DNA of 64,000 nt. Source: a virus. Positions 1-64,000 of this stretch are shown here, in pieces. The translations under genes were made by a program, and so were the position numbers. Each line of letters begins with the position of its first letter. Within the stretch, counting starts at the first letter, position 1. The DNA is taken from positions 8,588 through 72,587 of IMG/VR virus record IMGVR_UViG_3300035670_000150. One strand, 5' to 3'. The notes under the pieces are model-generated. The model was not told the DNA's origin. It was given only the letters and a program-made list of their open reading frames with translations, and made no database searches.

Positions 1-2
1 AC

Positions 3-2381
3 TACTTAGCTTCTTCATTAAGCACAGGAGTGACTACAGCCACTGCTGGATGGACAACAGCAATTCAACATACCACAGTAACTAATAGGTTTCTGTGGAA
101 CTATGAAGTTACCACCTACACTGATGGCTCAACCAACACTACAGCTCCTGTGGTTATTGGTACTCAGGGCATCAATGGGGTAGGGGTATCAAGCATAGTT
201 AACTACTACTTGATTAGTGCTGCTGGTTCTGGGGTAACTACTGGGACTGCTGGATGGACTCAAGCTGTGCAAATCCCAACCAAAGCAAGCAGGTATCTGT
301 GGAACTACGAAAAGGTCACATATACCAATGGCACAGTGGAAAATACTCAGCCAGCTATCATAGGCACCTATAGTGAAAATGGGGTGAGTATCACTGGGGT
401 AACTGAGTATTACCAAGTGGGCACTTCAGGAAGTGTTGCACCTGCTGACCCTGCTTCATGGCCTACCCTAGCCCCACTGACTTCCCCCACTAACAAGTAT
501 CTCTGGAACTATGAGAAGATTTCTTACAGTGATGGAACCACTACTTCAACTACTCCTGTGGTTGTGGGTATTCATGGTGAAAAAGGGGACACAGGGGTAG
601 GTATTACTTCAGTGGTGAACGAGTATGGTTTATCCAATAGCCCTGTTACTCAACCAGCTTCATGGAGTACTTCTGTAGTTACCCCAACAAGTGCTCAAAG
701 GTACTTATGGAATAGGGAGAAAATTTCCTATACGGATAGCACAGTAGTAACCACTTCTGCCGCTATTATCGGTATGTATAGTGAAGACGGTAAAGGAATT
801 GTATCTATTACTGAGTGGTATTTGGTTACCAACAATACTACCCCACCTGCTAATGATGATGCTCGTTGGACAACTACTTTACAAATACCGACAGAAACAA
901 ATAGGTATCTGTGGAATAAGGAGGTAATTAAATACACAGTAGGGGCTGATACTGTAACTCCTCCTGTGATTATAGGTATCCACGGAACCAATGGTATTGA
1001 TGGATACAACGCAGCTACTTTGTTTATTTACCAAAGGACTGCTAATCAACCTGCATTACCTACAGCAAACGTCACATACACTTTTGCTACTGCTGCAATA
1101 ACAGGGCTAAATGGTGGCTGGTCACCTACTATCCCTGCTGGTACAGGTACTATTTGGGTAAGTACAGCTACTGCTCTATCCCAATCAGCTACGGATACCA
1201 TTGCACCTAGTGAATGGGCTGTGCCAGTGGTGCTTGCTCAGAGTGGTGAAGCAGGTAAACACGGAGCTGGTTCATACATTGTTGTGGTATCGAACGTATC
1301 TGCAATACCTGCTGATGCGGGCAAGGATAACCATATCTTGCAGTTGTCTGGTAGACCTGCTCAAGCAGGGGATATGCTGACTTATACCTCCCCTACAGGG
1401 GCAGCAGATGCAGACAAATTTGTGAAACAATTCATTCGTGGGGCAAGTACTTGGGAAGCTTTCGTATTCGCTGTGGATGGTTCTGCTGTAATCAACGGTA
1501 CTTTGGCTGCTCAGGCATTGAAAGCCGAATCTGCTATTGTTGATAAGCTGTATATCTCTGATGCCTTGGCTCAGAATGAGATGACCCTATCAGGTAAAGG
1601 AGATTATCGATTATGGGCAGGTGGTGCTGACCCTCTTACGGCTATGTTTAGCTTAGATAAATTAGGCAATATCATAGCGAAAAACGGTACTTTTAAGGGG
1701 AGAATTGAGGCTACTTCAGGCACATTCACAGGGGCGGTTAATGCCACTTCAGGTACGTTTACAGGGGTGGTTAATGCTACGTCTGGTAACTTTACAGGTA
1801 AGGTTAACGTAGGTGCGGGTTACATTCAGAATGGCACAGGTACTGCTAAGTTTTTAGCTACCAATAATGGAAACTTTTACGTTGACCATAACGGTAAGGT
1901 GTATGCTAAAGGGGGCATCTATGGTGGGGCTAGAATTGTAGCACAAGGGGAAAAAGTACTCTCTGATGCCACTACCCTTATTGCATTCCCTTCACAGTTC
2001 AGCGAGCTTTACAGGAAGGATGTGGCAATCTCTCCTTCAGGCCAACAAGGTGAAGGGGAGTACTATACTGACCGTGATGGTATGATATTCAGTACAGGCT
2101 TTACCTCACTGATGCACCATACCAATAACAGACAGTACATTGTTGCTGTATCTATTGGAGGCACATGGACGTACTACATTAACCAACAGATAAATGCTAA
2201 AGCAGGTATTTTGGCTACTGTAGTACCTATGCTTAAAATGGATGGTAACTCTTACTATTATGATGCTGAGATTTTCATTCACTGTAAGATTGTGGGTTTC
2301 TATATGAGTGCTAAAACTTCTCTATCGACAGTAAGATGGAAGCTTATAGAATTGCTAACTAACCCTGAAGAAATGGTGTGA
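3..2381 (+). CDS. Tail/host-specificity protein with tandem xYLWNxE repeats, 5'-truncated by the window edge
   Basis: Frame stays open upstream of the listed GTG at 30 (YLASSLSTGV, matching the repeat unit); five ~68-aa repeats with Gly-x-x linkers; ATSGTFTG repeats in the C-terminal part. Confidence 0.75.
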   Translation, partial: YLASSLSTGVTTATAGWTTAIQHTTVTNRFLWNYEVTTYTDGSTNTTAPVVIGTQGINGVGVSSIVNYYLISAAGSGVTTGTAGWTQAVQIPTKASRYLWNYEKVTYTNGTVENTQPAIIGTYSENGVSITGVTEYYQVGTSGSVAPADPASWPTLAPLTSPTNKYLWNYEKISYSDGTTTSTTPVVVGIHGEKGDTGVGITSVVNEYGLSNSPVTQPASWSTSVVTPTSAQRYLWNREKISYTDSTVVTTSAAIIGMYSEDGKGIVSITEWYLVTNNTTPPANDDARWTTTLQIPTETNRYLWNKEVIKYTVGADTVTPPVIIGIHGTNGIDGYNAATLFIYQRTANQPALPTANVTYTFATAAITGLNGGWSPTIPAGTGTIWVSTATALSQSATDTIAPSEWAVPVVLAQSGEAGKHGAGSYIVVVSNVSAIPADAGKDNHILQLSGRPAQAGDMLTYTSPTGAADADKFVKQFIRGASTWEAFVFAVDGSAVINGTLAAQALKAESAIVDKLYISDALAQNEMTLSGKGDYRLWAGGADPLTAMFSLDKLGNIIAKNGTFKGRIEATSGTFTGAVNATSGTFTGVVNATSGNFTGKVNVGAGYIQNGTGTAKFLATNNGNFYVDHNGKVYAKGGIYGGARIVAQGEKVLSDATTLIAFPSQFSELYRKDVAISPSGQQGEGEYYTDRDGMIFSTGFTSLMHHTNNRQYIVAVSIGGTWTYYINQQINAKAGILATVVPMLKMDGNSYYYDAEIFIHCKIVGFYMSAKTSLSTVRWKLIELLTNPEEMV

Positions 2382-2388
2382 GGACAGT

Positions 2389-2628
2389 ATGGGTAAATTA
2401 ATTATTAAACAGTTGGGTGAAGGGTTTTCTGAATACAGAACTGCATTACACCAGATAGGGGCAGAGTTAGGGGATATGATATTTCCTAGTGAAGTCCCTG
2501 TGGAAGTAGAATTAGTCGATGGTGCTCAGTACCATGCGACTTTGTTTTTTGGTAATGGTCAAACACTAGAATTTGATATTAATGGGAGTGAGACTACTGA
2601 CTTACTTAATTTAATTGAGAACTATTAA
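2389..2628 (+). CDS. Small hypothetical protein (possibly tail-associated)
   Basis: ATG with GAGGA RBS directly after the tail gene. Confidence 0.6.
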   Translation: MGKLIIKQLGEGFSEYRTALHQIGAELGDMIFPSEVPVEVELVDGAQYHATLFFGNGQTLEFDINGSETTDLLNLIENY

Positions 2629-2638
2629 ACAGTTTACG

Positions 2639-2665
2639 GGTAGAATACTGATACAGTGTTCTACC
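2639..2665 (+). terminator. Stem-loop between tail operon and portal
   Basis: GGTAGAATACTG-ATA-CAGTGTTCTACC with one G-U pair; weak U-tract. Confidence 0.5.
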
Positions 2666-2723
2666 TATAATCTTTCAATGTGTTGTATCATTACCCAAAT
2701 TAAGTTTAAGTTACGAGGTTACA

Positions 2724-4904
2724 ATGGCTAAGAAGACTACAAAAGAGGATGAGTTAGAAATCATCGAAAACCCTTCTGAAATCATCGAAGAAGTTGAAGA
2801 TGCTAAAAGCGTTGGGGTAGATTGGGAAAATCCTCCTTCTTTGGCTGCTATGCAAGAAGACCTCGCTAATATCATTACTCACCACGGTAAGAACATTGAG
2901 TCTATTGACCGTTGGTTAGACTTATTGCATATCCGTGGTTCTGCCAAGCGTCCTAAAATTGCAGGGCGTTCTAACGTACAGCCTAAACTCATTCGTAGGC
3001 AAATGGAATGGCGTATTCCAACGCTTACAGACCCTTTCCTAAGTACCAAAGAGCTGTTTAATGTTCAAGGTAAAACCTTCGAAGACGTTTATGCCGCCAA
3101 GCAAAACCAATTAGTATTGAACTACCAGTTCGACACTATCATTGATAAAACTCAGTTTATTGATAAGTATGTCCGTACCTTTGCCAGTGAGGGCACGGTA
3201 TTCTTACGAGTAGGTTGGAAATTCAGGGAAGAAACCAAAGAGGTAGAAGTACCCAAGTATGAATATCGTGTCCCCACTGCTGAAGATATGGTGGTGTTGC
3301 AACAAGCTGTGCAATTGCAAGCAGAGGATTTAGGCAAGTATATTGCCTTGGTTCCTGAGAGTGTGAAGCACTCATTAGAACTTACTCAAGCTGGAGGTGT
3401 TCCTACGTTTGCAGTGCAAGTAGGGATGGAAAAAGAGGAGCAGTTAGTTACTACTGCTAACCACCCCACATTGGATATTGTGGATTACCGTAGACTATAT
3501 ATTGACCCTAACTGCCAAGATAATATCGAAGATGCTGAAGTCATCATCTATTCGTTTATGACTTCTATGTCAGAGTTGATTGCTTCGGGCAAGTACTCCA
3601 ATTTAGATAAAGTTCAGGTAGATAATGCCACTGTTGCTTCACTCACTGATGAACAGTTCAATGCGGGGAATATCCTTAACTTCAATGATGAAGCACGCAA
3701 GCGTTTGATAGCTTATGAGTATTGGGGCAATTGGGATATTCATGGTGATGGGGTAGCTGTGCCTATTGTGGCTACATGGATTGGTGATGTGCTTATTCAC
3801 ATGGAAGAAAACCCCTTCCCTGATAAGAAACACCCCTTTGTGAATGCTACCTATATCCCTGTTAAAAACTCAGTATATGGTGAACCTGATGCAGAACTTT
3901 TAGCTGATGCCCAAGCCATCTATGGGGCTACAATGCGTAGTATGGTGGACATCCTAGGCAGAACAGCTAACGGTCAAGAGGGGATGAGACAAGACCTGTT
4001 AGATGCAGTGAATAAACGTAAGTACCTCAGAGGAGATGCTTACGAGTTCAACCCTACAGTGGATGCACGCCAAGGTATCATCAAGCATGTGGCTCCTGAG
4101 ATTCCTCAATCAGCCACCTATATGCTTCAGTTACAAAATAACGAAGCTGAGTCCTATTCGGGGGTTAAAGCATACTCCTCTGGTATTGGTTCTACTGCTT
4201 TGGGTGATGTAGCTGCTGGTATTAAAGGCGCTTTAGATGCTGCGTCTAAACGCGATTTAAGTATCTTACGGAGACTGGCTTCAGGTTTAGAGAAAGCAGC
4301 TCGTAAAATTATATCCCTCAATTCTGTATTCTTAGATGAAACAGAAGTGGTGCGTATCACAGAAGGCAAATATGTGCCTATACGTAGGGATGATTTAGCG
4401 GGTAATTTTGACTTAAGCTTATCTATTAGCACTGCTGAGGAAAATGAAAACAAAGCTAGTAAATTAGCTTTCATGCTTCAAACTTTAGGTAATACAGTAC
4501 CATTTGAATTAACCAAAACAGTATTAACTCAAATTGCTGACCTATATAAAATGCCTGACTTGGCTAAACGGTTGGAGAATTACACTCCTGCCCCTGACCC
4601 AGTTCAGCAACAGAAGGACGCTCTTGAATTACAATTACTTCAAATGAAAATTGAACAAGAGAAAGCTCAAATTGAAGAACATAGAGCCAAGACTCAGTAT
4701 TATCTTTCTCAATCTGCTAATAAAGATGCAGATACTAATAAGAAAGTGCTGGACTTTGTGGAACAAGAATCAGGAACTACGCAAGAAAGAGCCAAGGAAT
4801 TGCATCAAGCACAGGCTGAAGGTAATATAAAGCTCGAATTGGTTAAAGCAGCAATAACCAAAGAAACTGTAAAAAAAGATAAACCTACACCAACCTCCAT
4901 CTGA
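2724..4904 (+). CDS. Portal protein (N4 gp59-like)
   Basis: 726 aa; DWENPPSL and GRSNVQPKLIRRQMEWR motifs typical of N4-like portals; upstream of the MCP. Confidence 0.92.
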   Translation: MAKKTTKEDELEIIENPSEIIEEVEDAKSVGVDWENPPSLAAMQEDLANIITHHGKNIESIDRWLDLLHIRGSAKRPKIAGRSNVQPKLIRRQMEWRIPTLTDPFLSTKELFNVQGKTFEDVYAAKQNQLVLNYQFDTIIDKTQFIDKYVRTFASEGTVFLRVGWKFREETKEVEVPKYEYRVPTAEDMVVLQQAVQLQAEDLGKYIALVPESVKHSLELTQAGGVPTFAVQVGMEKEEQLVTTANHPTLDIVDYRRLYIDPNCQDNIEDAEVIIYSFMTSMSELIASGKYSNLDKVQVDNATVASLTDEQFNAGNILNFNDEARKRLIAYEYWGNWDIHGDGVAVPIVATWIGDVLIHMEENPFPDKKHPFVNATYIPVKNSVYGEPDAELLADAQAIYGATMRSMVDILGRTANGQEGMRQDLLDAVNKRKYLRGDAYEFNPTVDARQGIIKHVAPEIPQSATYMLQLQNNEAESYSGVKAYSSGIGSTALGDVAAGIKGALDAASKRDLSILRRLASGLEKAARKIISLNSVFLDETEVVRITEGKYVPIRRDDLAGNFDLSLSISTAEENENKASKLAFMLQTLGNTVPFELTKTVLTQIADLYKMPDLAKRLENYTPAPDPVQQQKDALELQLLQMKIEQEKAQIEEHRAKTQYYLSQSANKDADTNKKVLDFVEQESGTTQERAKELHQAQAEGNIKLELVKAAITKETVKKDKPTPTSI

Positions 4905-4932
4905 ACGGTATTAGCCGCAGGACAAGGAAAAT

Positions 4933-5307
4933 ATGAAACCAATGGTAGAAGTAACTAAAGAAGAAGCAATTGCAGAGTGCCAACAGCGTATTGAAATTTA
5001 CACGAAGAACGCTGAAAAATTAGCAATGCTTGACAGGCTTGTTTTAAATCCAGACTTTATTGCATTGATTGAAGAAGATTACTTCAAAGCTCGGCCAGTT
5101 CGTTTGGTTATGGCAAAAGGTAATCCGTCAATGGATAGTGCAGATAGCCAAGCTCGGTTAGTGCGTGAAATGGATGGTATTGCAATGCTACGCCAGTACT
5201 TCCATGTAATTGAAACAGAAGGCACTGTTGCTAAGGCTATGATTGAGCGTGAGCTTGACCAAATCAAAGAATTAGAATTAGAAGTTGAAGGGGATTACCA
5301 TGAGTAA
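4933..5307 (+). CDS. Conserved hypothetical protein (N4 gp58-like position)
   Basis: LxRLxxNPDFxxLIEEDYF motif; synteny between portal and gp57. Confidence 0.65.
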   Translation: MKPMVEVTKEEAIAECQQRIEIYTKNAEKLAMLDRLVLNPDFIALIEEDYFKARPVRLVMAKGNPSMDSADSQARLVREMDGIAMLRQYFHVIETEGTVAKAMIERELDQIKELELEVEGDYHE

Positions 5308-6415
5308 GAAAACCCTCGAATCACTGGCAGCTATGTCAGATGCGGATTTCGCTAAATTTTCTGCCTCCCTTCCAGCTACTGAAGAACCTACTTCAGATGT
5401 AGATGATACTGAAGACACCGATGATAATGATGCTACGGATGTTGAGGTAGAAGATGACTCAAACAATGAGGAAGAGACGGCCACTGCTGATGACTCAGAT
5501 GAGGAGGAAGCAGAGGAACAGGAAGATGATGCAGAAGAGGGAGAAGCAGAACAGGAAGCTACGGAAGATGAAGACGAAGCAACTGCTGCTGACGACAAAT
5601 CTGATATTGAGTCTACCAGTGCCAAACAGTTAGAAAAACTGTTTACTCCTTTTAATGCTAATGGCACCCAAATCAAAATTGATTCAGTAGAGGAAGCTAT
5701 TGAATTAATGCAGATGGGTGCTAATTATCATAAAAAGATGCACACGCTCAAACCTTACATGAATATCGTTAAAACACTTGAAAAAAATAATCTATTAAAC
5801 GAAGATAGTATTAACTTCTTAATTGATTTATCCAAGAAGGATAAAAATGCAATTAGTAAGTTGATGGCTGATGGTGAAATTAATCCATTAGACATCGAAA
5901 CGGAAGCCGTTAATTATTCTCCTGCAAAGCACGTTGTAAGTAATGAAGAAGTTTTATTAGATGAGGTGCTCCAGTCCATTAAGGGCACTCCAACATTTAA
6001 AGAAACGATGGACGTCATTACTCAACAATGGGATGCACCCAGTAAAGTATATTTAACAGCAAACCCTAAACGCATTGCTGACTTGAACGCACATAAGGCA
6101 AGTGGATTATTTGACCTTATCAATACGGAAGTAGCCAAGCAACGTATGTTTGGGAGATTGCAAGGGCTTTCTGATTTTGAAGCTTATGAGCGTGTTGGTA
6201 TCCAAGTACTCGAAAAGCAAATGGCAACTGCTACGCAACATGCTAGCAACCCAAAAACTGCTAAGAGTAAGGTAGACCCTGAAACGCAAAAAGCACAAAA
6301 ACAAAAAGTAGCTGCACCAAAAGGGAAAATTACGAATGCGGCTTTACCTAATGTGGAAAGACTAGCCTCGTTATCTGATGAAGATTTCTTGAAGCTGTCT
6401 AAAAAATATATTTAA
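5300..6415 (+). CDS. N4 gp57-like protein (acidic; putative scaffold/tape-measure-type)
   Basis: Acidic N-terminus, then FTPFNANG..I and LMQMGANYHKKM motifs; ATG at 5300 with GGGGA RBS; immediately upstream of MCP. Confidence 0.8.
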   Translation: MSKKTLESLAAMSDADFAKFSASLPATEEPTSDVDDTEDTDDNDATDVEVEDDSNNEEETATADDSDEEEAEEQEDDAEEGEAEQEATEDEDEATAADDKSDIESTSAKQLEKLFTPFNANGTQIKIDSVEEAIELMQMGANYHKKMHTLKPYMNIVKTLEKNNLLNEDSINFLIDLSKKDKNAISKLMADGEINPLDIETEAVNYSPAKHVVSNEEVLLDEVLQSIKGTPTFKETMDVITQQWDAPSKVYLTANPKRIADLNAHKASGLFDLINTEVAKQRMFGRLQGLSDFEAYERVGIQVLEKQMATATQHASNPKTAKSKVDPETQKAQKQKVAAPKGKITNAALPNVERLASLSDEDFLKLSKKYI

Positions 6416-6437
6416 TAACTAGCGGAGTTATGCATCT

Positions 6438-7622
6438 ATGGCTATGCAATATAAAGACCCCATTGGTGGTACAAAGTCATCTATCGGTGATCAGTTATCA
6501 CTATACGTTTTCGACCGCAATTCTCTAATTGAGATGCAGAAGGAACAGTATTTTACTCAAATGTCTGACACTACCAGTATGCCTAAGCATTTTGGTAAAA
6601 CTATCAAGAAATTCGTTTGGATTCCGATGCTTGATGACCGCAACGTTAACGACCAAGGTTTGGATGCTGCTGGTGCCCAATATGCTAAGGGTAACATCTA
6701 CGGTTCAAGCAAGGACGTTGGTACAATCGTTTCTCGTTTACCTGTGGTAGGTGAAAACGGTGGCCGTGTAAACCGTGTTGGCTTCACCCGTGTAACACTG
6801 CAAGCGGAAATTACGAAGTTAGGCTTCTTCACTGAATTCACTCGTGACTCAGTGCAGTTCGATAGCGAACAAGACATCTTACGTCACTACCGCCGTGAAA
6901 TGATGTATGGCGCTAACGAAATCTCTGAAGATGCTCTTCAGGTTGATTTGTTAAACGCTGCTGGCGTGGTTCGTTATGCGGGTATTGCAACCCAAAACAG
7001 CGAAGTTACAGGTGAAGGTGATAACGTATCAGAAGTTGATTATGATGACCTGATGCGTTTGGCTATCGACTTACGTAACAACCGTACTCCACTGCGTACT
7101 AAGGTAATCGTAGGTTCTACCCTGACTGATACCCGTGTGATTGCAGATGGCTACCCACTGTACATCGGTAGTGAATTGCTTCCTACCCTGAAGCACATGG
7201 CTGACCCATTTGGCAACCCTGCATTTATTGCAGTTCAGCACTATGCTGATGGTGGTAATACCTTACGTGGTGAAGTTGGTACAGTAGACCATTTCCGTAT
7301 CATCGTAGTTCCTGAAATGCAACACTTTGCAGGTGCTGGTGCTACAGCTACCGCAGCCAACAAAGGCTATATGGCTACTGCTGGTAAGTACGATGTGTTC
7401 CCAATGCTGTGTGTAGGCGGTGACTCATTTACTACCTTAGGCTTCCAGTCTGATGGTAAAAGTGAGAAGTACAAAATCATCACCAAGATGTATGGCGAAG
7501 AAACCGCAGACCGTACTGACCCTTACGGTGAAACTGGTCTGGCGTCTATTCAGTGGTGGTACGGTACTTTAGTACAACGCCCAGAACGAATTGCACTGTT
7601 AAAAACTGTTGCTCGTCGTTAA
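6438..7622 (+). CDS. Major capsid protein (N4 gp56-like)
   Basis: MPKHFGKTIK, LDDRNVNDQGLDAAG, ENGGRVNRVGFTR and DPYGETG..SIQWWYG motifs of N4-like MCPs. Confidence 0.96.
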   Translation: MAMQYKDPIGGTKSSIGDQLSLYVFDRNSLIEMQKEQYFTQMSDTTSMPKHFGKTIKKFVWIPMLDDRNVNDQGLDAAGAQYAKGNIYGSSKDVGTIVSRLPVVGENGGRVNRVGFTRVTLQAEITKLGFFTEFTRDSVQFDSEQDILRHYRREMMYGANEISEDALQVDLLNAAGVVRYAGIATQNSEVTGEGDNVSEVDYDDLMRLAIDLRNNRTPLRTKVIVGSTLTDTRVIADGYPLYIGSELLPTLKHMADPFGNPAFIAVQHYADGGNTLRGEVGTVDHFRIIVVPEMQHFAGAGATATAANKGYMATAGKYDVFPMLCVGGDSFTTLGFQSDGKSEKYKIITKMYGEETADRTDPYGETGLASIQWWYGTLVQRPERIALLKTVARR

Positions 7623-7637
7623 TCCCTGATAGTATGA

Positions 7638-7667
7638 AGGAGCCTAGAAATAGGCTCCTATTTTATT
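7638..7667 (+). terminator. Rho-independent terminator after MCP
   Basis: AGGAGCCTA-GAAA-TAGGCTCCT followed by ATTTTATT. Confidence 0.85.
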
Positions 7668-7706
7668 AGCTCAATTTAGTCATATGGTTCCACCCATTAA
7701 AAGGAA

Positions 7707-8348
7707 ATGAAAATGTTTGAAAACAATCCAGATACCGAAACCACTCAAGACCAGTTAGAAGATGCCTCTTTAGAAGCTGCTGAAACAGCTCCTACTTATA
7801 CCCCTGAAGATGAAATGGCTGCATTAAAAGCCAGAGCACGCCTATTAAAAATTACCGTGCGTGGTAATCCTTCGTTAGAAACCATGCGTAAATTGGTTAA
7901 CGATGCAATTAATGGCACAACCGAAGAAACCCCTGAAGGCAGTACTCCAACTTCTGCCCCTAAAGCGTTAACCAAACAAGAGAAAGAGCAGCAAGTTATT
8001 GATGATGCTATGCGCTTAGTTCGGGTACGCATTGTGTGTATGAACCCTGCCAAGCGTGATATTCAGGGTGAAATTATCTCCGTGGGTAATAAGCTGTTAG
8101 GCACAGTTAAAAAGTTCGTTCCCTTTGTTGCTTCTGCGCATCCTGATGGTTATCACTTGCCCAACATCCTGTATCAAGAGATGAAATCTCGTAAGTATCA
8201 GGGTTTCCGTACCGTCACACACAACAACGGGCAAAAGACGCAAGAAGCAGCTTTATTCAATGAGTTCGCCATTGAAGTGCTGCCTAACCTATCACCTGAA
8301 GAGCTGAAAGAATTGGCTCAAGTACAGGCTGCTAAGAAAGGCGTTTAA
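7707..8348 (+). CDS. N4 gp55-like protein
   Basis: LVRVRIVCMNPAKRDIQGEI and EFAIEVLPNLSPEELKELA motifs; synteny. Confidence 0.8.
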   Translation: MKMFENNPDTETTQDQLEDASLEAAETAPTYTPEDEMAALKARARLLKITVRGNPSLETMRKLVNDAINGTTEETPEGSTPTSAPKALTKQEKEQQVIDDAMRLVRVRIVCMNPAKRDIQGEIISVGNKLLGTVKKFVPFVASAHPDGYHLPNILYQEMKSRKYQGFRTVTHNNGQKTQEAALFNEFAIEVLPNLSPEELKELAQVQAAKKGV

Positions 8349-8358
8349 GGGGTAGACC

Positions 8359-9180
8359 ATGGCAGTGAATAACACTATCGAGGAATTAACCAAAGGGTCA
8401 GTGGACGGTAATGGTGCATTCGATTGTTTGATGCGTGCTGTTGCTGCTCACTTAGAAAAAGAGCATAAGTCATCACGCATTACGGGTGCAGACTATACCC
8501 AAGTATACCTTGGTTCTATCACTGCCGTTCTTGCCCAAGCTACTCAATATGTTTTACAGTCTGAACTGACTAAGAAGCAAACTGCTTTAGTCGATGCCCA
8601 GATTAAAAATATTGAGAAAAATAGTGAATTGGTTGCTGCTCAGATACGCAAGATGGATGCTGATGTTTTAGTATCCGAGCAACAAATCCGCTTGATGCAA
8701 GAGCAGGTTGCCCAAGTAGTGCAACAAACCCGTTTAACAACACAGCAAGTTACCAATGCTATGAAGGACGTTGAGGTAGCTACTGAACAGATTTTAAAAA
8801 TCAAAGCTGATGTTAAAGCTGTTGAGCAGAGTATCATTAATGCCAAGAGCCAAGACCTTTTGATTAATAAAAACATTACTAAAATCGATGTTGAAAATGA
8901 GTTATTGCAACAAAAGATTGAAACTGAGAAAGCCCAAACTTTAGGTACTTCATCTACAGTACAGGGTGTACTCGGCAAGCAGATGCTGTTATTTGATAAG
9001 CAAGCTGAAGGTTTTGACAGGAACGCAGAACAGAAGCTGGCTAAAATTCTGGTCGATACATGGACAGTAAGACAAACTACCGATGGTGCCAATGTGGATA
9101 CTAACGGTTTGTCAGATTCAGAAATCAATAAGGTGCTGAACGTTGCCAAGATTGGTATTGGAGTTGCCCCCTTTAGTTAA
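8359..9180 (+). CDS. N4 gp54-like structural protein
   Basis: GNGAFDxLM...RITGADYTQVYLG N-terminus; GVLGKQ..L..KQ..GF.R.AEQK C-terminus; coiled-coil middle. Confidence 0.8.
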   Translation: MAVNNTIEELTKGSVDGNGAFDCLMRAVAAHLEKEHKSSRITGADYTQVYLGSITAVLAQATQYVLQSELTKKQTALVDAQIKNIEKNSELVAAQIRKMDADVLVSEQQIRLMQEQVAQVVQQTRLTTQQVTNAMKDVEVATEQILKIKADVKAVEQSIINAKSQDLLINKNITKIDVENELLQQKIETEKAQTLGTSSTVQGVLGKQMLLFDKQAEGFDRNAEQKLAKILVDTWTVRQTTDGANVDTNGLSDSEINKVLNVAKIGIGVAPFS

Positions 9181-9201
9181 TACTCAGTAATCGGTCTAGT
9201 G

Positions 9202-9232
9202 AAAAAAGAGTCTTTATAGTAGACTCTTTTTT
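9202..9232. terminator. Potentially bidirectional terminator
   Basis: AAAAAAGAGTCT-TTATAGT-AGACTCTTTTTT. Confidence 0.8.
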
Positions 9233-9248
9233 ATTTCAGGCATTTGAT

Positions 9249-11378
9249 ATGAGTATCTTCAGTCGAACTAAATATTACTTTGGTTCTGCCACTACGTTGA
9301 TTATGGATGAGACTCCAAACCTCGTTGGGGACTCTGTTAAATTATCAGTGGTGAATAACCGTGATATAGCCAATGACCTCATTGCCAATTATATGGATAG
9401 CCTCCATATGAAAGGTAAGCAATTACGCAGATACGCTAAAACGCATTATACGAGGGGTTTACCTGAAGGGGTAACCAACTATCAACAACCTAAGAATGAC
9501 CTCGTTAGAGTGCTTCTACGAAGCCTGCTAGGCTTTAACGTGCTCATCTATAAAAACGTTATTGATACTGCTGACCCTCTACGCTTTGCCTTCCCCTTTC
9601 TCACTGCTAACCGTGGCTATGATGTTAGCACTAACATAGTCTCTGCCCCTCCTTATACGGTAGCTGCTGGGGTAACAGTGAAAGTAGCTTGGGCTGACTT
9701 CCTTTCCCCTACCCAGATAGAACTAGCCTACGAGCATCTTAATATGTTTGGGGAATATGTAGAAGGGTTTAAGGAAACCATTACTTTGGCTTCTCCTGTG
9801 GTATTGGACAGTCGTTATTACCATGTCTGCTATTACCCTTTAGATAAGTATGCTGAAATCAGTGGGGGAATGGAATTTTGGTTCTATGATGAACGGTCTA
9901 ACCAATACCCTGTATTAACTCTGCCTGATGTTTTGGTAGAGGAAAGTCAGTATTACCCTGTTGTACCCATTAGGGAAGACAAGGTAAATATGACTGCTGA
10001 AAACTTACGGGATACTGAGTTATACCTAACCAGTAAAAGAACACTGAAATTTTTTGGTATTGATATAAATGCCCTATCAGATGCTGTGCATGAGTCACCT
10101 GATATTAACGATGTGCAACATGCTTACGTGACTGTTGGAGTTAATATTAAAGATACCAATGATTATGTTTTAGAGTACTTGTTTAATTACTTCCTCTACC
10201 TTTATGACAGGTCAGAAGTTACTGAACAGGAATTCTATTACTGGCTACATAACTACTCGAATAATTATTATAGTACCGAACTACCACCGACTAACATAGT
10301 GAGAATTAAAGATAGTCACTATGATGCTTCAGTCTATTATAACTATATCACTACGAGTATTGATGAAGGGGTGGTGGCTGACGGTAAACTTGGTGGATTT
10401 GAAAGGGTAGTCTCTACAGGTTCGAGTATTGCCCTCGATGAGAACACTTACTACGAAATGTCTGAATATACTATCAGGTGCCAAATAACCCCTAGATTTG
10501 TGCAGACAGTCAAAGTATATGGTCTAATTCATGAATCCTTTGTGACTGCCCAAGGCAGGGGTAAGTTCATTAAGACTACGCTTAATGATGCTATTCATGA
10601 TGATGACGAGGAGAAAAATAATTTTATCATTCCTCTAAATATTGATGTGTGCGAAGGCATGAGTAATTTAAAGGCAAATGGAGTGCTTTATTACTCTATT
10701 CGAATTGTCTTTCATAGCATGGTCAAAAAGAAATTGAAGTGGTATCAAACAGGGCTATTCCGAGGAATCATCATGGTGATTTCCTTGGTTCTGACTGCTT
10801 ATGGTATGGGGCAATTTGCTGCTGCTTTGATGTCTACTACTACGGTAGCTCAAGTGGTTATGCTCATTGTGCAAACCATTGCTATTGGTGCTGCTGTGAA
10901 TATTGCCATGGACTTTTTGATTAACGTTATTGGCCTAGAACTGGCTATGGTAGTAGTACTTATTGCCAGTGCTGTAGCCATGACAAATACTAATGTTTCT
11001 TTCAAAGATATAGGGGGATTCAGATTACCTACTGCGGTAGATTTATTGCAGATAACCAACTCTATGCAGAATTCTTTACAGAACTATATCGGAGATGAAA
11101 TATCAGGGGTTTACTCTGATATGGATGAATTTATCGAATATGGTAAGCAGCTCATGGATGAACTTGAGGAGTTGAAAGACAGTGGGGTATTAAATCCCTA
11201 TACTATGGGTATTGTGGATACTTCAATGGGTGTTTATGAAACTGCTGAAGAATTTATAAACAGGACTACCTATGATGATAATATAGGGGTGCTTGCTTTG
11301 GAAACACCTTCAACATTCGTAGAACGTATCCTCACTTTGGATATGCCTTCGAATGAAATCAGAACACAAGTAATGTAA
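9249..11378 (+). CDS. N4 gp53-like virion/tail protein with hydrophobic C-terminal segments
   Basis: KKKLKWYQTGLF followed by TM-like stretches; synteny. Confidence 0.75.
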   Translation: MSIFSRTKYYFGSATTLIMDETPNLVGDSVKLSVVNNRDIANDLIANYMDSLHMKGKQLRRYAKTHYTRGLPEGVTNYQQPKNDLVRVLLRSLLGFNVLIYKNVIDTADPLRFAFPFLTANRGYDVSTNIVSAPPYTVAAGVTVKVAWADFLSPTQIELAYEHLNMFGEYVEGFKETITLASPVVLDSRYYHVCYYPLDKYAEISGGMEFWFYDERSNQYPVLTLPDVLVEESQYYPVVPIREDKVNMTAENLRDTELYLTSKRTLKFFGIDINALSDAVHESPDINDVQHAYVTVGVNIKDTNDYVLEYLFNYFLYLYDRSEVTEQEFYYWLHNYSNNYYSTELPPTNIVRIKDSHYDASVYYNYITTSIDEGVVADGKLGGFERVVSTGSSIALDENTYYEMSEYTIRCQITPRFVQTVKVYGLIHESFVTAQGRGKFIKTTLNDAIHDDDEEKNNFIIPLNIDVCEGMSNLKANGVLYYSIRIVFHSMVKKKLKWYQTGLFRGIIMVISLVLTAYGMGQFAAALMSTTTVAQVVMLIVQTIAIGAAVNIAMDFLINVIGLELAMVVVLIASAVAMTNTNVSFKDIGGFRLPTAVDLLQITNSMQNSLQNYIGDEISGVYSDMDEFIEYGKQLMDELEELKDSGVLNPYTMGIVDTSMGVYETAEEFINRTTYDDNIGVLALETPSTFVERILTLDMPSNEIRTQVM

Positions 11379-11387
11379 GGAGTCGAT

Positions 11388-11891
11388 ATGACAGTTAACA
11401 ACTCTCTTTGGAGTATGCCTTCTATGATGCCTAATACCAATGCGGCAGTGGGCAATAGTTCCAATAACAGCCTATGGGGCAATACCTCATACACCATGCC
11501 TACAGCCCCTGTAGCGCCTACAGCAGACTTTTGGGGTGCAGCTAATATGCTGACACCTGAAGCTTTGATGATGGCCTTTAATCAGCAAAATGGTGGGGGT
11601 ATGGGCAATTTCAGTAATGTGCCTGCTGTTCAAGGTATGTCGATGTTTAATACACAACAACAGCAACCCTCTTTCTGGAAGAATGCTGAGATGTTTGGCA
11701 CCATTGGTAAAGGCTTACAAGGTCTTTCAGCTATTGGCGGTACTGTCCTTGGTTTCCAGCAATTGAATGAAGCCAAAGACCAAGCAGCATTTCAGAAAGA
11801 AGCATTCTGGATGAACTACAACCAACAACTAGAAGATAGGAAAGAAGCAGCCAGACGCAGGGAAAGTGCTGCTGCGGTATCTAAAGGTTAA
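11388..11891 (+). CDS. N4 gp52-like small internal/ejection protein
   Basis: Gly/Asn/Met-rich with a glycine-rich hydrophobic segment and AFQKEAF.MNY; synteny. Confidence 0.7.
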   Translation: MTVNNSLWSMPSMMPNTNAAVGNSSNNSLWGNTSYTMPTAPVAPTADFWGAANMLTPEALMMAFNQQNGGGMGNFSNVPAVQGMSMFNTQQQQPSFWKNAEMFGTIGKGLQGLSAIGGTVLGFQQLNEAKDQAAFQKEAFWMNYNQQLEDRKEAARRRESAAAVSKG

Positions 11892-11908
11892 TAGATAGGG
11901 GATTAAGC

Positions 11909-13186
11909 ATGGCTATTACATGGCGTAACGTAGATGCTCCTAACATGGCTAGTGCCAATGCTTTGGGAGTTACCGCAGGTAGGCAAATAACTCAAGGGTT
12001 AGATGCCCTCTCTTCTTTGGCTTTGGACAGGGAAGACGAAATTCAAAAAGAGAATACTCAAACGGTACTAGACCGCATCTACGCTATGAACTCCGTGGCT
12101 GATGTGGAAAGTGCATTGAGTAGTAATGCTTATGGATTAGATGCCCTTAACCAAGAATTTGGTAATAAGGGTGTGGATGTAACCAAAGTAAGAAATGCCC
12201 TTATGGAAAGGGATAACCAAATCATGACGGATGAAAACACCCGTTATGAATATGACACTAACTTAACCAAACGTAAGGATACTCCTTTGTTGGATAAGAA
12301 ATTTAGTGAATTAATTGATGCTGGTTCTTTGGATGAGATTAATAGCATTACTGCTGATTTAGATAACAGCGGTTTATCAGAGGCGGGTATTCTTGCAGTA
12401 CGCCAAGCTGAAGCCAAGGCTAAGCAAAATTTACTTGATTTGAAAGATGCTGAGGTTAACCGTACTCGGTCTGCTATTAATTTCCAAAATAGCCAGCAAA
12501 AACACCAATGGGATGCATCTAATCAAGCCTTCACTCAATACAACCAAGAACAGCAAAAAATGGCTGATTTTGTTAATAAGTATGAGCCTGAAAAGGTACT
12601 CGAAATTCAGAGTACTTTGGCTACTGCACAAAGTGAAATGGAAAAGATAGCTAAAAAGTATCCTACCAATGTTGACTTGGATGCTGTAGTAGAAAAAGGT
12701 ACTGCGGTAGATGCTATTTCTGATTACGTGAAAACTCTTGATTCCTCTAAAGTTGACGTAGCTGAAGTCCAAAGACGCTTAGAAGATAAGATTATTCATA
12801 ATGGGGATAAAAATGTTTTCACTGTTGATGTAGGTGAAATGGTTAATGGTGAACTGGTTAAAAAGCAAAAAAGTTACACTATGAGCAATATGCCTAAATG
12901 GGTAGTTGACCAGAGTTTGAAATCCATCGGTGAAATTAGTGATGATTGGTATTTCTCTGATTGGGGTAAAGGGGATTTAAAAAGCAAACAACGGGAAAAG
13001 TTTGTTAAGGATATTAAGACTAACCTTGAAATCTATAGTGATTACAGGCTTAATGTGTTGCAGAAAGAGAGAGAGGAAAATAAGGTAAAAGCAGTTATTG
13101 CTAATGCTCATTCACAGGAACTCGCTAGGGTACTTAGAGCAGAGCAGGCTTATAAAGAATCTCTTAAACCTAAGAAATCCCTTTAA
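11909..13186 (+). CDS. N4 gp51-like internal/ejection protein
   Basis: MAITWRNVDAP N-terminus typical of the gene before vRNAP; no Cys seen. Confidence 0.7.
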   Translation: MAITWRNVDAPNMASANALGVTAGRQITQGLDALSSLALDREDEIQKENTQTVLDRIYAMNSVADVESALSSNAYGLDALNQEFGNKGVDVTKVRNALMERDNQIMTDENTRYEYDTNLTKRKDTPLLDKKFSELIDAGSLDEINSITADLDNSGLSEAGILAVRQAEAKAKQNLLDLKDAEVNRTRSAINFQNSQQKHQWDASNQAFTQYNQEQQKMADFVNKYEPEKVLEIQSTLATAQSEMEKIAKKYPTNVDLDAVVEKGTAVDAISDYVKTLDSSKVDVAEVQRRLEDKIIHNGDKNVFTVDVGEMVNGELVKKQKSYTMSNMPKWVVDQSLKSIGEISDDWYFSDWGKGDLKSKQREKFVKDIKTNLEIYSDYRLNVLQKEREENKVKAVIANAHSQELARVLRAEQAYKESLKPKKSL

Positions 13187-13198
13187 GGTAATCAGATA

Positions 13199-16100
13199 AT
13201 GGCTAAAACCCCTTTAGATACAGCTTATGATGAAATTCTAAGTCCCGCTGAACAAAAGTTAGCTGCGGCAGTAGAGGCCAGTAATAAAGACCTTGCGGTT
13301 ATTGCAGATATTCGCAAGTCTTATTTAGACGCACAAACTGCCCGTGTTAGGGATAGGGCAGAGTCTCCCAATGCGGTTGTATCTGATACGGATTTAAGCA
13401 CTTTCACAGGCCAACTCACTAACTTAGCTATCAGTGCAGGAGCTAAAACCGTTTCCGTTTTAGGAGATGTGATTCAAGCTCCTGCTAAGCTATGGCGTGA
13501 AAACGAATTAGCCAGTGCCAATATTACCCAAGAGGATATTGATAATTATTGGTCACTGAAAAATAAGCAAGTGCAAGAAGCTGCTGGTATGAATCTGCTT
13601 GAAGATTATACCGAAGCAGAGAAAGCCTTGACTAAACCCAACATTGGTAAGACCCGTGGTGTGGGTACTTACATGACTACCCATGATGCCCCTTCTAAAG
13701 CTCAGACATTAGATGCTTTCTTTGAAGGTGAGAAGAATGCTCAAGTATCACGTACTTACGTATACGATGCTTTTTCAAGATATGCCAATGACCTCAAGAA
13801 AAATGAGGTTATGGCTGATGCTAAGAAGACCTACGAAGAAAATAAAAAAGATGTTGTTCAGGGATTTGAAGAACTCAGAAAAGGTGATTTAGCGGGTATT
13901 GGTAAAATGGTATCTGCTGCTGATAAGATGGGCGCAGATGCTTTGGTTACCTTATTCACTAATCCTTCAGGCACTGCCCAATTAGCTGCTGAAGCTATTC
14001 CAACTGCTGTTATGGCTGCTATTAGTGCTCCGTTAAGTGCTGCTGCTTATGGAACTTCGTATATCCGTGATGCAGAAGACATGTACAGACGGGAGTACAA
14101 AAAGATGCCTTTGGGTACTGACCGTGCAATCATGGTTAGTGGTTCTATGCTGGCTGGTGCAGTGGGTACTTATGCTGACCGTTTACTGGGTAGGGCAGTA
14201 GTCAACTCCATCGGTGGCAATGCAACTAAAGTTGCTGGTGAAGTGGCCGAAGACGTTGCTCAAGGTAGCCTCAAGGAAGGGGCTAAAAAGGTCACTCAGG
14301 AGCTGGTAGACACTGCCTTGGGGATTGCTGCTACTGCAACGAAAGAAGGAATTACAGAAGCTACTGAGCAGGCTATTAACGAATACTCAGGTAAGCAAGA
14401 CATCGACAAAATGGATGGTGCTGAAATCTTCGCTAATGGTGTAGCAGGTTTTGGTGCTGGTGGTATGTTAGCTGGTGGTGCTACCGCTGTAGGTAAAGTG
14501 AATGACTTTGCCAAATCAGCTAAGGCTTCCATCGTAGCCAAAGAGGCAACTAAAACTGTATTGGCCGCTGATGCCAAAGCTGATGAAGCTACTTCTGAGC
14601 AAGGCGTGGTTAATCCTGAAGTCAGAAAAGGTGCTGACTTATCTTCCTCTTTGGGTATTGCCAAAGTTATTCGTAATGCCCGTACAGTGCTAGAGAAGGA
14701 TGAAACTGACCAAGGTACTCGGGAAGATACCATTCTTTTTGCTAAACATGCTCTGTCCTCTATCGACAACCGTTTAGATGCTACTGCTGAAAAACTGTTG
14801 GATGTAGAAGACATGAGCAAGGTTGAAGGCATTAGTGAAGATGCTAAAGAGCTGCTGAATTCTACTAAGAATGAATTACTCAAAGAGCAGAAGCGTTTAC
14901 AAAAAATTAAAGATGAAAACGCTGAAAAGATTACTGCTGAATATGATGCTTTAGTTTCTAATCCTGAAGTGTATGAAGCTGCTAAGTCTCGTCTGACTGC
15001 TGAAAAGTTAGATGAGCTTGCAGACATGGATACTCAAGCAGTCCCTCTCGATGAAGAGTCAGACACTACTGAGACTGATACCACTCCTACAGTAGATAAC
15101 ACACTGGATAAAGATGCAGCCTTGCTTGCTGCTTCCTCTTTGGTTACCGATAAGGTAACCCCTGAAGATTTAGAAGCTGCTGCTAACTCCTCTAAAATCT
15201 CTCCTCAACGTGCTACACAGTTGAAAGAGACTGCAATTCTCAATCGACTAATTGATGTTGCTAAGTCTTCTGCCATGGTAGCAAAAGACATTATTGAAGG
15301 TGGTGAAGGTTTCGTAGGTATCAAGCAATATCAACAACGTATTACTGAGCATTTAAACTCAGGCAGTCTACGTACTGCTGCAAGAGACTTAACTAGCTTA
15401 GGTAAATTTGCTGCTCACCATGAAGCCAAGGCCAAGGCGTATGAAGCTGCTTTAGTGCAAGCACAGAATGCTCCTAAAGGTACTCGTATCGAGGTAGCAG
15501 GATTCCGTACTCTACCAACTAAAGCCAATCCTAAAGGTAACCCTGTTACCTTGGATGCCAATGCTGGCAAGTTGGTTAACAGTGTTCGTCAAGAAGCTGA
15601 TTTAGTGAAGAGTGCCTTTACCTCTTTGGCTAACCAAGTGACTGCTTTCATGCCTAAGCAGAATACAGCTAAGCCTGAGACTGCTCCTACTGAGACTGCT
15701 CCTAAAGCTGAAGCCCCTAAAACTGAGGCACCTAAAGCTGAACCCGTGGTTCAAGAGACAGTCAATAAAACTGAACCTGAAGCCAAGCCCGAAGAAAAAA
15801 CTTCTGAGCCTGAAACAGTAAGTGAACCTACTGCCAGTGTTCAAGAGCAGACTGTTCAAGAGCAAGTTGCTGAGGAGCAAGCTGTTGAAGAACAGGTTAC
15901 TGAGGAGCAAGAAGATACTTCTCCTAACCCTATTACCAAGTCAGTGAACCAAGGTAGTAGAGCTGGACTGAAGCCTAAGCACCTTGTTAATGAAGCAGAT
16001 GCTCAACACTTAATGACAAATCCTGTAACCCTGTTTAAACGCATCAAACGGGGCGTATTATGGGCGATTAATTACAGAGATACCAATGCAGTAATGGAAG

Positions 16101-19100
16101 CGTTAAATCGCGAATTGACTCCATCTGAGAGCTTATTACTGGATAAGCTGCCAGTCTTCATGGGAGGATTCGAAGCCCGCTTAAGAAGCTTGCTGCCATC
16201 TCCTGAAACTGTGTTGAGTAAACGTGGTTGGCAAAGTGTCTCTGCCCCACTTCACGCCTTCACACTGGAAGATGGTACTTTCAGCAAAGAGTTCACCGAA
16301 GCTATGGCTATCTCTGCGTTGGAATACTTGGAGAGCAATAGCTTATCTCTGATGGGAGATAACACCACAAGCATTGCTACCCTACTTGGTTTGGATACCA
16401 AGGACTTTGTACCTACTCGGGAACAATACGAAGCCTTGGGTAATGCAGGAAGCCCTTACGCTGACGTAGCACAAAAGCTTGGTGCCATTGCCCTTAAGAA
16501 CATGGGAATGAAGAAGGATTCTTCTAAGCCTCAAAATATCATGAATAACATGGAGTATGACTTAGGTCGGGCAATCATTGGGGCATTGAATGGAACTACC
16601 CGTGAGAATGGTATTCTGACAGTAACCAGCTATAAGATTAGTGATTTAGTGGCTCTTGGTGGTGATTACACTATCGACCCTAAAAACCCGCACGCCACTA
16701 TTGAATCCATTGCATTCAACCCTAAAGTGGTTGCTAGCTTCCTTGGGGTTAAAGATGTGTCCTCTATCTTTGGGGGCACTAATGGCTTATTAACTACCCT
16801 AACCAGTAATAAAGCTGAGTTACCTAAAGCAGAGATTGGTACTAAAACCCAAAAAGTGAGCAATTTTATTAGGCGCTCTAAAGGCCAAAAAGCGCCAAAA
16901 GAATTTGTAGAAGGTTTACAAAAAGATGCCAATGTACCTAATTACTTAGACTTGAATATGCATACGCTATTCAATGAATTAGGTAAAAATTGGTTTGCTT
17001 ATATGTTAGGCACACGGGATGCAAGCAAGGCTATTCTAGGTAAACGCCCTTCTATCGAAGGTAAGAATAAAACTGCTGAAGTGGACATTACTCGTTATGA
17101 AATGTTCCTAGCTCGTATGCAAGAGACAGCGGGCAATCTTACTGCTCCATTCTTCTATAACTACCGTATTGGTAAACAGCTACGGGCAAGTGCTATTGGT
17201 TCAGATATTAATTTCCAGACCTCTAAATTCCATCGGTATATGACTGCCATGGAACCAAGTGAAATTGATATGGTTAATGATACAAACCAATCATTCACTC
17301 TGTTCAAGTTGGGCGTAGCTCAAGGTTTAGGTTTCGGTGTAGACAAGAAGACAATTCAAGCCAGTTTAGCATTTTATGATAGCGTGTTAGCTGACCCTGT
17401 GTTCATGAATGGTGTCTATGCCATTAAGGAAATCTTAAGTGGTACACCTGCTACTGACGGCCATAGACAAGCCATTCTTGATGCAGTAGAGAAAGGCGAA
17501 GAAGCTACCCATTCCCTGAAATCGTTAACAGGTCTGGCCGAAATGCTTATGGCTACTGAGGGTAAATTCAATACCACAGTAACTCTTGAGCTTGATGGTG
17601 TGACTAACGGTGTAGCTAACGCCCATATCCAAATGGGATTGGCTATGCAGAATGGTAAGTTAACTGAAACTTCTCGTATTCGTTTAGCTCAGAGTGGGTT
17701 CTTCTTAGATGGTACTGAGACATACAACGAATGGATTAACCGTGCTGGTAATATGGATATGTACCAGTCAACGGCTGTTGCAGCTAACGTAGCTGAACAA
17801 GTATGGATTGAGGATTCAGCTAACCAAGATATGCTTGGTACTTTGGCTACTTTCAAGAAATACACAGGGGAATTAGTTAAGGAAACTATCGAAGGGGATT
17901 TGGCTGCTACGTCTGAAGGACGTAACTTTGTCAAGAACCCTATTACTACTACTGTGTATGCATCGGGTGCTAAAAGCCGTAGTGATAAGATGGCAGATAA
18001 GGTCATGGACAACCTATTAGATGCCGTTGAGAAAGCTGTTTTAGCTAATGATGTTCAAGCATTGAATGAGTTGAAACAGGACATCAGTACTCTTGCGGGT
18101 ATGAGAATCATCTTCCCTCGTAACATGATGGAATTTGAATTTAACTCTTTCATTGCTAAGGGTATTAAGTACTCATTCAGTAAATCGCTGGGTGCCATTG
18201 TCAACGAAGCAATTTCTAATGAGTATGCTAAACAATTAGATAACACTGCATTGGTCACTGAAACCAGTAACGTTATCTTTGATATGTTCAATGCTTTGTA
18301 TCAAACCAAGATTAAAGAAAAGTTAGCTGAATTGAGAAGTGCAGGTAAGTTAAGCACTTACGCTTACTTGTCTGAAGACCAATTGGATGAGATTAAAAAT
18401 TCCTTACTCCATACTATGCCCGTATTCAATTCTTTTTACGGTAACATCAGTAACGGGGTAATGACTGCCAAATACTCGGGCACTAGCAATGTAAGTAATG
18501 CGGATAAAGATGTGAAAGCTGCATTCCATCTTGGTTCTGCGTTAGGCCACAGAGGAAGCAACTACTCCTATACCGATGGTTACGAAGCTCCTGCTGCTGG
18601 TACTATGGCTATTCTAAACATCGCCTTCGGTGATGCTACAACCATGGCTAGAGCAGCATATAAGTCAGATGAGCCACTAGGATTAAACGTATTCGATGCT
18701 CGGTTAACCCGTATTGCTAACGTAGCCAATACTGCTACAGCATTAAACGAATCCGCTTATGAAGCAGTGACTTACCATAATCTGTTGGGCACAGTGAGTA
18801 AGCGTTTACAGGAAGCCACTAAAGAGTTTATGCAAAGTGGAGTAAGTAAAACTTACTCTCCTGAAATTAATGCTCTAGCCCATAAGGTGCTTGTGGCTCA
18901 TTACTCTGATGGGTTAAGCCTTATCAATGGTAAAGCCCATTACAAAAATAGCGATGGCAAACCAATTGCACTTGAAGATGCTGAAGTGGCTCAGTCATTT
19001 ACTCCTGATATGCTTGTGCGTTACATAGACAACTTGAATGCTCGTATGACTGCTGCCCATAAGCAAAGTCAAGAAGCTAAGCAAGTGCTGTACAAGTCAC

Positions 19101-22100
19101 TTAGCGTAAACCAATTCAGTTCCGTTACTGGTGGGGCTAAGTTTGCTAATGGTAAGAAGCAGGATGTACGTGACTTCACTATGGAAGAAGCGGCTAATGC
19201 CCAAGCCTCTTTAGAGACCCGTATCATTGAAACAGTGATGGACTCTACGGAACCTTTAACAGGAGATATTGACCAGACTTTAGCTAACTTAGAAGCTGTA
19301 TTACCTCCTGTTCAAGCAGAGACACCAAGTGTTGCCACGGTAGAGCCTAAGCTAGAAGCTATCATTGCAGGCCGTACTGAGTTCCCTCTTGCCGATATTC
19401 TGAATAATTTGAAAGACCTCACAGATATTCGTACTGCTAAAGCAATGCGGGAATTACTGAGTAATCTTCGTGGTTCGAATATTCAGGTAAGAATCTTAGG
19501 TGCCAATGAACAGAAAGTGATTGCTACTTCACTAGGCGAGATGAGCACAGAGTCCCTATACGGTTATTGGGAACCCAATGAAAAGGTCATCTACTTGCAA
19601 GGTACTCACTCCCCTAATTCAGGCGTGGCTATTGAAACACTTTTGCATGAGGCAATTCATGCGGCTTTGGATAGCAGACTAACCAGTATCGAAAAACAAC
19701 TCACTCAAGGTGTGAATGGAGGCCATACAGTTAAAGAGCTTAGTGCCTATAAGCACATTGAACAGATGCGAGCTAAGGCTAAAGAATTCTTAGATGCTGA
19801 CTCTACAGCCAACATTAAAGAGTTTATTGCATGGGGCTTATCCAATGCTAAAAACAGGGGTTTGTTAAGTAAACAACCAACCCGTATTAGGGCATTTGTT
19901 AAGGCTATCGTTACCCAATTGAAATTGATGCTCGGGCTGAAAACTCAAGATTCAAACATGCTTCTTGATTTACTTGCTGATGCCATGGTTATTGGTAAAG
20001 CAGGCACTGAGGTACGGAGTTCACTAGATAACACTATAGCAAGTTCTCCTCAAGTGGCTCATGATGCTACACGTTATATGGACTTAAACCAAATCTATGA
20101 CCATATTGCCAAAAGCAACACTAATACCATTACTGCAAGCCATGATGCCCATCTACGTGAGGTATTAAATAAGGCTGTTATCAAGGCCATTAACCCTACT
20201 CTGTTGGTTATCCCTGATAATGCTAAAACTTTATCTTCTCAGGATGCTGCTTTACTTCATGCATTAGACCCTGAAATTCGTAAAGACTTTGGTTTGTTGA
20301 CTGCTCTCAACTTCCGTGTAAGTGACCAAGAACTCATGGTCTATGCAACCTATAGCACTATCATTGGTTCAGCCTTAAATGACTTTGGTTGGAATACCCG
20401 TGAAATCCGTAGGATGTACGCCCATGCTAAGAAGAATCTAAGCTGGCGTGACTTTATTGGACAGGACAGTGTACTTGATACTGAGGCAGATAGAGCACGT
20501 TCTGAAAGTGAAGCTAGGGCAAGATACAATGCAGTATTTGCCAATACTCAGACTAATGATTATCTGCGTAACTTCATGGCCTTGGCTGCTACTAACGAAG
20601 CGTTCAGGGAAAGATTGGCTACTCTAACCACTCCACCAGCGGTAAGCAAAGCTATCAGAGGGGAAACTGTTAGAGACACTCTTAAAAATATTATTGAAGC
20701 TATCTTAAACTTTTTGAATGACTTAGCTATCACTCGTTCACATGAACCTACTGTGTTGGCTAAGTTAGACAAATTGGCTAAGAACATTCGTCACAGAGAA
20801 ATTAAAGAGAAGAATAAACTACAAAGTAAGATTATTAAATCTGCTAAGTTTGCTTCTAAAGTACTGAATACTGTGAATGAATTCAGTCGTATTAAGATTG
20901 ATAAAGCATTCGATAAAATGAAAAAGAAAGTGAGTAAACGCAGAATACTAAATGCTGCTGTAACTCTTTCTAGTGTGGTACTCAGTGAACGTAGAGCAAG
21001 TGAATTCGCTTTCGGTTTGGATACCATTCAGAACTTTATGACTACGGGTCGTGAGGGATTTGTATCTGCCTTATGGACAGACCTAAAAGGGACTGATGAT
21101 AGCAATATCCGTATTCATAGTTTGCTGGCAACGAAGAACAAGCTAATCGACCAAGAGACAGTGAACGTTAAAACCAATACTTCTGAATTGGTAAAATCCT
21201 TGTTTGGTAAAGAGCTTACTGATAAAGAAAGTGTAGCTGCTACTAAAGTACTGATAGCTCCTGACTTATCCAGCTTATTAACTAATGGCTATAGCTTTGC
21301 TCAAATTGCTAACTTCTTGAATAACCCTCTAGCTGTTAAAAATGAGGCGACTAGGCTGCAAGTGGCTATACGCCAACAGGCACCAAAAGGCACAGATGAG
21401 TATTTCATTAACCAAGCCAAGAACACTGCTCACATGATGATTAGAGGCTATCAGAAGTACCGAGGCCACGTTATGAGTAACGCTGCAACTATCGTTACTC
21501 TGTTCGGTACTGGTGAACCTAATCCCAATGCGAGTATGCAAGTTAGGACTATGGTAGATTCCTTGATTACTCTGGAAGCCTTGCAACTGGTTGACCCTGT
21601 GCAACTACAGATGATGAGCAATCTGTATAAGAGAGAGGCTGCTCGTAAAGGGGAAAACGGTGTTGAGTCCCTTTTGGCTATGCACAACGTAGTGAAAGAC
21701 AAAGTGCTTAAGAACACCTTCTTAGGTAATGAGTTCAACTATGTCAAAGGCCATACCACAGACATTACTGACCCTTACATGTCAATCCAGATTGCACCTA
21801 AGAGTATGGAAAATGAGCTGCTGATGCAGAACTATGAAAGGGTTGGGGAACCTCTCGTTAAGGATAAGCATGACCCAGTGGCAGAGCCAATGTATATGTA
21901 TGTGTCCAACTACGGGGGCGAAGCTACTTACCTGCAAGGAGCAATGTCTCTTGCAAGTAAAGGTGCTCGGGGTATGAGTGTGCTTGATGCTAATAACCAA
22001 GCAGGCAATGCCCTACCTATCTACAAACAGAAGGATTTGATTAACAAGATTCGTAGAGGCAAGGCCATTGATAACCAGAAGTTGTTCATGCCTAACCCTC

Positions 22101-23503
22101 CTTTGGCTGATAACGAATTAGTCCCTACCTTTGACAGCAAAGGACAAGTGATTGACTATCGTTATATTATGAAACAAGAAGTTAAGGATACTTTACTCAG
22201 AAGGGATAACAGGGTAGACCAAGTGTTTGGGGCTATGTCAGCGAGTGCTACCGTTAAGAAAAATACTGTAATAGTAAACTCAGCATTAATGAAAGCTCTC
22301 TATGACCAGTATAGCCATGACAGAAAGAACAATAATGTTAGGGGCTATTTGTTAGTTGAGCCTAATGCCAAGGATAAACAACTTGCTGAAATTTGGAATT
22401 TGATGCCACAAGAAGCTCAAAAAGAAGCTACTGCTTTATTTGGTAGAGAAGGCGTGTATGTCAGGAAGGATGTGATTAATGCAGCCTTTGGTTATCGTAA
22501 ATGGACTATAGCCAATCTTTGGAATCCAAATAATGATTATCCTGAAGTGGTCAAGAATGCCCTTAATCAGCTCATTACGAGCATTTATGGCAAAGCCCTA
22601 GCCAAGTTCCTTATGATGGGTGAAAGAGGGCTTCAGGAGATTGTTAAGGAGGCTAAAGACATTATCGTGATTAAATCGGTTGTGGTGCTTGCGAGTAACT
22701 TCATGTCTAACACAGTACAGTTGTTCCTGCTCCACGATGTGAACCCGATTAAAGCGGTGTCTGACCAGATAACAGCTATCACTGCTGCTCAGGAGTACAA
22801 CAAGAATGCTAAGGAGATATTCTTCTTGCAGGCTAAAGTAGATGCCAATATTGCAACCTCAGCTATGCGTTTGAAATTGCACCAATTGTTGCAAGACCAA
22901 GCAAGGAATCCAGTTAAAGGACTGATTGATGCAGGTATGCTACAAACGATTGTCGATGATGCCAGCGCCCAAGAAGACTTGTACTCGTTCAAGCATGGCT
23001 TAATTGGTAAGTTAGAGGAAGTGACTTCGGCCATTCCTGATGGGGTGAAAGAAGCCTTTAAGCAGGTTACTTTCCAACAGGGTTCTATAGCCTACGACTT
23101 TTTGAGAAGAGCTACGCAATTCTCGGACTTTGCTGCACGGTATGCATTGTATACCCACCAAGTAAATAATGAGGGAGTAAGCCACGACAAAGCCATTCAA
23201 AATATTATGGATGCTTTTGTTAACTACGACTTACCCCCACATAAAGCGATGCAGTACACAAATGATATGGGTATTACTTGGTTCTTTAAGTACTTCATAC
23301 GGATGCAGAAGGTTATTGTGAAGAGTTTCAGGAAGAATCCTGCCAAGGTATTAAGCTTATCTGTTGGGGCAGACATGTTAGGAATTAACATACCTACCCC
23401 GCTAGATGCTTTTGCTCCGTTCGTGGATGTGAATAGAAAGATTGGACTAATAGATGGTTTTAGCATGGCTGCTAATGCCCTTCCATTAGCCAAGGTGTTC
23501 TAA
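13199..23503 (+). CDS. Virion-encapsidated RNA polymerase (N4 gp50-like)
   Basis: 3434 aa with no Cys found; motif A ELDGVTNG, motif B RNFVKNPITTTVYASG, motif C NVFDA; HEAIH motif in the C-terminal region. Confidence 0.97.
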   Translation: MAKTPLDTAYDEILSPAEQKLAAAVEASNKDLAVIADIRKSYLDAQTARVRDRAESPNAVVSDTDLSTFTGQLTNLAISAGAKTVSVLGDVIQAPAKLWRENELASANITQEDIDNYWSLKNKQVQEAAGMNLLEDYTEAEKALTKPNIGKTRGVGTYMTTHDAPSKAQTLDAFFEGEKNAQVSRTYVYDAFSRYANDLKKNEVMADAKKTYEENKKDVVQGFEELRKGDLAGIGKMVSAADKMGADALVTLFTNPSGTAQLAAEAIPTAVMAAISAPLSAAAYGTSYIRDAEDMYRREYKKMPLGTDRAIMVSGSMLAGAVGTYADRLLGRAVVNSIGGNATKVAGEVAEDVAQGSLKEGAKKVTQELVDTALGIAATATKEGITEATEQAINEYSGKQDIDKMDGAEIFANGVAGFGAGGMLAGGATAVGKVNDFAKSAKASIVAKEATKTVLAADAKADEATSEQGVVNPEVRKGADLSSSLGIAKVIRNARTVLEKDETDQGTREDTILFAKHALSSIDNRLDATAEKLLDVEDMSKVEGISEDAKELLNSTKNELLKEQKRLQKIKDENAEKITAEYDALVSNPEVYEAAKSRLTAEKLDELADMDTQAVPLDEESDTTETDTTPTVDNTLDKDAALLAASSLVTDKVTPEDLEAAANSSKISPQRATQLKETAILNRLIDVAKSSAMVAKDIIEGGEGFVGIKQYQQRITEHLNSGSLRTAARDLTSLGKFAAHHEAKAKAYEAALVQAQNAPKGTRIEVAGFRTLPTKANPKGNPVTLDANAGKLVNSVRQEADLVKSAFTSLANQVTAFMPKQNTAKPETAPTETAPKAEAPKTEAPKAEPVVQETVNKTEPEAKPEEKTSEPETVSEPTASVQEQTVQEQVAEEQAVEEQVTEEQEDTSPNPITKSVNQGSRAGLKPKHLVNEADAQHLMTNPVTLFKRIKRGVLWAINYRDTNAVMEALNRELTPSESLLLDKLPVFMGGFEARLRSLLPSPETVLSKRGWQSVSAPLHAFTLEDGTFSKEFTEAMAISALEYLESNSLSLMGDNTTSIATLLGLDTKDFVPTREQYEALGNAGSPYADVAQKLGAIALKNMGMKKDSSKPQNIMNNMEYDLGRAIIGALNGTTRENGILTVTSYKISDLVALGGDYTIDPKNPHATIESIAFNPKVVASFLGVKDVSSIFGGTNGLLTTLTSNKAELPKAEIGTKTQKVSNFIRRSKGQKAPKEFVEGLQKDANVPNYLDLNMHTLFNELGKNWFAYMLGTRDASKAILGKRPSIEGKNKTAEVDITRYEMFLARMQETAGNLTAPFFYNYRIGKQLRASAIGSDINFQTSKFHRYMTAMEPSEIDMVNDTNQSFTLFKLGVAQGLGFGVDKKTIQASLAFYDSVLADPVFMNGVYAIKEILSGTPATDGHRQAILDAVEKGEEATHSLKSLTGLAEMLMATEGKFNTTVTLELDGVTNGVANAHIQMGLAMQNGKLTETSRIRLAQSGFFLDGTETYNEWINRAGNMDMYQSTAVAANVAEQVWIEDSANQDMLGTLATFKKYTGELVKETIEGDLAATSEGRNFVKNPITTTVYASGAKSRSDKMADKVMDNLLDAVEKAVLANDVQALNELKQDISTLAGMRIIFPRNMMEFEFNSFIAKGIKYSFSKSLGAIVNEAISNEYAKQLDNTALVTETSNVIFDMFNALYQTKIKEKLAELRSAGKLSTYAYLSEDQLDEIKNSLLHTMPVFNSFYGNISNGVMTAKYSGTSNVSNADKDVKAAFHLGSALGHRGSNYSYTDGYEAPAAGTMAILNIAFGDATTMARAAYKSDEPLGLNVFDARLTRIANVANTATALNESAYEAVTYHNLLGTVSKRLQEATKEFMQSGVSKTYSPEINALAHKVLVAHYSDGLSLINGKAHYKNSDGKPIALEDAEVAQSFTPDMLVRYIDNLNARMTAAHKQSQEAKQVLYKSLSVNQFSSVTGGAKFANGKKQDVRDFTMEEAANAQASLETRIIETVMDSTEPLTGDIDQTLANLEAVLPPVQAETPSVATVEPKLEAIIAGRTEFPLADILNNLKDLTDIRTAKAMRELLSNLRGSNIQVRILGANEQKVIATSLGEMSTESLYGYWEPNEKVIYLQGTHSPNSGVAIETLLHEAIHAALDSRLTSIEKQLTQGVNGGHTVKELSAYKHIEQMRAKAKEFLDADSTANIKEFIAWGLSNAKNRGLLSKQPTRIRAFVKAIVTQLKLMLGLKTQDSNMLLDLLADAMVIGKAGTEVRSSLDNTIASSPQVAHDATRYMDLNQIYDHIAKSNTNTITASHDAHLREVLNKAVIKAINPTLLVIPDNAKTLSSQDAALLHALDPEIRKDFGLLTALNFRVSDQELMVYATYSTIIGSALNDFGWNTREIRRMYAHAKKNLSWRDFIGQDSVLDTEADRARSESEARARYNAVFANTQTNDYLRNFMALAATNEAFRERLATLTTPPAVSKAIRGETVRDTLKNIIEAILNFLNDLAITRSHEPTVLAKLDKLAKNIRHREIKEKNKLQSKIIKSAKFASKVLNTVNEFSRIKIDKAFDKMKKKVSKRRILNAAVTLSSVVLSERRASEFAFGLDTIQNFMTTGREGFVSALWTDLKGTDDSNIRIHSLLATKNKLIDQETVNVKTNTSELVKSLFGKELTDKESVAATKVLIAPDLSSLLTNGYSFAQIANFLNNPLAVKNEATRLQVAIRQQAPKGTDEYFINQAKNTAHMMIRGYQKYRGHVMSNAATIVTLFGTGEPNPNASMQVRTMVDSLITLEALQLVDPVQLQMMSNLYKREAARKGENGVESLLAMHNVVKDKVLKNTFLGNEFNYVKGHTTDITDPYMSIQIAPKSMENELLMQNYERVGEPLVKDKHDPVAEPMYMYVSNYGGEATYLQGAMSLASKGARGMSVLDANNQAGNALPIYKQKDLINKIRRGKAIDNQKLFMPNPPLADNELVPTFDSKGQVIDYRYIMKQEVKDTLLRRDNRVDQVFGAMSASATVKKNTVIVNSALMKALYDQYSHDRKNNNVRGYLLVEPNAKDKQLAEIWNLMPQEAQKEATALFGREGVYVRKDVINAAFGYRKWTIANLWNPNNDYPEVVKNALNQLITSIYGKALAKFLMMGERGLQEIVKEAKDIIVIKSVVVLASNFMSNTVQLFLLHDVNPIKAVSDQITAITAAQEYNKNAKEIFFLQAKVDANIATSAMRLKLHQLLQDQARNPVKGLIDAGMLQTIVDDASAQEDLYSFKHGLIGKLEEVTSAIPDGVKEAFKQVTFQQGSIAYDFLRRATQFSDFAARYALYTHQVNNEGVSHDKAIQNIMDAFVNYDLPPHKAMQYTNDMGITWFFKYFIRMQKVIVKSFRKNPAKVLSLSVGADMLGINIPTPLDAFAPFVDVNRKIGLIDGFSMAANALPLAKVF

Positions 23504-23694
23504 CTATCCTTATCTTTGTTGGTTCCCCTAATGTCCCTGATGATTACTAGGGCTAGGGGAATTGCAATTAGGATACCTGCTATTAAGGCAAGAACAGGGA
23601 GAATCAGGGGGATAAAGACTATAAGTCCTATCCCCACTGCAACTACTAGAATAGCTAAGAACAGTTCCCAAAGACCTGTCAGCAAATTCCACAT
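23500..23694 (-). CDS. Small membrane protein
   Basis: 64 aa, two hydrophobic helices and a charged tail; converges on the vRNAP stop. Confidence 0.65.
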   Translation of the reverse strand: MWNLLTGLWELFLAILVVAVGIGLIVFIPLILPVLALIAGILIAIPLALVIIRDIRGTNKDKDS

Positions 23695-23704
23695 AGTTAC
23701 CTAC

Positions 23705-24178
23705 TTATAAGAAAGGGTCTTCCTCTTCTTCTTCTTCATCCGCAAAAGCGTTTTCCGCTACTTCAGGTGCAGCTTTTGGCTTACCTTTACCCGCTTTCTT
23801 AGCAGCGGTTTCAGGTGCTGCTGTCTCTTCTTGGAATGGGTCTGTATCTTCCGTTTCGAGGAAAGCTGATGCAGGGTCTTTTTGTTGTTCAGTTGCAGGC
23901 GCTTCTTCTTCGACAGGAAGCTCCACTTCTTCATCCCAACCGTTATCGGTGCCATTGTCTGCCACTTCGGCAACTTTAGTAGGTGATTGAGCACTGGCAT
24001 CAATTGGCTCCATATGGGCTTCAATCATCGCTTCGATAGTCGGAGGATTTCTGCGAGCCACAAATGAAATGGCGCTAATCACAATGTTGGGGTCATGTGC
24101 AGCAACCTTATCAATGATAAGCTGCTTAAGGCCAGCTTCATCAATTTTGATACTTACGCTACGTGTGATTTCTAACAT
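23705..24178 (-). CDS. Hypothetical protein with acidic disordered C-terminus
   Basis: GAGG RBS; ends EEEEEEDPFL. Confidence 0.7.
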   Translation of the reverse strand: MLEITRSVSIKIDEAGLKQLIIDKVAAHDPNIVISAISFVARRNPPTIEAMIEAHMEPIDASAQSPTKVAEVADNGTDNGWDEEVELPVEEEAPATEQQKDPASAFLETEDTDPFQEETAAPETAAKKAGKGKPKAAPEVAENAFADEEEEEEDPFL

Positions 24179-24186
24179 GCTTACCT

Positions 24187-24585
24187 CTATATGATTTCTT
24201 TAATGTAAATAGTTACCCTTGGGTTGGCTTTATCTATGCCACCAAAGGCAAAGCGTTCTTCGACAATAACTTGGTAGTTATCGTCAGGTATTTTCCCCAT
24301 TTCAGTCAGAGCGTCCGTAAAGAATTTAGCAATGATAGTGCAGATGTTGTGTGTATCGCAGAGACGGGCGTTACCCACAAAGAGTACATACTTCACCATT
24401 ATAGGATGTTGAAAAGTAGGTAATTTCTCTATCTGTTCTTGCATTAACTTTTTGTACTCTATCTTCATACTGTTCAGGGTGTGGAAATGAGCATTCCTGT
24501 AAATATTCAGATTGAGAGCAAAATCCTTTGCACGTACCCTCTTAATCTTCAATGGGGAAAAAAGGGTGTAAAACTTGGTGCTCAT
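24187..24585 (-). CDS. RusA-like Holliday junction resolvase
   Basis: LNLNIYRNAHF N-terminus; D-x-x-N...KFFTDAL...IPDDN acidic catalytic pattern. Confidence 0.75.
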   Translation of the reverse strand: MSTKFYTLFSPLKIKRVRAKDFALNLNIYRNAHFHTLNSMKIEYKKLMQEQIEKLPTFQHPIMVKYVLFVGNARLCDTHNICTIIAKFFTDALTEMGKIPDDNYQVIVEERFAFGGIDKANPRVTIYIKEII

Positions 24586-24603
24586 ACAGTACCCCTAAGT
24601 AAT

Positions 24604-24623
24604 AAGCCCCTATACAGGGGCTT
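24604..24623 (-). terminator. Terminator hairpin downstream of SSB
   Basis: AAGCCCCT-ATAC-AGGGGCTT. Confidence 0.7.
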
Positions 24624-24647
24624 TGGTTACTTTAGCACTGAGGAAGC

Positions 24648-25454
24648 TTAAGCGAAAGGGTCTTCTTCGTCAGCATCCATAGGAGCTGATTCTTGTACTG
24701 GTGCCTGTTTAGAAGCTGTAGCAGGAGTACCTTCTTCTTCGGCACCAAACAGGTCGGAGGTATCAGTAGGAGTACTGAATGGGTTATCCCCCATGCTAGT
24801 ACCAACTGCACCTTCGATTGGCTTGTAGGTGTTTTTAACATTGCCTGTCCAATGCTTAACCCAATCGTTATACATCTTGGGTTCTGTCTTGCCATTGGCC
24901 ACTTCTTTAGGGGTCAGGTCATTGGCAGCATTAAACACCATATGGATTTCGTTGGTTTCCCGCTTATCATTGGTTGCAGCACCGTTTTTGAAGCCGTTGC
25001 TAATCACTTTGATGATACCGAGTTTGACCAGCTTCTTGCACATCATAGGCAACACTGGCACTGTCTGAGGAATCTCTTTGCGAGATTCAGCATCGTACAG
25101 GTCAATGGTTTTTTTCTGCTTGGCTTTGAACACTTCCATAAATGGTTTGCCACAAGTAGCCAAGCACAGGTTGTCCAAAAGTTGATACCCGGGTAATTTC
25201 ACTGCTTTACCTGATTTCTTGTTCATGTAGAACACTTCACCTTTGGCATTAGTGAAATACAGGGTATAACGACGTTCATCACCTTCTTTGTTTTTGGTGG
25301 TGAGGTTTACCGCAGAAGCACCTTTAGCGGATTGGGTGATGTAGGCTTCAGTAATAATTACCTTCTGAATACCGCTATCATCAGCCGACCAACCGCCTAC
25401 GCTTTCTGTGTTGTCTTCTACGTTCTCACCAAAATTGATATTGTTAATATCCAT
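24648..25454 (-). CDS. ssb: Single-stranded DNA-binding protein (N4 gp45-like)
   Basis: DSGI....IT.AY...S.KGA, Y...K.G....LPGY and R..NEI motifs; position after the gp44-like ATPase. Confidence 0.8.
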   Translation of the reverse strand: MDINNINFGENVEDNTESVGGWSADDSGIQKVIITEAYITQSAKGASAVNLTTKNKEGDERRYTLYFTNAKGEVFYMNKKSGKAVKLPGYQLLDNLCLATCGKPFMEVFKAKQKKTIDLYDAESRKEIPQTVPVLPMMCKKLVKLGIIKVISNGFKNGAATNDKRETNEIHMVFNAANDLTPKEVANGKTEPKMYNDWVKHWTGNVKNTYKPIEGAVGTSMGDNPFSTPTDTSDLFGAEEEGTPATASKQAPVQESAPMDADEEDPFA

Positions 25455-26176
25455 TATTTTGCCTCATTAAATGCTTTGAGTTTATTTAAGACATGCATGA
25501 TGTTGTTATCAATGAATGTCTCTTCGCGTTTCCACAAGCCCTTAGTGGAACGGATATTTAAACCCACTCCCATAGCTGTCTTGCGGGTTTGGAATACGTA
25601 TTTACCTTCGTCAATGCGTTCATCTTCAGTGATGTTTAGCATTGGGTTGGCATATTCTTCCAAGTCTGAGAGGTCTACGTAATCCGCAAACACAATGTTT
25701 GTAAAGAAACTTTCGATACCCCTGTTAGCTGTTGAGCCTTTTACTGCAATTGCGAGTTTTGACCTCCCTTTTATATCCTTAGCCATTTCCACATGGCATA
25801 GGAAAATGATGGGCTTATTACATGAGGCTACCCCTGATTGGAACAAATCAAGGATGAAGTCTCGGTATTTATCCCAAATTTGGAATTTGTCATCTGCAAC
25901 ACGCTTTGCGTGCATCTCTTGCATATCCAAGGCAGATGTCAAAGTGTCGATAATGATACCAGCACACTTAGGATTGTTGGCACCTTCTTTTACCCAATGC
26001 GTTAAAGTCGCGGGAGAGGTCACAACAACCTCTTTAAACTTATGGGCAAAGGGCAAAGGTTTATTGGTTTCACAGTTAAGGTAAAGCCAGCTTTGTTGGT
26101 TTGGAATATACTCCAACGAGGCTGACTTTCCGTTACCTGCTAAACCACATACTGCAACTATGTAGTCATTAGCCAT
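25454..26176 (-). CDS. AAA_24/Sak4-like ATPase (N4 gp44-like)
   Basis: Walker A GLAGNGKS; YLNCE..K.LPF; IIIDT; GIESFF. Confidence 0.85.
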   Translation of the reverse strand: MANDYIVAVCGLAGNGKSASLEYIPNQQSWLYLNCETNKPLPFAHKFKEVVVTSPATLTHWVKEGANNPKCAGIIIDTLTSALDMQEMHAKRVADDKFQIWDKYRDFILDLFQSGVASCNKPIIFLCHVEMAKDIKGRSKLAIAVKGSTANRGIESFFTNIVFADYVDLSDLEEYANPMLNITEDERIDEGKYVFQTRKTAMGVGLNIRSTKGLWKREETFIDNNIMHVLNKLKAFNEAK

Positions 26177-26178
26177 GG

Positions 26179-28335
26179 TTACTTTTTACCTTTAATCGAT
26201 TTGAGAATAGTCTCTTCAAGTTCCTTACTACTTAACGGGTCGTCAAGTAATTCGTTAACTTCAATGACTGCCGCCTCTATCTTATCAATGCCAACTTTTT
26301 GCTCCGCTAGGAAAGCTGCATAACGATATAGGGTTTGGTTTCTGTTCCCTTCAGTAGCTGTCCGTACTACCCAACGCTTCATTCCACCTACAGAGACCAT
26401 CTTACCTTTGGTGGTTTCCAGCTCTTCAGAACGCTGCGTATTTGGATAATAGGGCATTACCCCTAGGTTGATACCATCCAACTTACTAAACACCTTAGAG
26501 CCTGCGTAATAGCGGTATTTGCGTTCACGCTGAATAGCTGGAATATCCACAGTCACTGGCAACCAATAAGCAATGTTTTTACACAGTGCTCGGTACTGGT
26601 CTTCTTCCAATGTGACTTTATGTGACAATGGCAGAATGAGTCTGTACCGTGGGTCTTGCTCAGTGTGGGACTTAGTGGTGTAAATGATGTGGTTGTACTC
26701 ACCTAAAATCTTCGAGAGAAACTCGGGTTTGATTTTGGTTTGGTCAACATCAAATACCACCATATTAGCGCCCGCTATTGTGGTATCCCGTGTACGTCTA
26801 CCGTTCCCCACCTCACCATTTTCAAAGTGGTGATTACAGAAGTTACCTGTTTTGGATGCAAAGAATGCGGGTAACTTATGGAATGGGGGGGTATTGTTGG
26901 TGTACTTATCCGCGAACTCAGTTGAGGTCGATAGGATAGCTTTGCTTAGGTCGTTCTCTTCCAGTTTGGTTCCCTTGTAGAACATGACGTTAGCCTCTTT
27001 GTAGGCTGTGATAGCCAAGGCATTCTTATAGCCATAGGACATGGCTAAGTTAATCAAGTCCTTTTTGGATGAAACAGAACCAGAATAAAAAGGTAAATAC
27101 TCAACCAAATCCGCTTCCGTTACAGGGGTGCCAAAGTCAGCTAAGAAGTTAGCCAAACGAATGTGCGCCCTTGGTTGGTTTAGGATTTTGTAGAGTGATT
27201 CCCCTGAACGTTCTGCAATAGCAATGGCATTCTGTAAGTGCAGGATAGACACTTCATTTTTGCCATCACAGAATGCATAGGCAGCAGCAAGCTTAAGCGC
27301 CTTAACATGCCTATGGGTCATTTCAGTACGCTCAATAGGGCGGTATTCTGAAATCATCTCAGCACGGGTTTTGCAGAAGTCTTGATAGTCCATACGGAAC
27401 TTTTCAGCATCTTCCCCTACATAGATGGTCTTACCCACAAGGGCAATATCAGCAAGGCGTTTAAAATGCTTTCTGATAGCCATAACTTCGTTCTGAGTGT
27501 TCTTGTCCGTTAAGGTCTTGAATATCTCATCACGGGTCTTTTTATTGACGTTCTTAAGGTTGAGGTCACCATAGGCAAAGAAGCAGCGTCTGCCATAGCC
27601 TGTTTTTAACCAGTTGAGGAATATTTCTTCTACCTTACCGCCATCGAATACGTTGACTGGTGTACCGAAGGCAAACACGTTAGCAGGGGTATAACCTTTA
27701 ACAGGTCTTGCCCGCTTGTTTTCCTTGGTGGCCTTAATCAACTTATCCTTGGTGAACCCTACGTCATAGAGTTCAAGGAAGGTAGCAATGATTTCCCCAT
27801 TGTTGGTTAGGTTTGAACCTATTTCATCCATCTCAAGACTGGCAGCACCACAGCGAGCCAAGTTAATTGACTTGCATAGTTGCTTCAGTGCAGGTGAAGT
27901 ACCTTCAGGGAATGCATAGAGGAAATGGCCGTTCTGAGTAAAGTCAGTCAGCAATTCCGCTTCCACATCACTTGAGTCTTCCCCTGTCTTAGCTGCAATT
28001 TCCATAGCCAAATCGGTAATGGATTTCTTAGCACGGTTAGGGTAAGTCGAGTGAACGAACTCTTCCTCGAAGTCACAGAAAATTTCATTTTCCATGATGT
28101 TCTGAGAGTAGTTTTTACCATAGCCTGATTCAGCAAACGCAATAGCAAAAGCATTCACAGGCATTTTATTGTTTGTGATAGTTTGCACAGAGACATGCAT
28201 ATTACTGGCTAACTTACACAAGTAGTAAGCAGTCTCTATTCGGAAGAACATCCTGTCTTGGTTCTGTACCTGAGTACATACCAAATCAATAATCTTCTCC
28301 GAAAGATGATGATACGGGAATGACGTTACTAGCAT
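26179..28335 (-). CDS. DNA primase/replication protein (N4 gp43-like)
   Basis: SGYGK, DEIGSN and LELYD.G..KDKL motifs; FDVD, YTTKSH, RYRLILP primase-polymerase-like motifs; C-terminal EGNRN PriCT-like motif. Confidence 0.85.
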   Translation of the reverse strand: MLVTSFPYHHLSEKIIDLVCTQVQNQDRMFFRIETAYYLCKLASNMHVSVQTITNNKMPVNAFAIAFAESGYGKNYSQNIMENEIFCDFEEEFVHSTYPNRAKKSITDLAMEIAAKTGEDSSDVEAELLTDFTQNGHFLYAFPEGTSPALKQLCKSINLARCGAASLEMDEIGSNLTNNGEIIATFLELYDVGFTKDKLIKATKENKRARPVKGYTPANVFAFGTPVNVFDGGKVEEIFLNWLKTGYGRRCFFAYGDLNLKNVNKKTRDEIFKTLTDKNTQNEVMAIRKHFKRLADIALVGKTIYVGEDAEKFRMDYQDFCKTRAEMISEYRPIERTEMTHRHVKALKLAAAYAFCDGKNEVSILHLQNAIAIAERSGESLYKILNQPRAHIRLANFLADFGTPVTEADLVEYLPFYSGSVSSKKDLINLAMSYGYKNALAITAYKEANVMFYKGTKLEENDLSKAILSTSTEFADKYTNNTPPFHKLPAFFASKTGNFCNHHFENGEVGNGRRTRDTTIAGANMVVFDVDQTKIKPEFLSKILGEYNHIIYTTKSHTEQDPRYRLILPLSHKVTLEEDQYRALCKNIAYWLPVTVDIPAIQRERKYRYYAGSKVFSKLDGINLGVMPYYPNTQRSEELETTKGKMVSVGGMKRWVVRTATEGNRNQTLYRYAAFLAEQKVGIDKIEAAVIEVNELLDDPLSSKELEETILKSIKGKK

Positions 28336-29302
28336 TTTGAATTAATCCTTTGTTAAGCAGGCGTTGATACTGACTACAAATTGGAGAGCCAAAACAATAT
28401 TCACACGCTTTAGCAAATTGAGGTTTTTCTTTTACTACCCCACAACCTTTTTCAGCCGCATACGCCAAAGCTTCATTACGGGCATTGTCCGAATCGAAGT
28501 TTTTGCTTGCCCGTGCAGCATCAGGTTTAGAAAAGTACTGATAAACAGGCTTCTCATCCATCCAAAGCTCTTCGCGGGTACACTCAATGGTATCCACATC
28601 TTCAATGGTCAAGTCACGATGTTCCCGAATACGGTCAGCCATCCACTGTTCTAATTGTCGGAAAGACATTAGAGGTACTCGGAATCCCATAATAGGAGCA
28701 TGGGGATACTTGTCATCATTGTTGATTTTATCGCGGAAACCCTGCATCCAGTTTTGGTAGATGGAGTAGTAAGTACCGAATGAAATATTTGCAGGCAAGT
28801 TGTTTTTAATACGGAGCCATGCGTAAATACTTAATTGGATAATACGTTCTTTTTCTTTGGTTTTATCGCCAAAGGAAAAGGTATTTTCAGTCTTCCAATC
28901 CACCACCTCACCGTCAATGGTAATGTCATACTTACCCGAAATAGTGTAAGTCACACCGTCAACATCAATAGTGGCAGTCAAACGTTTTTCCACTGACATT
29001 TCAGGTACAAACATCCCAAGCTGTTTGGCTACCTTAGCAACCTCATTAGCGTCTTGGTTACTTTCTTCAATGGCGGCATGGATATTTTGCCCGCGAATAG
29101 CAGCCATACGCTTAGTAATATCCATTGGGTAATGGATACTTGGTGAGCGAGCCACAGCAGAGGATAACTTCGTTTTCTTGGTAGGCTTAATTAACGATGT
29201 GGCCGAGAAGGTTTTAGGGTCAGGGTTATAGTCGTAATCGTCATTCAAGAGCCACATAGCAAGTGGCAGTGGAATGTTATACTGGTTAGTAAGGGTAATC
29301 AT
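28286..29302 (-). CDS. PD-(D/E)xK nuclease (N4 gp42-like)
   Basis: SATSLIKP, G.NIH, ISGKYD...DWK and IQLSIY motifs; C-terminal CxxC..C. Confidence 0.82.
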   Translation of the reverse strand: MITLTNQYNIPLPLAMWLLNDDYDYNPDPKTFSATSLIKPTKKTKLSSAVARSPSIHYPMDITKRMAAIRGQNIHAAIEESNQDANEVAKVAKQLGMFVPEMSVEKRLTATIDVDGVTYTISGKYDITIDGEVVDWKTENTFSFGDKTKEKERIIQLSIYAWLRIKNNLPANISFGTYYSIYQNWMQGFRDKINNDDKYPHAPIMGFRVPLMSFRQLEQWMADRIREHRDLTIEDVDTIECTREELWMDEKPVYQYFSKPDAARASKNFDSDNARNEALAYAAEKGCGVVKEKPQFAKACEYCFGSPICSQYQRLLNKGLIQNASNVIPVSSSFGEDY

Positions 29303-29304
29303 GC

Positions 29305-29640
29305 TTACCTCAGAATAAAGTGAGTAGTTTTGGAATCACTTACAGCAGTAAAGATTTCACCCACAATAAGGTAACTTTTATTGCGGGGGTTAAATACTAC
29401 TGCAAAGTCGAGTGTAGGGGTATGACTTTGGACAACTTCAGCACTACTTTCGTAAATTTCTTCGAAAGTGGTAGCTGAAGCGGGGGTATGTCCTAAGTCT
29501 AACAGCCCTTTAAAGTACGGTAATACCGTATCCGTAACAAGGTGGGCAGGATATGCAATGGAATAACCTCGATATGGCATAAACAACCACGTTGTATTTT
29601 GTAACATCAAATAAGCGAGCATTTCATCATAGGTCTTCAT
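29305..29640 (-). CDS. Hypothetical protein
   Basis: Start overlaps the polymerase stop (ATGA coupling). Confidence 0.6.
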   Translation of the reverse strand: MKTYDEMLAYLMLQNTTWLFMPYRGYSIAYPAHLVTDTVLPYFKGLLDLGHTPASATTFEEIYESSAEVVQSHTPTLDFAVVFNPRNKSYLIVGEIFTAVSDSKTTHFILR

Positions 29641-32123
29641 ACTTCTGAATTCTCTACTAAAAAGGCAGTAATATCTTCTGCTTTGATATTGTTAGGGAGC
29701 TTGATTGGTGTAGCCCAATTGGGGAGGAAAACTTCAAGCTGTGCAGGAATAGGTATATCTCCAACCAGCTCAGGTACATCAGACAAGTCTGTCATACATT
29801 CAATTAGGTTACGGTTAACCCATTCAGTAATAACAGGGTCATCCCTCCACATGACATAGGCAGCATCATGGATTGTAGCCACAGATTTAACATCGTTTTC
29901 CATACCTGCATCATAAACTCGTTTTAGGAATTTATAGCCTGCATCTACGGTAATCTGACCATAAGATTGCCCACCAATAGCATTACCAAGAGTACGAATA
30001 TATTCCTGTACTGCCCTTGGTGTTCTTGGACTATCCAATAGCACTTGAGTAATACCATAACAGTATATCCGTAAACCAAAGGCCAATTCAGCATAGCCTT
30101 TTTCCACTACCTTTTTAATTTCTGCATCAAGCCACTCAGCAGAAACTCGATAGAGAGAGTAGTAGTTAGCCACTAATTTATCTGCCTCCTCTTGAGTGAA
30201 ACCACATTGACGAACTAAACCATAAGCAGTACCCAAGTACTGAAGTAAGAACGTAGGCGGCTTACCTTTGCTTCTTACTTTTTTATAACGAGTCTCAATA
30301 GAGTTAATGATTGCTACTCGTTCTTCCTTGGTTTTGGCTAGCTTAACTTCGTTAACAATTTCCTGAAGTTCTTCAGGGAAATAGTTGAATGCACGGAAAC
30401 TGTGCCCGTCATAGCCATCCAAATACACTGCCCGTTTATTGGGGTCTTTAGTAAGAATGGTGTTTACCCGTTCTTCTAATGACGAATAGTCTGCACCTCC
30501 CCAAAGCCAACCATCAGGAGGGGAGAAAATACCTTTGAACACTTTGCTTAGCTCAGTGCCTGAAGGCATGTTCTGAAGGTTAGGATTACTACTGCTTAAA
30601 CGTCCGCTCACTACTTTGGCTAAGTTATAATTACCAAATAGGTAATGATGCCCATTGATTTCCTGAGAGTTGTTTTTCAACGCTTCAATGAAGGTTCCTT
30701 GCATCTTGCTGGCCTTGGCTATGTCATGCAGACTGTCAAAGATTTCATGAGTACTTTCAGGTGCTCGGGCTTTCAATGCTTTCAGGTCATCCCCTGAAGT
30801 ACTGGGTTTGCCTGTAGCAGTTTTACTCAGTGGGGTGAGCTTAAGCACATCAAACATCAGGATAGCTAATTGGTCATTAGAGTTAGGATTGAATTCCAAT
30901 GGGTATTCCCATTCCTCCTTCTTCGATACCCGCTTAGCATTGATTTTGGCTACCTTGTCAGCCCTGATTAATTGCATTGCCTGTTCTACTTCTGGCCTTG
31001 CCATAAGTATTTGGGTAGCTTCATCAATCATTTTGGTTAGCTTCTGGTCAGCTAGTTGCATAGCCTTATCAGAGAAAGGCATACCTGCTAATTCAGTCTG
31101 AGTTAGATACCATTGCCAATTTTTAAAGCGGGTATAGAGTTCTTCCGAATGAATCCTATGACGGTAAGTCTGATATAGCCAATACGTAGCTCTAGAATCA
31201 TCTAGGTTGTATTCACACACCTTCTGAATAGGTACATTCATCATATCGGTGATTTCAGCATTGGTTAGCTTGTATTCGCCACAGAGGTCTAATGCAAGCG
31301 TACCTAAATCCCTTGGGAACCGTTCAGGTGAATTCGTACAGAGGTAATGTAAAATGAGGGTATCCTCATAAGTGCGGTACAACTCACGGCTATCTGAATT
31401 GAAATACTTGTAAGCAAGCATCTTCAAGTCATAAGAACCCCCATGCCAAGCTATCCTTCCTTGATATTTTTTCAAAAACATAACCATGTAAGGGGTGAAA
31501 TCGAAGTTCTTCACATGAAAGGTGTAACCACATTGCTCATTGATAGCAAAGGAAATGGAAACTAGCTCGGCCTTGTAGAATTTCAGCGAAGTTGCTTCAA
31601 TGTCTGCACCCAATACAGGTTTAGTCAGCAGGTACTTGAAAGCCTTAATCACTTCTTCTTTGGTTGAGGGAGCAATAAGCTTTCTGGGTATCTCTGTACA
31701 CAGAGGTTTACCTTTGCTTAGGTAGTGATGAATGTGGCCTAGGCAAGTTAAGTTAACTTTGAGATTGGCATAGTTATACAGGGCACGGGAACTAAAATCG
31801 AAATACTGTATAAACTTGCCAGTGTTCTCAATAGGCATCAGTTTACCCATGGTTTTGGGGACTGATTTACTGCCACTTAGGAGCTTGTAAGCTTCTTTGC
31901 TATAAGTGGTTATTACTTTTACATTTTTGAGCTTTTGGCATGACTCCACTACTTCAAGTATGTTGCCATTGTCAGGGGCTAATACTAAGGCTTTGTCATG
32001 GTATAGAGGGTCTAGCTGAGATAATAGATTAGCCCTTATATGCTTATCCGAACATTCGTTCGGATGCACAATAAAGACTAACTGGATATTGTTAGGATTA
32101 TTTGAATAATTCAAGTATTTCAT
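29637..32123 (-). CDS. Family A DNA polymerase with 3'-5' exonuclease (N4 gp39-like)
   Basis: Exo motifs DIE, SYDL, YNLDD; SGRLSSSNPNLQN; motif A DYSSLE; motif B RSKGKPPTFLLQYLG; motif C IHDA. Confidence 0.95.
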   Translation of the reverse strand: MKYLNYSNNPNNIQLVFIVHPNECSDKHIRANLLSQLDPLYHDKALVLAPDNGNILEVVESCQKLKNVKVITTYSKEAYKLLSGSKSVPKTMGKLMPIENTGKFIQYFDFSSRALYNYANLKVNLTCLGHIHHYLSKGKPLCTEIPRKLIAPSTKEEVIKAFKYLLTKPVLGADIEATSLKFYKAELVSISFAINEQCGYTFHVKNFDFTPYMVMFLKKYQGRIAWHGGSYDLKMLAYKYFNSDSRELYRTYEDTLILHYLCTNSPERFPRDLGTLALDLCGEYKLTNAEITDMMNVPIQKVCEYNLDDSRATYWLYQTYRHRIHSEELYTRFKNWQWYLTQTELAGMPFSDKAMQLADQKLTKMIDEATQILMARPEVEQAMQLIRADKVAKINAKRVSKKEEWEYPLEFNPNSNDQLAILMFDVLKLTPLSKTATGKPSTSGDDLKALKARAPESTHEIFDSLHDIAKASKMQGTFIEALKNNSQEINGHHYLFGNYNLAKVVSGRLSSSNPNLQNMPSGTELSKVFKGIFSPPDGWLWGGADYSSLEERVNTILTKDPNKRAVYLDGYDGHSFRAFNYFPEELQEIVNEVKLAKTKEERVAIINSIETRYKKVRSKGKPPTFLLQYLGTAYGLVRQCGFTQEEADKLVANYYSLYRVSAEWLDAEIKKVVEKGYAELAFGLRIYCYGITQVLLDSPRTPRAVQEYIRTLGNAIGGQSYGQITVDAGYKFLKRVYDAGMENDVKSVATIHDAAYVMWRDDPVITEWVNRNLIECMTDLSDVPELVGDIPIPAQLEVFLPNWATPIKLPNNIKAEDITAFLVENSEV

Positions 32124-32127
32124 TTAG

Positions 32128-33543
32128 TTACCCTACAAGAAACAGTTTGTCCGAACATCGAGAAATGCTAGTGTATAGTAACCGCCTAACCATGTCCTTA
32201 TCCCCTTTCCAATCGAAGATGCTCTTCATGTCCACCCATACTTCCTTTGCAGTAATGCCTTGGGCAGCATGGATAGTCTTGATGAATGCGGGGCGTATAA
32301 AGATGATGAACACTCCTAATCCGCCTGCCATTGCCCAAAGGGTACGCATTACATCAGAAGGGAGTTTTACTTCTTGGATATTGGAGATGAGTACGTGGAT
32401 TTGGCGTCTATCTCTACTGATATGAAAGATAACCCCAAGAGAATTGAGCTTATCAATAAATTGGGGATTCTTTGTATCAAAGGCTTTTCTGCATTCTGCC
32501 AAAACCAGTGCATTATTTCGTAAATTTATCGTTACACCCTTAGGGATGTAATAAGCTGTTTTGCCGTTACTGTACTCGTAAGGTACATTATGCCCAAAAG
32601 TGTAGGCTACTTCACACTTTTCAAGTGGATGGATGATACTAGGCTCATTATTGGCTCTGGCTCTCAATGTAATGACAGCGTGCATAAAGAAAGCAGCACG
32701 GTTACGAGAAGCACTCAAAATGCACAACTCACTTAAAGGCGGAGGAGTATCTAGTTTTGCATACTCTTCTACTTTTCTGTGCAACGCTTGCACTTTGACT
32801 ACAGAGATACCCTCTACGCTTTCTGTTGGCAGCAAGTCTATAAAAGACTCCTCCTTGTATTGCACTGCTAATCGAAGCAAATTAACCAAGGGCTTTAGAT
32901 GAAGATTTTTAGTGTTCATCGTAAAGCGGGGGGAACTATGCAGAGTAGTGATTACTGCATTGTTTTCTGTGTAGTCTTCGATAGGAGAACGAGATAGCCC
33001 TATAGGGGGTGTTTGATATGGATCACCGATGAATACTTTCAAATCATCGGGGCGTAGATAATTTAATATTTTTACTAACCAGTCATCCATTCTGAATGCT
33101 TCATCTACAATAATGACACGTATTTTTCCATAGGTTTGGGGCAATACGGGGTAAATCATTAAATAGGGGCAATGTTTGAACCCATCAGGGTTTGAGGGTT
33201 TTAAACCATCTTTTGGTATTAAGCCTAAGTACTTATGAATAGTATATAAAGCTGCGACTTTGGTGTTTTCACTATCTTGAGCCATGGCTTCCAATGAATC
33301 ACATGCTTGATTAGTGGTGGTAGTTAACGCATAGGCTATTTGAGGGAATGTTTTAAGGTAGGGGAGCAGCAAATTAGCTGTTACCCAACTCTTACCATTG
33401 CCTGCCCCTGCTTTTAATATAAAAGGCTTGGACGGGTCTAAAGTAAGTAGCTGGTCTTCTATCCATGATTTGAATAAATTCAAAGCTTCTAATTGGTCTT
33501 TAGTTGCCCCTACATGGGAAGCTAAATTTGCTGCTCTATTCAT
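32128..33543 (-). CDS. SF1 (Dda/RecD-like) DNA helicase
   Basis: AGAGNGKS, TTTNQA, IIVDEA, GDPYQTPP, TIHAAQG, LYTSISR. Confidence 0.9.
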   Translation of the reverse strand: MNRAANLASHVGATKDQLEALNLFKSWIEDQLLTLDPSKPFILKAGAGNGKSWVTANLLLPYLKTFPQIAYALTTTTNQACDSLEAMAQDSENTKVAALYTIHKYLGLIPKDGLKPSNPDGFKHCPYLMIYPVLPQTYGKIRVIIVDEAFRMDDWLVKILNYLRPDDLKVFIGDPYQTPPIGLSRSPIEDYTENNAVITTLHSSPRFTMNTKNLHLKPLVNLLRLAVQYKEESFIDLLPTESVEGISVVKVQALHRKVEEYAKLDTPPPLSELCILSASRNRAAFFMHAVITLRARANNEPSIIHPLEKCEVAYTFGHNVPYEYSNGKTAYYIPKGVTINLRNNALVLAECRKAFDTKNPQFIDKLNSLGVIFHISRDRRQIHVLISNIQEVKLPSDVMRTLWAMAGGLGVFIIFIRPAFIKTIHAAQGITAKEVWVDMKSIFDWKGDKDMVRRLLYTSISRCSDKLFLVG

Positions 33544-33544
33544 G

Positions 33545-34855
33545 CTATATCTTCTTAATGATGTCGTTAATGCATATCTGCTTACCTACGAATTCAGGGA
33601 AGTTGGTAGAGCTATTCTGATGAATCAGCCAGACCAATTCCCCTTTGTGTTTCCACTGTTTGACTGGTGCGTCTTCCATATCGGTAAGCACAAATACAAG
33701 TTTGTTTGTGGGAGGTTTCTCGCGGAATGCTTGAGCAATATCAGTGCCACCACCTGTACGAATATTCAGAGATTTCACATCACTGTTAGAATTAATAACA
33801 AATGTCTGCTGTACCCGTGAATTGTAGGTATGGACTGTGATAGGGCTAACCCCATACTGAGAGGCAAGTTCGAGAATAAACTCGAAACTTTTAGTGACAG
33901 CAGAAGCGGGCATTGAGCCTGATACGTCTGCATAAATCACTACGTCATTATGCCATTTGGTTACATGTCCTTCTTTCTCAGAGTCGAGTCTTTGATGCCT
34001 TCCCATTAGGGCTTCATCATTGAACTCTCTTCTAAGTAAGTGACGTTGGTTAAAGGTGCTATCGTCCTTAGCATCCCCTCTGCCATAGGTGTTTTTAAAC
34101 AGCGCCTCAATAGCAGCAAACGAGTTGAGCTTAGGGCGTTTAATACCTAGCAGCTTCAGGGTGCCATCAGAAACCGAACTGGTTCCTTTGGCAGTGCCTT
34201 TGCTTTGCTCGCCTGTAGGGTCATTGAGGGTATTCTTACCCGCCTCCTGCATAGCACTGTCATTGATAGCATCAACCGCTTCTTTGGCCGCTTTTTGTGT
34301 AGCAGCATGGATACGCTGTTTGCCTAAATCGCTCAACTGGGGAAGCACAGAGGTAGGGTTTTGTGGGGGTTTAGCCTGTTGCCCATCCCCTGCATACAAG
34401 GACTTGTAAATAGCTTCAGTACCGTTACCCCAATCTTCCCTAGCTACATGATTTTTTAAGCAATCATGGTGCTTTTTGTCTTCAGGTAGGTAAGGAAAGT
34501 CCTTATCAATAATGTTTTCGATTTCACAATCGGCTGCAATATTGAAGTACTGGTGAGCTTCGTTAGATTCCACTTTGGCGTATTCAGCACGGGCAAAGTG
34601 CTCTAAGGCCACATGCATACCCTCATGTAGCATAGAGCGTAATACGGCTATCTTGTTCCTTTGCACTATGTCTTCATGAGCAGGGTTGTAAAGGAATTCC
34701 CCTTCTCGACTGATAGCAAAGGAGTCAATATTAGCGTAAGGAAGCATCGGTAGATGACTAAGGATGCGTCCATAATACGTTGAATCTAAGTTACCAATTA
34801 AGGAATCAAGGCATGACCGCAAAAAATTATCTGTTTTTTGTTGGTTCATTTGCAC
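33545..34855 (-). CDS. Metallopeptidase-like/vWA domain protein (N4 gp25-like)
   Basis: HEGMH..LEH HExxH motif, NIAADCEI, MIDAS DVSGS, GGGTD, LTD. Confidence 0.85.
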   Translation of the reverse strand: MQMNQQKTDNFLRSCLDSLIGNLDSTYYGRILSHLPMLPYANIDSFAISREGEFLYNPAHEDIVQRNKIAVLRSMLHEGMHVALEHFARAEYAKVESNEAHQYFNIAADCEIENIIDKDFPYLPEDKKHHDCLKNHVAREDWGNGTEAIYKSLYAGDGQQAKPPQNPTSVLPQLSDLGKQRIHAATQKAAKEAVDAINDSAMQEAGKNTLNDPTGEQSKGTAKGTSSVSDGTLKLLGIKRPKLNSFAAIEALFKNTYGRGDAKDDSTFNQRHLLRREFNDEALMGRHQRLDSEKEGHVTKWHNDVVIYADVSGSMPASAVTKSFEFILELASQYGVSPITVHTYNSRVQQTFVINSNSDVKSLNIRTGGGTDIAQAFREKPPTNKLVFVLTDMEDAPVKQWKHKGELVWLIHQNSSTNFPEFVGKQICINDIIKKI

Positions 34856-34866
34856 TATCTCCTAGG

Positions 34867-35952
34867 TTAATTAGAAGGGAAAGTTAGAAGGTCTTCTATC
34901 TTGGTTCCCTTGAATAGGTTAGGTGAAGCCACCACTAGCTTGTTAGCAATAGACATACGCAATGCAGGGTCTAAACGCATTAGATAAATCAAGGTTGCAT
35001 CAATATCCGCAGAGGTTGATACATTGCCTACTAGGAAGCTGACAATACGCAGAGTATCCGCAGTAGTAGTAGCTATCTGGGCACTGGTTGGGGAGCTTAG
35101 GATTTCATCCAAGCCTACTGAAGGCACTAGCACAGAGTTAAAGAAGTCTGCACCTGCATCATAACCAACGATGGATTGCATCACTTGCAGTTTGTTACGC
35201 AGGATAGTGACTAATGGCACATTACGCTTATCCGCTGATTCCTGCATTTTGTGCATGATGTTAGATAAGGCTTCAATACCACGGTTTGTAATGAAGGGTG
35301 ATGCACCATCATTAATCAAGTCAGGGTGTTCTACTATAACCCAATCATAGTTGCCTTCAATCCAACGAATAACTGAAGGATGGAAGTTGTGAGTTTTCAT
35401 GTAATCAACAAATTCCATAGCTGACTCAGTACTTTTAGTATTGAGTTCGGCAATACCGCAACGAGTACGGATAGCGGCTGAAATAGGCAGAGCATTAGCA
35501 CCAGAATCGACTTTGTTACCTAATAGGATAATGCTGGTCTTTTCGTGCAATTTGTGAGAACCCACTGACTTTTCCAGAATTACCCGTTGTGCTGCTACCT
35601 GCATCGACTTTGGACAGTTACCAAATTCTTCAAACAGGATACAGTGACCTTTATAAGGCTTGCTGGTTTTGGGGTTAATAGGCAGTGGTTCACCTTCCAA
35701 TGGGAATAAACCACAAGGCAGGTATTCAAATTTACCTGTTTCTTTGTTGGGCGAAGCATAGCCAATGATGTCCATTTCATACATGGAATCAAGGTAAATG
35801 GTATGCAGAAGTAATTCACGGTCTTCGGCATATTGGTGAGCTAAGTGGCTTTTGCCCTTACCTACACCGCCTAATAACATAGGGCTTAGACCTGAAGATA
35901 AAACTGCTGAGAACCAGCTCGGAACGTCTTTGTGTGAAATTAACGGAATCAT
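34867..35952 (-). CDS. MoxR-like AAA+ ATPase (N4 gp24-like)
   Basis: GGVGKGKS, ILFEEF, LLGN, AIRTR; adjacent to the vWA gene. Confidence 0.85.
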   Translation of the reverse strand: MIPLISHKDVPSWFSAVLSSGLSPMLLGGVGKGKSHLAHQYAEDRELLLHTIYLDSMYEMDIIGYASPNKETGKFEYLPCGLFPLEGEPLPINPKTSKPYKGHCILFEEFGNCPKSMQVAAQRVILEKSVGSHKLHEKTSIILLGNKVDSGANALPISAAIRTRCGIAELNTKSTESAMEFVDYMKTHNFHPSVIRWIEGNYDWVIVEHPDLINDGASPFITNRGIEALSNIMHKMQESADKRNVPLVTILRNKLQVMQSIVGYDAGADFFNSVLVPSVGLDEILSSPTSAQIATTTADTLRIVSFLVGNVSTSADIDATLIYLMRLDPALRMSIANKLVVASPNLFKGTKIEDLLTFPSN

Positions 35953-35992
35953 TATAGCCTCTCTGGGGGGGTAACTAATATGCGATTAGGGG

Positions 35993-36307
35993 TTAGTTGA
36001 AACAGTCATCGTTAGCATCTTGCAATGCTTTACGTGCAGCGGTAATTTGCTGAAGTAATTGAGTATCCAATGCTTCAGCAGCTTGATTTAATTTGGCTAC
36101 TTGGCTATATAAATCACGCTGTTGTTTTTCAACAGTAGATTTAAGATTGCCTATGGCCTCATTAATATCGTCAGTCCAGTAGTAACGGTCTGTTACCCTG
36201 TCTCTGCGTTTCCCTTGAATGAAAACGCTGTGTTTCTGTAATTGAGCAGTGGGGTCATTTGTGTGTTCAATGACTAGCTCTTTATGGTCAATACGGAATA
36301 GCAGCAT
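35993..36307 (-). CDS. Hypothetical protein with C-terminal coiled coil
   Basis: ORF tightly following the ClpX-like gene. Confidence 0.6.
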   Translation of the reverse strand: MLLFRIDHKELVIEHTNDPTAQLQKHSVFIQGKRRDRVTDRYYWTDDINEAIGNLKSTVEKQQRDLYSQVAKLNQAAEALDTQLLQQITAARKALQDANDDCFN

Positions 36308-36310
36308 GGC

Positions 36311-37165
36311 TTATTCTCCAAACTCAATCTTTTTGGTGAACTCTTCAGAGGTAGCCACTAGGTCTTCCTCTTCATAAACTGAATCTTCGTATACTGGGAA
36401 AACCCCATCGTATAAGAAGTATTGGTGGATTAACCGAGTAATCAAACGATACCCAATAACGTTGTTTTTGAACTGTTTTTCCAATTCAATAGCAATGGCA
36501 TCTTGGATTTGGTTTTTCTGCTCGGGTTCAGTGATGTTGTTCACAAAGAAGTATTGAGCCAATAATGGGTCAGCTTTCATTGCTTTAATCAAATCCGCGC
36601 AATCAATATCAGGGATGGGCACATGGATATTCACCCGTCCGAGTAGTTCAGGGAACATCCCCATTTTCAACAGTTTCTCGGGGGATAGCTGTTCCTCGCC
36701 TAGGAAAGCACCCGCAAAAACAAAAAGGATGTTCCGTGTGCTTACTTCCATATAATGGCCGTAATCACCAATTAACTGGGCAATACCTGAAGAGATGATA
36801 TGCAAGATTTCAGATTGAACTCCTGAACGCTCATCCCCTGTACCGCCATTAACCCCGTTGAACAGCTTGTCAAATTCGTCCAGTAGGACAATAGCAGGCT
36901 TATTCTGTAAACGCTTAAGCCCTTCCAGACTCTTAGATAATGAGTTACCTGAGATGCCTTCACGGGTAAGTTGGGCTGCGTTGATGTTCACAAAAGCAAT
37001 GGCATGTTTCTTAGCCAGCTCTTCTAAAATGAATGATTTACCCACGCCACTTTTTCCTGATAATAGAAAGTGTGGGCGGATGTTACCTTGGGATTTTAGG
37101 TAGTTAGAAAGAATGCGGTTAATAACTTGGATAGCACTCTTTTGAGAAGCAATTGAACTAGCCAT
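36311..37165 (-). CDS. ClpX/HslU-like AAA+ ATPase
   Basis: GKSGVGKS, LLDEFDKL, GVQSEIL, TRNILFVFAGAF, GMFPELLGR align by eye with ClpX core motifs. Confidence 0.8.
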   Translation of the reverse strand: MASSIASQKSAIQVINRILSNYLKSQGNIRPHFLLSGKSGVGKSFILEELAKKHAIAFVNINAAQLTREGISGNSLSKSLEGLKRLQNKPAIVLLDEFDKLFNGVNGGTGDERSGVQSEILHIISSGIAQLIGDYGHYMEVSTRNILFVFAGAFLGEEQLSPEKLLKMGMFPELLGRVNIHVPIPDIDCADLIKAMKADPLLAQYFFVNNITEPEQKNQIQDAIAIELEKQFKNNVIGYRLITRLIHQYFLYDGVFPVYEDSVYEEEDLVATSEEFTKKIEFGE

Positions 37166-37194
37166 ACTGGAATTACTCCGATAATTAGAAAATG

Positions 37195-37220
37195 AAAAAC
37201 CCCTAGGTTTCCTAGGGGTT
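37195..37220 (-). terminator. Rho-independent terminator
   Basis: AACCCCTAGG-TTT-CCTAGGGGTT with an A-tract on the left (U-tract on the - strand). Confidence 0.85.
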
Positions 37221-37309
37221 AGTGGGTTTGGTTAATAGGTCAGTGAGTACTGTCTAGCCCCTATGTCACCTTGCTGACTACCCTTGCCAGTCGCATTGCT
37301 AGACAGCAG

Positions 37310-37660
37310 CTAAAACTTGTACACCCCATAGGGTAACATTGTTCTGACCTGATTAGGGTCTTTCCGATGTTTATCCACTATGGTTGGCGTACTAGGGGAA
37401 TCATGATAACCCCCTACAAAAGTACTTTGCAAGAAGGGGTACATGAATATAGGCAATATCCACAGCCCTGATTGAATTTCATCACAGCCAAGAGAAGCTA
37501 ACTCATCTTTACTTAACAAGTTAGGGTCAATGTACTTGAAGTTCTGCTCTTTAATAGCGAACTCCGCCATTTCATCAAAGGCTTCAGGACATTGAGCTAA
37601 CAGGCTATTAGCTATAAAGCTCAGGAAAGAGGTTAACCGTATGAATTCTTCGCTTTCCAT
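37310..37660 (-). CDS. Hypothetical protein
   Basis: ORF co-oriented with neighbours, with RBS. Confidence 0.6.
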   Translation of the reverse strand: MESEEFIRLTSFLSFIANSLLAQCPEAFDEMAEFAIKEQNFKYIDPNLLSKDELASLGCDEIQSGLWILPIFMYPFLQSTFVGGYHDSPSTPTIVDKHRKDPNQVRTMLPYGVYKF

Positions 37661-37680
37661 ACACCTGCCCCTTACAGTTA

Positions 37681-37887
37681 TCAGTCTTGGGATACAGGCT
37701 GATAATCATGGACTAAGGGGGTATCAGGCTCGCCATAGGTGGGGGATAAGCTATGGAGATAAGTACCGTCCCCATTAACACACACCACACGACGACCATT
37801 TTCTAAAGCGTACACTGGTCTGTCAAAATCGTCAGTATACATATACTTAGCTATTTGGCCGTTGTTTAGCTTAAGGTTTCTGGACAT
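37681..37887 (-). CDS. Hypothetical protein
   Basis: AAGGAGG RBS; DDFDRPVY...YGEPDTP. Confidence 0.65.
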   Translation of the reverse strand: MSRNLKLNNGQIAKYMYTDDFDRPVYALENGRRVVCVNGDGTYLHSLSPTYGEPDTPLVHDYQPVSQD

Positions 37888-38426
37888 ACGCCCTCCTTAT
37901 TTACGGGTTCGTTAGAAGCATCTTTCAGTGCTTCTTTGGCCTCATCCAAAGTGACACTGAAAGCATGGTCAGTACAATGTTTGACTACAGCTAGCATAGG
38001 CCAGCGTAGGAAGTCCGCATGAACATCTTCAGGAGTAACCCCTAAAGTTGTTTGTGCAGTTTTACGCAAGGCGACTACGGTAAGTGGATTGGTAATCAAA
38101 GAGTTTTTGCCGCATTCTTCGCAGCTTAGACACATGGTAGTTAGTGTGTCTTCTGCCTGTTCTTGCTCAGTGAGAGACTCAATAGCACAAGTACATTGCT
38201 CACATACGCTGATAGGCAGGTCTTTGGTTATTTCCATGTGAGACATCACTTCACGGCCTACATGGCTCAATTTATGAGTAAGCAACTCTAAATCGGCTTT
38301 AACAATAACATGCACATCCCCAAGGGAGTCTGATACTTGCATAGCACCTTTTGCAGTTACGTTTTCTGGGAGTGACCCAAAGGGTGTACCGCAGACGCTG
38401 CAACGTAGTTTGATTGACTTTTGCAT
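37866..38426 (-). CDS. Cys-rich hypothetical protein (putative Zn-binding)
   Basis: Several CxxC pairs; GAGGAG RBS. Confidence 0.65.
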   Translation of the reverse strand: MQKSIKLRCSVCGTPFGSLPENVTAKGAMQVSDSLGDVHVIVKADLELLTHKLSHVGREVMSHMEITKDLPISVCEQCTCAIESLTEQEQAEDTLTTMCLSCEECGKNSLITNPLTVVALRKTAQTTLGVTPEDVHADFLRWPMLAVVKHCTDHAFSVTLDEAKEALKDASNEPVNKEGVCPETLS

Positions 38427-38428
38427 TC

Positions 38429-38692
38429 TTACTCCTCAGTAAGCAATAGATTGTGGTAAATTTGAGAAGCCAGTACTAGCAAAGTCTCGTTGCTAATTAC
38501 GGCATATCTCATATGGGCTTGCCAGAAAGAGAAGTCTATTCCTGTTTTAAGTCCTATGAAAGTGCCATTCTGTCCCCATGTGAAGTAAGTTTCCCAATCG
38601 ACAGGAACCGAAGAAAAAAGGCTTATCAGTACGGTGTACAAATGATTTTTAGTCATAAAAAGTAAGCCCCCCATTACTGAGGGGCATCCCAT
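38429..38692 (-). CDS. Hypothetical protein
   Basis: Coupled to the rIIB stop; true start may be internal (MTKNH). Confidence 0.5.
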   Translation of the reverse strand: MGCPSVMGGLLFMTKNHLYTVLISLFSSVPVDWETYFTWGQNGTFIGLKTGIDFSFWQAHMRYAVISNETLLVLASQIYHNLLLTEE

Positions 38693-40341
38693 TATTTCTT
38701 AGTTGCAGCGGTGATTACTTTAACGAAATCGCCAGAAACTCCTAAGAATTCAAAGGACTTCTTAGTGCGTTTTTTAATTTCCATAATACGAACGCTGGAG
38801 GCTAGGGGAAGGTTAGAGGGCGTATGTCCTGCAAGCAACGCTTTCACCTCATCTCGGCTACTTGGTTTACTTGCCTTGGCATCCTTTTTGGCTGCATCTT
38901 CAACAGTTTCCACCTTCAGGCTCGGAGCTTTTTCCACTTCGTTAATGCCACGAGAAGCAGCTTCCAGTTCGACATTCTGCTTAACTTCGGGAGGTAATGA
39001 AGTTGGCTTATCCACTGGTTGCTCAGTGGGGGTTGTTACCGCAGCATTTTTAAGTTTAAGGTCTATTGGGGCATAAGTGGTATTGCTACCGTTATGCCCG
39101 CCAATAGTTACCTTGTACGCTGCTTTAGGGTAAAGCCCTTTAATTGCCTTGTTTAGCATCAATGCTAAAGAGTCAGGCATTGTTGTAGACGGTGTTCGTG
39201 ATAGCACATATTTTGCTGATTCATCATCGAGCACATCCAACAAACGATAGCGGTAAGTACGCACTTTACTTACGTTACGTTCAGGCACCGCTAGAATGTC
39301 TTCAGGGCTAAGTAAGCCCAATAGAACATTACTGCCATGGAAGGTAGATAGGTAAGTGCGGGTGCATACATGGAGGCCATTGGAACAGTCTTTTTTCCTG
39401 TCCAAGTCCACCAGCTTTTTATCCACCACGACTTCACAGCCTGCCCACTGTTTCACATTGCCTGAATGGCAATCTTTAAACACTTGTTCAGGTAGAGTGA
39501 TACCATCTATCTTGGTGTTACTAGGGCACTTGTTTACCCGTTTGTAAATAATGATGTCACCATCATTGGTTAAGGGTAAATCTGCTTTTTCAACAAAGGC
39601 CAGCACATCTTGCACTGAATGGTTCGGTTTAGTCGTCATAGCCGCTAAACGCTGCATGAGCCTATCTACCCCCTTGGTATTATGTGTTTTAACACCATGA
39701 GCTATTTGAGAGGCTAAGGCATCAGCATTTGGAATGATAGCTACCCCTTTTTCGGTTTCCACAACAGCAATGACAGTGGTGTTAGCTTCTTCCCGCACTT
39801 TGGTTTTTTCGTCCCACGCATCATCATCCATATGGATAGATTTAGGTGTGTCTAAGTGAACCACTTCAGAAGCTTCTGAGAGGAGTTCTGAGACTTCTTC
39901 AGCAGATGCCAAGGCATTCACATTAGGGACAGTTTGAGTGCCCTCAGAGGCTTTTGCAGCAGCGTTAATAGGGGCTTGCCTAATATCCCCTATGAATTCC
40001 TCTTTGAGTTCTACAGGGGCATCATCAGAGGATTTCTTACCAAATAGAGAAGCCAAGGCTTTTTTGGTAACTGAAAAGAATCGAGCTACGCCTGATTTCT
40101 TCTCGTATTCCTCTATAGAGACACCCTTGCTTTCCACTTGGGCATTACGGTTGAGGTTGAAGTACACCTCACCCTTTACCCGCAGCTCTGGAAAGACTTC
40201 TTCCGCGAGCACGGGAATCATAGGGTCGCCTTGAACATAAATGTAGGCATTACCTTCACTATCATAGATAGTTACATTTTGGGCAGTGACCAGAGCTGCA
40301 ACGACTTTAATCAGCCGTGGCTGATTCTTTTGGTTGTCCAT
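38692..40341 (-). CDS. rIIB: rIIB-like protein
   Basis: DLPLTNDGDIIIYK, DCHSG and CSNGLHV motifs; follows rIIA. Confidence 0.88.
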   Translation of the reverse strand: MDNQKNQPRLIKVVAALVTAQNVTIYDSEGNAYIYVQGDPMIPVLAEEVFPELRVKGEVYFNLNRNAQVESKGVSIEEYEKKSGVARFFSVTKKALASLFGKKSSDDAPVELKEEFIGDIRQAPINAAAKASEGTQTVPNVNALASAEEVSELLSEASEVVHLDTPKSIHMDDDAWDEKTKVREEANTTVIAVVETEKGVAIIPNADALASQIAHGVKTHNTKGVDRLMQRLAAMTTKPNHSVQDVLAFVEKADLPLTNDGDIIIYKRVNKCPSNTKIDGITLPEQVFKDCHSGNVKQWAGCEVVVDKKLVDLDRKKDCSNGLHVCTRTYLSTFHGSNVLLGLLSPEDILAVPERNVSKVRTYRYRLLDVLDDESAKYVLSRTPSTTMPDSLALMLNKAIKGLYPKAAYKVTIGGHNGSNTTYAPIDLKLKNAAVTTPTEQPVDKPTSLPPEVKQNVELEAASRGINEVEKAPSLKVETVEDAAKKDAKASKPSSRDEVKALLAGHTPSNLPLASSVRIMEIKKRTKKSFEFLGVSGDFVKVITAATKK

Positions 40342-43144
40342 GTTGTTTCCTCAAGTTATCTAGCAGTAGTTTAATGACAGGAACCAAGGTTTCGTCATCA
40401 GGTTCATTATTTTGGGCAAACGTTTTCATCATAGAGTAGTTGATATAATTAGGCAGCACTGAATTTTCAAGCAATGCTGCTAATTCTAATACCCTTTTAG
40501 AATACGTCATCTTTTTGGTTATATCATTAATGATATTCTGTACCCGCTTCATTTCTTCAGGGTACTCATTTACCAGAGGTTTTAATGAAGGGATAATATC
40601 TTTTAACAATAGCAAGAATTTACATTCTTCCGAATTTTCATCGAGGATTGCAAAATTCTTAAGTTTAACTAACGAATGTGCTTTTTCAGTTAGCAACAGA
40701 GTAATGAATAAATCATCCCTACTGGTGCAACTTCTAAATAAATCAAATTTATCGTATCTCACTTTAATTTTGCCATACTTGGTATCCACTTCTGTATTAC
40801 TTACAAAGAATACCGAAGAAAGAGAGCTACAATAGTGACTTAAATAAAGAGCATCAGCTAAGTTGTTAGGTAACTTAACACGCTTATAAAGCTCTTCAAT
40901 CGCATCAACTATCCACGATACAACATGGTTGTTTTGCCCTTTTGGCAAAGTGTTGGCTTTTAGCCATTTACGATATTCCACTGCCCGCTTTGTGATATAT
41001 ACACTACTTTTCGTTAATTTCTGTAAAGCAGAAATAGTTTTGTATAAATCAATAGAAGGGGATTTTGTATCACCTAAGATTTTCATCTCAGGGCTTAACA
41101 ATCCACTCTTATTTAACAGAAGCAATAGAGAAGGGGTTTCCATAGGGGCTGCTGTAGATGCAGGCATTTCAACCATCACCACTGAATCGTTGGCTGTCTT
41201 TGAAAGATGCAGTGGGGCAACCGCAACAGTTTTTACTTTGTTGGCTTTATTCAGAGCTAAAGTAGCTTTACGCTTATTCACAATCTCGTCATGAGCTTGC
41301 TGTTCTGCTTTGCTCTTAATGAACAAATCAACTACTTCGTATCCTTCAGCTTCTAATTCTGCAATTAAAGCTTTACGAACCGCTTCTTTTTTATCCCCTT
41401 TGATAACCAAAGGGGTAACAGTGTCCACCTTATGTTTGAATTTTCCAAACATGATTCTGTCACGAATTCTGCGGAAAGTAGTATTCAGTACATCAGTTAT
41501 GATTACCACTTTATTCATTAAGGGTGTCACTTTTTGCAATGGTACTTTATATTCCCCCAATCTTTGAACATTTTTCAAGGTCAAGGGAATAACATGCATT
41601 GAACTATCTATATTGTGTTCAAGGTAATTAGCAGCAGTTAGATTCAATAAATACGCAGAACTATCAGGGTAATGTTTGAATTGGATGTCTCTTGCTTTGC
41701 CATAAGACAATTCAAGCACATCTGAAAAGTCCACATTGATTATATCATTTTTAGGAACTTCGCTTAATTCAATTCCCAACTGTTTCATTACTGCATCTAA
41801 AAGGTTTAAATCACAATAAGCCCCTTTAGGTAATTTTTGATTAAATATCGTAGTGGGGTTAATAAAGCTCTTTAAATTTTGTAATTGGAACAATTTACAG
41901 AAGGCTAATTTTTCATAGCTATCCACCCTTTTATACGCCAAGATACGGTGAACAACATCTAAAGTAGTTTCTTTTAATTTAGAATCAGCTATATTAAAAA
42001 GTTTCTGCGCCATTACGGTTAATGGCATGTCTTTAGGCAATGGAGAAATATCTATACTATAGCGGTCATGGCGTCCTTCTTTTTTCCTTCTGCCAATAAT
42101 TGCATCAGTTTCATCAATCACTTTTTCTATGTGCTTTGGCAGCAGTGTCCATAAAGGCTCTTCTGCTTTTTTCACCCCTTCGATAAAGGTGTTAAGTAAT
42201 TTAGTGAGTTCTTTGATGTTTTCAGAAGTTACGGACAGTGATTCACGGCTAGGGTGTACTACCAGTGAATCAGGGGCAGCTTGAATAATAAGGCATCCAT
42301 AATCATAACAGTCGTCTTTGACTACGGAGAGCAGGCTGACAACTTCTTTATAAGCAGTGATGTAATCCATATTTTCCACGCCTTCTAGGTCGGGGAAACG
42401 GTATACGATGTTAGCGTAACGCACGTTAAGGCTATTGCCTACTGTAGGCAGTTGGATAGCATCACTTGGCATTAGAACAGTGAAAGCATTGGCTTCTCTG
42501 CTCAGATTAATACCACGGATTTCATTATCAGGAGCGCCCTTAAAGGTTATCACTGCTGGAATATCCCCGCTGTATACTACGTTACGAGCATACTTAACGA
42601 TGGTGCTAGCATCATGAGGTTTAAGCGGGATATTGACAGTAAGCCCTGTTTCAGTGGTTGGGGCTTCCATGATTTTTACAATGGCTGGCCTGCCTTGGGT
42701 AAGCTTAGAGGCTTTGACTATCTGATAGATTGTCTTGGTGCCATTACAGCAAGAGATAACTTCGAATGCATCGGTATAGCCATGGGGTGATTTGCATCCT
42801 AGCCCTAGGCCGCCTGTACTTCGAGAATCCCCTGATTTGGTTCCTTCCCCAATGGTGCCATAAATTTTGCCCATTAGTGAGTGAGGAATACCTAAACCAA
42901 AGTCTTTGATGGTGAACATGGTATCGGTGATGTCAATTTGGATAGGGGTATCAATACCCTTTTCAATATGGGCATCCCAACCGTTTGTGATAGTTTCCCT
43001 TACCATAGCCAAAGAGTGGTATTGATATAAGCTCTTTTGGAATATGGCAATGAATTCAGGCGAGTTAGCCAGAGTCATTTCTGATACTTCTTGATAGCCT
43101 ACTACAGCCGCTGAGTTTTCTTTGGTGGTACTGGTTACTTTCAT
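40307..43144 (-). CDS. rIIA: rIIA-like protein with N-terminal GHKL ATPase
   Basis: LY....AMVRETITNGWDAH, IKDFGLGI, TGGLGLGCKSP, TGLTV. Confidence 0.9.
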   Translation of the reverse strand: MKVTSTTKENSAAVVGYQEVSEMTLANSPEFIAIFQKSLYQYHSLAMVRETITNGWDAHIEKGIDTPIQIDITDTMFTIKDFGLGIPHSLMGKIYGTIGEGTKSGDSRSTGGLGLGCKSPHGYTDAFEVISCCNGTKTIYQIVKASKLTQGRPAIVKIMEAPTTETGLTVNIPLKPHDASTIVKYARNVVYSGDIPAVITFKGAPDNEIRGINLSREANAFTVLMPSDAIQLPTVGNSLNVRYANIVYRFPDLEGVENMDYITAYKEVVSLLSVVKDDCYDYGCLIIQAAPDSLVVHPSRESLSVTSENIKELTKLLNTFIEGVKKAEEPLWTLLPKHIEKVIDETDAIIGRRKKEGRHDRYSIDISPLPKDMPLTVMAQKLFNIADSKLKETTLDVVHRILAYKRVDSYEKLAFCKLFQLQNLKSFINPTTIFNQKLPKGAYCDLNLLDAVMKQLGIELSEVPKNDIINVDFSDVLELSYGKARDIQFKHYPDSSAYLLNLTAANYLEHNIDSSMHVIPLTLKNVQRLGEYKVPLQKVTPLMNKVVIITDVLNTTFRRIRDRIMFGKFKHKVDTVTPLVIKGDKKEAVRKALIAELEAEGYEVVDLFIKSKAEQQAHDEIVNKRKATLALNKANKVKTVAVAPLHLSKTANDSVVMVEMPASTAAPMETPSLLLLLNKSGLLSPEMKILGDTKSPSIDLYKTISALQKLTKSSVYITKRAVEYRKWLKANTLPKGQNNHVVSWIVDAIEELYKRVKLPNNLADALYLSHYCSSLSSVFFVSNTEVDTKYGKIKVRYDKFDLFRSCTSRDDLFITLLLTEKAHSLVKLKNFAILDENSEECKFLLLLKDIIPSLKPLVNEYPEEMKRVQNIINDITKKMTYSKRVLELAALLENSVLPNYINYSMMKTFAQNNEPDDETLVPVIKLLLDNLRKQHGQPKESATAD

Positions 43145-43146
43145 GA

Positions 43147-43488
43147 TTATTTCTCTGAATTGGTTAAGCGAATATCTCTTCGCTTTTGGTTTTCTTTATG
43201 GGTTACAACTTCGAGGTGAGCAGGATTGCAGCAGTTCCTTATCCCACATAGGTGGTCAACTTGCCTACTACTAGGGATATACCCGTAATAGTGGGTAGCT
43301 ACTACCTTATGCACGGCTGAGGTAACGCCATCTATCGATATTCTGCCATAGCCGCCTCCTCTGCCTTTGCCAGAGGTTCCCCCTTGCCATATAAAGCAAG
43401 GACTGTTTTTCCCATCAATAGAAAAACCTGTATCTATTTCAGATACCTTACTGAGGATGCGGTCTAGTATGTCAGTTCGTCTACACAT
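43147..43488 (-). CDS. HNH endonuclease (N4 gp22-like)
   Basis: CFIWQG..SG.GRGGGYGR, VDHLC..RNCCNPAHLE..THKEN. Confidence 0.88.
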   Translation of the reverse strand: MCRRTDILDRILSKVSEIDTGFSIDGKNSPCFIWQGGTSGKGRGGGYGRISIDGVTSAVHKVVATHYYGYIPSSRQVDHLCGIRNCCNPAHLEVVTHKENQKRRDIRLTNSEK

Positions 43489-43524
43489 GATTCCCCCTTT
43501 CAGTAAAGTGGTAATTGCACCAAG

Positions 43525-43869
43525 TTAAAAGGGTACTTTGGAGTCACAGAACACACAGGGTTTGTTCAGTGCAGTTCCATGCACGCACATATCTTTATAG
43601 ATAAGATGCGGATAACGCTCACCTGTAGGGCTTTCAATAAGCACATCGGGCAAACTGTTGGCATAGGTAATGACTTCTGCATACATGGCAGTAATCAGAG
43701 CACGTTTATCTTGTTCTGTCAGGTTGAGGTCTACCCACCCCATGGTTGTTTCAAACATGTTTAGCAAAATGCTTACATGCTGTTCTTTAGGCACTTCGTT
43801 TTGAAGTCTGCCGAGTACTGCTAAGAAGTGTTCGAACACCTTCAAATCTTTAATTTCACTGTCTTTCAT
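43525..43869 (-). CDS. Hypothetical protein with C-terminal CxH/CxxC
   Basis: Likely ATG at 43869; CVHG...PCVFC. Confidence 0.55.
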   Translation of the reverse strand: MKDSEIKDLKVFEHFLAVLGRLQNEVPKEQHVSILLNMFETTMGWVDLNLTEQDKRALITAMYAEVITYANSLPDVLIESPTGERYPHLIYKDMCVHGTALNKPCVFCDSKVPF

Positions 43870-43902
43870 ACGGTTACGCCTTTGATTAGAAACCAAAGAG
43901 AG

Positions 43903-43929
43903 AAAAACAAATGCCCCAATTAAGGGGCA
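43903..43929 (-). terminator. Rho-independent terminator
   Basis: TGCCCC-AATTAA-GGGGCA with an A-rich left flank. Confidence 0.7.
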
Positions 43930-43947
43930 AGATGTTTAGAGAGGGAG

Positions 43948-44409
43948 TTAGACTACGTAGACCAGCACGTTATCAGGGAGCTTTTCTACGTGCTCATCCA
44001 ATTCCTCACGGGTTAGTCCGCCTAGTCCTATAGCAGGGTAGGGTAAGTGGAAAGTAAGATGAGGGTCTTTCGTGGCTATCGAAGCAAGGTCTTCAATAGC
44101 TTTGATGACCGTAGGCAAATCGCTCGGGTCTTTGTAGTGGTTTTTAGTGAACATGGCACCAATACCTGCTTCCACTTCCATTGGATGAGGATGGAATAGA
44201 TTATGCACAGTTAAATCCTGCACTTTGGCTTTCAGTTTTCGGCCAAATAGTTTAGGAGTATCTGGCAAGGCCATAGCACATGCTAAAGCATTGCCCCCAC
44301 CCATGATAAGCACACCAGAAGGATGGATAATACGATTAGCGGTAAACATGATAACATGTTGTTTTTCAGGCTTGGCACCATAGTTGATTAAGTCATTAAT
44401 GTATTTCAT
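43948..44409 (-). CDS. Macrodomain (ADP-ribose binding/hydrolase) protein
   Basis: TAN...G.LIMGGGNA, FTKNHYKDPS and LPYPAIGLGGL match macrodomain loop 1 and loop 2 signatures. Confidence 0.8.
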   Translation of the reverse strand: MKYINDLINYGAKPEKQHVIMFTANRIIHPSGVLIMGGGNALACAMALPDTPKLFGRKLKAKVQDLTVHNLFHPHPMEVEAGIGAMFTKNHYKDPSDLPTVIKAIEDLASIATKDPHLTFHLPYPAIGLGGLTREELDEHVEKLPDNVLVYVV

Positions 44410-44965
44410 TGGAACCCCGCAAGATTAAGTTAGTTAACGGCACCACATTGTTGGTATCAATACCATCCAATGCTTGAGAAGCTTTTAGGCGTGCTTGTTC
44501 AGCAGCGTGTGCAAGCATTTCAATACGGAAGGTGGTCAGATAATCCAAATGAGTGGCATCGAATAAACGTGGGATTTGGGATAGCCAGAACGCTTTTACT
44601 GCTTGTTTAGCAGCGTTATAGGCGGCTACTTGTTCATCGGTAAATGGAGTTGTGGCATGGTAACGCACGGGGTCTTTAGGTGTTCCACCTAAGTCCATAG
44701 CACCTAACGTCAACGCTTCAGCTAAGAAATCACTAATTGTTTCATGGTTGCTGGGGATTTCGATATTTTCGAAATCGGGAATACCACTTAATAACAATGG
44801 GATGTTTTGAATTTTGAGGGAATTAACAGCGAAAGTAACAGCATTGAAGTCATCGAGGAATGACTCACTGATACCTGCTAGAACAGCTTCCACTGCGGTC
44901 AGTTTTTCAATGTATGTCTCAGGCTTCTTTGACATCATCAGTTGAATAGAAACGGGTTTTTTCAT
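44396..44965 (-). CDS. Hypothetical protein
   Basis: Likely ATG at 44965 with GAGG RBS. Confidence 0.65.
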   Translation of the reverse strand: MKKPVSIQLMMSKKPETYIEKLTAVEAVLAGISESFLDDFNAVTFAVNSLKIQNIPLLLSGIPDFENIEIPSNHETISDFLAEALTLGAMDLGGTPKDPVRYHATTPFTDEQVAAYNAAKQAVKAFWLSQIPRLFDATHLDYLTTFRIEMLAHAAEQARLKASQALDGIDTNNVVPLTNLILRGSNEIH

Positions 44966-44984
44966 GGGTTGCCTCTTAGGTAGG

Positions 44985-45527
44985 TTAAGCCATATCACTG
45001 GCTACGTGTTTAAAATCAATAGTGCCTTTTTCGTTGATATAACCAACGAATTCACCATCAAATCCCCCTATCTGTTCGAACGCTCTCATAAGAGCTTCAT
45101 CTTCGATAGGTTCATCTGAAATGAAGGCAACGAATCCATAGCCCACTATTCGGTTGGCTATGTGTGTGAAGGAGTAGAGATAGTCTCTGTGAGCTTCTTG
45201 GATGCTCTTGGTTATGTCTTTGAACACCACAGGGGCAGACACACCTATATCAATACTTTTGAGCTTATTCTTGCCGTTTGGTTCTTTGATGCATACGCCT
45301 GCATAGATAGTCCAAGAATGTTTGCAATTGAACATCATATGCATGATGTCCTTCTTGTACATAGGAGGTACACCCTGTTCCATAAACAGCCCTGATTTAG
45401 TTTCATCAAGCAAGTTACAGGCAATGCCTATCTTTCTGAACCCCTGCTTAAACTTGGTTACTTCGAGATTGTGCTCAATGTTCAAGTTCTTCTTAGGGTT
45501 ATATTTTTTGTTTCTTTTCTTGGTCAT
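44985..45527 (-). CDS. Hypothetical protein (basic KKRNKKYNP N-terminus)
   Basis: ORF co-oriented in the operon. Confidence 0.65.
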   Translation of the reverse strand: MTKKRNKKYNPKKNLNIEHNLEVTKFKQGFRKIGIACNLLDETKSGLFMEQGVPPMYKKDIMHMMFNCKHSWTIYAGVCIKEPNGKNKLKSIDIGVSAPVVFKDITKSIQEAHRDYLYSFTHIANRIVGYGFVAFISDEPIEDEALMRAFEQIGGFDGEFVGYINEKGTIDFKHVASDMA

Positions 45528-45553
45528 AGCTTGAATCTCTGTTACACGATAAT

Positions 45554-45580
45554 AAAAAAAGCCCCTAAGTAGAGGCTTTT
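45554..45580 (-). terminator. Rho-independent terminator
   Basis: AAAAGCCCCT-AAGT-AGAGGCTTTT; the mismatch reads as a G-U pair only on the - strand. Confidence 0.75.
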
Positions 45581-45596
45581 TGTGTTACCTAATAAA

Positions 45597-45800
45597 TTAG
45601 AGTTTTCTTTTCTTCAATAACTCATAATCATTTGAGCATTCAATATCACAAAATAGTTTGTCTTTGTCCACCTTTTCTAAGCAGTAATGGCATACCCCAA
45701 TTTTGAGTAATTTGGTAGCAGTGCTATTACGTGCATTAGTAATGGCAGTATCCAAAGAAAACATTTCTTGCCTGCTGGCTGCATCGATTATATCAGGCAT
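45597..45800 (-). CDS. Small C4 zinc-finger protein (DksA/TraR-like layout)
   Basis: MPDIIDAAS N-terminal DxxD plus CHYC...FCDIEC. Confidence 0.65.
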   Translation of the reverse strand: MPDIIDAASRQEMFSLDTAITNARNSTATKLLKIGVCHYCLEKVDKDKLFCDIECSNDYELLKKRKL

Positions 45801-45816
45801 AGCGTCCCTTAAAAGC

Positions 45817-45845
45817 AAGCCCCTAGTGGTGTTACCTAGAGGCTT
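45817..45845 (-). terminator. Hairpin downstream of dUTPase
   Basis: AAGCCCCTAG...CTAGAGGCTT. Confidence 0.6.
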
Positions 45846-45856
45846 ATAAGTGGTTG

Positions 45857-46330
45857 TTAAACAGTACCTGTAGAATTGAAGCCCTGTTCGTTACGTTCGG
45901 TTTCTTCGTTGAAATCTTCAACAGTTTCGAATTCGACAGGGATAACGGGCAAGAACAAGAGTTGGGCAATACGGTCGCCATTATGCACTACTTGCTGAAC
46001 ACTGCCACGGTTCATCAGGCTGACTTTTATTTCGCCTTGGTAGTCAGAGTCAATCAAGCCAACGCTGTTACCTAGCACTAAGCCTTGCTTATGTCCTAAG
46101 CCGCTACGTGGGATTAACACGGCACAGACTTCAGGGTCTTGGATATGGATGGCAATGCCTGTTTCGATGAGCAGAGGAGGGGTGTTAGGTTCGAGAGTAA
46201 CATACCCTTCAGGAATGACAGCACGGATGTCAATACCTGCTGAACCTTCAGTACCTCGGGTGAGAGGTAAAGGTTCGTGCGTTTCGGCATCGACTAGGCA
46301 GTTAGGTAAAAATTTCAATTTCACTTTCAT
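45857..46330 (-). CDS. dut: Trimeric dUTPase
   Basis: All five motifs: AGIDI, PRSGL, GLIDSDYQGE, GDRIAQL, RNEQGFNSTG. Confidence 0.96.
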   Translation of the reverse strand: MKVKLKFLPNCLVDAETHEPLPLTRGTEGSAGIDIRAVIPEGYVTLEPNTPPLLIETGIAIHIQDPEVCAVLIPRSGLGHKQGLVLGNSVGLIDSDYQGEIKVSLMNRGSVQQVVHNGDRIAQLLFLPVIPVEFETVEDFNEETERNEQGFNSTGTV

Positions 46331-46383
46331 AACGTTTTCCTTTTGCGAGGATTAATAACCAACAATGGTATAGCATAATAATG

Positions 46384-46424
46384 AAAAAGCCCCTAACGGC
46401 AATTGGAATAGACGTTAGAGGCTT
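46384..46424 (-). terminator. Rho-independent terminator
   Basis: AAGCCCCTAACG...CGTTAGAGGCTT with a left A-tract. Confidence 0.65.
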
Positions 46425-46468
46425 AGGGCAGATGCTTCCCAACAAAGTACCCTTAAATAAGTGTATTT

Positions 46469-46870
46469 TTAATTTAAATCGGTAGCAATACCTTTATAGA
46501 CATATATCGAATCTTTGATACGTATCACAGGTGGAGTAGGTGTATTTAATTGCATGAAACGAGTAAGCGTATTTCGAGTCATGCCTGTAATCTTGGCAAC
46601 CTTTGTTTGGTTGCCATACGTTTTAATAAGCATCCCATCCAGATTATCAGTAATGACATGACTGAATGCAGGGTTTGTCAACATGGAATTAACTAAAGCC
46701 AGTCCAGCATTAGTAGTTAACCCTTCTACTTGGGTAATCCATTTAGCAGGGTCAAAAATAGTGTTTTTACGAAGAGTCCAATTACCTTTTGGTAATTGAA
46801 TAATTCTGACATGCTTTATGTCATATTTAAGAAAAACCAAATCGAGGATGATTTTTACTTGGAGATTCAT
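46469..46870 (-). CDS. NinH-like HTH DNA-binding protein
   Basis: GMLIKTYGNQTKVAKITGMTRNTL resembles lambda NinH as recalled (DMLVEAYGNQTEVARRLKCSRGTV). Confidence 0.65.
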   Translation of the reverse strand: MNLQVKIILDLVFLKYDIKHVRIIQLPKGNWTLRKNTIFDPAKWITQVEGLTTNAGLALVNSMLTNPAFSHVITDNLDGMLIKTYGNQTKVAKITGMTRNTLTRFMQLNTPTPPVIRIKDSIYVYKGIATDLN

Positions 46871-47256
46871 TATAGCTCCTTGAATAACGGTTTCCCGTTT
46901 ACTCTATCTTCTAAATAGGCTGCAATGGTTTCACCATGGCATTGGTTAGGGGCACAGTAACAACACAAGTGAAGTTCTCCTTCAGCTTCCAGCCTCTCGG
47001 CCAAGCTATCTAGTAGATTCATTACGGTTACTTTTCGAATATCGTTTTTGCCTTCTATGATGGAATGAAACAGCTTATGATATTCCTCACAAGCCTCTTT
47101 CCTAGAGGCTACTTTAGTGATGCCCTTAAAGGAACTTTCAATATGGCTGAAAGGGTTTCCTAAAATAGTTCCCCTGCCGATGTACACAGCATCTCGGGGA
47201 ATAGCATCACGATGTTTGTTCAGTAGAATCACTTTCTTCATTTTGTTTAGTCTCAT
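46870..47256 (-). CDS. DUF4326 family protein
   Basis: VYIGRG..LGNPF and L.CYCAP..CHG signatures. Confidence 0.85.
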   Translation of the reverse strand: MRLNKMKKVILLNKHRDAIPRDAVYIGRGTILGNPFSHIESSFKGITKVASRKEACEEYHKLFHSIIEGKNDIRKVTVMNLLDSLAERLEAEGELHLCCYCAPNQCHGETIAAYLEDRVNGKPLFKEL

Positions 47257-47283
47257 GTCAAAGACACCAAAAAAAGAAAGTGA

Positions 47284-47670
47284 TTACACTTTTTTTCTCG
47301 GGGCATTTTTAATGCTGTAACAAGTATCTGAAATGATGCTCAATCTCTCAGCCCGTAGATTACAGATAATGCTATGTACGGTGCTTCTAGCTATCCCAAA
47401 CTCTTTAACTAAAGCGTTGGTTGATACCTGTTGTCCTGATACCAGCAGCTTTTTGATATGGTCTTTCAACGTAGTGCAGTTACCATAACCAAGGGCTGAG
47501 AATTGATAGTGACCTCGTTTGTGCCTACGCACAACCTCACTTGTACGAAGTATGTACCGTACTTGGTTCTTGGTTCCAAATACACCCATTTCGGTTAAGT
47601 CCGTTAGGGTGTATGTTAGATACCAGTTGTTTTGTAGGAACTTTTCCAGAGGAGTTAGTTCTCTACTCAT
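47284..47670 (-). CDS. Putative winged-helix DNA-binding protein
   Basis: VSTNALVKEFGIARSTVHSIICNLR HTH-like segment. Confidence 0.6.
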   Translation of the reverse strand: MSRELTPLEKFLQNNWYLTYTLTDLTEMGVFGTKNQVRYILRTSEVVRRHKRGHYQFSALGYGNCTTLKDHIKKLLVSGQQVSTNALVKEFGIARSTVHSIICNLRAERLSIISDTCYSIKNAPRKKV

Positions 47671-48962
47671 TAGGTTATATCCTTATTAATGGTCTGAAAC
47701 CCTTCTCCTTGAGAATCTTTCCCAATTGCTATAGCGGTAGAAATATATGGGGATGAAGGGGTAGGGTTATACATATCCCATTGAGGTTTTTTGGCTTCTT
47801 GTTTTGTATTAGGTATAAATTCGAACCAGTAACGGGTATAAATCTCTTCCCAATCTAACTGGTCTTTTGGAATAAAGGCCAAGCTAGGCAATACTTCAGT
47901 TACTAACTTTTCATCTTTGAGTTCCAGTGTTGTCCATTCTTCAGTAGGGTTATTTTCTAATGCAAAATGGAGTGCCATTTTAACTCGTTTAGTGACAAAC
48001 ATGCAGTTATCCATATCTTTATCGTAATTAAATAGATAGGATTTAAGGCCATATGTTTGTTGGTTATTTATGCATAGTGGGTGAAAGGGAGCATCCTGTT
48101 CTTTGATAGCAGAGATAGCTGTTCTTTCTGGGGCAGTAATTTTAATAGATTCACTATCCACATTTCTGCCTGTGAGTGCTAAGGTGTAGACACCATTCCA
48201 GTAATCGTAACCTTGTGGGCTTTTAGACCAAGGGAAAGCATCCCTTAATGGTTTGTCTGCACAAAGAGTTAACCCACTGCCTACACTACACGAAGCTAGT
48301 AAAATATAAAATAATTGTAGCTCTGCTCTGTTCACACCTAGCACAGGGATTATTTCCTGTAGCATGGGCATATTTTCAATACACTCATAAATCGTGTTTC
48401 CATTTAGGTTATGGATAAACTGATGAAACTCTTGGGGTGCAGGTGATTTCATTTTTGTGAATTCCTTACTTTGTAGGAATGATACTAATTCATTTGCTGC
48501 TTTATCAATGAAAGCCATCCATTGGTCGTATGTTTTGGGTTGTGTATTAAATGTGAATTGGGCTACTGCTGAACGGGCGTAGTTACAGGCCAATGATTCA
48601 TTAGCTTTTATTAATTGATTATACCCTTGCTCACGGGCTTTACGGATTATGTAAGCTTCTTCTCTGCTTAGTTGATGATATTGCAGCGGTGCTCTTACGG
48701 TAGGCAAAGAAGACACTAATGGATTAGTATCAAAATTTCCCAAAAGTCTACGTTCTAAAGCAGCATAATCTTCTCCTATCTGCTCTTGTAGATGTTTCAA
48801 TATAGAGTCACTAAAAAGGGTTTTATTAGGTGCCGCCCAGTCAGGGAGTATCCCTAGTTCCCTATCCTCCTTTATGCGTTGTGTAGCTGTTTTTGCATAT
48901 TCTTGCTTAGAGGGTATTTTATCTGAATCGAAATTAGCCATTTTAGCAGCCTCCTTTATCAC
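47670..48962 (-). CDS. Hypothetical multi-domain protein
   Basis: 430-aa ORF coupled to neighbours; FPWSKSPQGYDYW motif. Confidence 0.7.
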   Translation of the reverse strand: MIKEAAKMANFDSDKIPSKQEYAKTATQRIKEDRELGILPDWAAPNKTLFSDSILKHLQEQIGEDYAALERRLLGNFDTNPLVSSLPTVRAPLQYHQLSREEAYIIRKAREQGYNQLIKANESLACNYARSAVAQFTFNTQPKTYDQWMAFIDKAANELVSFLQSKEFTKMKSPAPQEFHQFIHNLNGNTIYECIENMPMLQEIIPVLGVNRAELQLFYILLASCSVGSGLTLCADKPLRDAFPWSKSPQGYDYWNGVYTLALTGRNVDSESIKITAPERTAISAIKEQDAPFHPLCINNQQTYGLKSYLFNYDKDMDNCMFVTKRVKMALHFALENNPTEEWTTLELKDEKLVTEVLPSLAFIPKDQLDWEEIYTRYWFEFIPNTKQEAKKPQWDMYNPTPSSPYISTAIAIGKDSQGEGFQTINKDIT

Positions 48963-49167
48963 TTGGTTTGCCTATCTGCCTCCTTGCACGTTCAGCAGTT
49001 TTGGTGCCTTTAATCACTCGTAGAGTGTGGTTACCTCTATCCCACTCGCAGTAGACAATATCCCCTTTGAGGTCATCGACTTTTTCGTTGAGGGAATAGA
49101 GGTCATGCTTGATATTGATGCACATCAGGAGCACTATCAGGATGCATCCTAAGAAGAGTTCTTTCAT
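48943..49167 (-). CDS. Small protein with N-terminal TM/signal helix
   Basis: MKELFLGCILIVLLMCI; RBS present. Confidence 0.6.
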   Translation of the reverse strand: MKELFLGCILIVLLMCINIKHDLYSLNEKVDDLKGDIVYCEWDRGNHTLRVIKGTKTAERARRQIGKPSDKGGC

Positions 49168-49187
49168 GATTCACCCCTTGGCTTAGG

Positions 49188-49739
49188 CTAAAGCATAACA
49201 GTCATGTAAGGCTTATTGGCTAGCAGCAGTACACGATTGTTTTCATATTGCCAGACTGATAGATTACCAATTTTGAAGTGAGCCAAAGGGGATTGGTTGA
49301 GTACTTCATATAATGGTTTTCTTTCTAATGGGGCACCGTAAATGCTCTCTATGGCCTTCACAATTTCGAGTACTGAGTACTCAATACCATTGGCAGGCTT
49401 AGCGGTTTTTAACGCATTGTAAGCACGCTCAATGATTTCAGGGATACAGCCTATAGCTTCTTTGGTAGCCTTGGTAACATAGGCTGGATGGTTATGGGGA
49501 TTGAGGACAATTTCCATAGTGAGTTTCTCTTCATCAAGAATTTGAATAGTGTTATTGGTGAATACCCAATAGTGCCCTCTTTCATCTTGGCAAATTGTAG
49601 TGTTATTGGGTAATGGGGCTGCTGTTAGAAAGGAGTAAGTAACCCCTTTCGTAAAGGTAACGTTTTCTGCGTCTCTTTTATTAGCAAACCCATGAAAAGG
49701 TTTAAATACAACGTCTTCTAGTGGAGTGAGTTTAATCAT
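49188..49739 (-). CDS. Hypothetical protein
   Basis: 183-aa ORF in the operon. Confidence 0.65.
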   Translation of the reverse strand: MIKLTPLEDVVFKPFHGFANKRDAENVTFTKGVTYSFLTAAPLPNNTTICQDERGHYWVFTNNTIQILDEEKLTMEIVLNPHNHPAYVTKATKEAIGCIPEIIERAYNALKTAKPANGIEYSVLEIVKAIESIYGAPLERKPLYEVLNQSPLAHFKIGNLSVWQYENNRVLLLANKPYMTVML

Positions 49740-49837
49740 TTAATTTCTGCCCATTTAATGGTGAATTCTTTTCCATACTCGTTTATTTCTTTACGAGTAA
49801 TGGTGAAGATGCTGGCATCTGACAAGGTATAACGAAT

Positions 49838-50077
49838 TCATTCGGTGTTCCTCTGCTTAGGCATTTTGATAAACCGATAACCAATGTAAGCATAGAGTAG
49901 TCGGGATTTTCCCTTATCATCTATGATATTTATCATTGGTTCCATTGATGCAATAAGACCTAATTGTACTTCGAGTACGGTATAGACCTTATTAGGTGTA
50001 AGGTCATTTATTGCAGGGTTGGAGGATGCATATAAAAGTTCATCCCCCACTTCTACGTAAGCTTGGCTATTACTCAT
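49838..50077 (-). CDS. Small SH3-like beta hypothetical protein
   Basis: VGDEL...LTPNKVYTVLEV...IIDDKG pattern; AAGGA RBS. Confidence 0.6.
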   Translation of the reverse strand: MSNSQAYVEVGDELLYASSNPAINDLTPNKVYTVLEVQLGLIASMEPMINIIDDKGKSRLLYAYIGYRFIKMPKQRNTE

Positions 50078-50089
50078 GATAGTTCCTTA

Positions 50090-50539
50090 TTAGAGCCAGT
50101 AGTCTTTAGTAACTATTTTGGCTTTTTTGCAGGCAATGGCATCTTCTACGAATAGGTTCATGCCGTAGTCATGGAAGACTATACGACCGTCAAGCCAGCC
50201 AATGTTTTCTAGCTTGAGGTCAGTGACAAAACTAGGAACCACTGTAGGCGCTTCAGAGGGTCTTACAGGGCTTGTTTTAGCCATGATAAGGTATCTACCA
50301 CAGCCACTGATTTCTATGCATGGAGCGAACCATTGCTTAGCTATACGGGCGAATTCAGAATTGATTTCTAATCTCTCCCACGTTGAGAATTCAATGATGT
50401 TAGCTTCGATGCCTCGAAAGCTTTTAGCTACCTTGAGCACATGATTAGAGTTGGGTGCCCAATGATATACATCACGGGAAAACCCGCTTCCTATCTTGGC
50501 ACCTACTACCATATCGGCAATACCTTCGAATTGACTCAT
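50090..50539 (-). CDS. Compact protein-kinase-like protein
   Basis: G-loop IGSGFSRDVY, VLK lysine, helix-C Glu (NIIE), catalytic loop DLKLEN, DFG-like DYG. Confidence 0.78.
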   Translation of the reverse strand: MSQFEGIADMVVGAKIGSGFSRDVYHWAPNSNHVLKVAKSFRGIEANIIEFSTWERLEINSEFARIAKQWFAPCIEISGCGRYLIMAKTSPVRPSEAPTVVPSFVTDLKLENIGWLDGRIVFHDYGMNLFVEDAIACKKAKIVTKDYWL

Positions 50540-51036
50540 TTTACTTTACCGAATTTAGGGTAAGAGAGCAGTGTCATGCGGATGAATGGAGTACCGTCCC
50601 TGCTGAGCATAATTACTGAGTTGGTGCTATCAAATACCCAATGCTTGCTTGTACAGAACTGCATGAAGGATTGTTTGCCTTGGGGCAAGCTCATCCATAC
50701 CCCATTGGTTTGGACGCTAATGACTTTACGTTCAATGGACTGGCTATCACTAAATGCCCATGGCATATCTTCAACGAGGATTTCACATAACCAAACAGAC
50801 TCAAGCATTAGAGCACGTTTGAGTTCAAGCATGTTGGATATAGGGTAATCTGCTTCTTCATCTAGGGAGATAGATTGGATGAAAGTATTCAATGCTTCAG
50901 AGGTAGTCTTAGCATGTTCCATAATCTTCTCTGCTTCCGTTGGTTGGTAAAATCCAGCAGAAGCTTCATCAATTTTTGCAGCCACATGGGCATTGATTAA
51001 AGCACGTAATTCGTTCACTTTGCGTTTGTTTAGCAT
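50536..51036 (-). CDS. Hypothetical protein
   Basis: First ORF after the RNAP2 terminator; overlaps the kinase start (ATGA). Confidence 0.65.
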   Translation of the reverse strand: MLNKRKVNELRALINAHVAAKIDEASAGFYQPTEAEKIMEHAKTTSEALNTFIQSISLDEEADYPISNMLELKRALMLESVWLCEILVEDMPWAFSDSQSIERKVISVQTNGVWMSLPQGKQSFMQFCTSKHWVFDSTNSVIMLSRDGTPFIRMTLLSYPKFGKVK

Positions 51037-51207
51037 GGTAATACTCTCTATATGGTAGGTGGCGAAAAACCACGAAAAAAGGGACGATAACCTATAGACG
51101 AACTATCGTACACTTTTTGTTAATTTGGAATTTCAGTATATGGTAAGATTCCTCAAAGTAATCTCGAAAAATACTTCAAAAACACCAAAAGAAAAGCGTT
51201 ATAAAGT

Positions 51208-51239
51208 AAAAAATCCTCCCTCATTTAGAGGGAGGATTT
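51208..51239 (-). terminator. Rho-independent terminator after RNAP2
   Basis: AAATCCTCCCTC-ATTTA-GAGGGAGGATTT with a left A-tract. Confidence 0.88.
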
Positions 51240-51273
51240 CTATTCTAGTGTAAAACTGAGTTTTTACTAAGTA

Positions 51274-52533
51274 TTAGTTGATAGCATACTTGTTGTTAAT
51301 GATTTGTGAATATATTTTAGGGTCAACAGGGTCTAACTGGCTGGTGTAATCTATACCTGTTAAGGATTCGATTATTTTGAACAGCCATACGCCTTTGTAG
51401 ATACTGCCGAGCACATTGTTGTAATGAGTCTTCAAGGTATTTACGTGGTTTGCCTTGGCACCGAAGCCATCATGGATAAGCTTCAGTTGGCATGGAGCAC
51501 GCTTAAGGGATTGCTTGATAATCAAGGCCAAGGATATTAGATAGTCCTTGTCAATCCCATGCATACCACCACGGGTAACACATTCAGCACCCTTAATTGA
51601 TACCATGCCAAACTTTTCAGAGAGTTCAGCAAGGTGTCGTAGTTCCAAGTTAGTGCTGGTTTGGGACTCACCTTTGAGATAGGCATTGATACTGTCCAAA
51701 GCGTTCTGTAACGCTTCAGGATTGTAGTCACAACGCGCATTAGTCTCACGTAGTACATAGGCATCCAATGAATGTGTTACCCTTGCAGCTAAGCATTTAG
51801 TGCCGTGTTCCCCTACTTCTTTGGTTCCGATTTCCTTGTACTGGTAGGTGAATCGTTGACCATTGAAGTAGAAGGTTTCTGCACGACTGCAAATCACTCT
51901 AATCAGCACGTTATGCCCATCAGGCATCACATAATGGTATTCTGTGGCTGCTGGGTTCCACGCACCAATTAGGATGTTTTTGATGATTTCAGCACGCTTA
52001 ACGGTGTTGTAATACGCTTCAGTGAATGCCTTCATATCATCCCCGAATACCATTGCAGGGACTTTAGCTGAGCCATAGATATAAGGCACTGTAGCTTTCT
52101 TGACTTGGGTTCGGGATAAGGCGGATTGGATTGCAGGATTTTGTTTCATCCAATCGTAGATACGCTTATACAGGTCAGGTACTTTGTCACCTATAGCCCC
52201 TGTATTTGTCATACCTATGATACAACGAGTAGCCACTGAGAGTAGCTGACAGCCTGAGCTAGCTGTATCCAGTTCGATGTAATGGCCTGTTGGATTACCA
52301 TTGCAAATATCCCATACGTTAAGTAAGGATGCAGTGAATAATTCAGGCTCATCGGCATTCTTAATGAGGGCATTAAACTTAGCTGATAAGTCCATAAGTC
52401 CTTTACAGGATTTAATGTCAGCAAGTAAACTTCTGCCCCAATCTAAACGTTCATCAAATTCCTTTTTATCTAGTCCATAGTTGTTAGCTAAGTCAATGAG
52501 TGACCATTGAGCAGGAGTATATAAATCTTTCAT
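51274..52533 (-). CDS. RNA polymerase II subunit 2 (N4 gp16-like)
   Basis: LIDLANNYGLDK..F.ERL.W; motif A LDTASSGCQ; motif B RTQVKKATVPYIYGS; motif C IHDGF. Confidence 0.93.
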   Translation of the reverse strand: MKDLYTPAQWSLIDLANNYGLDKKEFDERLDWGRSLLADIKSCKGLMDLSAKFNALIKNADEPELFTASLLNVWDICNGNPTGHYIELDTASSGCQLLSVATRCIIGMTNTGAIGDKVPDLYKRIYDWMKQNPAIQSALSRTQVKKATVPYIYGSAKVPAMVFGDDMKAFTEAYYNTVKRAEIIKNILIGAWNPAATEYHYVMPDGHNVLIRVICSRAETFYFNGQRFTYQYKEIGTKEVGEHGTKCLAARVTHSLDAYVLRETNARCDYNPEALQNALDSINAYLKGESQTSTNLELRHLAELSEKFGMVSIKGAECVTRGGMHGIDKDYLISLALIIKQSLKRAPCQLKLIHDGFGAKANHVNTLKTHYNNVLGSIYKGVWLFKIIESLTGIDYTSQLDPVDPKIYSQIINNKYAIN

Positions 52534-52575
52534 ACGGATACCTTCATTCTTTAAGTTGGGAAGACTTAATATTGA

Positions 52576-53460
52576 TTAGAAATCTGGTGCTACTAATTCT
52601 TTATTAGCTGATTGCACCATAGCTTTAAGGTAGCTAATACCTTGGTAATTAAAATGGAATGCTTTTGTATAGGTTCTTCCACCATTGTCATATTTATGGT
52701 GGATATAGAATCTATTACCTTGAAGGGCAATAGTATTCACTTTACTTGGCAATTCATTGATTAATCGACTCCAAGATTCATAGCGTTTACTAATATCTTT
52801 TTCGTCTTCATAGTTACCATCATCTTTGACCTTTGGTGTAGGGTCAAATTTAGGCTGTACTAGGAATTGAATACGAGTTTCTACTCGGTAAGGGTTACGA
52901 TTGAGTTTATTGATATGGGATAAGTTAAGGGGTAAATCATAATGCTTTAATTCACCCCCACAAATAATGCTTTCATTAATTGTTCTATATCCTATATGCC
53001 TATTGTCTTTTACCAATAAAGGTAATTCGACTGATGGCAATACATAGCTCAATTCTTTTTGCTTATCGAGTATTTCTTGGCTGAGTTTATTGGTTGAATA
53101 GAAATGTAAATACATCCCTATTCTTTTTACTTTGATAAACGTATTTTTGCATAAAGCATTTAACATTAAGTCAATGATAATGCCTTTGATAGAATTGTTT
53201 CTGACTTTATTAAACATCATACCTGTTAATGCTTGGGCAGTTACTGAAGTATTCAATATTACCCTAGCGGTCATCTTGTATATTAATTCGCTATGGTCTT
53301 CATTTAACCATTTATCGAGTAATATTTTAGTGATGTCATCAACTGGTAGTTTTTCAACATCAATGGTTTCAAGGAATTTCATTGGTTGTTCGATTAGGGA
53401 ACCATAAGCACTTCTGAGTAAGTTGAGTTCATGGTCTTTGGCTAATAGTTCTAAGCTCAT
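52576..53460 (-). CDS. RNA polymerase II subunit 1 (N4 gp15-like)
   Basis: FYIHHKYDNGGRTY (DxxGR motif), NYQG..YLKA; adjacent to RNAP2. Confidence 0.88.
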   Translation of the reverse strand: MSLELLAKDHELNLLRSAYGSLIEQPMKFLETIDVEKLPVDDITKILLDKWLNEDHSELIYKMTARVILNTSVTAQALTGMMFNKVRNNSIKGIIIDLMLNALCKNTFIKVKRIGMYLHFYSTNKLSQEILDKQKELSYVLPSVELPLLVKDNRHIGYRTINESIICGGELKHYDLPLNLSHINKLNRNPYRVETRIQFLVQPKFDPTPKVKDDGNYEDEKDISKRYESWSRLINELPSKVNTIALQGNRFYIHHKYDNGGRTYTKAFHFNYQGISYLKAMVQSANKELVAPDF

Positions 53461-53846
53461 TTCTTTTTACTCCACATTGCCCCTTGAGGATAATCTTTAG
53501 CTGTATATCCTAGGGATGTTAATAGGTTTGCCACTTCTCTTTCTCCCACATTGAAATTACTTGTGCGGTGATGAGTATTATCAGTGATGAATCTTACGTT
53601 AGCATTGGCAGCTAAGGTAATCTCATTTACATCAATGAGTTGGCGATTAGGACGATTACCTTCAGCACTGATAAATACAATGTCTGAAGCTTCGTAATGG
53701 CCGCAGTTAACTATTTCTTTTGGTAAGTGAGTAGCATACCAATTAGTAGAACTGGTTAATGTTCCACGGCCTATGAATTTATTAGCGGGTTTAGCTTTTA
53801 CTCTATCTTTTTCATAGTAGTAATGTTCACGCATCGGTAAGTCCAT
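53457..53846 (-). CDS. Hypothetical alpha/beta protein
   Basis: ANKFIGRG...SST..Y, VFISAEGNR, FNVGE; AAGGAG RBS; coupled to RNAP1. Confidence 0.7.
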   Translation of the reverse strand: MDLPMREHYYYEKDRVKAKPANKFIGRGTLTSSTNWYATHLPKEIVNCGHYEASDIVFISAEGNRPNRQLIDVNEITLAANANVRFITDNTHHRTSNFNVGEREVANLLTSLGYTAKDYPQGAMWSKKK

Positions 53847-53849
53847 TGT

Positions 53850-54047
53850 TTACTCCTTTTTTCTTTCAAATATAAAGTTAACTATAACGGTGAGAATAGT
53901 TATAGCTAACCATCCACCTAGTAATATACCGCAAGTAATTGCACCTGCAATAAAGATGAAACCGAATATAGGTAGCATAATGTAGACAGCACCAAATATG
54001 ATGCCTAGGCTAATTACATAGCCTATAAAATTAGCTATTAGATTCAT
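53850..54047 (-). CDS. Small membrane protein
   Basis: Almost entirely hydrophobic with a basic tail; ATG at 54047 with AAGGA RBS. Confidence 0.65.
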   Translation of the reverse strand: MNLIANFIGYVISLGIIFGAVYIMLPIFGFIFIAGAITCGILLGGWLAITILTVIVNFIFERKKE

Positions 54048-54246
54048 GATTAGTTTCCTTTTCTGTTTGTACCATCCTTTCAATGGTTCCTTCCAATACG
54101 ATGATATGGAATGTTTGACTTGCTATATAACGGTCTGCTAGCACTAATTTATTTTGAAGTTGTTTTGTACGATTCTTTAATACACGAATGTAATTAAGTA
54201 ATACAATGAATGTAGTAATAATTAGGACAGGGTAAGCGGATTCCAT
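54031..54246 (-). CDS. Small protein with N-terminal TM helix and coiled coil
   Basis: VLIITTFIVLLNYI; AAGGA RBS. Confidence 0.6.
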   Translation of the reverse strand: MESAYPVLIITTFIVLLNYIRVLKNRTKQLQNKLVLADRYIASQTFHIIVLEGTIERMVQTEKETNHESNS

Positions 54247-54497
54247 GGTAATTCCTTAGCTTTCTTAGCAGGTTTTTTAGGGGTAGATGCCACTATTTCT
54301 CTATCGAGTTGTAGTGAGTAGTTAGCTATTTTACGTTCTTTCCATGGTTCTTGTGAGTAGATAAAGTCATAGGCTTTTTTGCCATATACTCTAACGGCTG
54401 CATAAGAACCAAAATTACATTTAGGGCATTTAGGATTTTTAGACTTAAATACCCATTCGCATGAAGCGCACACTCTTACATGACTATATTTAAGCAT
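54222..54497 (-). CDS. Zinc-ribbon protein
   Basis: CASC...CPKC; AAGGA RBS. Confidence 0.7.
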   Translation of the reverse strand: MLKYSHVRVCASCEWVFKSKNPKCPKCNFGSYAAVRVYGKKAYDFIYSQEPWKERKIANYSLQLDREIVASTPKKPAKKAKELPWNPLTLS

Positions 54498-54564
54498 GAT
54501 TAGATTCCTTTATTGTGCTGAGCATCATTAACGTTGCGTAATTCTGCAATAATACTTAACTGAA

Positions 54565-54798
54565 CTACTGCTTCAGGTAACAAGTACCTTCTTTGACGAT
54601 AATGTTTTCTCTTGGGATGCCTAAGCTAATGAACTTAGCAATGCATTCCCCTTCTTTGGCTTGCACTGCCATAGCGTCTTTGACTGCATCATGCAATACC
54701 GTTAGGGATAGGATAGCTGTGAGCACTAGGAGTATTTGCATAGCTCCAATTGCCCACAGTTTTAATTGATTCTTTAAACGGTCTGTTTTATAGCTCAT
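54565..54798 (-). CDS. Small single-TM protein
   Basis: Hydrophobic helix followed by a small Cys-pair domain; AAGGA RBS. Confidence 0.65.
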   Translation of the reverse strand: MSYKTDRLKNQLKLWAIGAMQILLVLTAILSLTVLHDAVKDAMAVQAKEGECIAKFISLGIPRENIIVKEGTCYLKQ

Positions 54799-54811
54799 AG
54801 CTAAGTCCTTA

Positions 54812-54925
54812 TTATTTACAATAGATAACGATTGTTACACCGATAGTACCTAGCAATGCTGCCAGTACGAATAGTGAATTGATACCTTGGTTAAACCATT
54901 CCAATACACTGATAAATAGTTCCAT
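54812..54925 (-). CDS. 37-aa membrane peptide (absent from the ORF track)
   Basis: AAGGAG RBS then MELFISVLEWFNQGINSLFVLAALLGTIGVTIVIYCK*; first ORF after the third vRNAP promoter motif. Confidence 0.65.
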   Translation of the reverse strand: MELFISVLEWFNQGINSLFVLAALLGTIGVTIVIYCK

Positions 54926-54965
54926 ATATGCTCCTTGAGTTGATAGCTGATAGGCATAGACAAAC

Positions 54966-54984
54966 ACCAAAAAGAAGCGAAGCG
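54966..54984 (-). promoter_or_regulatory. Candidate vRNAP early promoter 3
   Basis: Template (+) strand ACC-AAAAAGA-AGCGAAGCG, resembling N4 hairpin promoters. Confidence 0.75.
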
Positions 54985-55102
54985 CGAGGTATACATATAC
55001 TCGCTAAGCTGTTGCTATCTATTCGGTGATTGTTAGATGTGTTGCTATCTGATAGCTATTTTTCTTTGGCTCAGCAGCTCTTAAAAGAGAGCAGGAGACA
55101 CG

Positions 55103-55142
55103 AAAAAAGAATTCCTCACCACCCACAAGGGATGATGAGGAA
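55103..55142 (-). terminator. Terminator after the gp2-like gene
   Basis: TTCCTCA...TGAGGAA stem with a left A-tract. Confidence 0.7.
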
Positions 55143-55156
55143 CACTCGCTAAATGG

Positions 55157-55525
55157 TTAGATAGACCAACCAGTTGCATCAGGTTCATTGGAACCTTTGA
55201 CGAACAGGGTTAAGCGGACAGGACATTTGATTACCAAATCATCCTCAGTTACCGCAGCTTCTGCCTTATCCAGCAGAATTTCCATCAGCTTACGCTGATT
55301 TGCACCCATACCACGAATGTCCTCAGATACAGGACAATTCAATGGCATACGCACGAAGACATTAGGAGCAACCTCAAGCTCAACGTTCAGGTACACCTGA
55401 GTTTGAGATTGAGCACTTGCACCACCACCAGCAGCGTGCTGCTCCCAAATGTTAGCTCCTGCTACAGGAGTAGCAGAAGCAGCAGGAGCAGCAGCTTTTG
55501 AAGCACGCAGAATTTTTGTAGCCAT
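55157..55525 (-). CDS. N4 gp2-like ssDNA-binding middle-transcription activator
   Basis: QVYLNV..FVRMPLNCP..RGMGANQRKLMEILL resembles N4 gp2 as recalled (QFWLNI..FISLPTGIP..RAMRCAQNDLLEQLI); second early gene; GAGG RBS. Confidence 0.7.
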   Translation of the reverse strand: MATKILRASKAAAPAASATPVAGANIWEQHAAGGGASAQSQTQVYLNVELEVAPNVFVRMPLNCPVSEDIRGMGANQRKLMEILLDKAEAAVTEDDLVIKCPVRLTLFVKGSNEPDATGWSI

Positions 55526-55574
55526 GGTATACACCTCACTTGAATAGTTACGAGGTAATGACACCATTGTCATT

Positions 55575-55593
55575 ACCAATAATGAGCGAAGCG
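55575..55593 (-). promoter_or_regulatory. Candidate vRNAP early promoter 2
   Basis: ACC-AATAATG-AGCGAAGCG upstream of the gp2-like gene. Confidence 0.75.
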
Positions 55594-56147
55594 ATAGCTT
55601 TTAATTAGTGTCATAAAGACACTAAAGAAGAAGAGTATTGAGGAGTATCAGAGGATTGAGAGACATGCTTTTTACAATGCTCTTATTCATGCTCTTTACA
55701 TTAAGATTATATAAAGAGTACTGTAAGGATATACAGTATGTATATAAACAGTAGTAATTAAAGGAATTTTACTTAGGATTAGGGGAATTAAATACAGTGT
55801 TTTTAATATGTTTTATATGTATAGATTGTCAGTAATGTATAGGTGAACAGTATTGACAAAGAGGAATAGAGGAGTAAAGATAATAGAGATAATGATATTA
55901 GATAGATATGATAAATACAGTAAATATACACTTACTTCAATTACTTACTCTATATATACAGTGAGTAGAATATACATTAGTAATAAGCAATATATAAATA
56001 TATATCTAATACCTATTGACATAGATATGTATACTTATAAAGATAATAGATAGACTATACAAGATATATCTTATATAACTAAATAGTCTTAAGAGTATAT
56101 CAGACTATCATAATGTGTTATGTGTTTGTGTTTGTGTTAAGAGTTAA

Positions 56148-56171
56148 TAACCCTACCATTAGGTAGGGTTA
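56148..56171 (-). terminator. Terminator after the first early gene
   Basis: TAACCCTACC-ATTA-GGTAGGGTTA. Confidence 0.75.
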
Positions 56172-56178
56172 GAGTTAC

Positions 56179-56406
56179 TTAGATATTCCAAGTAGACTTC
56201 TCTTGTTCATACTTCTTATCGACCTTTTTATTGAGGTCTTCAAGACGTTTCTTAATCAGAAGGTCTTGTTCATCTACCATACCTTTAGTGAATTTCTCAC
56301 CAATGGTAGCTACGTTTTCTACTGATGCTAATGTTTTATCAATAGTACTGAATACACGTACTATTGAATTACATGCTGCATTCCATACACGAGAGATAGA
56401 AGACAT
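56179..56406 (-). CDS. First early gene, N4 gp1-like position (amphipathic helical protein)
   Basis: AAGGAG RBS; own promoter motif and terminator. Confidence 0.65.
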   Translation of the reverse strand: MSSISRVWNAACNSIVRVFSTIDKTLASVENVATIGEKFTKGMVDEQDLLIKKRLEDLNKKVDKKYEQEKSTWNI

Positions 56407-56454
56407 ATTGATTACTCCTTACTTAAAGTTAATGAATGATATACATAGGGGTAT

Positions 56455-56473
56455 ACCTAGAATAAGCGAAGCG
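56455..56473 (-). promoter_or_regulatory. Candidate vRNAP early promoter 1
   Basis: ACC-TAGAATA-AGCGAAGCG. Confidence 0.75.
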
Positions 56474-56596
56474 CATTAAGATAGGGGGGGAGTACTTAGT
56501 TAATTAGATACACTAAGGTAGGAGTACTACATTCATACTCCTAGACCATAATTTTGAAAACCCCGAATAAAAAAAAATATTAAATATTTCCATACT

Positions 56597-56632
56597 AAAA
56601 AAAAAAATAGCTCTATTATTTATAGAGCTATT
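56597..56632 (-). terminator. Rho-independent terminator after the Acb4-like gene
   Basis: AATAGCTCTAT-TATTT-ATAGAGCTATT with an A11 tract on the left. Confidence 0.85.
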
Positions 56633-56645
56633 CAGTAAATAATTA

Positions 56646-57080
56646 TTACTTGTTTAAATTTGCCTCATATAATTCCTGACATTTCATATACCCTTCCAAT
56701 GGCCATATCTTATTAACAGCATTTTCTAATGCTATTCTAGTGCCAATAGCTTTTCTACCATTCTCAACACTAACAGAGACAGAAGGTTCACCAGTAACAC
56801 CGAATCCATTAATCATATTGATTACAACTGTTCGTTGTACCTTACCTGTGAGAGTAACGTGAGTAACCATTTCAATGGTATCAATCTTATCCATGATGTG
56901 TTGAGGTAATACCCGTTTAGCATCATCGGTATTATGAGCCTTAATCATGGGTTCATACTCATTGAGGATGTACTCTACTAACTCTTTGGTTAGGTAGTCC
57001 ACTGAGCATGAATGAGCACGTATTGGTGTAGCCTGTGTATCGACTTGCTTAGTTACTTGCTTAGTTACTTGTTCAGTCAT
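56646..57080 (-). CDS. Phage_gp49_66-family (Acb4-like) cyclic nucleotide sponge candidate
   Basis: NGFGVTGE.S.SVS.EN....IG..IA.ENAVNKIWPLEGY family signature; ATG at 57080 with AAGGA RBS. Confidence 0.78.
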   Translation of the reverse strand: MTEQVTKQVTKQVDTQATPIRAHSCSVDYLTKELVEYILNEYEPMIKAHNTDDAKRVLPQHIMDKIDTIEMVTHVTLTGKVQRTVVINMINGFGVTGEPSVSVSVENGRKAIGTRIALENAVNKIWPLEGYMKCQELYEANLNK

Positions 57081-57254
57081 AAATAAATCCTTTCTTTGGT
57101 TACTTACTTTGGTTATGGGAATTTTCTTAAAACGCATAGGAACGATTTTAAGAAGAGTTCTCTACATAGCCTATACGATGGCATAGGGATAATAGAGAAC
57201 TCTCATCTATGGATTGATTTGAGGGCTTCTTGCTATTATTCAGTGCTATTCTAC

Positions 57255-57833
57255 TTACTTATTCTCCATCCTAGCACGTACAAAACAGTCTTTAGCTTCG
57301 AGTAGTTTGCGCAACCCAGCCGATTTTTCAGCACAGTTAGGCAGTGACTCATCCAGCATACTTGCTATTTCAGATAGCGGTTTGCTAACTTCTTTTAGGG
57401 CATCTGGTAGATGGGCGTAAGTGAAATATTTGAGTATGTCACTTTTACTTTGTTGGTGTTTCCCGCTAGGCACAGGCTCATAAGTCTTTTCAAATATATC
57501 AGGCTTGCAAGGGTAGTGTTCACCGTTAACCCCTGTGATAATCCAGTCAGCAGGACAGACTATATGGCCGCCTTCCAAAGTATCAATCCAACCATGCTCA
57601 TGCATAGTTAAGCCACAATGCTTACAGGTGGATTCCCCTGATACTTCAGGGGTTCTAAAGTATCTAACAATATCCCCTTCCCACCCGTTGGCTTTACGCT
57701 CTTCCACAGTGCATACGCGCAGCTTTCCACCCTCAAATCCATCGTGTGACTTACTGTAGTCAAGGGGATGGTCTCCGTTCTTAAACCATTGAGTAGCTTC
57801 AATGATGACGGGCTTTTTCTTAAACTTAGTCAT
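57255..57833 (-). CDS. Two-domain fusion: KKPVxIEA/YPCKPDIF domain plus Acb2/Tad1-like helical hairpin
   Basis: N-terminal KKPVIIEATQW...TLEG...DWII.GV.GE.YPCKPDIFEKTYE; C-terminal YFTYAHLP..L..VSKP...EKSAGLRKLLEAKDCFVRA. Confidence 0.7.
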   Translation of the reverse strand: MTKFKKKPVIIEATQWFKNGDHPLDYSKSHDGFEGGKLRVCTVEERKANGWEGDIVRYFRTPEVSGESTCKHCGLTMHEHGWIDTLEGGHIVCPADWIITGVNGEHYPCKPDIFEKTYEPVPSGKHQQSKSDILKYFTYAHLPDALKEVSKPLSEIASMLDESLPNCAEKSAGLRKLLEAKDCFVRARMENK

Positions 57834-57973
57834 TAAATTTTCCTTACTGTCTAGTTGAGAGATTCAATTTTATTGAATGTACTTTGTCGTTGGTTCAATG
57901 TACCATAAGGGCTCACCCTGCCGAAAAATACATACTAAATATAGGCTTAAGTAAATATTTAATATGGATTCTT

Positions 57974-58009
57974 AAAAAAAGAACCCTTAGAGTCCCTATT
58001 CTCTAAGGG
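57974..58009 (-). terminator. Terminator-like hairpin in the divergent intergenic region
   Basis: CCCTTAGAG-N8-CTCTAAGGG with a left A-tract. Confidence 0.6.
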
Positions 58010-58120
58010 CTAAAACCCACCTTATCATCGGAGTAGTAAAGCAAGATAGGTTGTATTCTACTTTGTTTTAGTTACTATACTCATCCTATAGCAGAAATTT
58101 CAAAAAGAAAAGGTAAGAGT

Positions 58121-58837
58121 ATGTCTAAAGTAGCCAAAAAGATGGTCATTGAAGAGATTGAAGTAAGGAAAGCTATCCCTAGAGAGCTACAGGCTAGGGT
58201 TACTCCTGAGTTTATGGAGAAACTTAATAAGGCTGTAGCTGACCCACATACAGCAGAGATGATGCGGGATAATATCTTTGGTTATTTAAGTGTCCTTTCT
58301 GAGGGTAAATTTAAGTTAGAAGGGTACATTGATGCTGTAAGGTATGTTAGTTATAAGTCCATGGGTGATAGTAATATCAGGGCTTATGTAAAAACCTTCC
58401 CTGAGAAGTATAATAACTTCGTTAATAGTGGTGTAACTGAAAAAGATATTGCCACTTACGTATCTGCTTATAATAAATCCAAGTTAGTAAACTTAATTTA
58501 TGAGCAGTCTTTGGTTCCTGTTTGGTTAATCAATGCGGAGAATTATCAGAAGGCTATTAATGTTCAAGTATCCTTAATGATGGATACCAGTATTAGTCCT
58601 AAAGTTCGTAGTGATGCAGCTAATAGTTTATTAACGCATCTTAAAAGACCTGAAGCAGCTAAAGTTCAACTTAGTGTTGAAGTTAAAGAGTCTGATGCTA
58701 TGCGTGAATTAAGGGAATTAACTTCTCAATTTGCACAGCAACAACATCAAAGTATTCTTGATGGTAATGGTAATGCTAAAGCAGTAGCAGAACAGAAAAT
58801 TATTCAGGCTGAATACGAAGAAATTACCGAGGAATAA
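58121..58837 (+). CDS. N4 gp69-like protein (putative small terminase)
   Basis: VLSEGKFKL..YI.AV.YVSYK.MG and SPKVRSDAANSLLTHLK motifs; upstream of TerL. Confidence 0.82.
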   Translation: MSKVAKKMVIEEIEVRKAIPRELQARVTPEFMEKLNKAVADPHTAEMMRDNIFGYLSVLSEGKFKLEGYIDAVRYVSYKSMGDSNIRAYVKTFPEKYNNFVNSGVTEKDIATYVSAYNKSKLVNLIYEQSLVPVWLINAENYQKAINVQVSLMMDTSISPKVRSDAANSLLTHLKRPEAAKVQLSVEVKESDAMRELRELTSQFAQQQHQSILDGNGNAKAVAEQKIIQAEYEEITEE

Positions 58838-58840
58838 AGA

Positions 58841-60508
58841 ATGCATAACGTTCTTGCTGTTAAAGAGATTCCTGAGGAGGTAATTCCTCAAATAAACACC
58901 CCCTCAGTGGAGGAGGATGATAGTGTTAACAAGTCGTTAGAGAAGTTGCTCAAGGAGGTAGATTACCATTTCTTGAATAACCTCTATGTGCCTAGCGTTA
59001 ATGCCATCAAATTCATTAACTTCATCAAGTTAGTCAATGGTTCTAAGGGGGAAGAGAACAAATCCCCTGTAATTCATATGCACATGATTGACCAAGCCAT
59101 TGCCAACTCTGATAACCTCTTTGTGAGCTTCAGGGGTAGTGCTAAAACCACTGCATTACATGAGTATGTTTACCTTTATATTGCTGTTTATGGTGAGTTT
59201 TTCGATTTTGGTGTAGTGGATGTAGCAATGTACATCTCCGATACCATGGAAAACGGTGTAAAGAACATGAGGAATAACTTGGAGTTCCGTTATAACAACT
59301 CTGAGTTCCTCAGAAAGTACATACCCTATACAAGATTTACTGATTCCCGTTGGGAATTCAAAAATATTGACGGTAAGAGCTTCTGTATCAGGGGCTTTGG
59401 TGCCAATACAGGTGTACGGGGATTCAAAGAGTATGGTAAGCGTCCTACTTTCTGTGGTTTTGACGACTTGATGTCGGATAAAAACGCTGAATCTCCCACC
59501 ATTATCAAAGACATACGTAACATTATCTATAAAGCTGCCCGTCAAGCGATGCATCCGAGGAAACGGAAAATCATTTGGACTGGTACACCTTTCAACAAGA
59601 AAGACCCACTGTATAAAGCAGCAGGTAGTCCATCATGGCACACCTCTGTTTACCCTATCTGTGAGAAATTCCCTTGTTCAAGGGAGGAATTTAGGGGTGC
59701 ATGGGAAGACCGTTTCAATTATGACTTCGTGAAAAACGAGTATGAAACGCTATTGGACAACGGTGAGATAGGGGCATTTAACCAAGAGCTTATGCTCCGT
59801 ATTTCTTCTGAGGAAAACCGTATTGTACAGGATGGTGATATTCGTTGGTTCTCCCGAGCAGCACTTATCCGCAATCTCTCTAACTTCAACGTGTATATCG
59901 TGACAGACTTCGCAGTATCTGAGAAAGAGAGTGCCGACTTTAGTACTATTGGGGTATTTGCCTATAACCATATTGGGCAGTGGTTCTTGATTGATGGGAT
60001 ATGCAAAAGGCAGACCATGGATAAGAATATCAATGACCTATTCCAGCTCTGTCAAATGTACTCGCCCAAGTCAGTTGGGGTAGAAGTGACAGGGCAACAA
60101 GGAGGCTTCATCTCATGGATACAACGTGAGATGGTGGAGAGGAACATCTTTTTTAACTTGGCTTCAGACAGCAATGGTGGTTCTGCGGGTATCCGTTATA
60201 CCTCAAACAAGTTTCATCGGTTCTCCGCTACTGCTGTGCCTTGGTTCAAGTTGGGACTTATCTACCTGCCCGAGGAATACAAAAAAGACCCGTTGGTTAG
60301 GGAAATGGTTGATGAATTGTCTTCGGCCACCACCGAAGGTTTTAAGTCTGAACATGATGACGCCTGCGACTTGATTACCATGCTGACAGTAATGAATGCA
60401 TGGAAGCCTAGTCCTTCTCAAACCCAAAGCTATAACCCTGATATTGGTTGGGTGCTAGGGAATGATGAAGAGGAAACAGGCGGAGGATTAGAGTCTTACT
60501 TAGTGTAA
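58841..60508 (+). CDS. terL: Terminase large subunit (N4 gp68-like)
   Basis: FRGSAKTT Walker A, FDDL Walker B, GTP coupling motif, TDFA and HDD nuclease motifs. Confidence 0.95.
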   Translation: MHNVLAVKEIPEEVIPQINTPSVEEDDSVNKSLEKLLKEVDYHFLNNLYVPSVNAIKFINFIKLVNGSKGEENKSPVIHMHMIDQAIANSDNLFVSFRGSAKTTALHEYVYLYIAVYGEFFDFGVVDVAMYISDTMENGVKNMRNNLEFRYNNSEFLRKYIPYTRFTDSRWEFKNIDGKSFCIRGFGANTGVRGFKEYGKRPTFCGFDDLMSDKNAESPTIIKDIRNIIYKAARQAMHPRKRKIIWTGTPFNKKDPLYKAAGSPSWHTSVYPICEKFPCSREEFRGAWEDRFNYDFVKNEYETLLDNGEIGAFNQELMLRISSEENRIVQDGDIRWFSRAALIRNLSNFNVYIVTDFAVSEKESADFSTIGVFAYNHIGQWFLIDGICKRQTMDKNINDLFQLCQMYSPKSVGVEVTGQQGGFISWIQREMVERNIFFNLASDSNGGSAGIRYTSNKFHRFSATAVPWFKLGLIYLPEEYKKDPLVREMVDELSSATTEGFKSEHDDACDLITMLTVMNAWKPSPSQTQSYNPDIGWVLGNDEEETGGGLESYLV

Positions 60509-60524
60509 ACTCTTAGTGTAAACT
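60499..60524 (+). repeat. 13-bp perfect tandem duplication across the terL stop
   Basis: CTTAGTGTAAACT x2. Confidence 0.9.
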
Positions 60525-60553
60525 AATGGGTAAGTTATTAAGGAGCTTACCCT

Positions 60554-61282
60554 ATGTCTGCCTACAGCCTACGTCAACTTTATGAAGATTTAAACTACGG
60601 GGAGCTAAGCCAAATAAATTTGACTGGCTCCGATTCTGAATGCAGTGCTGGTCAATTAGATGATGTGGCTAAACGCAAAATTATTAGCCACCTCAATTTT
60701 GCATTGATTGCTCTGTACACTAAATTTCCTCTGCGTGAAAAAGAAGTCACGATTCAGTTATACCCTCACATATCTCAGTACTTTTTCGATAGAAAATTTG
60801 CTGTGACTAATGCTGAATCTACTGAGGAATATAAGTATATTGTTGATTCCCCCTTTGCTCCTTTCCAAGAAGACGTACTTCGGATTGAAGATTGTTATGA
60901 TGAAATGGGCTGTAGGATTCCTATCAACAATCTAAACGAATATAACTCTATCTTTACTCCTGATTATACGAGTATCCAAGTGCCTTTTGCTGGTGGGGAT
61001 TTTGCCATATCCTTGATATATCGTGCTGCGCCCAATCGTATTGAGTATGGGATAGATGAGAATGCTAAAGTCATTGGCGTTCCTGTATACCTGTATGAAG
61101 CACTGTTGTATTACATCACCTACAGGGTGCATAAAACAAGAAGTAGTCAGGAAGCACAAGCGGAGTCTCTAAGAGCATTGCAATTATTCGATGCTAAGTG
61201 TGCTGAAGTGGAAACTCGCAATTTATCTCAGAATAGCGTGGACAGCACTAATCTTTTAGTTGATACAAATGGATGGGCATAA
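60554..61282 (+). CDS. N4 gp67-like head-tail structural protein
   Basis: L.YGELS and LN.AL..LY.KFPLREKE motifs; position after TerL. Confidence 0.8.
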   Translation: MSAYSLRQLYEDLNYGELSQINLTGSDSECSAGQLDDVAKRKIISHLNFALIALYTKFPLREKEVTIQLYPHISQYFFDRKFAVTNAESTEEYKYIVDSPFAPFQEDVLRIEDCYDEMGCRIPINNLNEYNSIFTPDYTSIQVPFAGGDFAISLIYRAAPNRIEYGIDENAKVIGVPVYLYEALLYYITYRVHKTRSSQEAQAESLRALQLFDAKCAEVETRNLSQNSVDSTNLLVDTNGWA

Positions 61283-64000
61283 TGAGAACAGTCAAACCTA
61301 AAGGCAAAGCTATTGATATTAATAAGTATATCAACACAGGATACGATAAAGTTGTCCTTGTGGCTGATAATATGGAGATGCTCAAAAAGCTCACCCTTAT
61401 TTTAGATGATAACGGATTCAAAAACGTAGTAGCCCATTTAAACGATATTGTTGTAGTTGCCAATTCGATTACTAACGTGGTTACCGTTTCAGGTATTGCT
61501 GATGACGTGGTAGTGGTTGCTAACAACGTCAGTGATGTTGTGGTGGTATCTCATAACATCGAAGATATTAAGTTAGTTGCTGAGCATATTCAGGCAGTGC
61601 AACGAGTAGCTGATTCAGCAAACAATGTAGATAGGCTGGCCTTGTCTGCTAATGCTTTGGATATTGTAGCTACCTCCGTGGTTTCAGTGGATAAGGTAGC
61701 TGCTTCCATTGATGCAGTAGAGTCCGTGAGTTCTATCCTTAGCTCCGTGGTTCGTGTAAGTGCCAGTGCAGATAACGTCGATATTGTGGCTAACGATATT
61801 GATGCTATTAAGGCTGTGCCTACGTACATGACTGAGATTCGTCAAGCAGTCACCACTACTACAACCAATGCACAAACATCGACTACGAATGCTGCTTCTG
61901 CCTTGGCAAGTAAAGAGGCTGCGAGTGCTAGTGAGATTGCTGCAAATGCTTCTAAGGTAGCGAGTAAAGCTTCTCAAGATGCGGCCAAAATGAGTGAGCT
62001 TGCTGCTTACTCTTCTGAGCTGAGTTCTTTGGCTAATGCCGAAGCTTCTGAAGCGAGCAAGACTGCTGCAAAAGCTGCTGAAACAAATGCTATTGCTAAC
62101 TCCACATCTTCTTATAACTACTCTGAATTAGCCCGTGGTTATGCCAATGCTGCCGAAGTATCCAAAGGCGAAAGTATTCAGGCTGCGGCTGATTCTTCAA
62201 CTTCAGCCAGTGCCAGCTTATCCAGTGCCAATGCCGCCAAGGTAAGTGAGAATGCTGCCAAGGCTTCACAGATTGCTAGTAAGGCAAGTGAGACTGCGGC
62301 CAAAGCAAGCGAAACTGCAAGTAAGGCAAGTGAGGTTGCAGCAAAAACCAGTGAGAATACTGCTATTGCTAAAGCTACGCAAACTGCTGCGGATGCTGTG
62401 AAGACTGGCAATGATGTTGTGCAATCTGCTGCTAATGCTTCATTGGCTGAAGCGGCTAAAAATGAAAGTCAAGCTATTGCTGCTGCCCTTACTGGCGGTA
62501 TTGTGGATAAAGGTGCTTGGGATGCATCCACAGGCGTTTTCCCTGCTAAACCTACCAGACCTTTACCTGAAGGCGGTACTGCTCTTGTATCTGCGTTCTG
62601 GAAGGTTACAGTGGCAGGTACAGCGGGAGGTATTAGCTTCTTGGTAGGAGACGATTTACGTTTCTCTGCTAGCACAGATAGCTTCTACAAGGTGGATAAC
62701 ACCGATGCAGTAGCCAGTGTCCAAGGGAAGACAGGAGCTGTTACCCTGAGTGCAAGTGAGGTAGGGGCATTGGCTGCTCCTACAGGCACCTTTGCCATTA
62801 ACAAGGTGATAGTGGCAGGCAGTGCTGCGGGGACTTCTCAATATAGTCCATACACCATTGATAAGAGTGTGCCTTCCAATGCGGTCTTTACTGATACGGT
62901 GTATACCCACCCAACGACAGATGGAAACTTGCACGTTCCAGCTACAGGCACAACCAGTAATGGTAAAGCTTTGGTTGCAGGAGCTACTGCGGGAAGTGCT
63001 GCATGGAGAGCATTGGTTACTTCTGACATTGGCGGCTTGGCTGCTGCATTAGATGCAAAACTAGATGCCACGGCTAATGCTGTTTCTGCTACTAAATTGC
63101 AGAATACCGTAACCATTAATGGAGTGGCTTTCGATGGTAGTGCAAATATCACTGTTACTGCTGCAAGTCCTTTCACTCTTACCCGAGGAACAGGTTTAAC
63201 AGGGGCTAACTATAACGGAGCTGCTGCAACCACTTGGGCAGTGGCCTACGGTACTGCTGCTGGAACTGCGTGTCAGGGTAATGATGCAAGGCTAAGTGAT
63301 GCCCGTACTCCTCTGGCTCATGCCCATACCATAGCAGATACTACGGGATTGCAGTCAGCTTTAGATGCTAAGTATAGTGCCACCAACAAACCAACCCCTG
63401 CGGATATTGGGGCACAACCAGCGGGCAGTTACTCACCCGAGTCCCATATCCACAGTACTGCTACTACTGGTGCTAACGGTTTCATGAGTAGTGCAGATAA
63501 AACCAAGTTAGATAATATTGCAGCCAATGCTAACAACTACTCTCTACCTGCTGCTACTTCTGCGGTAAGGGGGGGTATTGAGATTTTCTCAGATACCGTA
63601 CAGACAGTGGCTGCTAACGCTGTTAGTGCTACTGCGGGTAAAACGTATGGGGTGCAAGTGAATGCTGCTGGACAGGCAGTAGTCAACGTGCCTTGGTCAG
63701 ACACAAATACTGTCTACACCCACCCTGCATCAGGGGTAACTGTGGGCACTTACTCCGTGGTTACAGTAGATGCTAACGGGCATGTTACAAACGGCAGTAA
63801 TCCCACTACACTGGCAGGTTACGGTATTACAGATGCTGCTCCGTCTTCTCACGTTGGAAGTACAGGAGCTGCTCATGGTGTAGCAACAACTGCGGTCAAC
63901 GGTTTTATGTCTGCTGCGGATAAAACTAAACTAGATAGTGTTGCTTCAGGGGCTAATAATTACACCTTACCTACTGCAACTTCGAGTGCTATTGGTGGGG
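61282..64000 (+). CDS. Long tail fibre protein, 3'-truncated (absent from the ORF track)
   Basis: TAATG coupling to gp67; no stop in the stretches I translated: MRTVKPKG..INKYINTGYDKVVLVADN, 10-aa VxxVA repeats, Ala/Ser coiled coil, KGAWDAS domain, GFMSxADKTKLD and PTTLAGYGITDA fibre repeats. Confidence 0.88.
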   Translation, partial: MRTVKPKGKAIDINKYINTGYDKVVLVADNMEMLKKLTLILDDNGFKNVVAHLNDIVVVANSITNVVTVSGIADDVVVVANNVSDVVVVSHNIEDIKLVAEHIQAVQRVADSANNVDRLALSANALDIVATSVVSVDKVAASIDAVESVSSILSSVVRVSASADNVDIVANDIDAIKAVPTYMTEIRQAVTTTTTNAQTSTTNAASALASKEAASASEIAANASKVASKASQDAAKMSELAAYSSELSSLANAEASEASKTAAKAAETNAIANSTSSYNYSELARGYANAAEVSKGESIQAAADSSTSASASLSSANAAKVSENAAKASQIASKASETAAKASETASKASEVAAKTSENTAIAKATQTAADAVKTGNDVVQSAANASLAEAAKNESQAIAAALTGGIVDKGAWDASTGVFPAKPTRPLPEGGTALVSAFWKVTVAGTAGGISFLVGDDLRFSASTDSFYKVDNTDAVASVQGKTGAVTLSASEVGALAAPTGTFAINKVIVAGSAAGTSQYSPYTIDKSVPSNAVFTDTVYTHPTTDGNLHVPATGTTSNGKALVAGATAGSAAWRALVTSDIGGLAAALDAKLDATANAVSATKLQNTVTINGVAFDGSANITVTAASPFTLTRGTGLTGANYNGAAATTWAVAYGTAAGTACQGNDARLSDARTPLAHAHTIADTTGLQSALDAKYSATNKPTPADIGAQPAGSYSPESHIHSTATTGANGFMSSADKTKLDNIAANANNYSLPAATSAVRGGIEIFSDTVQTVAANAVSATAGKTYGVQVNAAGQAVVNVPWSDTNTVYTHPASGVTVGTYSVVTVDANGHVTNGSNPTTLAGYGITDAAPSSHVGSTGAAHGVATTAVNGFMSAADKTKLDSVASGANNYTLPTATSSAIGG

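What the first reader, a model, noticed from the sequence alone, without database searches (positions are those of the whole stretch)
56646..57833. Candidate multi-signal 'sponge' anti-defence cassette beside the predicted genome end
Seen in the sequence: two - strand genes form an isolated unit bounded by hairpins at 57974-58009 and 56597-56632, divergent from the terminase operon. Established: Phage_gp49_66-family proteins (Acb4) and Acb2/Tad1 hairpin proteins sequester CBASS/Thoeris signalling nucleotides. Inference: the two genes carry three small domains that together may neutralise several immune second messengers. If the terminus is at ~56.5 kb these are the last genes of the virion DNA, which would fit action against late-triggered defences.
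Basis: partly seen in the sequence, partly recalled or inferred. Interest (0 to 1): 0.85.

Follow-up and report, generated by a model that had tools for sequence, protein, structure and literature searches.

The report
Anti-defence gene pair at phage end
A small two-gene unit at the probable end of an N4-like phage genome holds one recognisable sponge for bacterial alarm molecules and a second protein made of two very widespread but unstudied phage modules that keep company with such sponges.

Summary
Two minus-strand genes (57833-57255, 192 aa; 57080/57137-56646, 144/163 aa) lie between two intrinsic-terminator hairpins and diverge from the gp69-like/terminase operon of an N4-like phage.

ORF2 is a true PF13876 (Acb4-family) protein: 45.8 bits against a cut-off of 27. 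Its best solved relative is SPO1 Acb4 (9E4W). It has an extra N-terminal extension of about 55 aa, and 4 of 9 side-chain ligand contacts are kept.

ORF1 fuses two modules that mostly occur as separate proteins:
- **N-dom** is a 121-aa beta domain with a CxxC..H..C site. It is PGDYG-like, matches 14,805 clusters, and has no solved fold match.
- **C-dom** is a 63-aa module of one short helix plus a helical hairpin.

C-dom could not be shown to belong to the Acb2/Tad1 hairpin family. The Pfam model does not hit it and profile comparisons are null. Only weak leads point that way.

Both modules are tied to known sponges. N-dom recurs fused to Tad2, Acb4 and Sequestin. C-dom genes sit next to Tad2, Sequestin or Acb4 genes in 6 of 136 neighbour ORFs. 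The exact N-dom+C-dom fusion and the pairing with Acb4 are rare.

A genome end near 56.5-56.6 kb is supported by N4 synteny, three early-promoter-like mini-hairpins and contig breaks in three assemblies.

Verdict: one known sponge plus one plausible but unproven anti-defence fusion.

The parts
57982..58011 (-). Upstream intrinsic terminator-like hairpin (11-bp stem, 8-nt loop, T-run) that insulates the cassette from minus-strand read-through
   Evidence: RNA fold -16.2 kcal/mol, z -2.89
57255..57833 (-). ORF1, 192 aa: fusion of N-dom (residues 1-125) and C-dom (residues 126-192). AAGGA lies 9 nt before the ATG
57459..57833 (-). N-dom: PGDYG-like beta domain. Invariant residues are D21 H22 D25 E52 G53 C73 H80 G81 C93; C70 is nearly invariant. 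Elsewhere it is mostly a stand-alone protein of about 121 aa
   Evidence: (pLDDT 94.1)
57258..57458 (-). C-dom: short helix plus two long antiparallel helices, with a nearly invariant AEKSAGLRKLLEAKDCFVRA stretch. Elsewhere it is mostly a stand-alone protein of 62-66 aa
   Evidence: (pLDDT 94.6)
56646..57137 (-). ORF2: Acb4-family (PF13876) protein. The likely start is Met20 at 57080 (144 aa). The PF13876 domain spans residues 79-152 of the 163-aa frame. The N-terminal extension holds a 12-nt tandem duplication at 57043-57066
56605..56633 (-). Downstream intrinsic terminator (12-bp stem, 5-nt loop, 11 T) that ends the two-gene unit
   Evidence: RNA fold -13.9 kcal/mol, z -4.25
56524..56597 (.). 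Interval in which contigs of three independent assemblies end or begin: the candidate physical genome end
   Evidence: table 8 (X3 records 2 and 4; X5 record 11; X6 records 19 and 20)
56466..56473 (+). First of three GCGAAGCG mini-hairpin motifs (the others are at 55586 and 54977), each just upstream of a minus-strand gene: candidate N4-type early promoters
   Evidence: (D2)

Best explanation
The unit is an accessory counter-defence cassette at the right end of an N4-like (Schitoviridae-type) phage genome. It occupies the position that gp70-72 hold in N4 itself.

ORF2 is an Acb4-family sponge. By analogy with SPO1 Acb4 it should form a tetramer whose inter-subunit pockets sequester CBASS cyclic dinucleotides such as 3'3'-cGAMP. 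Because about half of the SPO1 contact residues differ, and there is an extra N-terminal extension, its ligand range may differ.

ORF1 joins two small modules that are self-sufficient proteins in thousands of other phages. One is a PGDYG-like beta domain with a probable zinc site and a conserved NGDHPxD/WEG patch. The other is a three-helix hairpin with a very conserved basic second helix. Both modules recur fused to, or next to, known sponge genes. ORF1 therefore most likely also binds or destroys a host immune signal, with an unknown ligand.

Shown here: the gene structure, the terminators, Acb4 family membership, the module architecture, and the fusion and neighbourhood statistics. Inferred: oligomer state, ligand binding, anti-defence activity, timing of expression, and the exact genome end.
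For: ORF2:
- PF13876 at E 9e-12, 45.8 bits against a cut-off of 27. The six-frame genome search gives 46.8 bits and a single copy.
- A profile of ORF2 and its relatives hits 9E4W (Acb4) first in the PDB, at E 0.0086.
- PF13876 equals Acb4, and all 8 tested homologues bound 3'3'-cGAMP.
- Contact residues K36, F48, V56 and I66 of SPO1 Acb4 align to K99, F112, V120 and I131.

N-dom:
- 5917 relatives in the 90% clusters. Among the 120 listed, 4 carry Tad2 (PF11195), 1 carries PF13876 and 1 carries PF21825.
- 14,805 representative clusters at E <= 1e-3.
- Among 56 extensions of 45 aa or more, the only recurrent groups are Tad2 (5), Acb4 (2) and one unknown pair; 47 are singletons.
- Fusion to Tad2/Acb4 is the criterion by which Sequestin was found.

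C-dom:
- 2483 relatives.
- Of 136 immediate-neighbour ORFs, 3 are Tad2-like, 2 are PF21825 and 1 is PF13876. In one survey three sponge families made up about 0.06% of 32 million phage proteins.
- Atlas neighbours carry PF24729 in 18%, 51% and 12% of members.
- Predicted topology is a short helix plus two long antiparallel helices, at pLDDT 94.6.

Position:
- N4 has gp70-72 diverging from gp69/gp68 in the last 1.1 kb of its genome.
- Contig breaks fall at 56524-56597.
- Contigs run unbroken from the cassette into the terminase operon.
Against: - No assay exists for any of the three domains.
- The PF24729 model does not hit C-dom. hhalign against Vs.4/Acb2 gives probabilities of 0.2% and 0.5%. 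A C-dom profile finds no Acb2 or Tad1 chain in the PDB at E <= 10.
- N-dom has no solved structural relative: Foldseek's best E is 0.8 and VIA's best Z is 2.5. Its nearest named kin are 'PGDYG' proteins of unknown function.
- Immediate neighbours of stand-alone N-dom genes are mostly replication, recombination and nucleotide-metabolism genes. Only 2 of 135 are sponge-family ORFs.
- In the less biased set of 62 long representatives, only 1 Tad2 fusion and 1 Acb4 fusion were seen (after removing the ones I added on purpose).
- The combination is not conserved. The N-dom+C-dom fusion occurs in only 3 of 392 fetched proteins. No N-dom locus of 80 carries C-dom within 4 kb. Of 23 Acb4 loci, 1 has an N-dom-like ORF nearby and none has C-dom.
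- Five of 9 SPO1 Acb4 side-chain contacts differ in ORF2: E49 to G, Y57 to S, F62 to G, T70 to I, K81 to P.
- Both ORF1 modules are 60-80% identical across phages of different phyla. That is unlike the 'high sequence divergence' reported for sponges.
Confidence: 0.55

Rival explanations
1. Only ORF2 is a counter-defence protein. ORF1 is an unrelated accessory protein. N-dom would be a PGDYG/Dec-like OB-type module of phage DNA or nucleotide metabolism, or a protein-binding adaptor. C-dom would be a generic oligomerising hairpin or a binder of a conserved host protein. Their fusions to sponges would reflect the general shuffling of small accessory modules.
For: - Neighbours of N-dom genes are mainly RusA, HNH, RecT, DnaB, DNA polymerase A, VRR-NUC, thymidylate synthase and GTP cyclohydrolase I.
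- N-dom is also fused to MazG, PRA-PH, cyclophilin, Sel1 and DUF551, and to a QueE-like protein in BFVD.
- 47 of 56 extensions are singletons.
- C-dom is also fused to unrelated N-terminal modules in Erwinia and Vibrio phages. It often sits beside lysis genes: Rz 5 times and Peptidase_M15 3 times.
- Conservation across phyla is very high.
- N-dom's top, weak, structural hit is the phage L decoration protein.
Against: - The only recurrent fusion partners found are sponge families.
- Sponge-family ORFs are 6 of 136 C-dom neighbours, far above their share of phage proteins.
- In this phage ORF1 shares a terminator-bounded unit with an Acb4 gene.
Confidence: 0.3
2. The unit is a moron-like insert of no defined role. 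The PF13876 protein acts through its dsRBD-like fold on RNA rather than as a nucleotide sponge.
For: - The Acb4 fold resembles dsRNA-binding domains.
- About half of the ligand contacts are not kept in ORF2.
- A 13-nt inverted repeat that occurs nowhere else in the genome flanks the cassette.
- The ORF2 N-terminal region is swapped for 215 other letters in a related contig (table 5).
Against: - All 8 diverse PF13876 proteins tested in print bound 3'3'-cGAMP.
- The Lys and the stacking Phe are kept.
Confidence: 0.08
3. The physical genome end is not at about 56.5 kb, so the cassette is not 'last in'. It could be an early unit if the end lay between ORF1 and the terminase operon.
For: - IMG/VR classes the record as linear without end repeats.
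- The contig is a wrap-around assembly: its last 126 nt are repeated at contig positions 16-141.
- A 12-A homopolymer and low-complexity DNA at 56.58-56.60 kb could by themselves break assemblies.
Against: - Contigs of X3, X5 and X7 run unbroken across 57.1-58.4 kb (table 8).
- A 21-kb contig of a relative ends 19 nt beyond 56597.
- The N4 layout matches.
- The three early-promoter-like hairpins all lie downstream of 56.5 kb.
Confidence: 0.2

Closest known systems
Acb4 (anti-CBASS 4, Bacillus phage SPO1; Pfam PF13876 Phage_gp49_66; PDB 9E4W)
   Same: ORF2 residues 79-152 match the family model over threshold. A profile of ORF2 and its relatives finds 9E4W as the best PDB hit. K36, F48, V56 and I66 equivalents are kept.
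   Different: ORF2 has about 55 extra N-terminal residues, which vary between relatives. Equivalents of E49, Y57, F62, T70 and K81 are G, S, G, I and P. The gene lies at the genome end rather than next to the virion RNA polymerase gene, where the numbering of N4 gp49 would place it (the position of N4 gp49 is inferred from its number and was not fetched).
Acb2 (T4 Vs.4) and Tad1 helical hairpin, Pfam PF24729
   Same: The predicted topology of C-dom is a short helix plus two long antiparallel helices. That this matches the Acb2 protomer is recalled, not taken from a call. C-dom is also small, phage-restricted and stand-alone. Atlas neighbours partly carry PF24729. C-dom genes neighbour other sponge genes.
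   Different: There is no significant HMM or profile-profile match. C-dom is shorter (62-66 aa against 88 aa for Vs.4). It is far more conserved in sequence.
Sponge fusion proteins (Acb4-Tad2 of Pasteurella phage Pm86; Tad2/Acb4-Sequestin fusions)
   Same: Several small modules are joined in one polypeptide or one operon. N-dom itself occurs fused to Tad2, Acb4 and Sequestin.
   Different: Here the two fused modules are both uncharacterised, and the known sponge is a separate gene.
PGDYG proteins (PF14083) and the phage L decoration protein Dec (PDB 6E3C)
   Same: The C-terminal part of N-dom (VCPGDWIITG..GE.YPCKPDIF) gives a sub-threshold PGDYG hit. Of 80 longer relatives, 13 hit PGDYG. BFVD structural matches include 'PGDYG protein' entries. 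The top VIA hit is 6E3C at Z 2.5. A 2025 preprint removed sponge homologues carrying an extra 'PDB 6E3C' domain.
   Different: N-dom has an N-terminal KKPVxIEAxQW..NGDHPxD part and a Cys/His insertion. hhalign against Dec gives a probability of 0.3%. No function is known for PGDYG proteins.
N4 gp70-gp72 right-end genes
   Same: A short unit diverges from gp69/terminase and points at the right genome end.
   Different: There is no sequence relation to ORF1 or ORF2.

Membership tests
Acb4 / PF13876 | Match to the Pfam model above the gathering score | tested here: met
   45.8 bits against 27; 46.8 bits in the six-frame genome search
Acb4 / PF13876 | Sequence relation to the solved founder (9E4W) | tested here: met
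   The A7 profile gives 9E4W as the top PDB hit: E 0.0086, 19.1 bits, chain residues 30-86. The single sequence found nothing
Acb4 / PF13876 | Ligand-contact residues of SPO1 Acb4 (K36, F48, E49, V56, Y57, F62, I66, T70, K81) | tested here: inconclusive
   4 of 9 are kept (K99, F112, V120, I131) and 5 are changed (G113, S121, G127, I135, P146). The alignment was read, with a chain numbering offset of +1
Acb4 / PF13876 | Alpha-beta-beta-beta-alpha core and homotetramer | not tested
Acb4 / PF13876 | Binds 3'3'-cGAMP and rescues phage on CBASS | not testable with these tools
   Needs EMSA or ITC and plaque assays
Acb2/Tad1 hairpin / PF24729 | Match to the Pfam model above the gathering score | tested here: not met
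   No hit on ORF1 or C-dom at E <= 1 or 10. No hit in the genome at E <= 10. The positive control T4 Vs.4 scores 71.4 bits. The best relative scores 22.7 bits, below 27
Acb2/Tad1 hairpin / PF24729 | Profile-profile relation to Acb2 (Vs.4) sequences | tested here: not met
   hhalign probability 0.2% and 0.5%, E 0.11. Both profiles are shallow (Neff 1.8-2.5), so power is low
Acb2/Tad1 hairpin / PF24729 | Fold: short helix plus two long antiparallel helices, superposable on Acb2/Tad1 | tested here: inconclusive
   The topology is present in the model. Foldseek gives no hit at E <= 1e-3. VIA gives 213 chains at Z >= 5, with a best Z of 7.4 to a designed protein
Acb2/Tad1 hairpin / PF24729 | Hexamer with nucleotide pockets | not tested
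PGDYG / PF14083 | Match to the Pfam model above the gathering score | tested here: not met
   15 bits against 27; 15.8 bits. Of 80 longer relatives, 13 reach E <= 1e-3
Tad1 (beta domain plus hairpin) | N-terminal beta domain like that of solved Tad1 | tested here: inconclusive
   N-dom has no PDB match by Foldseek (best E 0.8) or VIA (best Z 2.5)
Intrinsic (Rho-independent) terminator | Stable stem-loop directly followed by a U-run on the transcribed strand | tested here: met
N4-like right-end accessory unit | Short unit diverging from gp69/terminase next to the genome terminus | tested here: met
   Layout. N4 comparison. Contig ends. The terminus itself is not mapped

The most novel reading that the evidence does not exclude
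The 121-aa PGDYG-like zinc domain of ORF1 is a new and very large family of phage antagonists of nucleotide immune signalling, acting either as a sponge or as a small nuclease. It would have been missed so far because it has no Pfam model and no solved fold. The 63-aa hairpin would be a compact, highly conserved branch of the Acb2/Tad1 type. Together with the Acb4 gene, this terminal cassette would then disarm three different signal classes.
Probability: 0.3. Interest if true: 0.85.

Novelty: new variant of a known kind. Interest (0 to 1): 0.62.

Why it matters
Seven sponge families were counted as characterised in an October 2026 review. New ones were found precisely by looking at what is fused to Tad2 and Acb4.

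The N-terminal module of ORF1 is fused to Tad2, Acb4 and Sequestin. It is present in more than 14,000 sequence clusters and in over a thousand isolated phages, including phages of Mycobacterium, Staphylococcus, Acinetobacter and Vibrio. I found no paper on it.

If it acts on immune signals, it would be one of the commonest counter-defence modules, and it would be directly testable with existing CBASS, Thoeris and Pycsar strains.

The cassette's place at the last-injected end of an N4-like genome also raises the question of when such genes need to be expressed.

Tried and rejected
- **Single-sequence PDB searches.** Neither ORF gave a relevant hit.
- **Nucleotide search.** Megablast of 55000-59000 against isolated phages gave no match.
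- **Fold searches for N-dom.** Foldseek against the PDB gave no hit at E <= 1e-3. VIA-wide gave 7 chains at Z >= 2, with a best of 2.5.
- **Fold searches for C-dom.** Foldseek gave no hit at E <= 1e-3. VIA-wide gave only generic helical matches, with neither Acb2 nor Tad1 among the 50 rows shown. This absence proves nothing for such a small hairpin.
- **C-dom profile searches.** The profile against PDB sequences found no Acb2 or Tad1 chain at E <= 10. hhalign against T4 Vs.4 alone and against 6 Vs.4 relatives gave nothing.
- **N-dom profile searches.** The profile against PDB sequences gave nothing at E < 0.69. hhalign against phage L Dec gave a probability of 0.3%.
- **Other libraries.** NCBIfam gave nothing. 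N4 gp70-72 have no Pfam hit and no relation to N-dom or C-dom.
- **Complex prediction.** Four copies of N-dom with zinc returned no verdict (score 0.00, controls not run). This is neither support nor evidence against oligomerisation.
- **A whole-ORF1 alignment (A2).** It misplaced the stand-alone C-dom sequences, so I folded the two modules separately.
- **The search for related loci with ORF2 alone.** It found no relative. With alignment A7 it gave 23 distant Acb4 loci, none clearly of the same phage lineage.
- **Relatives by terminase.** Vibrio phage 1.238.A and Alteromonas phage PT11-V19 show other small genes at the equivalent place. I did not analyse these further.
- **Depth gaps in laid contigs.** X5 has no cover over 55.5-56.3 kb, and X7 has gaps. 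These are not used as evidence.
- **Expression.** The RNA-library contig X7 covers ORF1, but DNA can be present in such libraries, so expression is not claimed.
- **Literature.** Searches for PF14083/PGDYG and for the PHROG ids returned no paper. PF24729 returned one paper, which only notes Tad1-like genes in mycobacteriophages.
- **Supplements.** I did not open supplementary tables. Table S3 of the Acb4 preprint, Tables S2 and S4 of the structural-modelling preprint and Table S1 of the sponge-diversity preprint may already list relatives of these modules. In particular, the 9141 'Acb2 homologs' found there by HHpred may include the C-dom family.
- **Limits of the counts.** The neighbour counts are on 135 and 136 ORFs, called by my own simple ORF picker. 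I dropped about 20 obviously duplicate loci by eye, so some redundancy remains. The tool reports tallies only, not which loci hold the matches.
Full report
**What is there**

The window is 64 kb of a 72,587-bp single-contig virus record. CheckV estimates it as 98% complete. It encodes a 3434-aa virion-RNA-polymerase-sized ORF (13199-23503, +). Its terminase has N4-like phages of Alteromonas, Vibrio, Acinetobacter and enterobacteria as nearest relatives, at 52-68% identity. The contig is a wrap-around assembly. Its last gene runs off the end, and its last 126 nt recur at contig positions 16-141. The record's ends are therefore arbitrary.

At 56.6-58.0 kb two minus-strand genes diverge from the plus-strand operon that starts with a gp69-like gene (58121) and the terminase (58841). 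ORF1 is 57833-57255 (192 aa). ORF2 is 57137-56646 (163 aa). Its relatives start at the second Met (57080, 144 aa), which has an AAGGA 8 nt upstream.

They are intrinsic terminators for the minus strand:
- 58011-57982 has an 11-bp stem, folds at -16.2 kcal/mol with z -2.89, and is followed by a T-run.
- 56633-56605 has a 12-bp stem, folds at -13.9 kcal/mol with z -4.25, and is followed by eleven T.

The number of terminator-like sites in the region (4) is not above shuffles (2.2 +/- 1.5). It is the placement and stability of these two that count. No terminator-like site lies between the two genes.

**ORF2**

Residues 79-152 match PF13876 (Phage_gp49_66) at E 9e-12 and 45.8 bits, against a cut-off of 27. 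It is the only such gene in the genome. PF13876 is the family that Chang et al. (bioRxiv 10.1101/2024.12.30.630793) named Acb4. I read passages and sections 7 and 8. SPO1 Acb4 is a 96-aa tetramer that sequesters four 3'3'-cGAMP molecules. All eight homologues they tested bound 3'3'-cGAMP. Those from phages of Gram-negative hosts also bound 3'3'-cAA.

A profile of ORF2 with its six relatives finds the Acb4 crystal chain 9E4W as the best PDB hit (E 0.0086). The single sequence found nothing. I read that alignment against the contacts listed in the paper. K36, F48, V56 and I66 correspond to K99, F112, V120 and I131. E49, Y57, F62, T70 and K81 correspond to G, S, G, I and P. ORF2 is therefore a family member, but its ligand range cannot be read off.

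ORF2 carries about 55 extra N-terminal residues. These include a 12-nt tandem duplication (D15) that a wastewater relative lacks. A third relative has 215 different letters in place of 56926-57135. The preprint notes that several Acb4 proteins have such extensions. ORF2 has only six close relatives in 5.8 billion proteins. Three of them sit on contigs of 69-72 kb.

**ORF1, N-terminal module (N-dom)**

N-dom is residues 1-125. It is overwhelmingly a stand-alone protein of 120-125 aa elsewhere:
- 5917 relatives in the 90% clusters, many at 70-80% identity.
- 14,805 representative clusters at E <= 1e-3, and 2509 at E <= 1e-10.
- tblastn with whole ORF1 hit 1083 isolated-phage records across actinobacterial, firmicute and proteobacterial hosts. 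Of these, 372 also match C-dom alone.

An alignment of 58 sequences shows invariant A13, D21, H22, D25, E52, G53, C73, H80, G81 and C93. C70 and the VCPGDW motif are nearly invariant. This suggests a CxxC..H..C metal site plus an acidic/His patch.

The AlphaFold2 model is confident (pLDDT 94.1). It has no solved relative: Foldseek's best E is 0.8 and VIA's best Z is 2.5. In BFVD it matches 32 viral proteins at E <= 1e-3, all uncharacterised or labelled 'PGDYG protein'. The Pfam PGDYG model itself is sub-threshold (15 bits).

Fusions tie N-dom to counter-defence:
- Among the 120 best relatives, 4 carry Tad2 (PF11195), 1 carries PF13876 and 1 carries PF21825 (Sequestin).
- Among 56 extensions of 45 aa or more in all fetched N-dom proteins, the only recurrent groups are Tad2 (5), Acb4 (2) and one unknown pair.

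Fusion to Tad2/Acb4 is how Tal et al. (bioRxiv 10.1101/2025.07.12.664507) discovered Sequestin. I read passages and sections 7 and 8. They queried Pfam families only, which N-dom is not.

The signal is weaker in the less selected set of 62 long representatives. That set holds one Tad2 and one Acb4 fusion, beside MazG, PRA-PH, cyclophilin, Sel1, DUF551 and WDGH (I had deliberately added seven known fusions to that scan). Immediate neighbours of 72 or so stand-alone N-dom genes are mostly replication, recombination and nucleotide-metabolism genes. Among 135 ORFs there is one PF13876 and one PF24729 neighbour.

One further lead exists. A Sorek-laboratory preprint (10.1101/2025.08.24.671296; Methods passage) removed sponge homologues that carried an extra domain assigned to 'PDB 6E3C', the phage L decoration protein. 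6E3C is also N-dom's top, though weak, VIA hit. My hhalign of N-dom against Dec is not significant (0.3%), although it aligns the GDWII..GE.Y..K..FE..Y stretch.

**ORF1, C-terminal module (C-dom)**

C-dom is residues 126-192. It is also mostly a stand-alone protein, of 62-66 aa. It has 2483 relatives and none has a Pfam domain on record. The stretch AEKSAGLRKLLEAKDCFVRA is almost invariant. It occurs in 372 isolated phages, including other N4-like roseophages.

The model (pLDDT 94.6) is a short helix followed by two long antiparallel helices.

Tests of that label gave mixed results.

For the label:
- The ESM-Atlas nearest clusters (score 0.94, 216-224 shared features) carry PF24729 in 18%, 51% and 12% of members.
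- 9 of 39 relatives give sub-threshold PF24729 hits, the best at E 0.039.
- A Brevibacterium phage relative with an internal duplication reaches 22.7 bits against a cut-off of 27.

Against the label:
- The model does not hit the query or the genome at E <= 10. It scores T4 Vs.4 at 71.4 bits.
- hhalign gives 0.2% and 0.5%.
- The family profile finds no Acb2 or Tad1 chain in the PDB.
- Fold searches cannot discriminate such a small hairpin.

Membership is therefore unproven. The resemblance is real at the level of size, topology and lifestyle.

The best functional evidence is context. Of 136 ORFs immediately flanking stand-alone C-dom genes, 3 are Tad2-like, 2 are Sequestin (PF21825) and 1 is Acb4. 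In one survey three sponge families together made up about 0.06% of 32 million phage proteins. Lysis genes are equally common neighbours: Rz 5 times and Peptidase_M15 3 times. C-dom is also fused to unrelated N-terminal modules in Erwinia and Vibrio phages.

**Is it a conserved cassette?**

No.
- The N-dom+C-dom fusion was seen in 3 of 392 fetched proteins. One of these is 97% identical to ORF1.
- None of 80 N-dom loci has C-dom within 4 kb. Three of 80 C-dom loci have an N-dom-like ORF.
- Of 23 Acb4 loci, one has an N-dom-like ORF and none has C-dom.
- The genome has no Tad2 or Sequestin gene.

This phage has assembled its own combination from widely circulating parts.

**Genome end**

N4 itself has gp70-72 diverging from gp69/gp68 in the last 1.1 kb of its linear genome. 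ORF1 and ORF2 occupy the same position, without sequence relation to gp70-72.

Just beyond the ORF2 terminator lie the only three copies in the genome of GCGAAGCG, a GCG-AAG-CGC mini-hairpin. They sit at 56466, 55586 and 54977, each upstream of a minus-strand gene. That N4 early promoters are small hairpins read by the injected polymerase is recalled, not checked here.

In laid contigs, three assemblies break inside 56524-56597:
- X3 ends at 56524 and restarts at 56535.
- A 21-kb contig of a relative in X5 ends 19 nt past 56597.
- X6 ends at 56555 and restarts at 56597.

Contigs run unbroken from the cassette into the terminase operon. A homopolymer there could also break assemblies, and no read starts were available. 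The end at about 56.5-56.6 kb is therefore well supported but not mapped. If it is right, the unit is the last DNA to enter the cell. Its promoter and timing are unknown.

**Verdict**

The most interesting element is that N-terminal module. It is very widespread, strongly conserved, confidently folded and without a solved relative. It recurs fused to three sponge families. My searches found no paper on it; supplements were not seen.

The one complex prediction gave no verdict.

Noticed in passing
window 54977-54984, 55586-55593, 56466-56473 (+): GCGAAGCG (a GCG-AAG-CGC mini-hairpin) occurs only three times in the 72.6-kb genome. All three are in one orientation, each just upstream of a minus-strand gene, and they share ACC..A.AA..AGCGAAGCG context. 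They are candidate N4-type early promoters.
   Followed up: partly
window 55580-56178: An AT-rich stretch of about 600 nt has no ORF of 90 aa or more. It holds TATA-like and GTGTTT repeats and varies by insertions and deletions between assemblies: X6 skips 86 and 37 nt and inserts 15 nt at 56119.
   Followed up: no
window 57043-57066: An exact 12-nt tandem duplication encodes TKQV twice in the N-terminal tail of ORF2. One copy is missing in a wastewater relative (table 4; also P0241).
   Followed up: partly
window 57953-57965 (+) and 56577-56589 (-): The 13-mer AAATATTTAATAT occurs only at these two places in the genome, as an inverted repeat flanking the cassette just inside the upstream terminator and just outside the downstream one. 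By my own rough estimate a chance match has a probability of about 0.04 (I1, 87).
   Followed up: partly
window 58074-58103 (-): A sigma70-like site (TTGAAA, 18 nt, TATAGT; 10 of 12 matches) lies directly upstream of the terminator at 58011-57982. This could give a short leader or small RNA ahead of ORF1. It is only a consensus match.
   Followed up: no
window 57477-57516: The DNA encoding the N-dom core (YPCKPDIF region) is matched at 85-95% identity by many otherwise unrelated contigs in three metagenomes. This shows unusual conservation at the nucleotide level (tables 7 and 8).
   Followed up: no
protein P0247: A 3743-aa protein holds 28 separate stretches matching residues 83-121 of N-dom. 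It is a giant repeat protein built from the PGDYG-like half.
   Followed up: no
contig ends (window 63875-64000 and contig positions 16-141): The last 126 nt of the record are repeated near its start. The last gene also reads through the junction. The 'linear' record is therefore a wrap-around assembly cut inside a tail gene.
   Followed up: yes
L014:2507-2935 and L015:2459-2881: C-dom is fused to other small N-terminal modules. In Erwinia jumbo phages the partner is a GxxGSGKS-containing piece. In a Vibrio phage it is a GYLVEY..ISWSPK..FE..Y module.
   Followed up: no
window 55157-55579 (-) and 56179-56406 (-): The first two genes downstream of the putative end (about 122-140 aa and 75 aa) have no hit in Pfam, PHROGs or NCBIfam.
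   Followed up: no

What the first reader, a model, noticed from the sequence alone, without database searches (positions are those of the whole stretch)
57255..57833. Fusion of a KKPVxIEA/YPCKPDIF domain with a Cys/His insertion to a sponge-like hairpin
The first ~120 aa are a common phage domain to which I cannot assign a function; here it carries a CKHC..MHEH..HxxC insertion that may bind metal. A short linker joins it to a ~60-aa AHLP...LRKLLEAKDC.VRA hairpin that I recall mostly as a stand-alone gene. Fusion to a sponge-like domain and adjacency to an Acb4-like gene suggest the N-terminal domain also binds or cleaves an immune signal. The Acb2/Tad1 relationship of the hairpin is itself inferred.
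Basis: partly seen in the sequence, partly recalled or inferred. Interest (0 to 1): 0.8.

Follow-up and report, generated by a model that had tools for sequence, protein, structure and literature searches.

The report
Zinc domain fused to sponge hairpin
An N4-like phage has joined a very common, very conserved zinc-binding domain of unknown function to a small helical module that looks like the phage "sponges" that soak up bacterial alarm molecules, so the unknown domain is a good candidate for testing as a new immune-evasion part.

Summary
ORF 57255-57833 (minus strand, 192 aa) is real and has two modules that usually occur as separate genes.

The C-terminal module (aa ~132-190) is a short helix followed by two long antiparallel helices. 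It belongs to a highly conserved clade of ~62-aa proteins. Pfam's Acb2/Tad1 hairpin model (PF24729) does not detect it. Profile-profile comparison does link it to proven PF24729 members (68.6%, E 4.6e-5), at least as strongly as two proven PF24729 clades link to each other (44%). Fold and language-model searches agree. It is most likely a nucleotide-signal sponge, with an unknown ligand.

The N-terminal module (aa 1-~122) belongs to a very large family (17,301 cluster representatives). It has an invariant C70/C73/H80/C93 site, a confident fold and no match among solved structures. Relatives fuse it to Tad2, Acb4, Sequestin and this hairpin, but most partners are unknown and most neighbours are DNA-metabolism genes. 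Its function is not established.

The next gene is an Acb4-family gene, followed by a terminator-like hairpin, so the two form a cassette.

The scan had noted PGDYG-like domains fused or adjacent to sponge genes on other DNA. I did not check those notes.

Verdict: a new variant of a known kind, and a worthwhile target for experiments.

The parts
57255..57833 (-). Whole ORF, 192 aa plus stop: N-terminal zinc/PGDYG-like domain, short linker, C-terminal helical hairpin
   Evidence: A 97%-identical full-length protein, P0002, and a 64%-identical one, P0003, exist elsewhere.
57468..57833 (-). N-terminal domain, aa 1-122, long form of the KKPV...YPCKPDIF (phrog_419/4502/1810, weakly PGDYG-like) family
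   Evidence: PHROG hits at 2.6e-32, 2.6e-23 and 2.5e-13. PGDYG scores only 15 bits against a cut-off of 27. AlphaFold2 model has pLDDT 92.2 and pTM 0.81 and is mostly beta. No PDB fold match; best Foldseek E is 0.56.
57555..57626 (-). Putative CCHC zinc site: C70, C73, H80, C93 (aa 70-93)
   Evidence: Across 309 distinct long-form sequences: C70 in 302, C73 in 309, H80 in 309, C93 in 309. H90 is in 286, H78 in 248 and H72 in 189. Metal binding is inferred, not shown.
57441..57467 (-). Linker, aa 123-131 (SGKHQQSKS)
   Evidence: Low pLDDT (mean 56) for the first 10 residues of the aa 120-192 model. It lies between the two PHROG-matched stretches.
57258..57440 (-). C-terminal hairpin module, aa 132-192: short helix 132-137, long helices 144-163 and 168-190. 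A divergent Acb2/Tad1-hairpin-like clade (phrog_1761/5120).
   Evidence: Model pLDDT 89.5. 25 invariant columns across 35 family members. hhalign to proven PF24729 clade A7 gives 68.6%, E 4.6e-5. 15 of the 50 BFVD Foldseek rows shown are named Acb2/Tad1 hairpin proteins. 22 of the 30 nearest Atlas clusters carry PF24729.
56646..57137 (-). Downstream neighbour, 163 aa, Acb4 family (PF13876) in aa 79-152
   Evidence: Pfam 9e-12, 45.8 bits, cut-off 27. It is the only PF13876 match in the 72,587-bp genome record.
56605..56633 (-). Terminator-like hairpin (12 pairs, 5-nt loop, T run) 13 nt after the Acb4-like stop codon; closes the two-gene unit
   Evidence: The region had 3 terminator-like sites against 1.1 expected from shuffles.
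57982..58011 (-). Hairpin with T run in the 287-bp gap between this gene and the divergent gp69-like/terminase block; role unknown
   Evidence: The sigma-70-like site at 58103-58074 is not above chance: 6 sites found against 7.1 expected.

Best explanation
The gene encodes a two-module counter-defence protein. Together with the Acb4-family gene that follows it, it forms a two-gene anti-signalling cassette in the variable block that diverges from the gp69-like/terminase genes of an N4-like phage. The C-terminal ~60 aa are a divergent member of the Acb2/Tad1 hairpin superfamily. By analogy with Acb2, I infer that the two long helices build a homo-oligomer. The short N-terminal element (I-x-K-Y-F-x-Y-x-H-L-P), together with the helices of neighbouring protomers, would form pockets that hold a nucleotide immune signal (a CBASS or Thoeris type molecule; which one is unknown) away from the host effector. 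The N-terminal ~120 aa are a separate, autonomously folding domain with a probable structural CCHC zinc site and an invariant G-D-H-P-x-D / E-G / D-W surface. It is a promiscuous N-terminal module that also occurs alone. In this protein it most likely adds either a second ligand-binding or ligand-processing activity, or an oligomerising or accessory role. Shown: the domain boundaries, conservation, folds, family links and gene neighbourhood. Inferred: oligomerisation, ligand binding, zinc binding and any activity of the N-terminal domain.
For: Hairpin. The predicted structure is a short helix plus two long antiparallel helices. That matches the Acb2 protomer core as described in bioRxiv 10.1101/2025.08.24.671296 (passages read). 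The hairpin-family HMM hits two ORFs that pass PF24729 (42.9 and 45.2 bits) at E 0.008 and 0.009 among 10,158 local ORFs; the next hit is at E 3.2. hhalign of family A3 against their clade A7 gives 68.6%, E 4.6e-5 over 50 columns. The control between two proven PF24729 clades, A7 and T4 Vs.4 family A6, gives 44%, E 2.3e-4. The A7 HMM hits 3 of the 5 hairpin-fused proteins at E<=1e-3. 9 of 35 family members give sub-threshold PF24729 hits, best E 0.039. A profile search of PDB sequences gives a weak collinear match to Acb2 homolog 43 (9PTQ, a 3'cADPR sponge), E 0.64, sharing LPxxxEKSxxxxKLxEA. BFVD and Atlas results agree.

Context. The next gene is Acb4 family and is followed by a terminator-like hairpin. 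Fusions of two sponge domains are documented for Acb4-Tad2 and Acb4-Sequestin (bioRxiv 10.64898/2026.06.04.730250).

N-terminal domain. Relatives are fused to Tad2-like, Acb4 and Sequestin domains. 10 of the 32 longer proteins among the 121 nearest carry a sponge-type partner. Atlas clusters with a similar fold carry PF24729 (55 members), Sequestin (332) and Tad2-like (432). In 80 IMG/VR loci, a sponge gene lies within two genes in L011, L059, L060, L066 and L078, and the domain is fused to Tad2 in L011, L045 and L061.
Against: Pfam's PF24729 model does not detect this hairpin at E<=10. hhalign of the family against the T4 Acb2 clade gives only 0.2%. Foldseek against solved structures, which include Acb2 and Tad1 entries, gave nothing below E 2.6. 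In the A3-A7 alignment, the column that is an invariant Arg in A7 is an invariant Ser in this clade (that the A7 Arg corresponds to the T4 and PaMx33 ligand-binding Lys is my own reading). So the ligand, and even binding itself, cannot be read off.

For the N-terminal domain: 22 of 32 and 106 of 109 longer relatives carry none of the sponge models. Only 1 of 149 sampled neighbour ORFs has a sponge Pfam family; the rest are nucleases, methylases, recombinases and thymidylate synthases. None of the 10 annotated neighbours scanned around the SPO1-like phage copy hit a sponge family. No ligand, oligomer or expression data exist.
Confidence: 0.55

Rival explanations
1. The N-terminal zinc domain is the active anti-defence part: a new sponge, or a metal-dependent hydrolase of a signalling nucleotide. 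The hairpin then serves mainly to oligomerise it, or adds a second specificity.
For: Conservation is extreme for a phage accessory protein. G20, D21, H22, D25, C73, H80 and C93 are each present in 309 of 309 distinct long-form sequences, and identity across very different contigs is 60-80%. That fits a fixed small-molecule or universal target. The domain is fused to four sponge families and to MazG / PRA-PH nucleotide pyrophosphohydrolases. The fold is confident and has no solved relative. The long-form domain is stand-alone in most cases, so it must work on its own.
Against: There is no known catalytic motif or family match. Sponge partners are a minority, and the neighbours are mostly DNA-metabolism genes. 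Known sponges are reported as highly divergent in sequence (10.1101/2025.08.24.671296, passage read), unlike this family.
Confidence: 0.25
2. The N-terminal domain is a dimerising or scaffolding module without anti-defence activity of its own, like the N-terminal beta domain of RyR Tad gp68. Only the hairpin acts on signals.
For: [quoted passage not shown] Our domain is almost always at the N-terminus of very diverse partners: 102 proteins have C-terminal extensions against 11 with N-terminal extensions, out of 266. Short and long forms are exchanged in front of an otherwise 86-87% identical remainder.
Against: gp68_N falls in other PHROGs (phrog_872/9467, not 419/4502/1810). hhalign finds no relation. 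A pure scaffold would not need an invariant polar surface plus a zinc site, nor would it be maintained as a stand-alone gene in thousands of phages.
Confidence: 0.2
3. The protein has nothing to do with immune signalling. It could be, for example, a zinc-containing nucleic-acid- or host-protein-binding regulator with a helical dimerisation tail, sitting in a variable accessory region by chance next to an Acb4-family gene.
For: Neighbours of stand-alone copies are mainly replication, recombination and methylation genes. The hairpin fails Pfam's model. Helical hairpins are easy to match by chance: all PDB Foldseek rows are weak. Partners also include Ea22-like and DUF551-like segments.
Against: Four independent kinds of evidence tie the hairpin to PF24729. 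The N-terminal domain is repeatedly fused or adjacent to four sponge families. No DNA-binding family is matched.
Confidence: 0.15

Closest known systems
Acb2 (PaMx33 Acb2, T4 Vs.4, Acb2_43 / PDB 9PTQ); Pfam PF24729 Acb2/Tad1 hairpin
   Same: Both are small and have two long antiparallel helices preceded by a short N-terminal element carrying an aromatic residue and His/Pro. They share an LPxxxEKS...KLxEA loop and helix pattern with Acb2_43. Both are phage-borne, mostly stand-alone genes.
   Different: This hairpin is not detected by PF24729. There is no detectable profile link to the T4 clade. It is much more conserved: 25 invariant columns over 35 sequences. The basic ligand-contact column is Ser here (my reading). 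In this gene it is fused behind a 120-aa domain. The hexamer and the ligand are untested.
Tad1
   Same: The overall layout matches: an N-terminal beta domain followed by two C-terminal helices of the Acb2/Tad1 hairpin type (10.1101/2023.11.15.567273, passage read).
   Different: The N-terminal domain here is about twice as large, binds zinc (inferred), occurs alone and joins many partners. Foldseek against solved structures gave no match at all. So this is a parallel in architecture, not membership.
Two-sponge fusions: Acb4-Tad2 (phage Pm86) and Acb4-Sequestin (phage Ab09 gp59)
   Same: Two small modules that also exist as separate genes are joined in one polypeptide in a phage anti-signalling locus. 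Relatives of our N-terminal domain carry exactly these partners.
   Different: In those fusions both halves are proven sponges. Here one half has no known function.
RyR Tad (Pectobacterium phage CB1 gp68)
   Same: It comes from an N4-like phage and has a small N-terminal beta domain of unknown function, 'often a single ORF', fused to a C-terminal all-helical sponge domain.
   Different: The PHROGs differ for both halves, and there is no profile relation. gp68 lies in the primase-vRNAP hotspot. The present gene lies in the block diverging from the gp69-like/terminase genes.
PGDYG protein family (PF14083)
   Same: The C-terminal third of the N-terminal domain (CP-G/A-DW...YP) gives weak matches to the start of the PGDYG profile. 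One phage record names a relative 'pgdyg protein'.
   Different: The score is below the cut-off: 15 bits against 27 here, and 15 of 98 fused relatives reach only E<=1e-3. PGDYG itself has no known function. No paper on it turned up: the search with PGDYG, WDGH, PF14083, PF25311 and DUF4406 listed none containing PGDYG, PF14083 or PF25311.

Membership tests
Acb2/Tad1 hairpin (PF24729) | Passes Pfam's own model (gathering score 27 bits) | tested here: not met
   No hit at E<=10 for the window's hairpin, and none in the six-frame search of the genome. 9 of 35 clade members give sub-threshold hits, best E 0.039. The positive control, T4 Vs.4, scores 71.4 bits.
Acb2/Tad1 hairpin (PF24729) | Profile-level homology to proven members | tested here: met
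   A3 against A7 (a clade whose members score 42.9 and 45.2 bits on PF24729) gives 68.6%, E 4.6e-5. The control A7 against A6 gives 44%. A3 against A6 gives only 0.2%, so the link is indirect.
Acb2/Tad1 hairpin (PF24729) | Protomer with two long antiparallel helices plus an N-terminal ligand-contacting element | tested here: met
   Model with helices at aa 132-137, 144-163 and 168-190, pLDDT 89.5. 15 of 50 BFVD rows are named for this family; the best named row has 34% identity, TM 0.62 and E 0.036. Foldseek on solved structures found none.
Acb2/Tad1 hairpin (PF24729) | Ligand-contact residues (PaMx33 Y11 for stacking, K26 for the salt bridge) | tested here: inconclusive
   An aromatic residue sits at the aligned position (Y139; Y/F/H in the clade). 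The basic column is an invariant Ser, S150, with K151 beside it. The residue roles come from passages read in 10.1101/2023.06.01.543220. The correspondence of columns is my own reading.
Acb2/Tad1 hairpin (PF24729) | Homo-hexamer that sequesters cyclic nucleotides or gcADPR | not tested
   No oligomer prediction of the hairpin was run. Binding needs biochemistry.
Tad1 | N-terminal antiparallel beta-sheet domain of Tad1 type in front of the hairpin | tested here: not met
   The N-terminal domain model has no PDB match (best E 0.56), although Tad1 structures have been solved. PDB sequence searches also found nothing.
PGDYG (PF14083) | Passes the Pfam model | tested here: not met
   15 bits against a cut-off of 27, covering only aa 94-126.
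RyR Tad N-terminal domain (phrog_872/9467 type) | Sequence or profile similarity to gp68 aa 1-86 | tested here: not met
   The PHROG families do not overlap. hhalign gives 0.1% and 0.3%. The gp68 structure is not in the PDB copy, so folds could not be compared.
Acb4 (PF13876), the neighbouring gene | Passes the Pfam model | tested here: met
   45.8 bits and 46.8 bits, cut-off 27. That PF13876 is the Acb4 family comes from passages read in 10.1101/2024.12.30.630793.

The most novel reading that the evidence does not exclude
The ~120-aa CCHC zinc domain (long form of the KKPV...YPCKPDIF / PGDYG-like family) is itself a new family of phage inhibitors of nucleotide immune signalling, either a sponge or a metal-dependent hydrolase. 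It is one of the most widespread such families, present in thousands of phages of Gram-negative, Gram-positive and actinobacterial hosts. Fusion-based screens have missed it because it has no Pfam model.
Probability: 0.25. Interest if true: 0.85.

Novelty: new variant of a known kind. Interest (0 to 1): 0.6.

Why it matters
Phage sponges decide whether CBASS, Thoeris and Pycsar work, and new ones were recently found by asking what is fused to known sponges. That search used Pfam families only. The N-terminal domain here has no Pfam model. It is nonetheless fused in relatives to Tad2, Acb4, Sequestin and an Acb2/Tad1-like hairpin. It occurs in 822 of 50,697 isolate phage genomes, is unusually conserved, and has a confident fold with no solved relative. 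That makes it a concrete, cheap target: express the domain and test it against a panel of signals. Separately, the ~62-aa hairpin clade (1865 clusters, 329 isolate phage records) would extend the Acb2/Tad1 family to a group that current annotation calls hypothetical.

Tried and rejected
Sequence searches of solved structures found nothing usable, whether with the whole protein (best E 0.69) or with profiles of each half. The only lead was the weak Acb2_43 match.

NCBIfam found nothing. Megablast of 4 kb around the gene against isolate phages found no match.

Foldseek against the PDB gave no match at E<=0.001 for either half.

Alignment A1 (full-length proteins plus both kinds of stand-alone proteins) misplaced the hairpins. 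I did not use it for folding; the halves were folded separately.

hhalign of the hairpin clade against T4 Vs.4 alone and against its family found no relation. The link had to go through clade A7.

Local iterative HMM searches for Acb4, Tad2, Sequestin and Acb2 in 160 IMG/VR loci found only 3, 7, 1 and 0 ORFs. These home-made models are narrow.

For the neighbourhood test I scanned 149 of the 267 eligible de-duplicated ORFs within two genes of the N-terminal-domain genes (random sample, seed 1; ORFs over 600 aa were dropped), plus one inserted sequence. Only 1 carried PF24729. Enrichment is therefore not demonstrated statistically. ORF calling in these loci was a crude longest-first heuristic.

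The SPO1-like phage copy had no sponge family among the 10 annotated neighbours I scanned.

Relation to RyR Tad gp68_N was not found, and its structure is not in the PDB copy.

The literature search for PGDYG, WDGH, PF14083, PF25311 and DUF4406 returned nothing relevant. A search with Sequestin, Tad2, Acb4, fused and zinc turned up no paper describing this domain in its listing. I read only parts of the papers named in this report.

Complex prediction on two copies of the N-terminal domain with zinc gave no verdict (score 0.22, mark 0.42). It counts neither for nor against.

I dropped my first idea that the gene is the first early gene. In phage Pollock the equivalent block is the small-gene and tRNA region between gp69 and the terminal repeat. 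The sigma-70-like promoter hit is at chance level. The expression class is therefore unknown. I did not use the sequencing-run tools.

Supplementary tables were closed. I could not check whether this hairpin clade is among the 4,204 Acb2 homologues of 10.1101/2025.08.24.671296, or whether the N-terminal domain appears in the tables of 10.1101/2025.07.12.664507.
Full report
WHAT IS THERE. PHROG profiles split the protein cleanly. Residues 1-130 match phrog_419, 4502 and 1810 (E 2.6e-32 to 2.5e-13). Residues 118-191 match phrog_1761 and 5120 (E 2.3e-28 and 5.6e-22). All five families have unknown function. Pfam gives nothing above threshold; there is only a 15-bit PGDYG match over aa 94-126. NCBIfam and the sequences of solved structures give nothing.

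GENOME CONTEXT. The window is the last 64 kb of a 72,587-bp virus record judged 98% complete. It is an N4-like phage:
- a 3434-aa virion-RNAP-sized ORF at 13199-23503;
- two N4-type RNAP II subunit genes and rIIA;
- a terminase, and an N4 gp69-like gene at 58121.

The focal gene is the first gene of the minus-strand block that diverges from the gp69-like/terminase block. In phage Pollock the equivalent place holds small unknown genes and tRNAs running towards the terminal repeat. Directly downstream lies a 163-aa gene whose aa 79-152 pass the Acb4 family model PF13876 (45.8 bits, cut-off 27). The link between PF13876 and Acb4 comes from passages read in 10.1101/2024.12.30.630793. Thirteen bases after its stop codon there is a 12-pair hairpin with a T run. 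The two genes therefore look like one cassette.

The genome has no other match to PF13876, PF11195 (Tad2), PF21825 (Sequestin) or PF24729, and only one copy of the N-terminal domain. The cassette is not in the primase-vRNAP 'anti-signalling hotspot' described for N4-like phages (10.64898/2026.06.04.730250, sections read).

THE C-TERMINAL MODULE. Searched alone, aa 120-192 find 1865 proteins of 40-128 aa, typically ~62 aa. They also match 329 isolate phage records (Vibrio, Erwinia, Acinetobacter, Brevibacterium, Gordonia, Mycobacterium and others), nearly all annotated as hypothetical. In IMG/VR, 77 of 80 such ORFs are <=90 aa. The clade is unusually uniform: 25 invariant columns in 35 sequences, including H-L-P and E-K-S-A-G-x-R-K-L-L-E-A-K-D-C-F-V-R. 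AlphaFold2 predicts a short helix (aa 132-137) and two long antiparallel helices (144-163 and 168-190) with pLDDT 89.5.

IS IT AN Acb2/Tad1 HAIRPIN? Evidence against:
- Pfam's PF24729 does not see it.
- hhalign against the T4 Vs.4 clade gives 0.2%.
- Foldseek on solved structures gives nothing.

Evidence for:
- 9 of 35 clade members give weak PF24729 hits.
- The clade HMM picks out, among 10,158 ORFs, exactly two non-members at E~0.008, and both pass PF24729.
- A 30-sequence alignment of their clade matches ours at 68.6%, E 4.6e-5. That clade matches the T4 Acb2 clade at only 44%.
- The reverse HMM finds 3 of the 5 hairpin fusions.
- The PDB profile search gives a collinear, non-significant match to Acb2 homolog 43, a 3'cADPR sponge (10.1101/2025.08.24.671296, passages read).
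- 15 of the 50 BFVD Foldseek rows shown are 'Acb2/Tad1 hairpin domain-containing protein'.
- 22 of the 30 nearest Atlas clusters carry PF24729 on part of their members.

I conclude that it is a divergent clade of that superfamily. The ligand cannot be inferred. In Acb2 proteins the N-terminal element sets specificity. Here the aligned aromatic residue is kept, but the basic column is Ser (the column correspondence is my own reading).

THE N-TERMINAL MODULE. This is a very large family:
- 5917 near-length hits;
- 17,301 cluster representatives at E<=1e-3;
- 822 isolate phage records from Mycobacterium, Bacillus, Gordonia, Staphylococcus, Streptococcus, Acinetobacter, Vibrio and others.

The Cys/His-bearing long form is itself common and mostly stand-alone. 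Over 309 distinct long-form sequences, C70 is present in 302 and C73, H80 and C93 in all 309. G20, D21, H22 and D25 are also invariant. That points to a CCHC zinc site plus a conserved polar patch; both are inferences. The AlphaFold2 model is confident (pLDDT 92.2, pTM 0.81) and mostly beta. It has no Foldseek match among solved structures (best E 0.56).

Two fusions, P0110 and P0123, share 86-87% identity with the window's protein over the last 110 aa but have an unrelated 46-aa short form in place of the first 82 aa. Long and short forms have therefore been exchanged within one gene context.

FUSIONS AND NEIGHBOURS OF THE N-TERMINAL MODULE. Of 266 family proteins fetched, 102 have C-terminal extensions of >=40 aa, which fall into 82 clusters. 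Only 11 have N-terminal extensions.
- Among the 121 nearest proteins, 32 are longer than 140 aa. Ten of those carry a sponge-type partner: 4 Tad2-like, 4 this hairpin (including the query), 1 Acb4 and 1 Sequestin. The other 22 carry none of these.
- Among 149 more distant representatives, 109 are longer and only 3 carry such partners. Pfam on 98 proteins gave 1 Acb4, 1 Tad2, 1 PRA-PH and 1 MazG.
- The Atlas finds similar folds in clusters carrying PF24729 (55 members), Sequestin (332), Tad2-like (432) and WDGH (91). These are leads only.
- In 80 IMG/VR loci, an Acb4 gene follows within two genes in 3 (L011, L060, L066). A PF24729 gene precedes within two genes in 2 (L059, L078). The domain is fused to Tad2 in 3 (L011, L045, L061).
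- In two near-identical hairpin loci the order is hairpin, Tad2, short-form domain.
- A Pfam scan of 149 sampled neighbours found only one sponge family member, among nucleases, methylases, recombinases and thymidylate synthases. The SPO1-like copy has no recognisable sponge among the 10 annotated neighbours scanned.

The association with sponges is real but partial. I could not test it statistically.

HOW IT PROBABLY WORKS. See Best explanation. The layout of beta domain plus hairpin parallels Tad1 and RyR Tad. The habit of joining two anti-signalling modules parallels Acb4-Tad2 and Acb4-Sequestin. The hairpin is the part with a defensible mechanism: an oligomeric sponge. The N-terminal domain may be a second binding or processing module, an oligomerising accessory or something unrelated. 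The RyR Tad precedent, where the N-terminal domain was inactive alone, is a warning, although I could not show the two domains to be related.

NOVELTY. The hairpin clade is an unannotated branch of a known sponge superfamily. The fusion is rare: full-length long-form fusions are P0002 and P0003, and short-form fusions are P0110 and P0123. The N-terminal domain is uncharacterised. I found no paper on it in the two searches listed. The scan's earlier notes on other genomes also record PGDYG-like domains fused to WDGH-like or Sequestin-like domains beside sponge candidates. I did not check those notes.

Noticed in passing
protein P0122 (database protein, 3743 aa): A giant protein matches aa 83-122 of the N-terminal domain (the GDWII...YPCKPDIF part) in 29 separate stretches. 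This sub-motif therefore also exists as a long tandem repeat array.
   Followed up: no
protein P0266 (153 aa): Two copies of the hairpin module sit in tandem in one polypeptide.
   Followed up: no
L143:3977-4779 and L147:3580-4382 (IMG/VR): Three consecutive small genes: hairpin of this clade, Tad2-like (96 aa), and short-form KKPV/PGDYG-like domain (97 aa).
   Followed up: partly
L011:4001-5142 (IMG/VR): A long-form N-terminal domain is fused to Tad2-like (216 aa) and immediately followed by an Acb4-family gene (143 aa). This is the same layout as the window, with Tad2 in place of the hairpin.
   Followed up: partly
L059:3501-3974 (IMG/VR): A 157-aa protein has a proven PF24729 hairpin at aa 93-149 and an unidentified ~90-aa N-terminal part. 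It lies directly upstream of a stand-alone long-form domain gene.
   Followed up: partly
window 55600-56180: An AT-rich stretch of about 600 bp has no convincing ORF and is dense in TATA-type palindromes. It lies between the cassette and the next small genes. It may hold the physical genome end or promoters.
   Followed up: no
window 56646-57137: The Acb4-family match covers only aa 79-152 of the 163-aa ORF. The first ~78 aa (with a QVTKQVTKQV repeat) match nothing, and the true start may be further in.
   Followed up: no
window 23503-26179: This is the region between the vRNAP-sized ORF and the primase-sized ORF, which is the anti-signalling hotspot of N4-like phages in 10.64898/2026.06.04.730250. 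Genome-wide searches here found no match to PF13876, PF11195, PF21825 or PF24729 in it. Its small genes were not examined further.
   Followed up: partly
proteins P0006, P0011, P0028, P0032, P0077, P0081: The largest unknown partner of the N-terminal domain is a ~60-aa tail starting SIPDIKELV...ALxLYRKQGG. It is present in 6 of the 102 C-terminally extended proteins and has no Pfam family.
   Followed up: no
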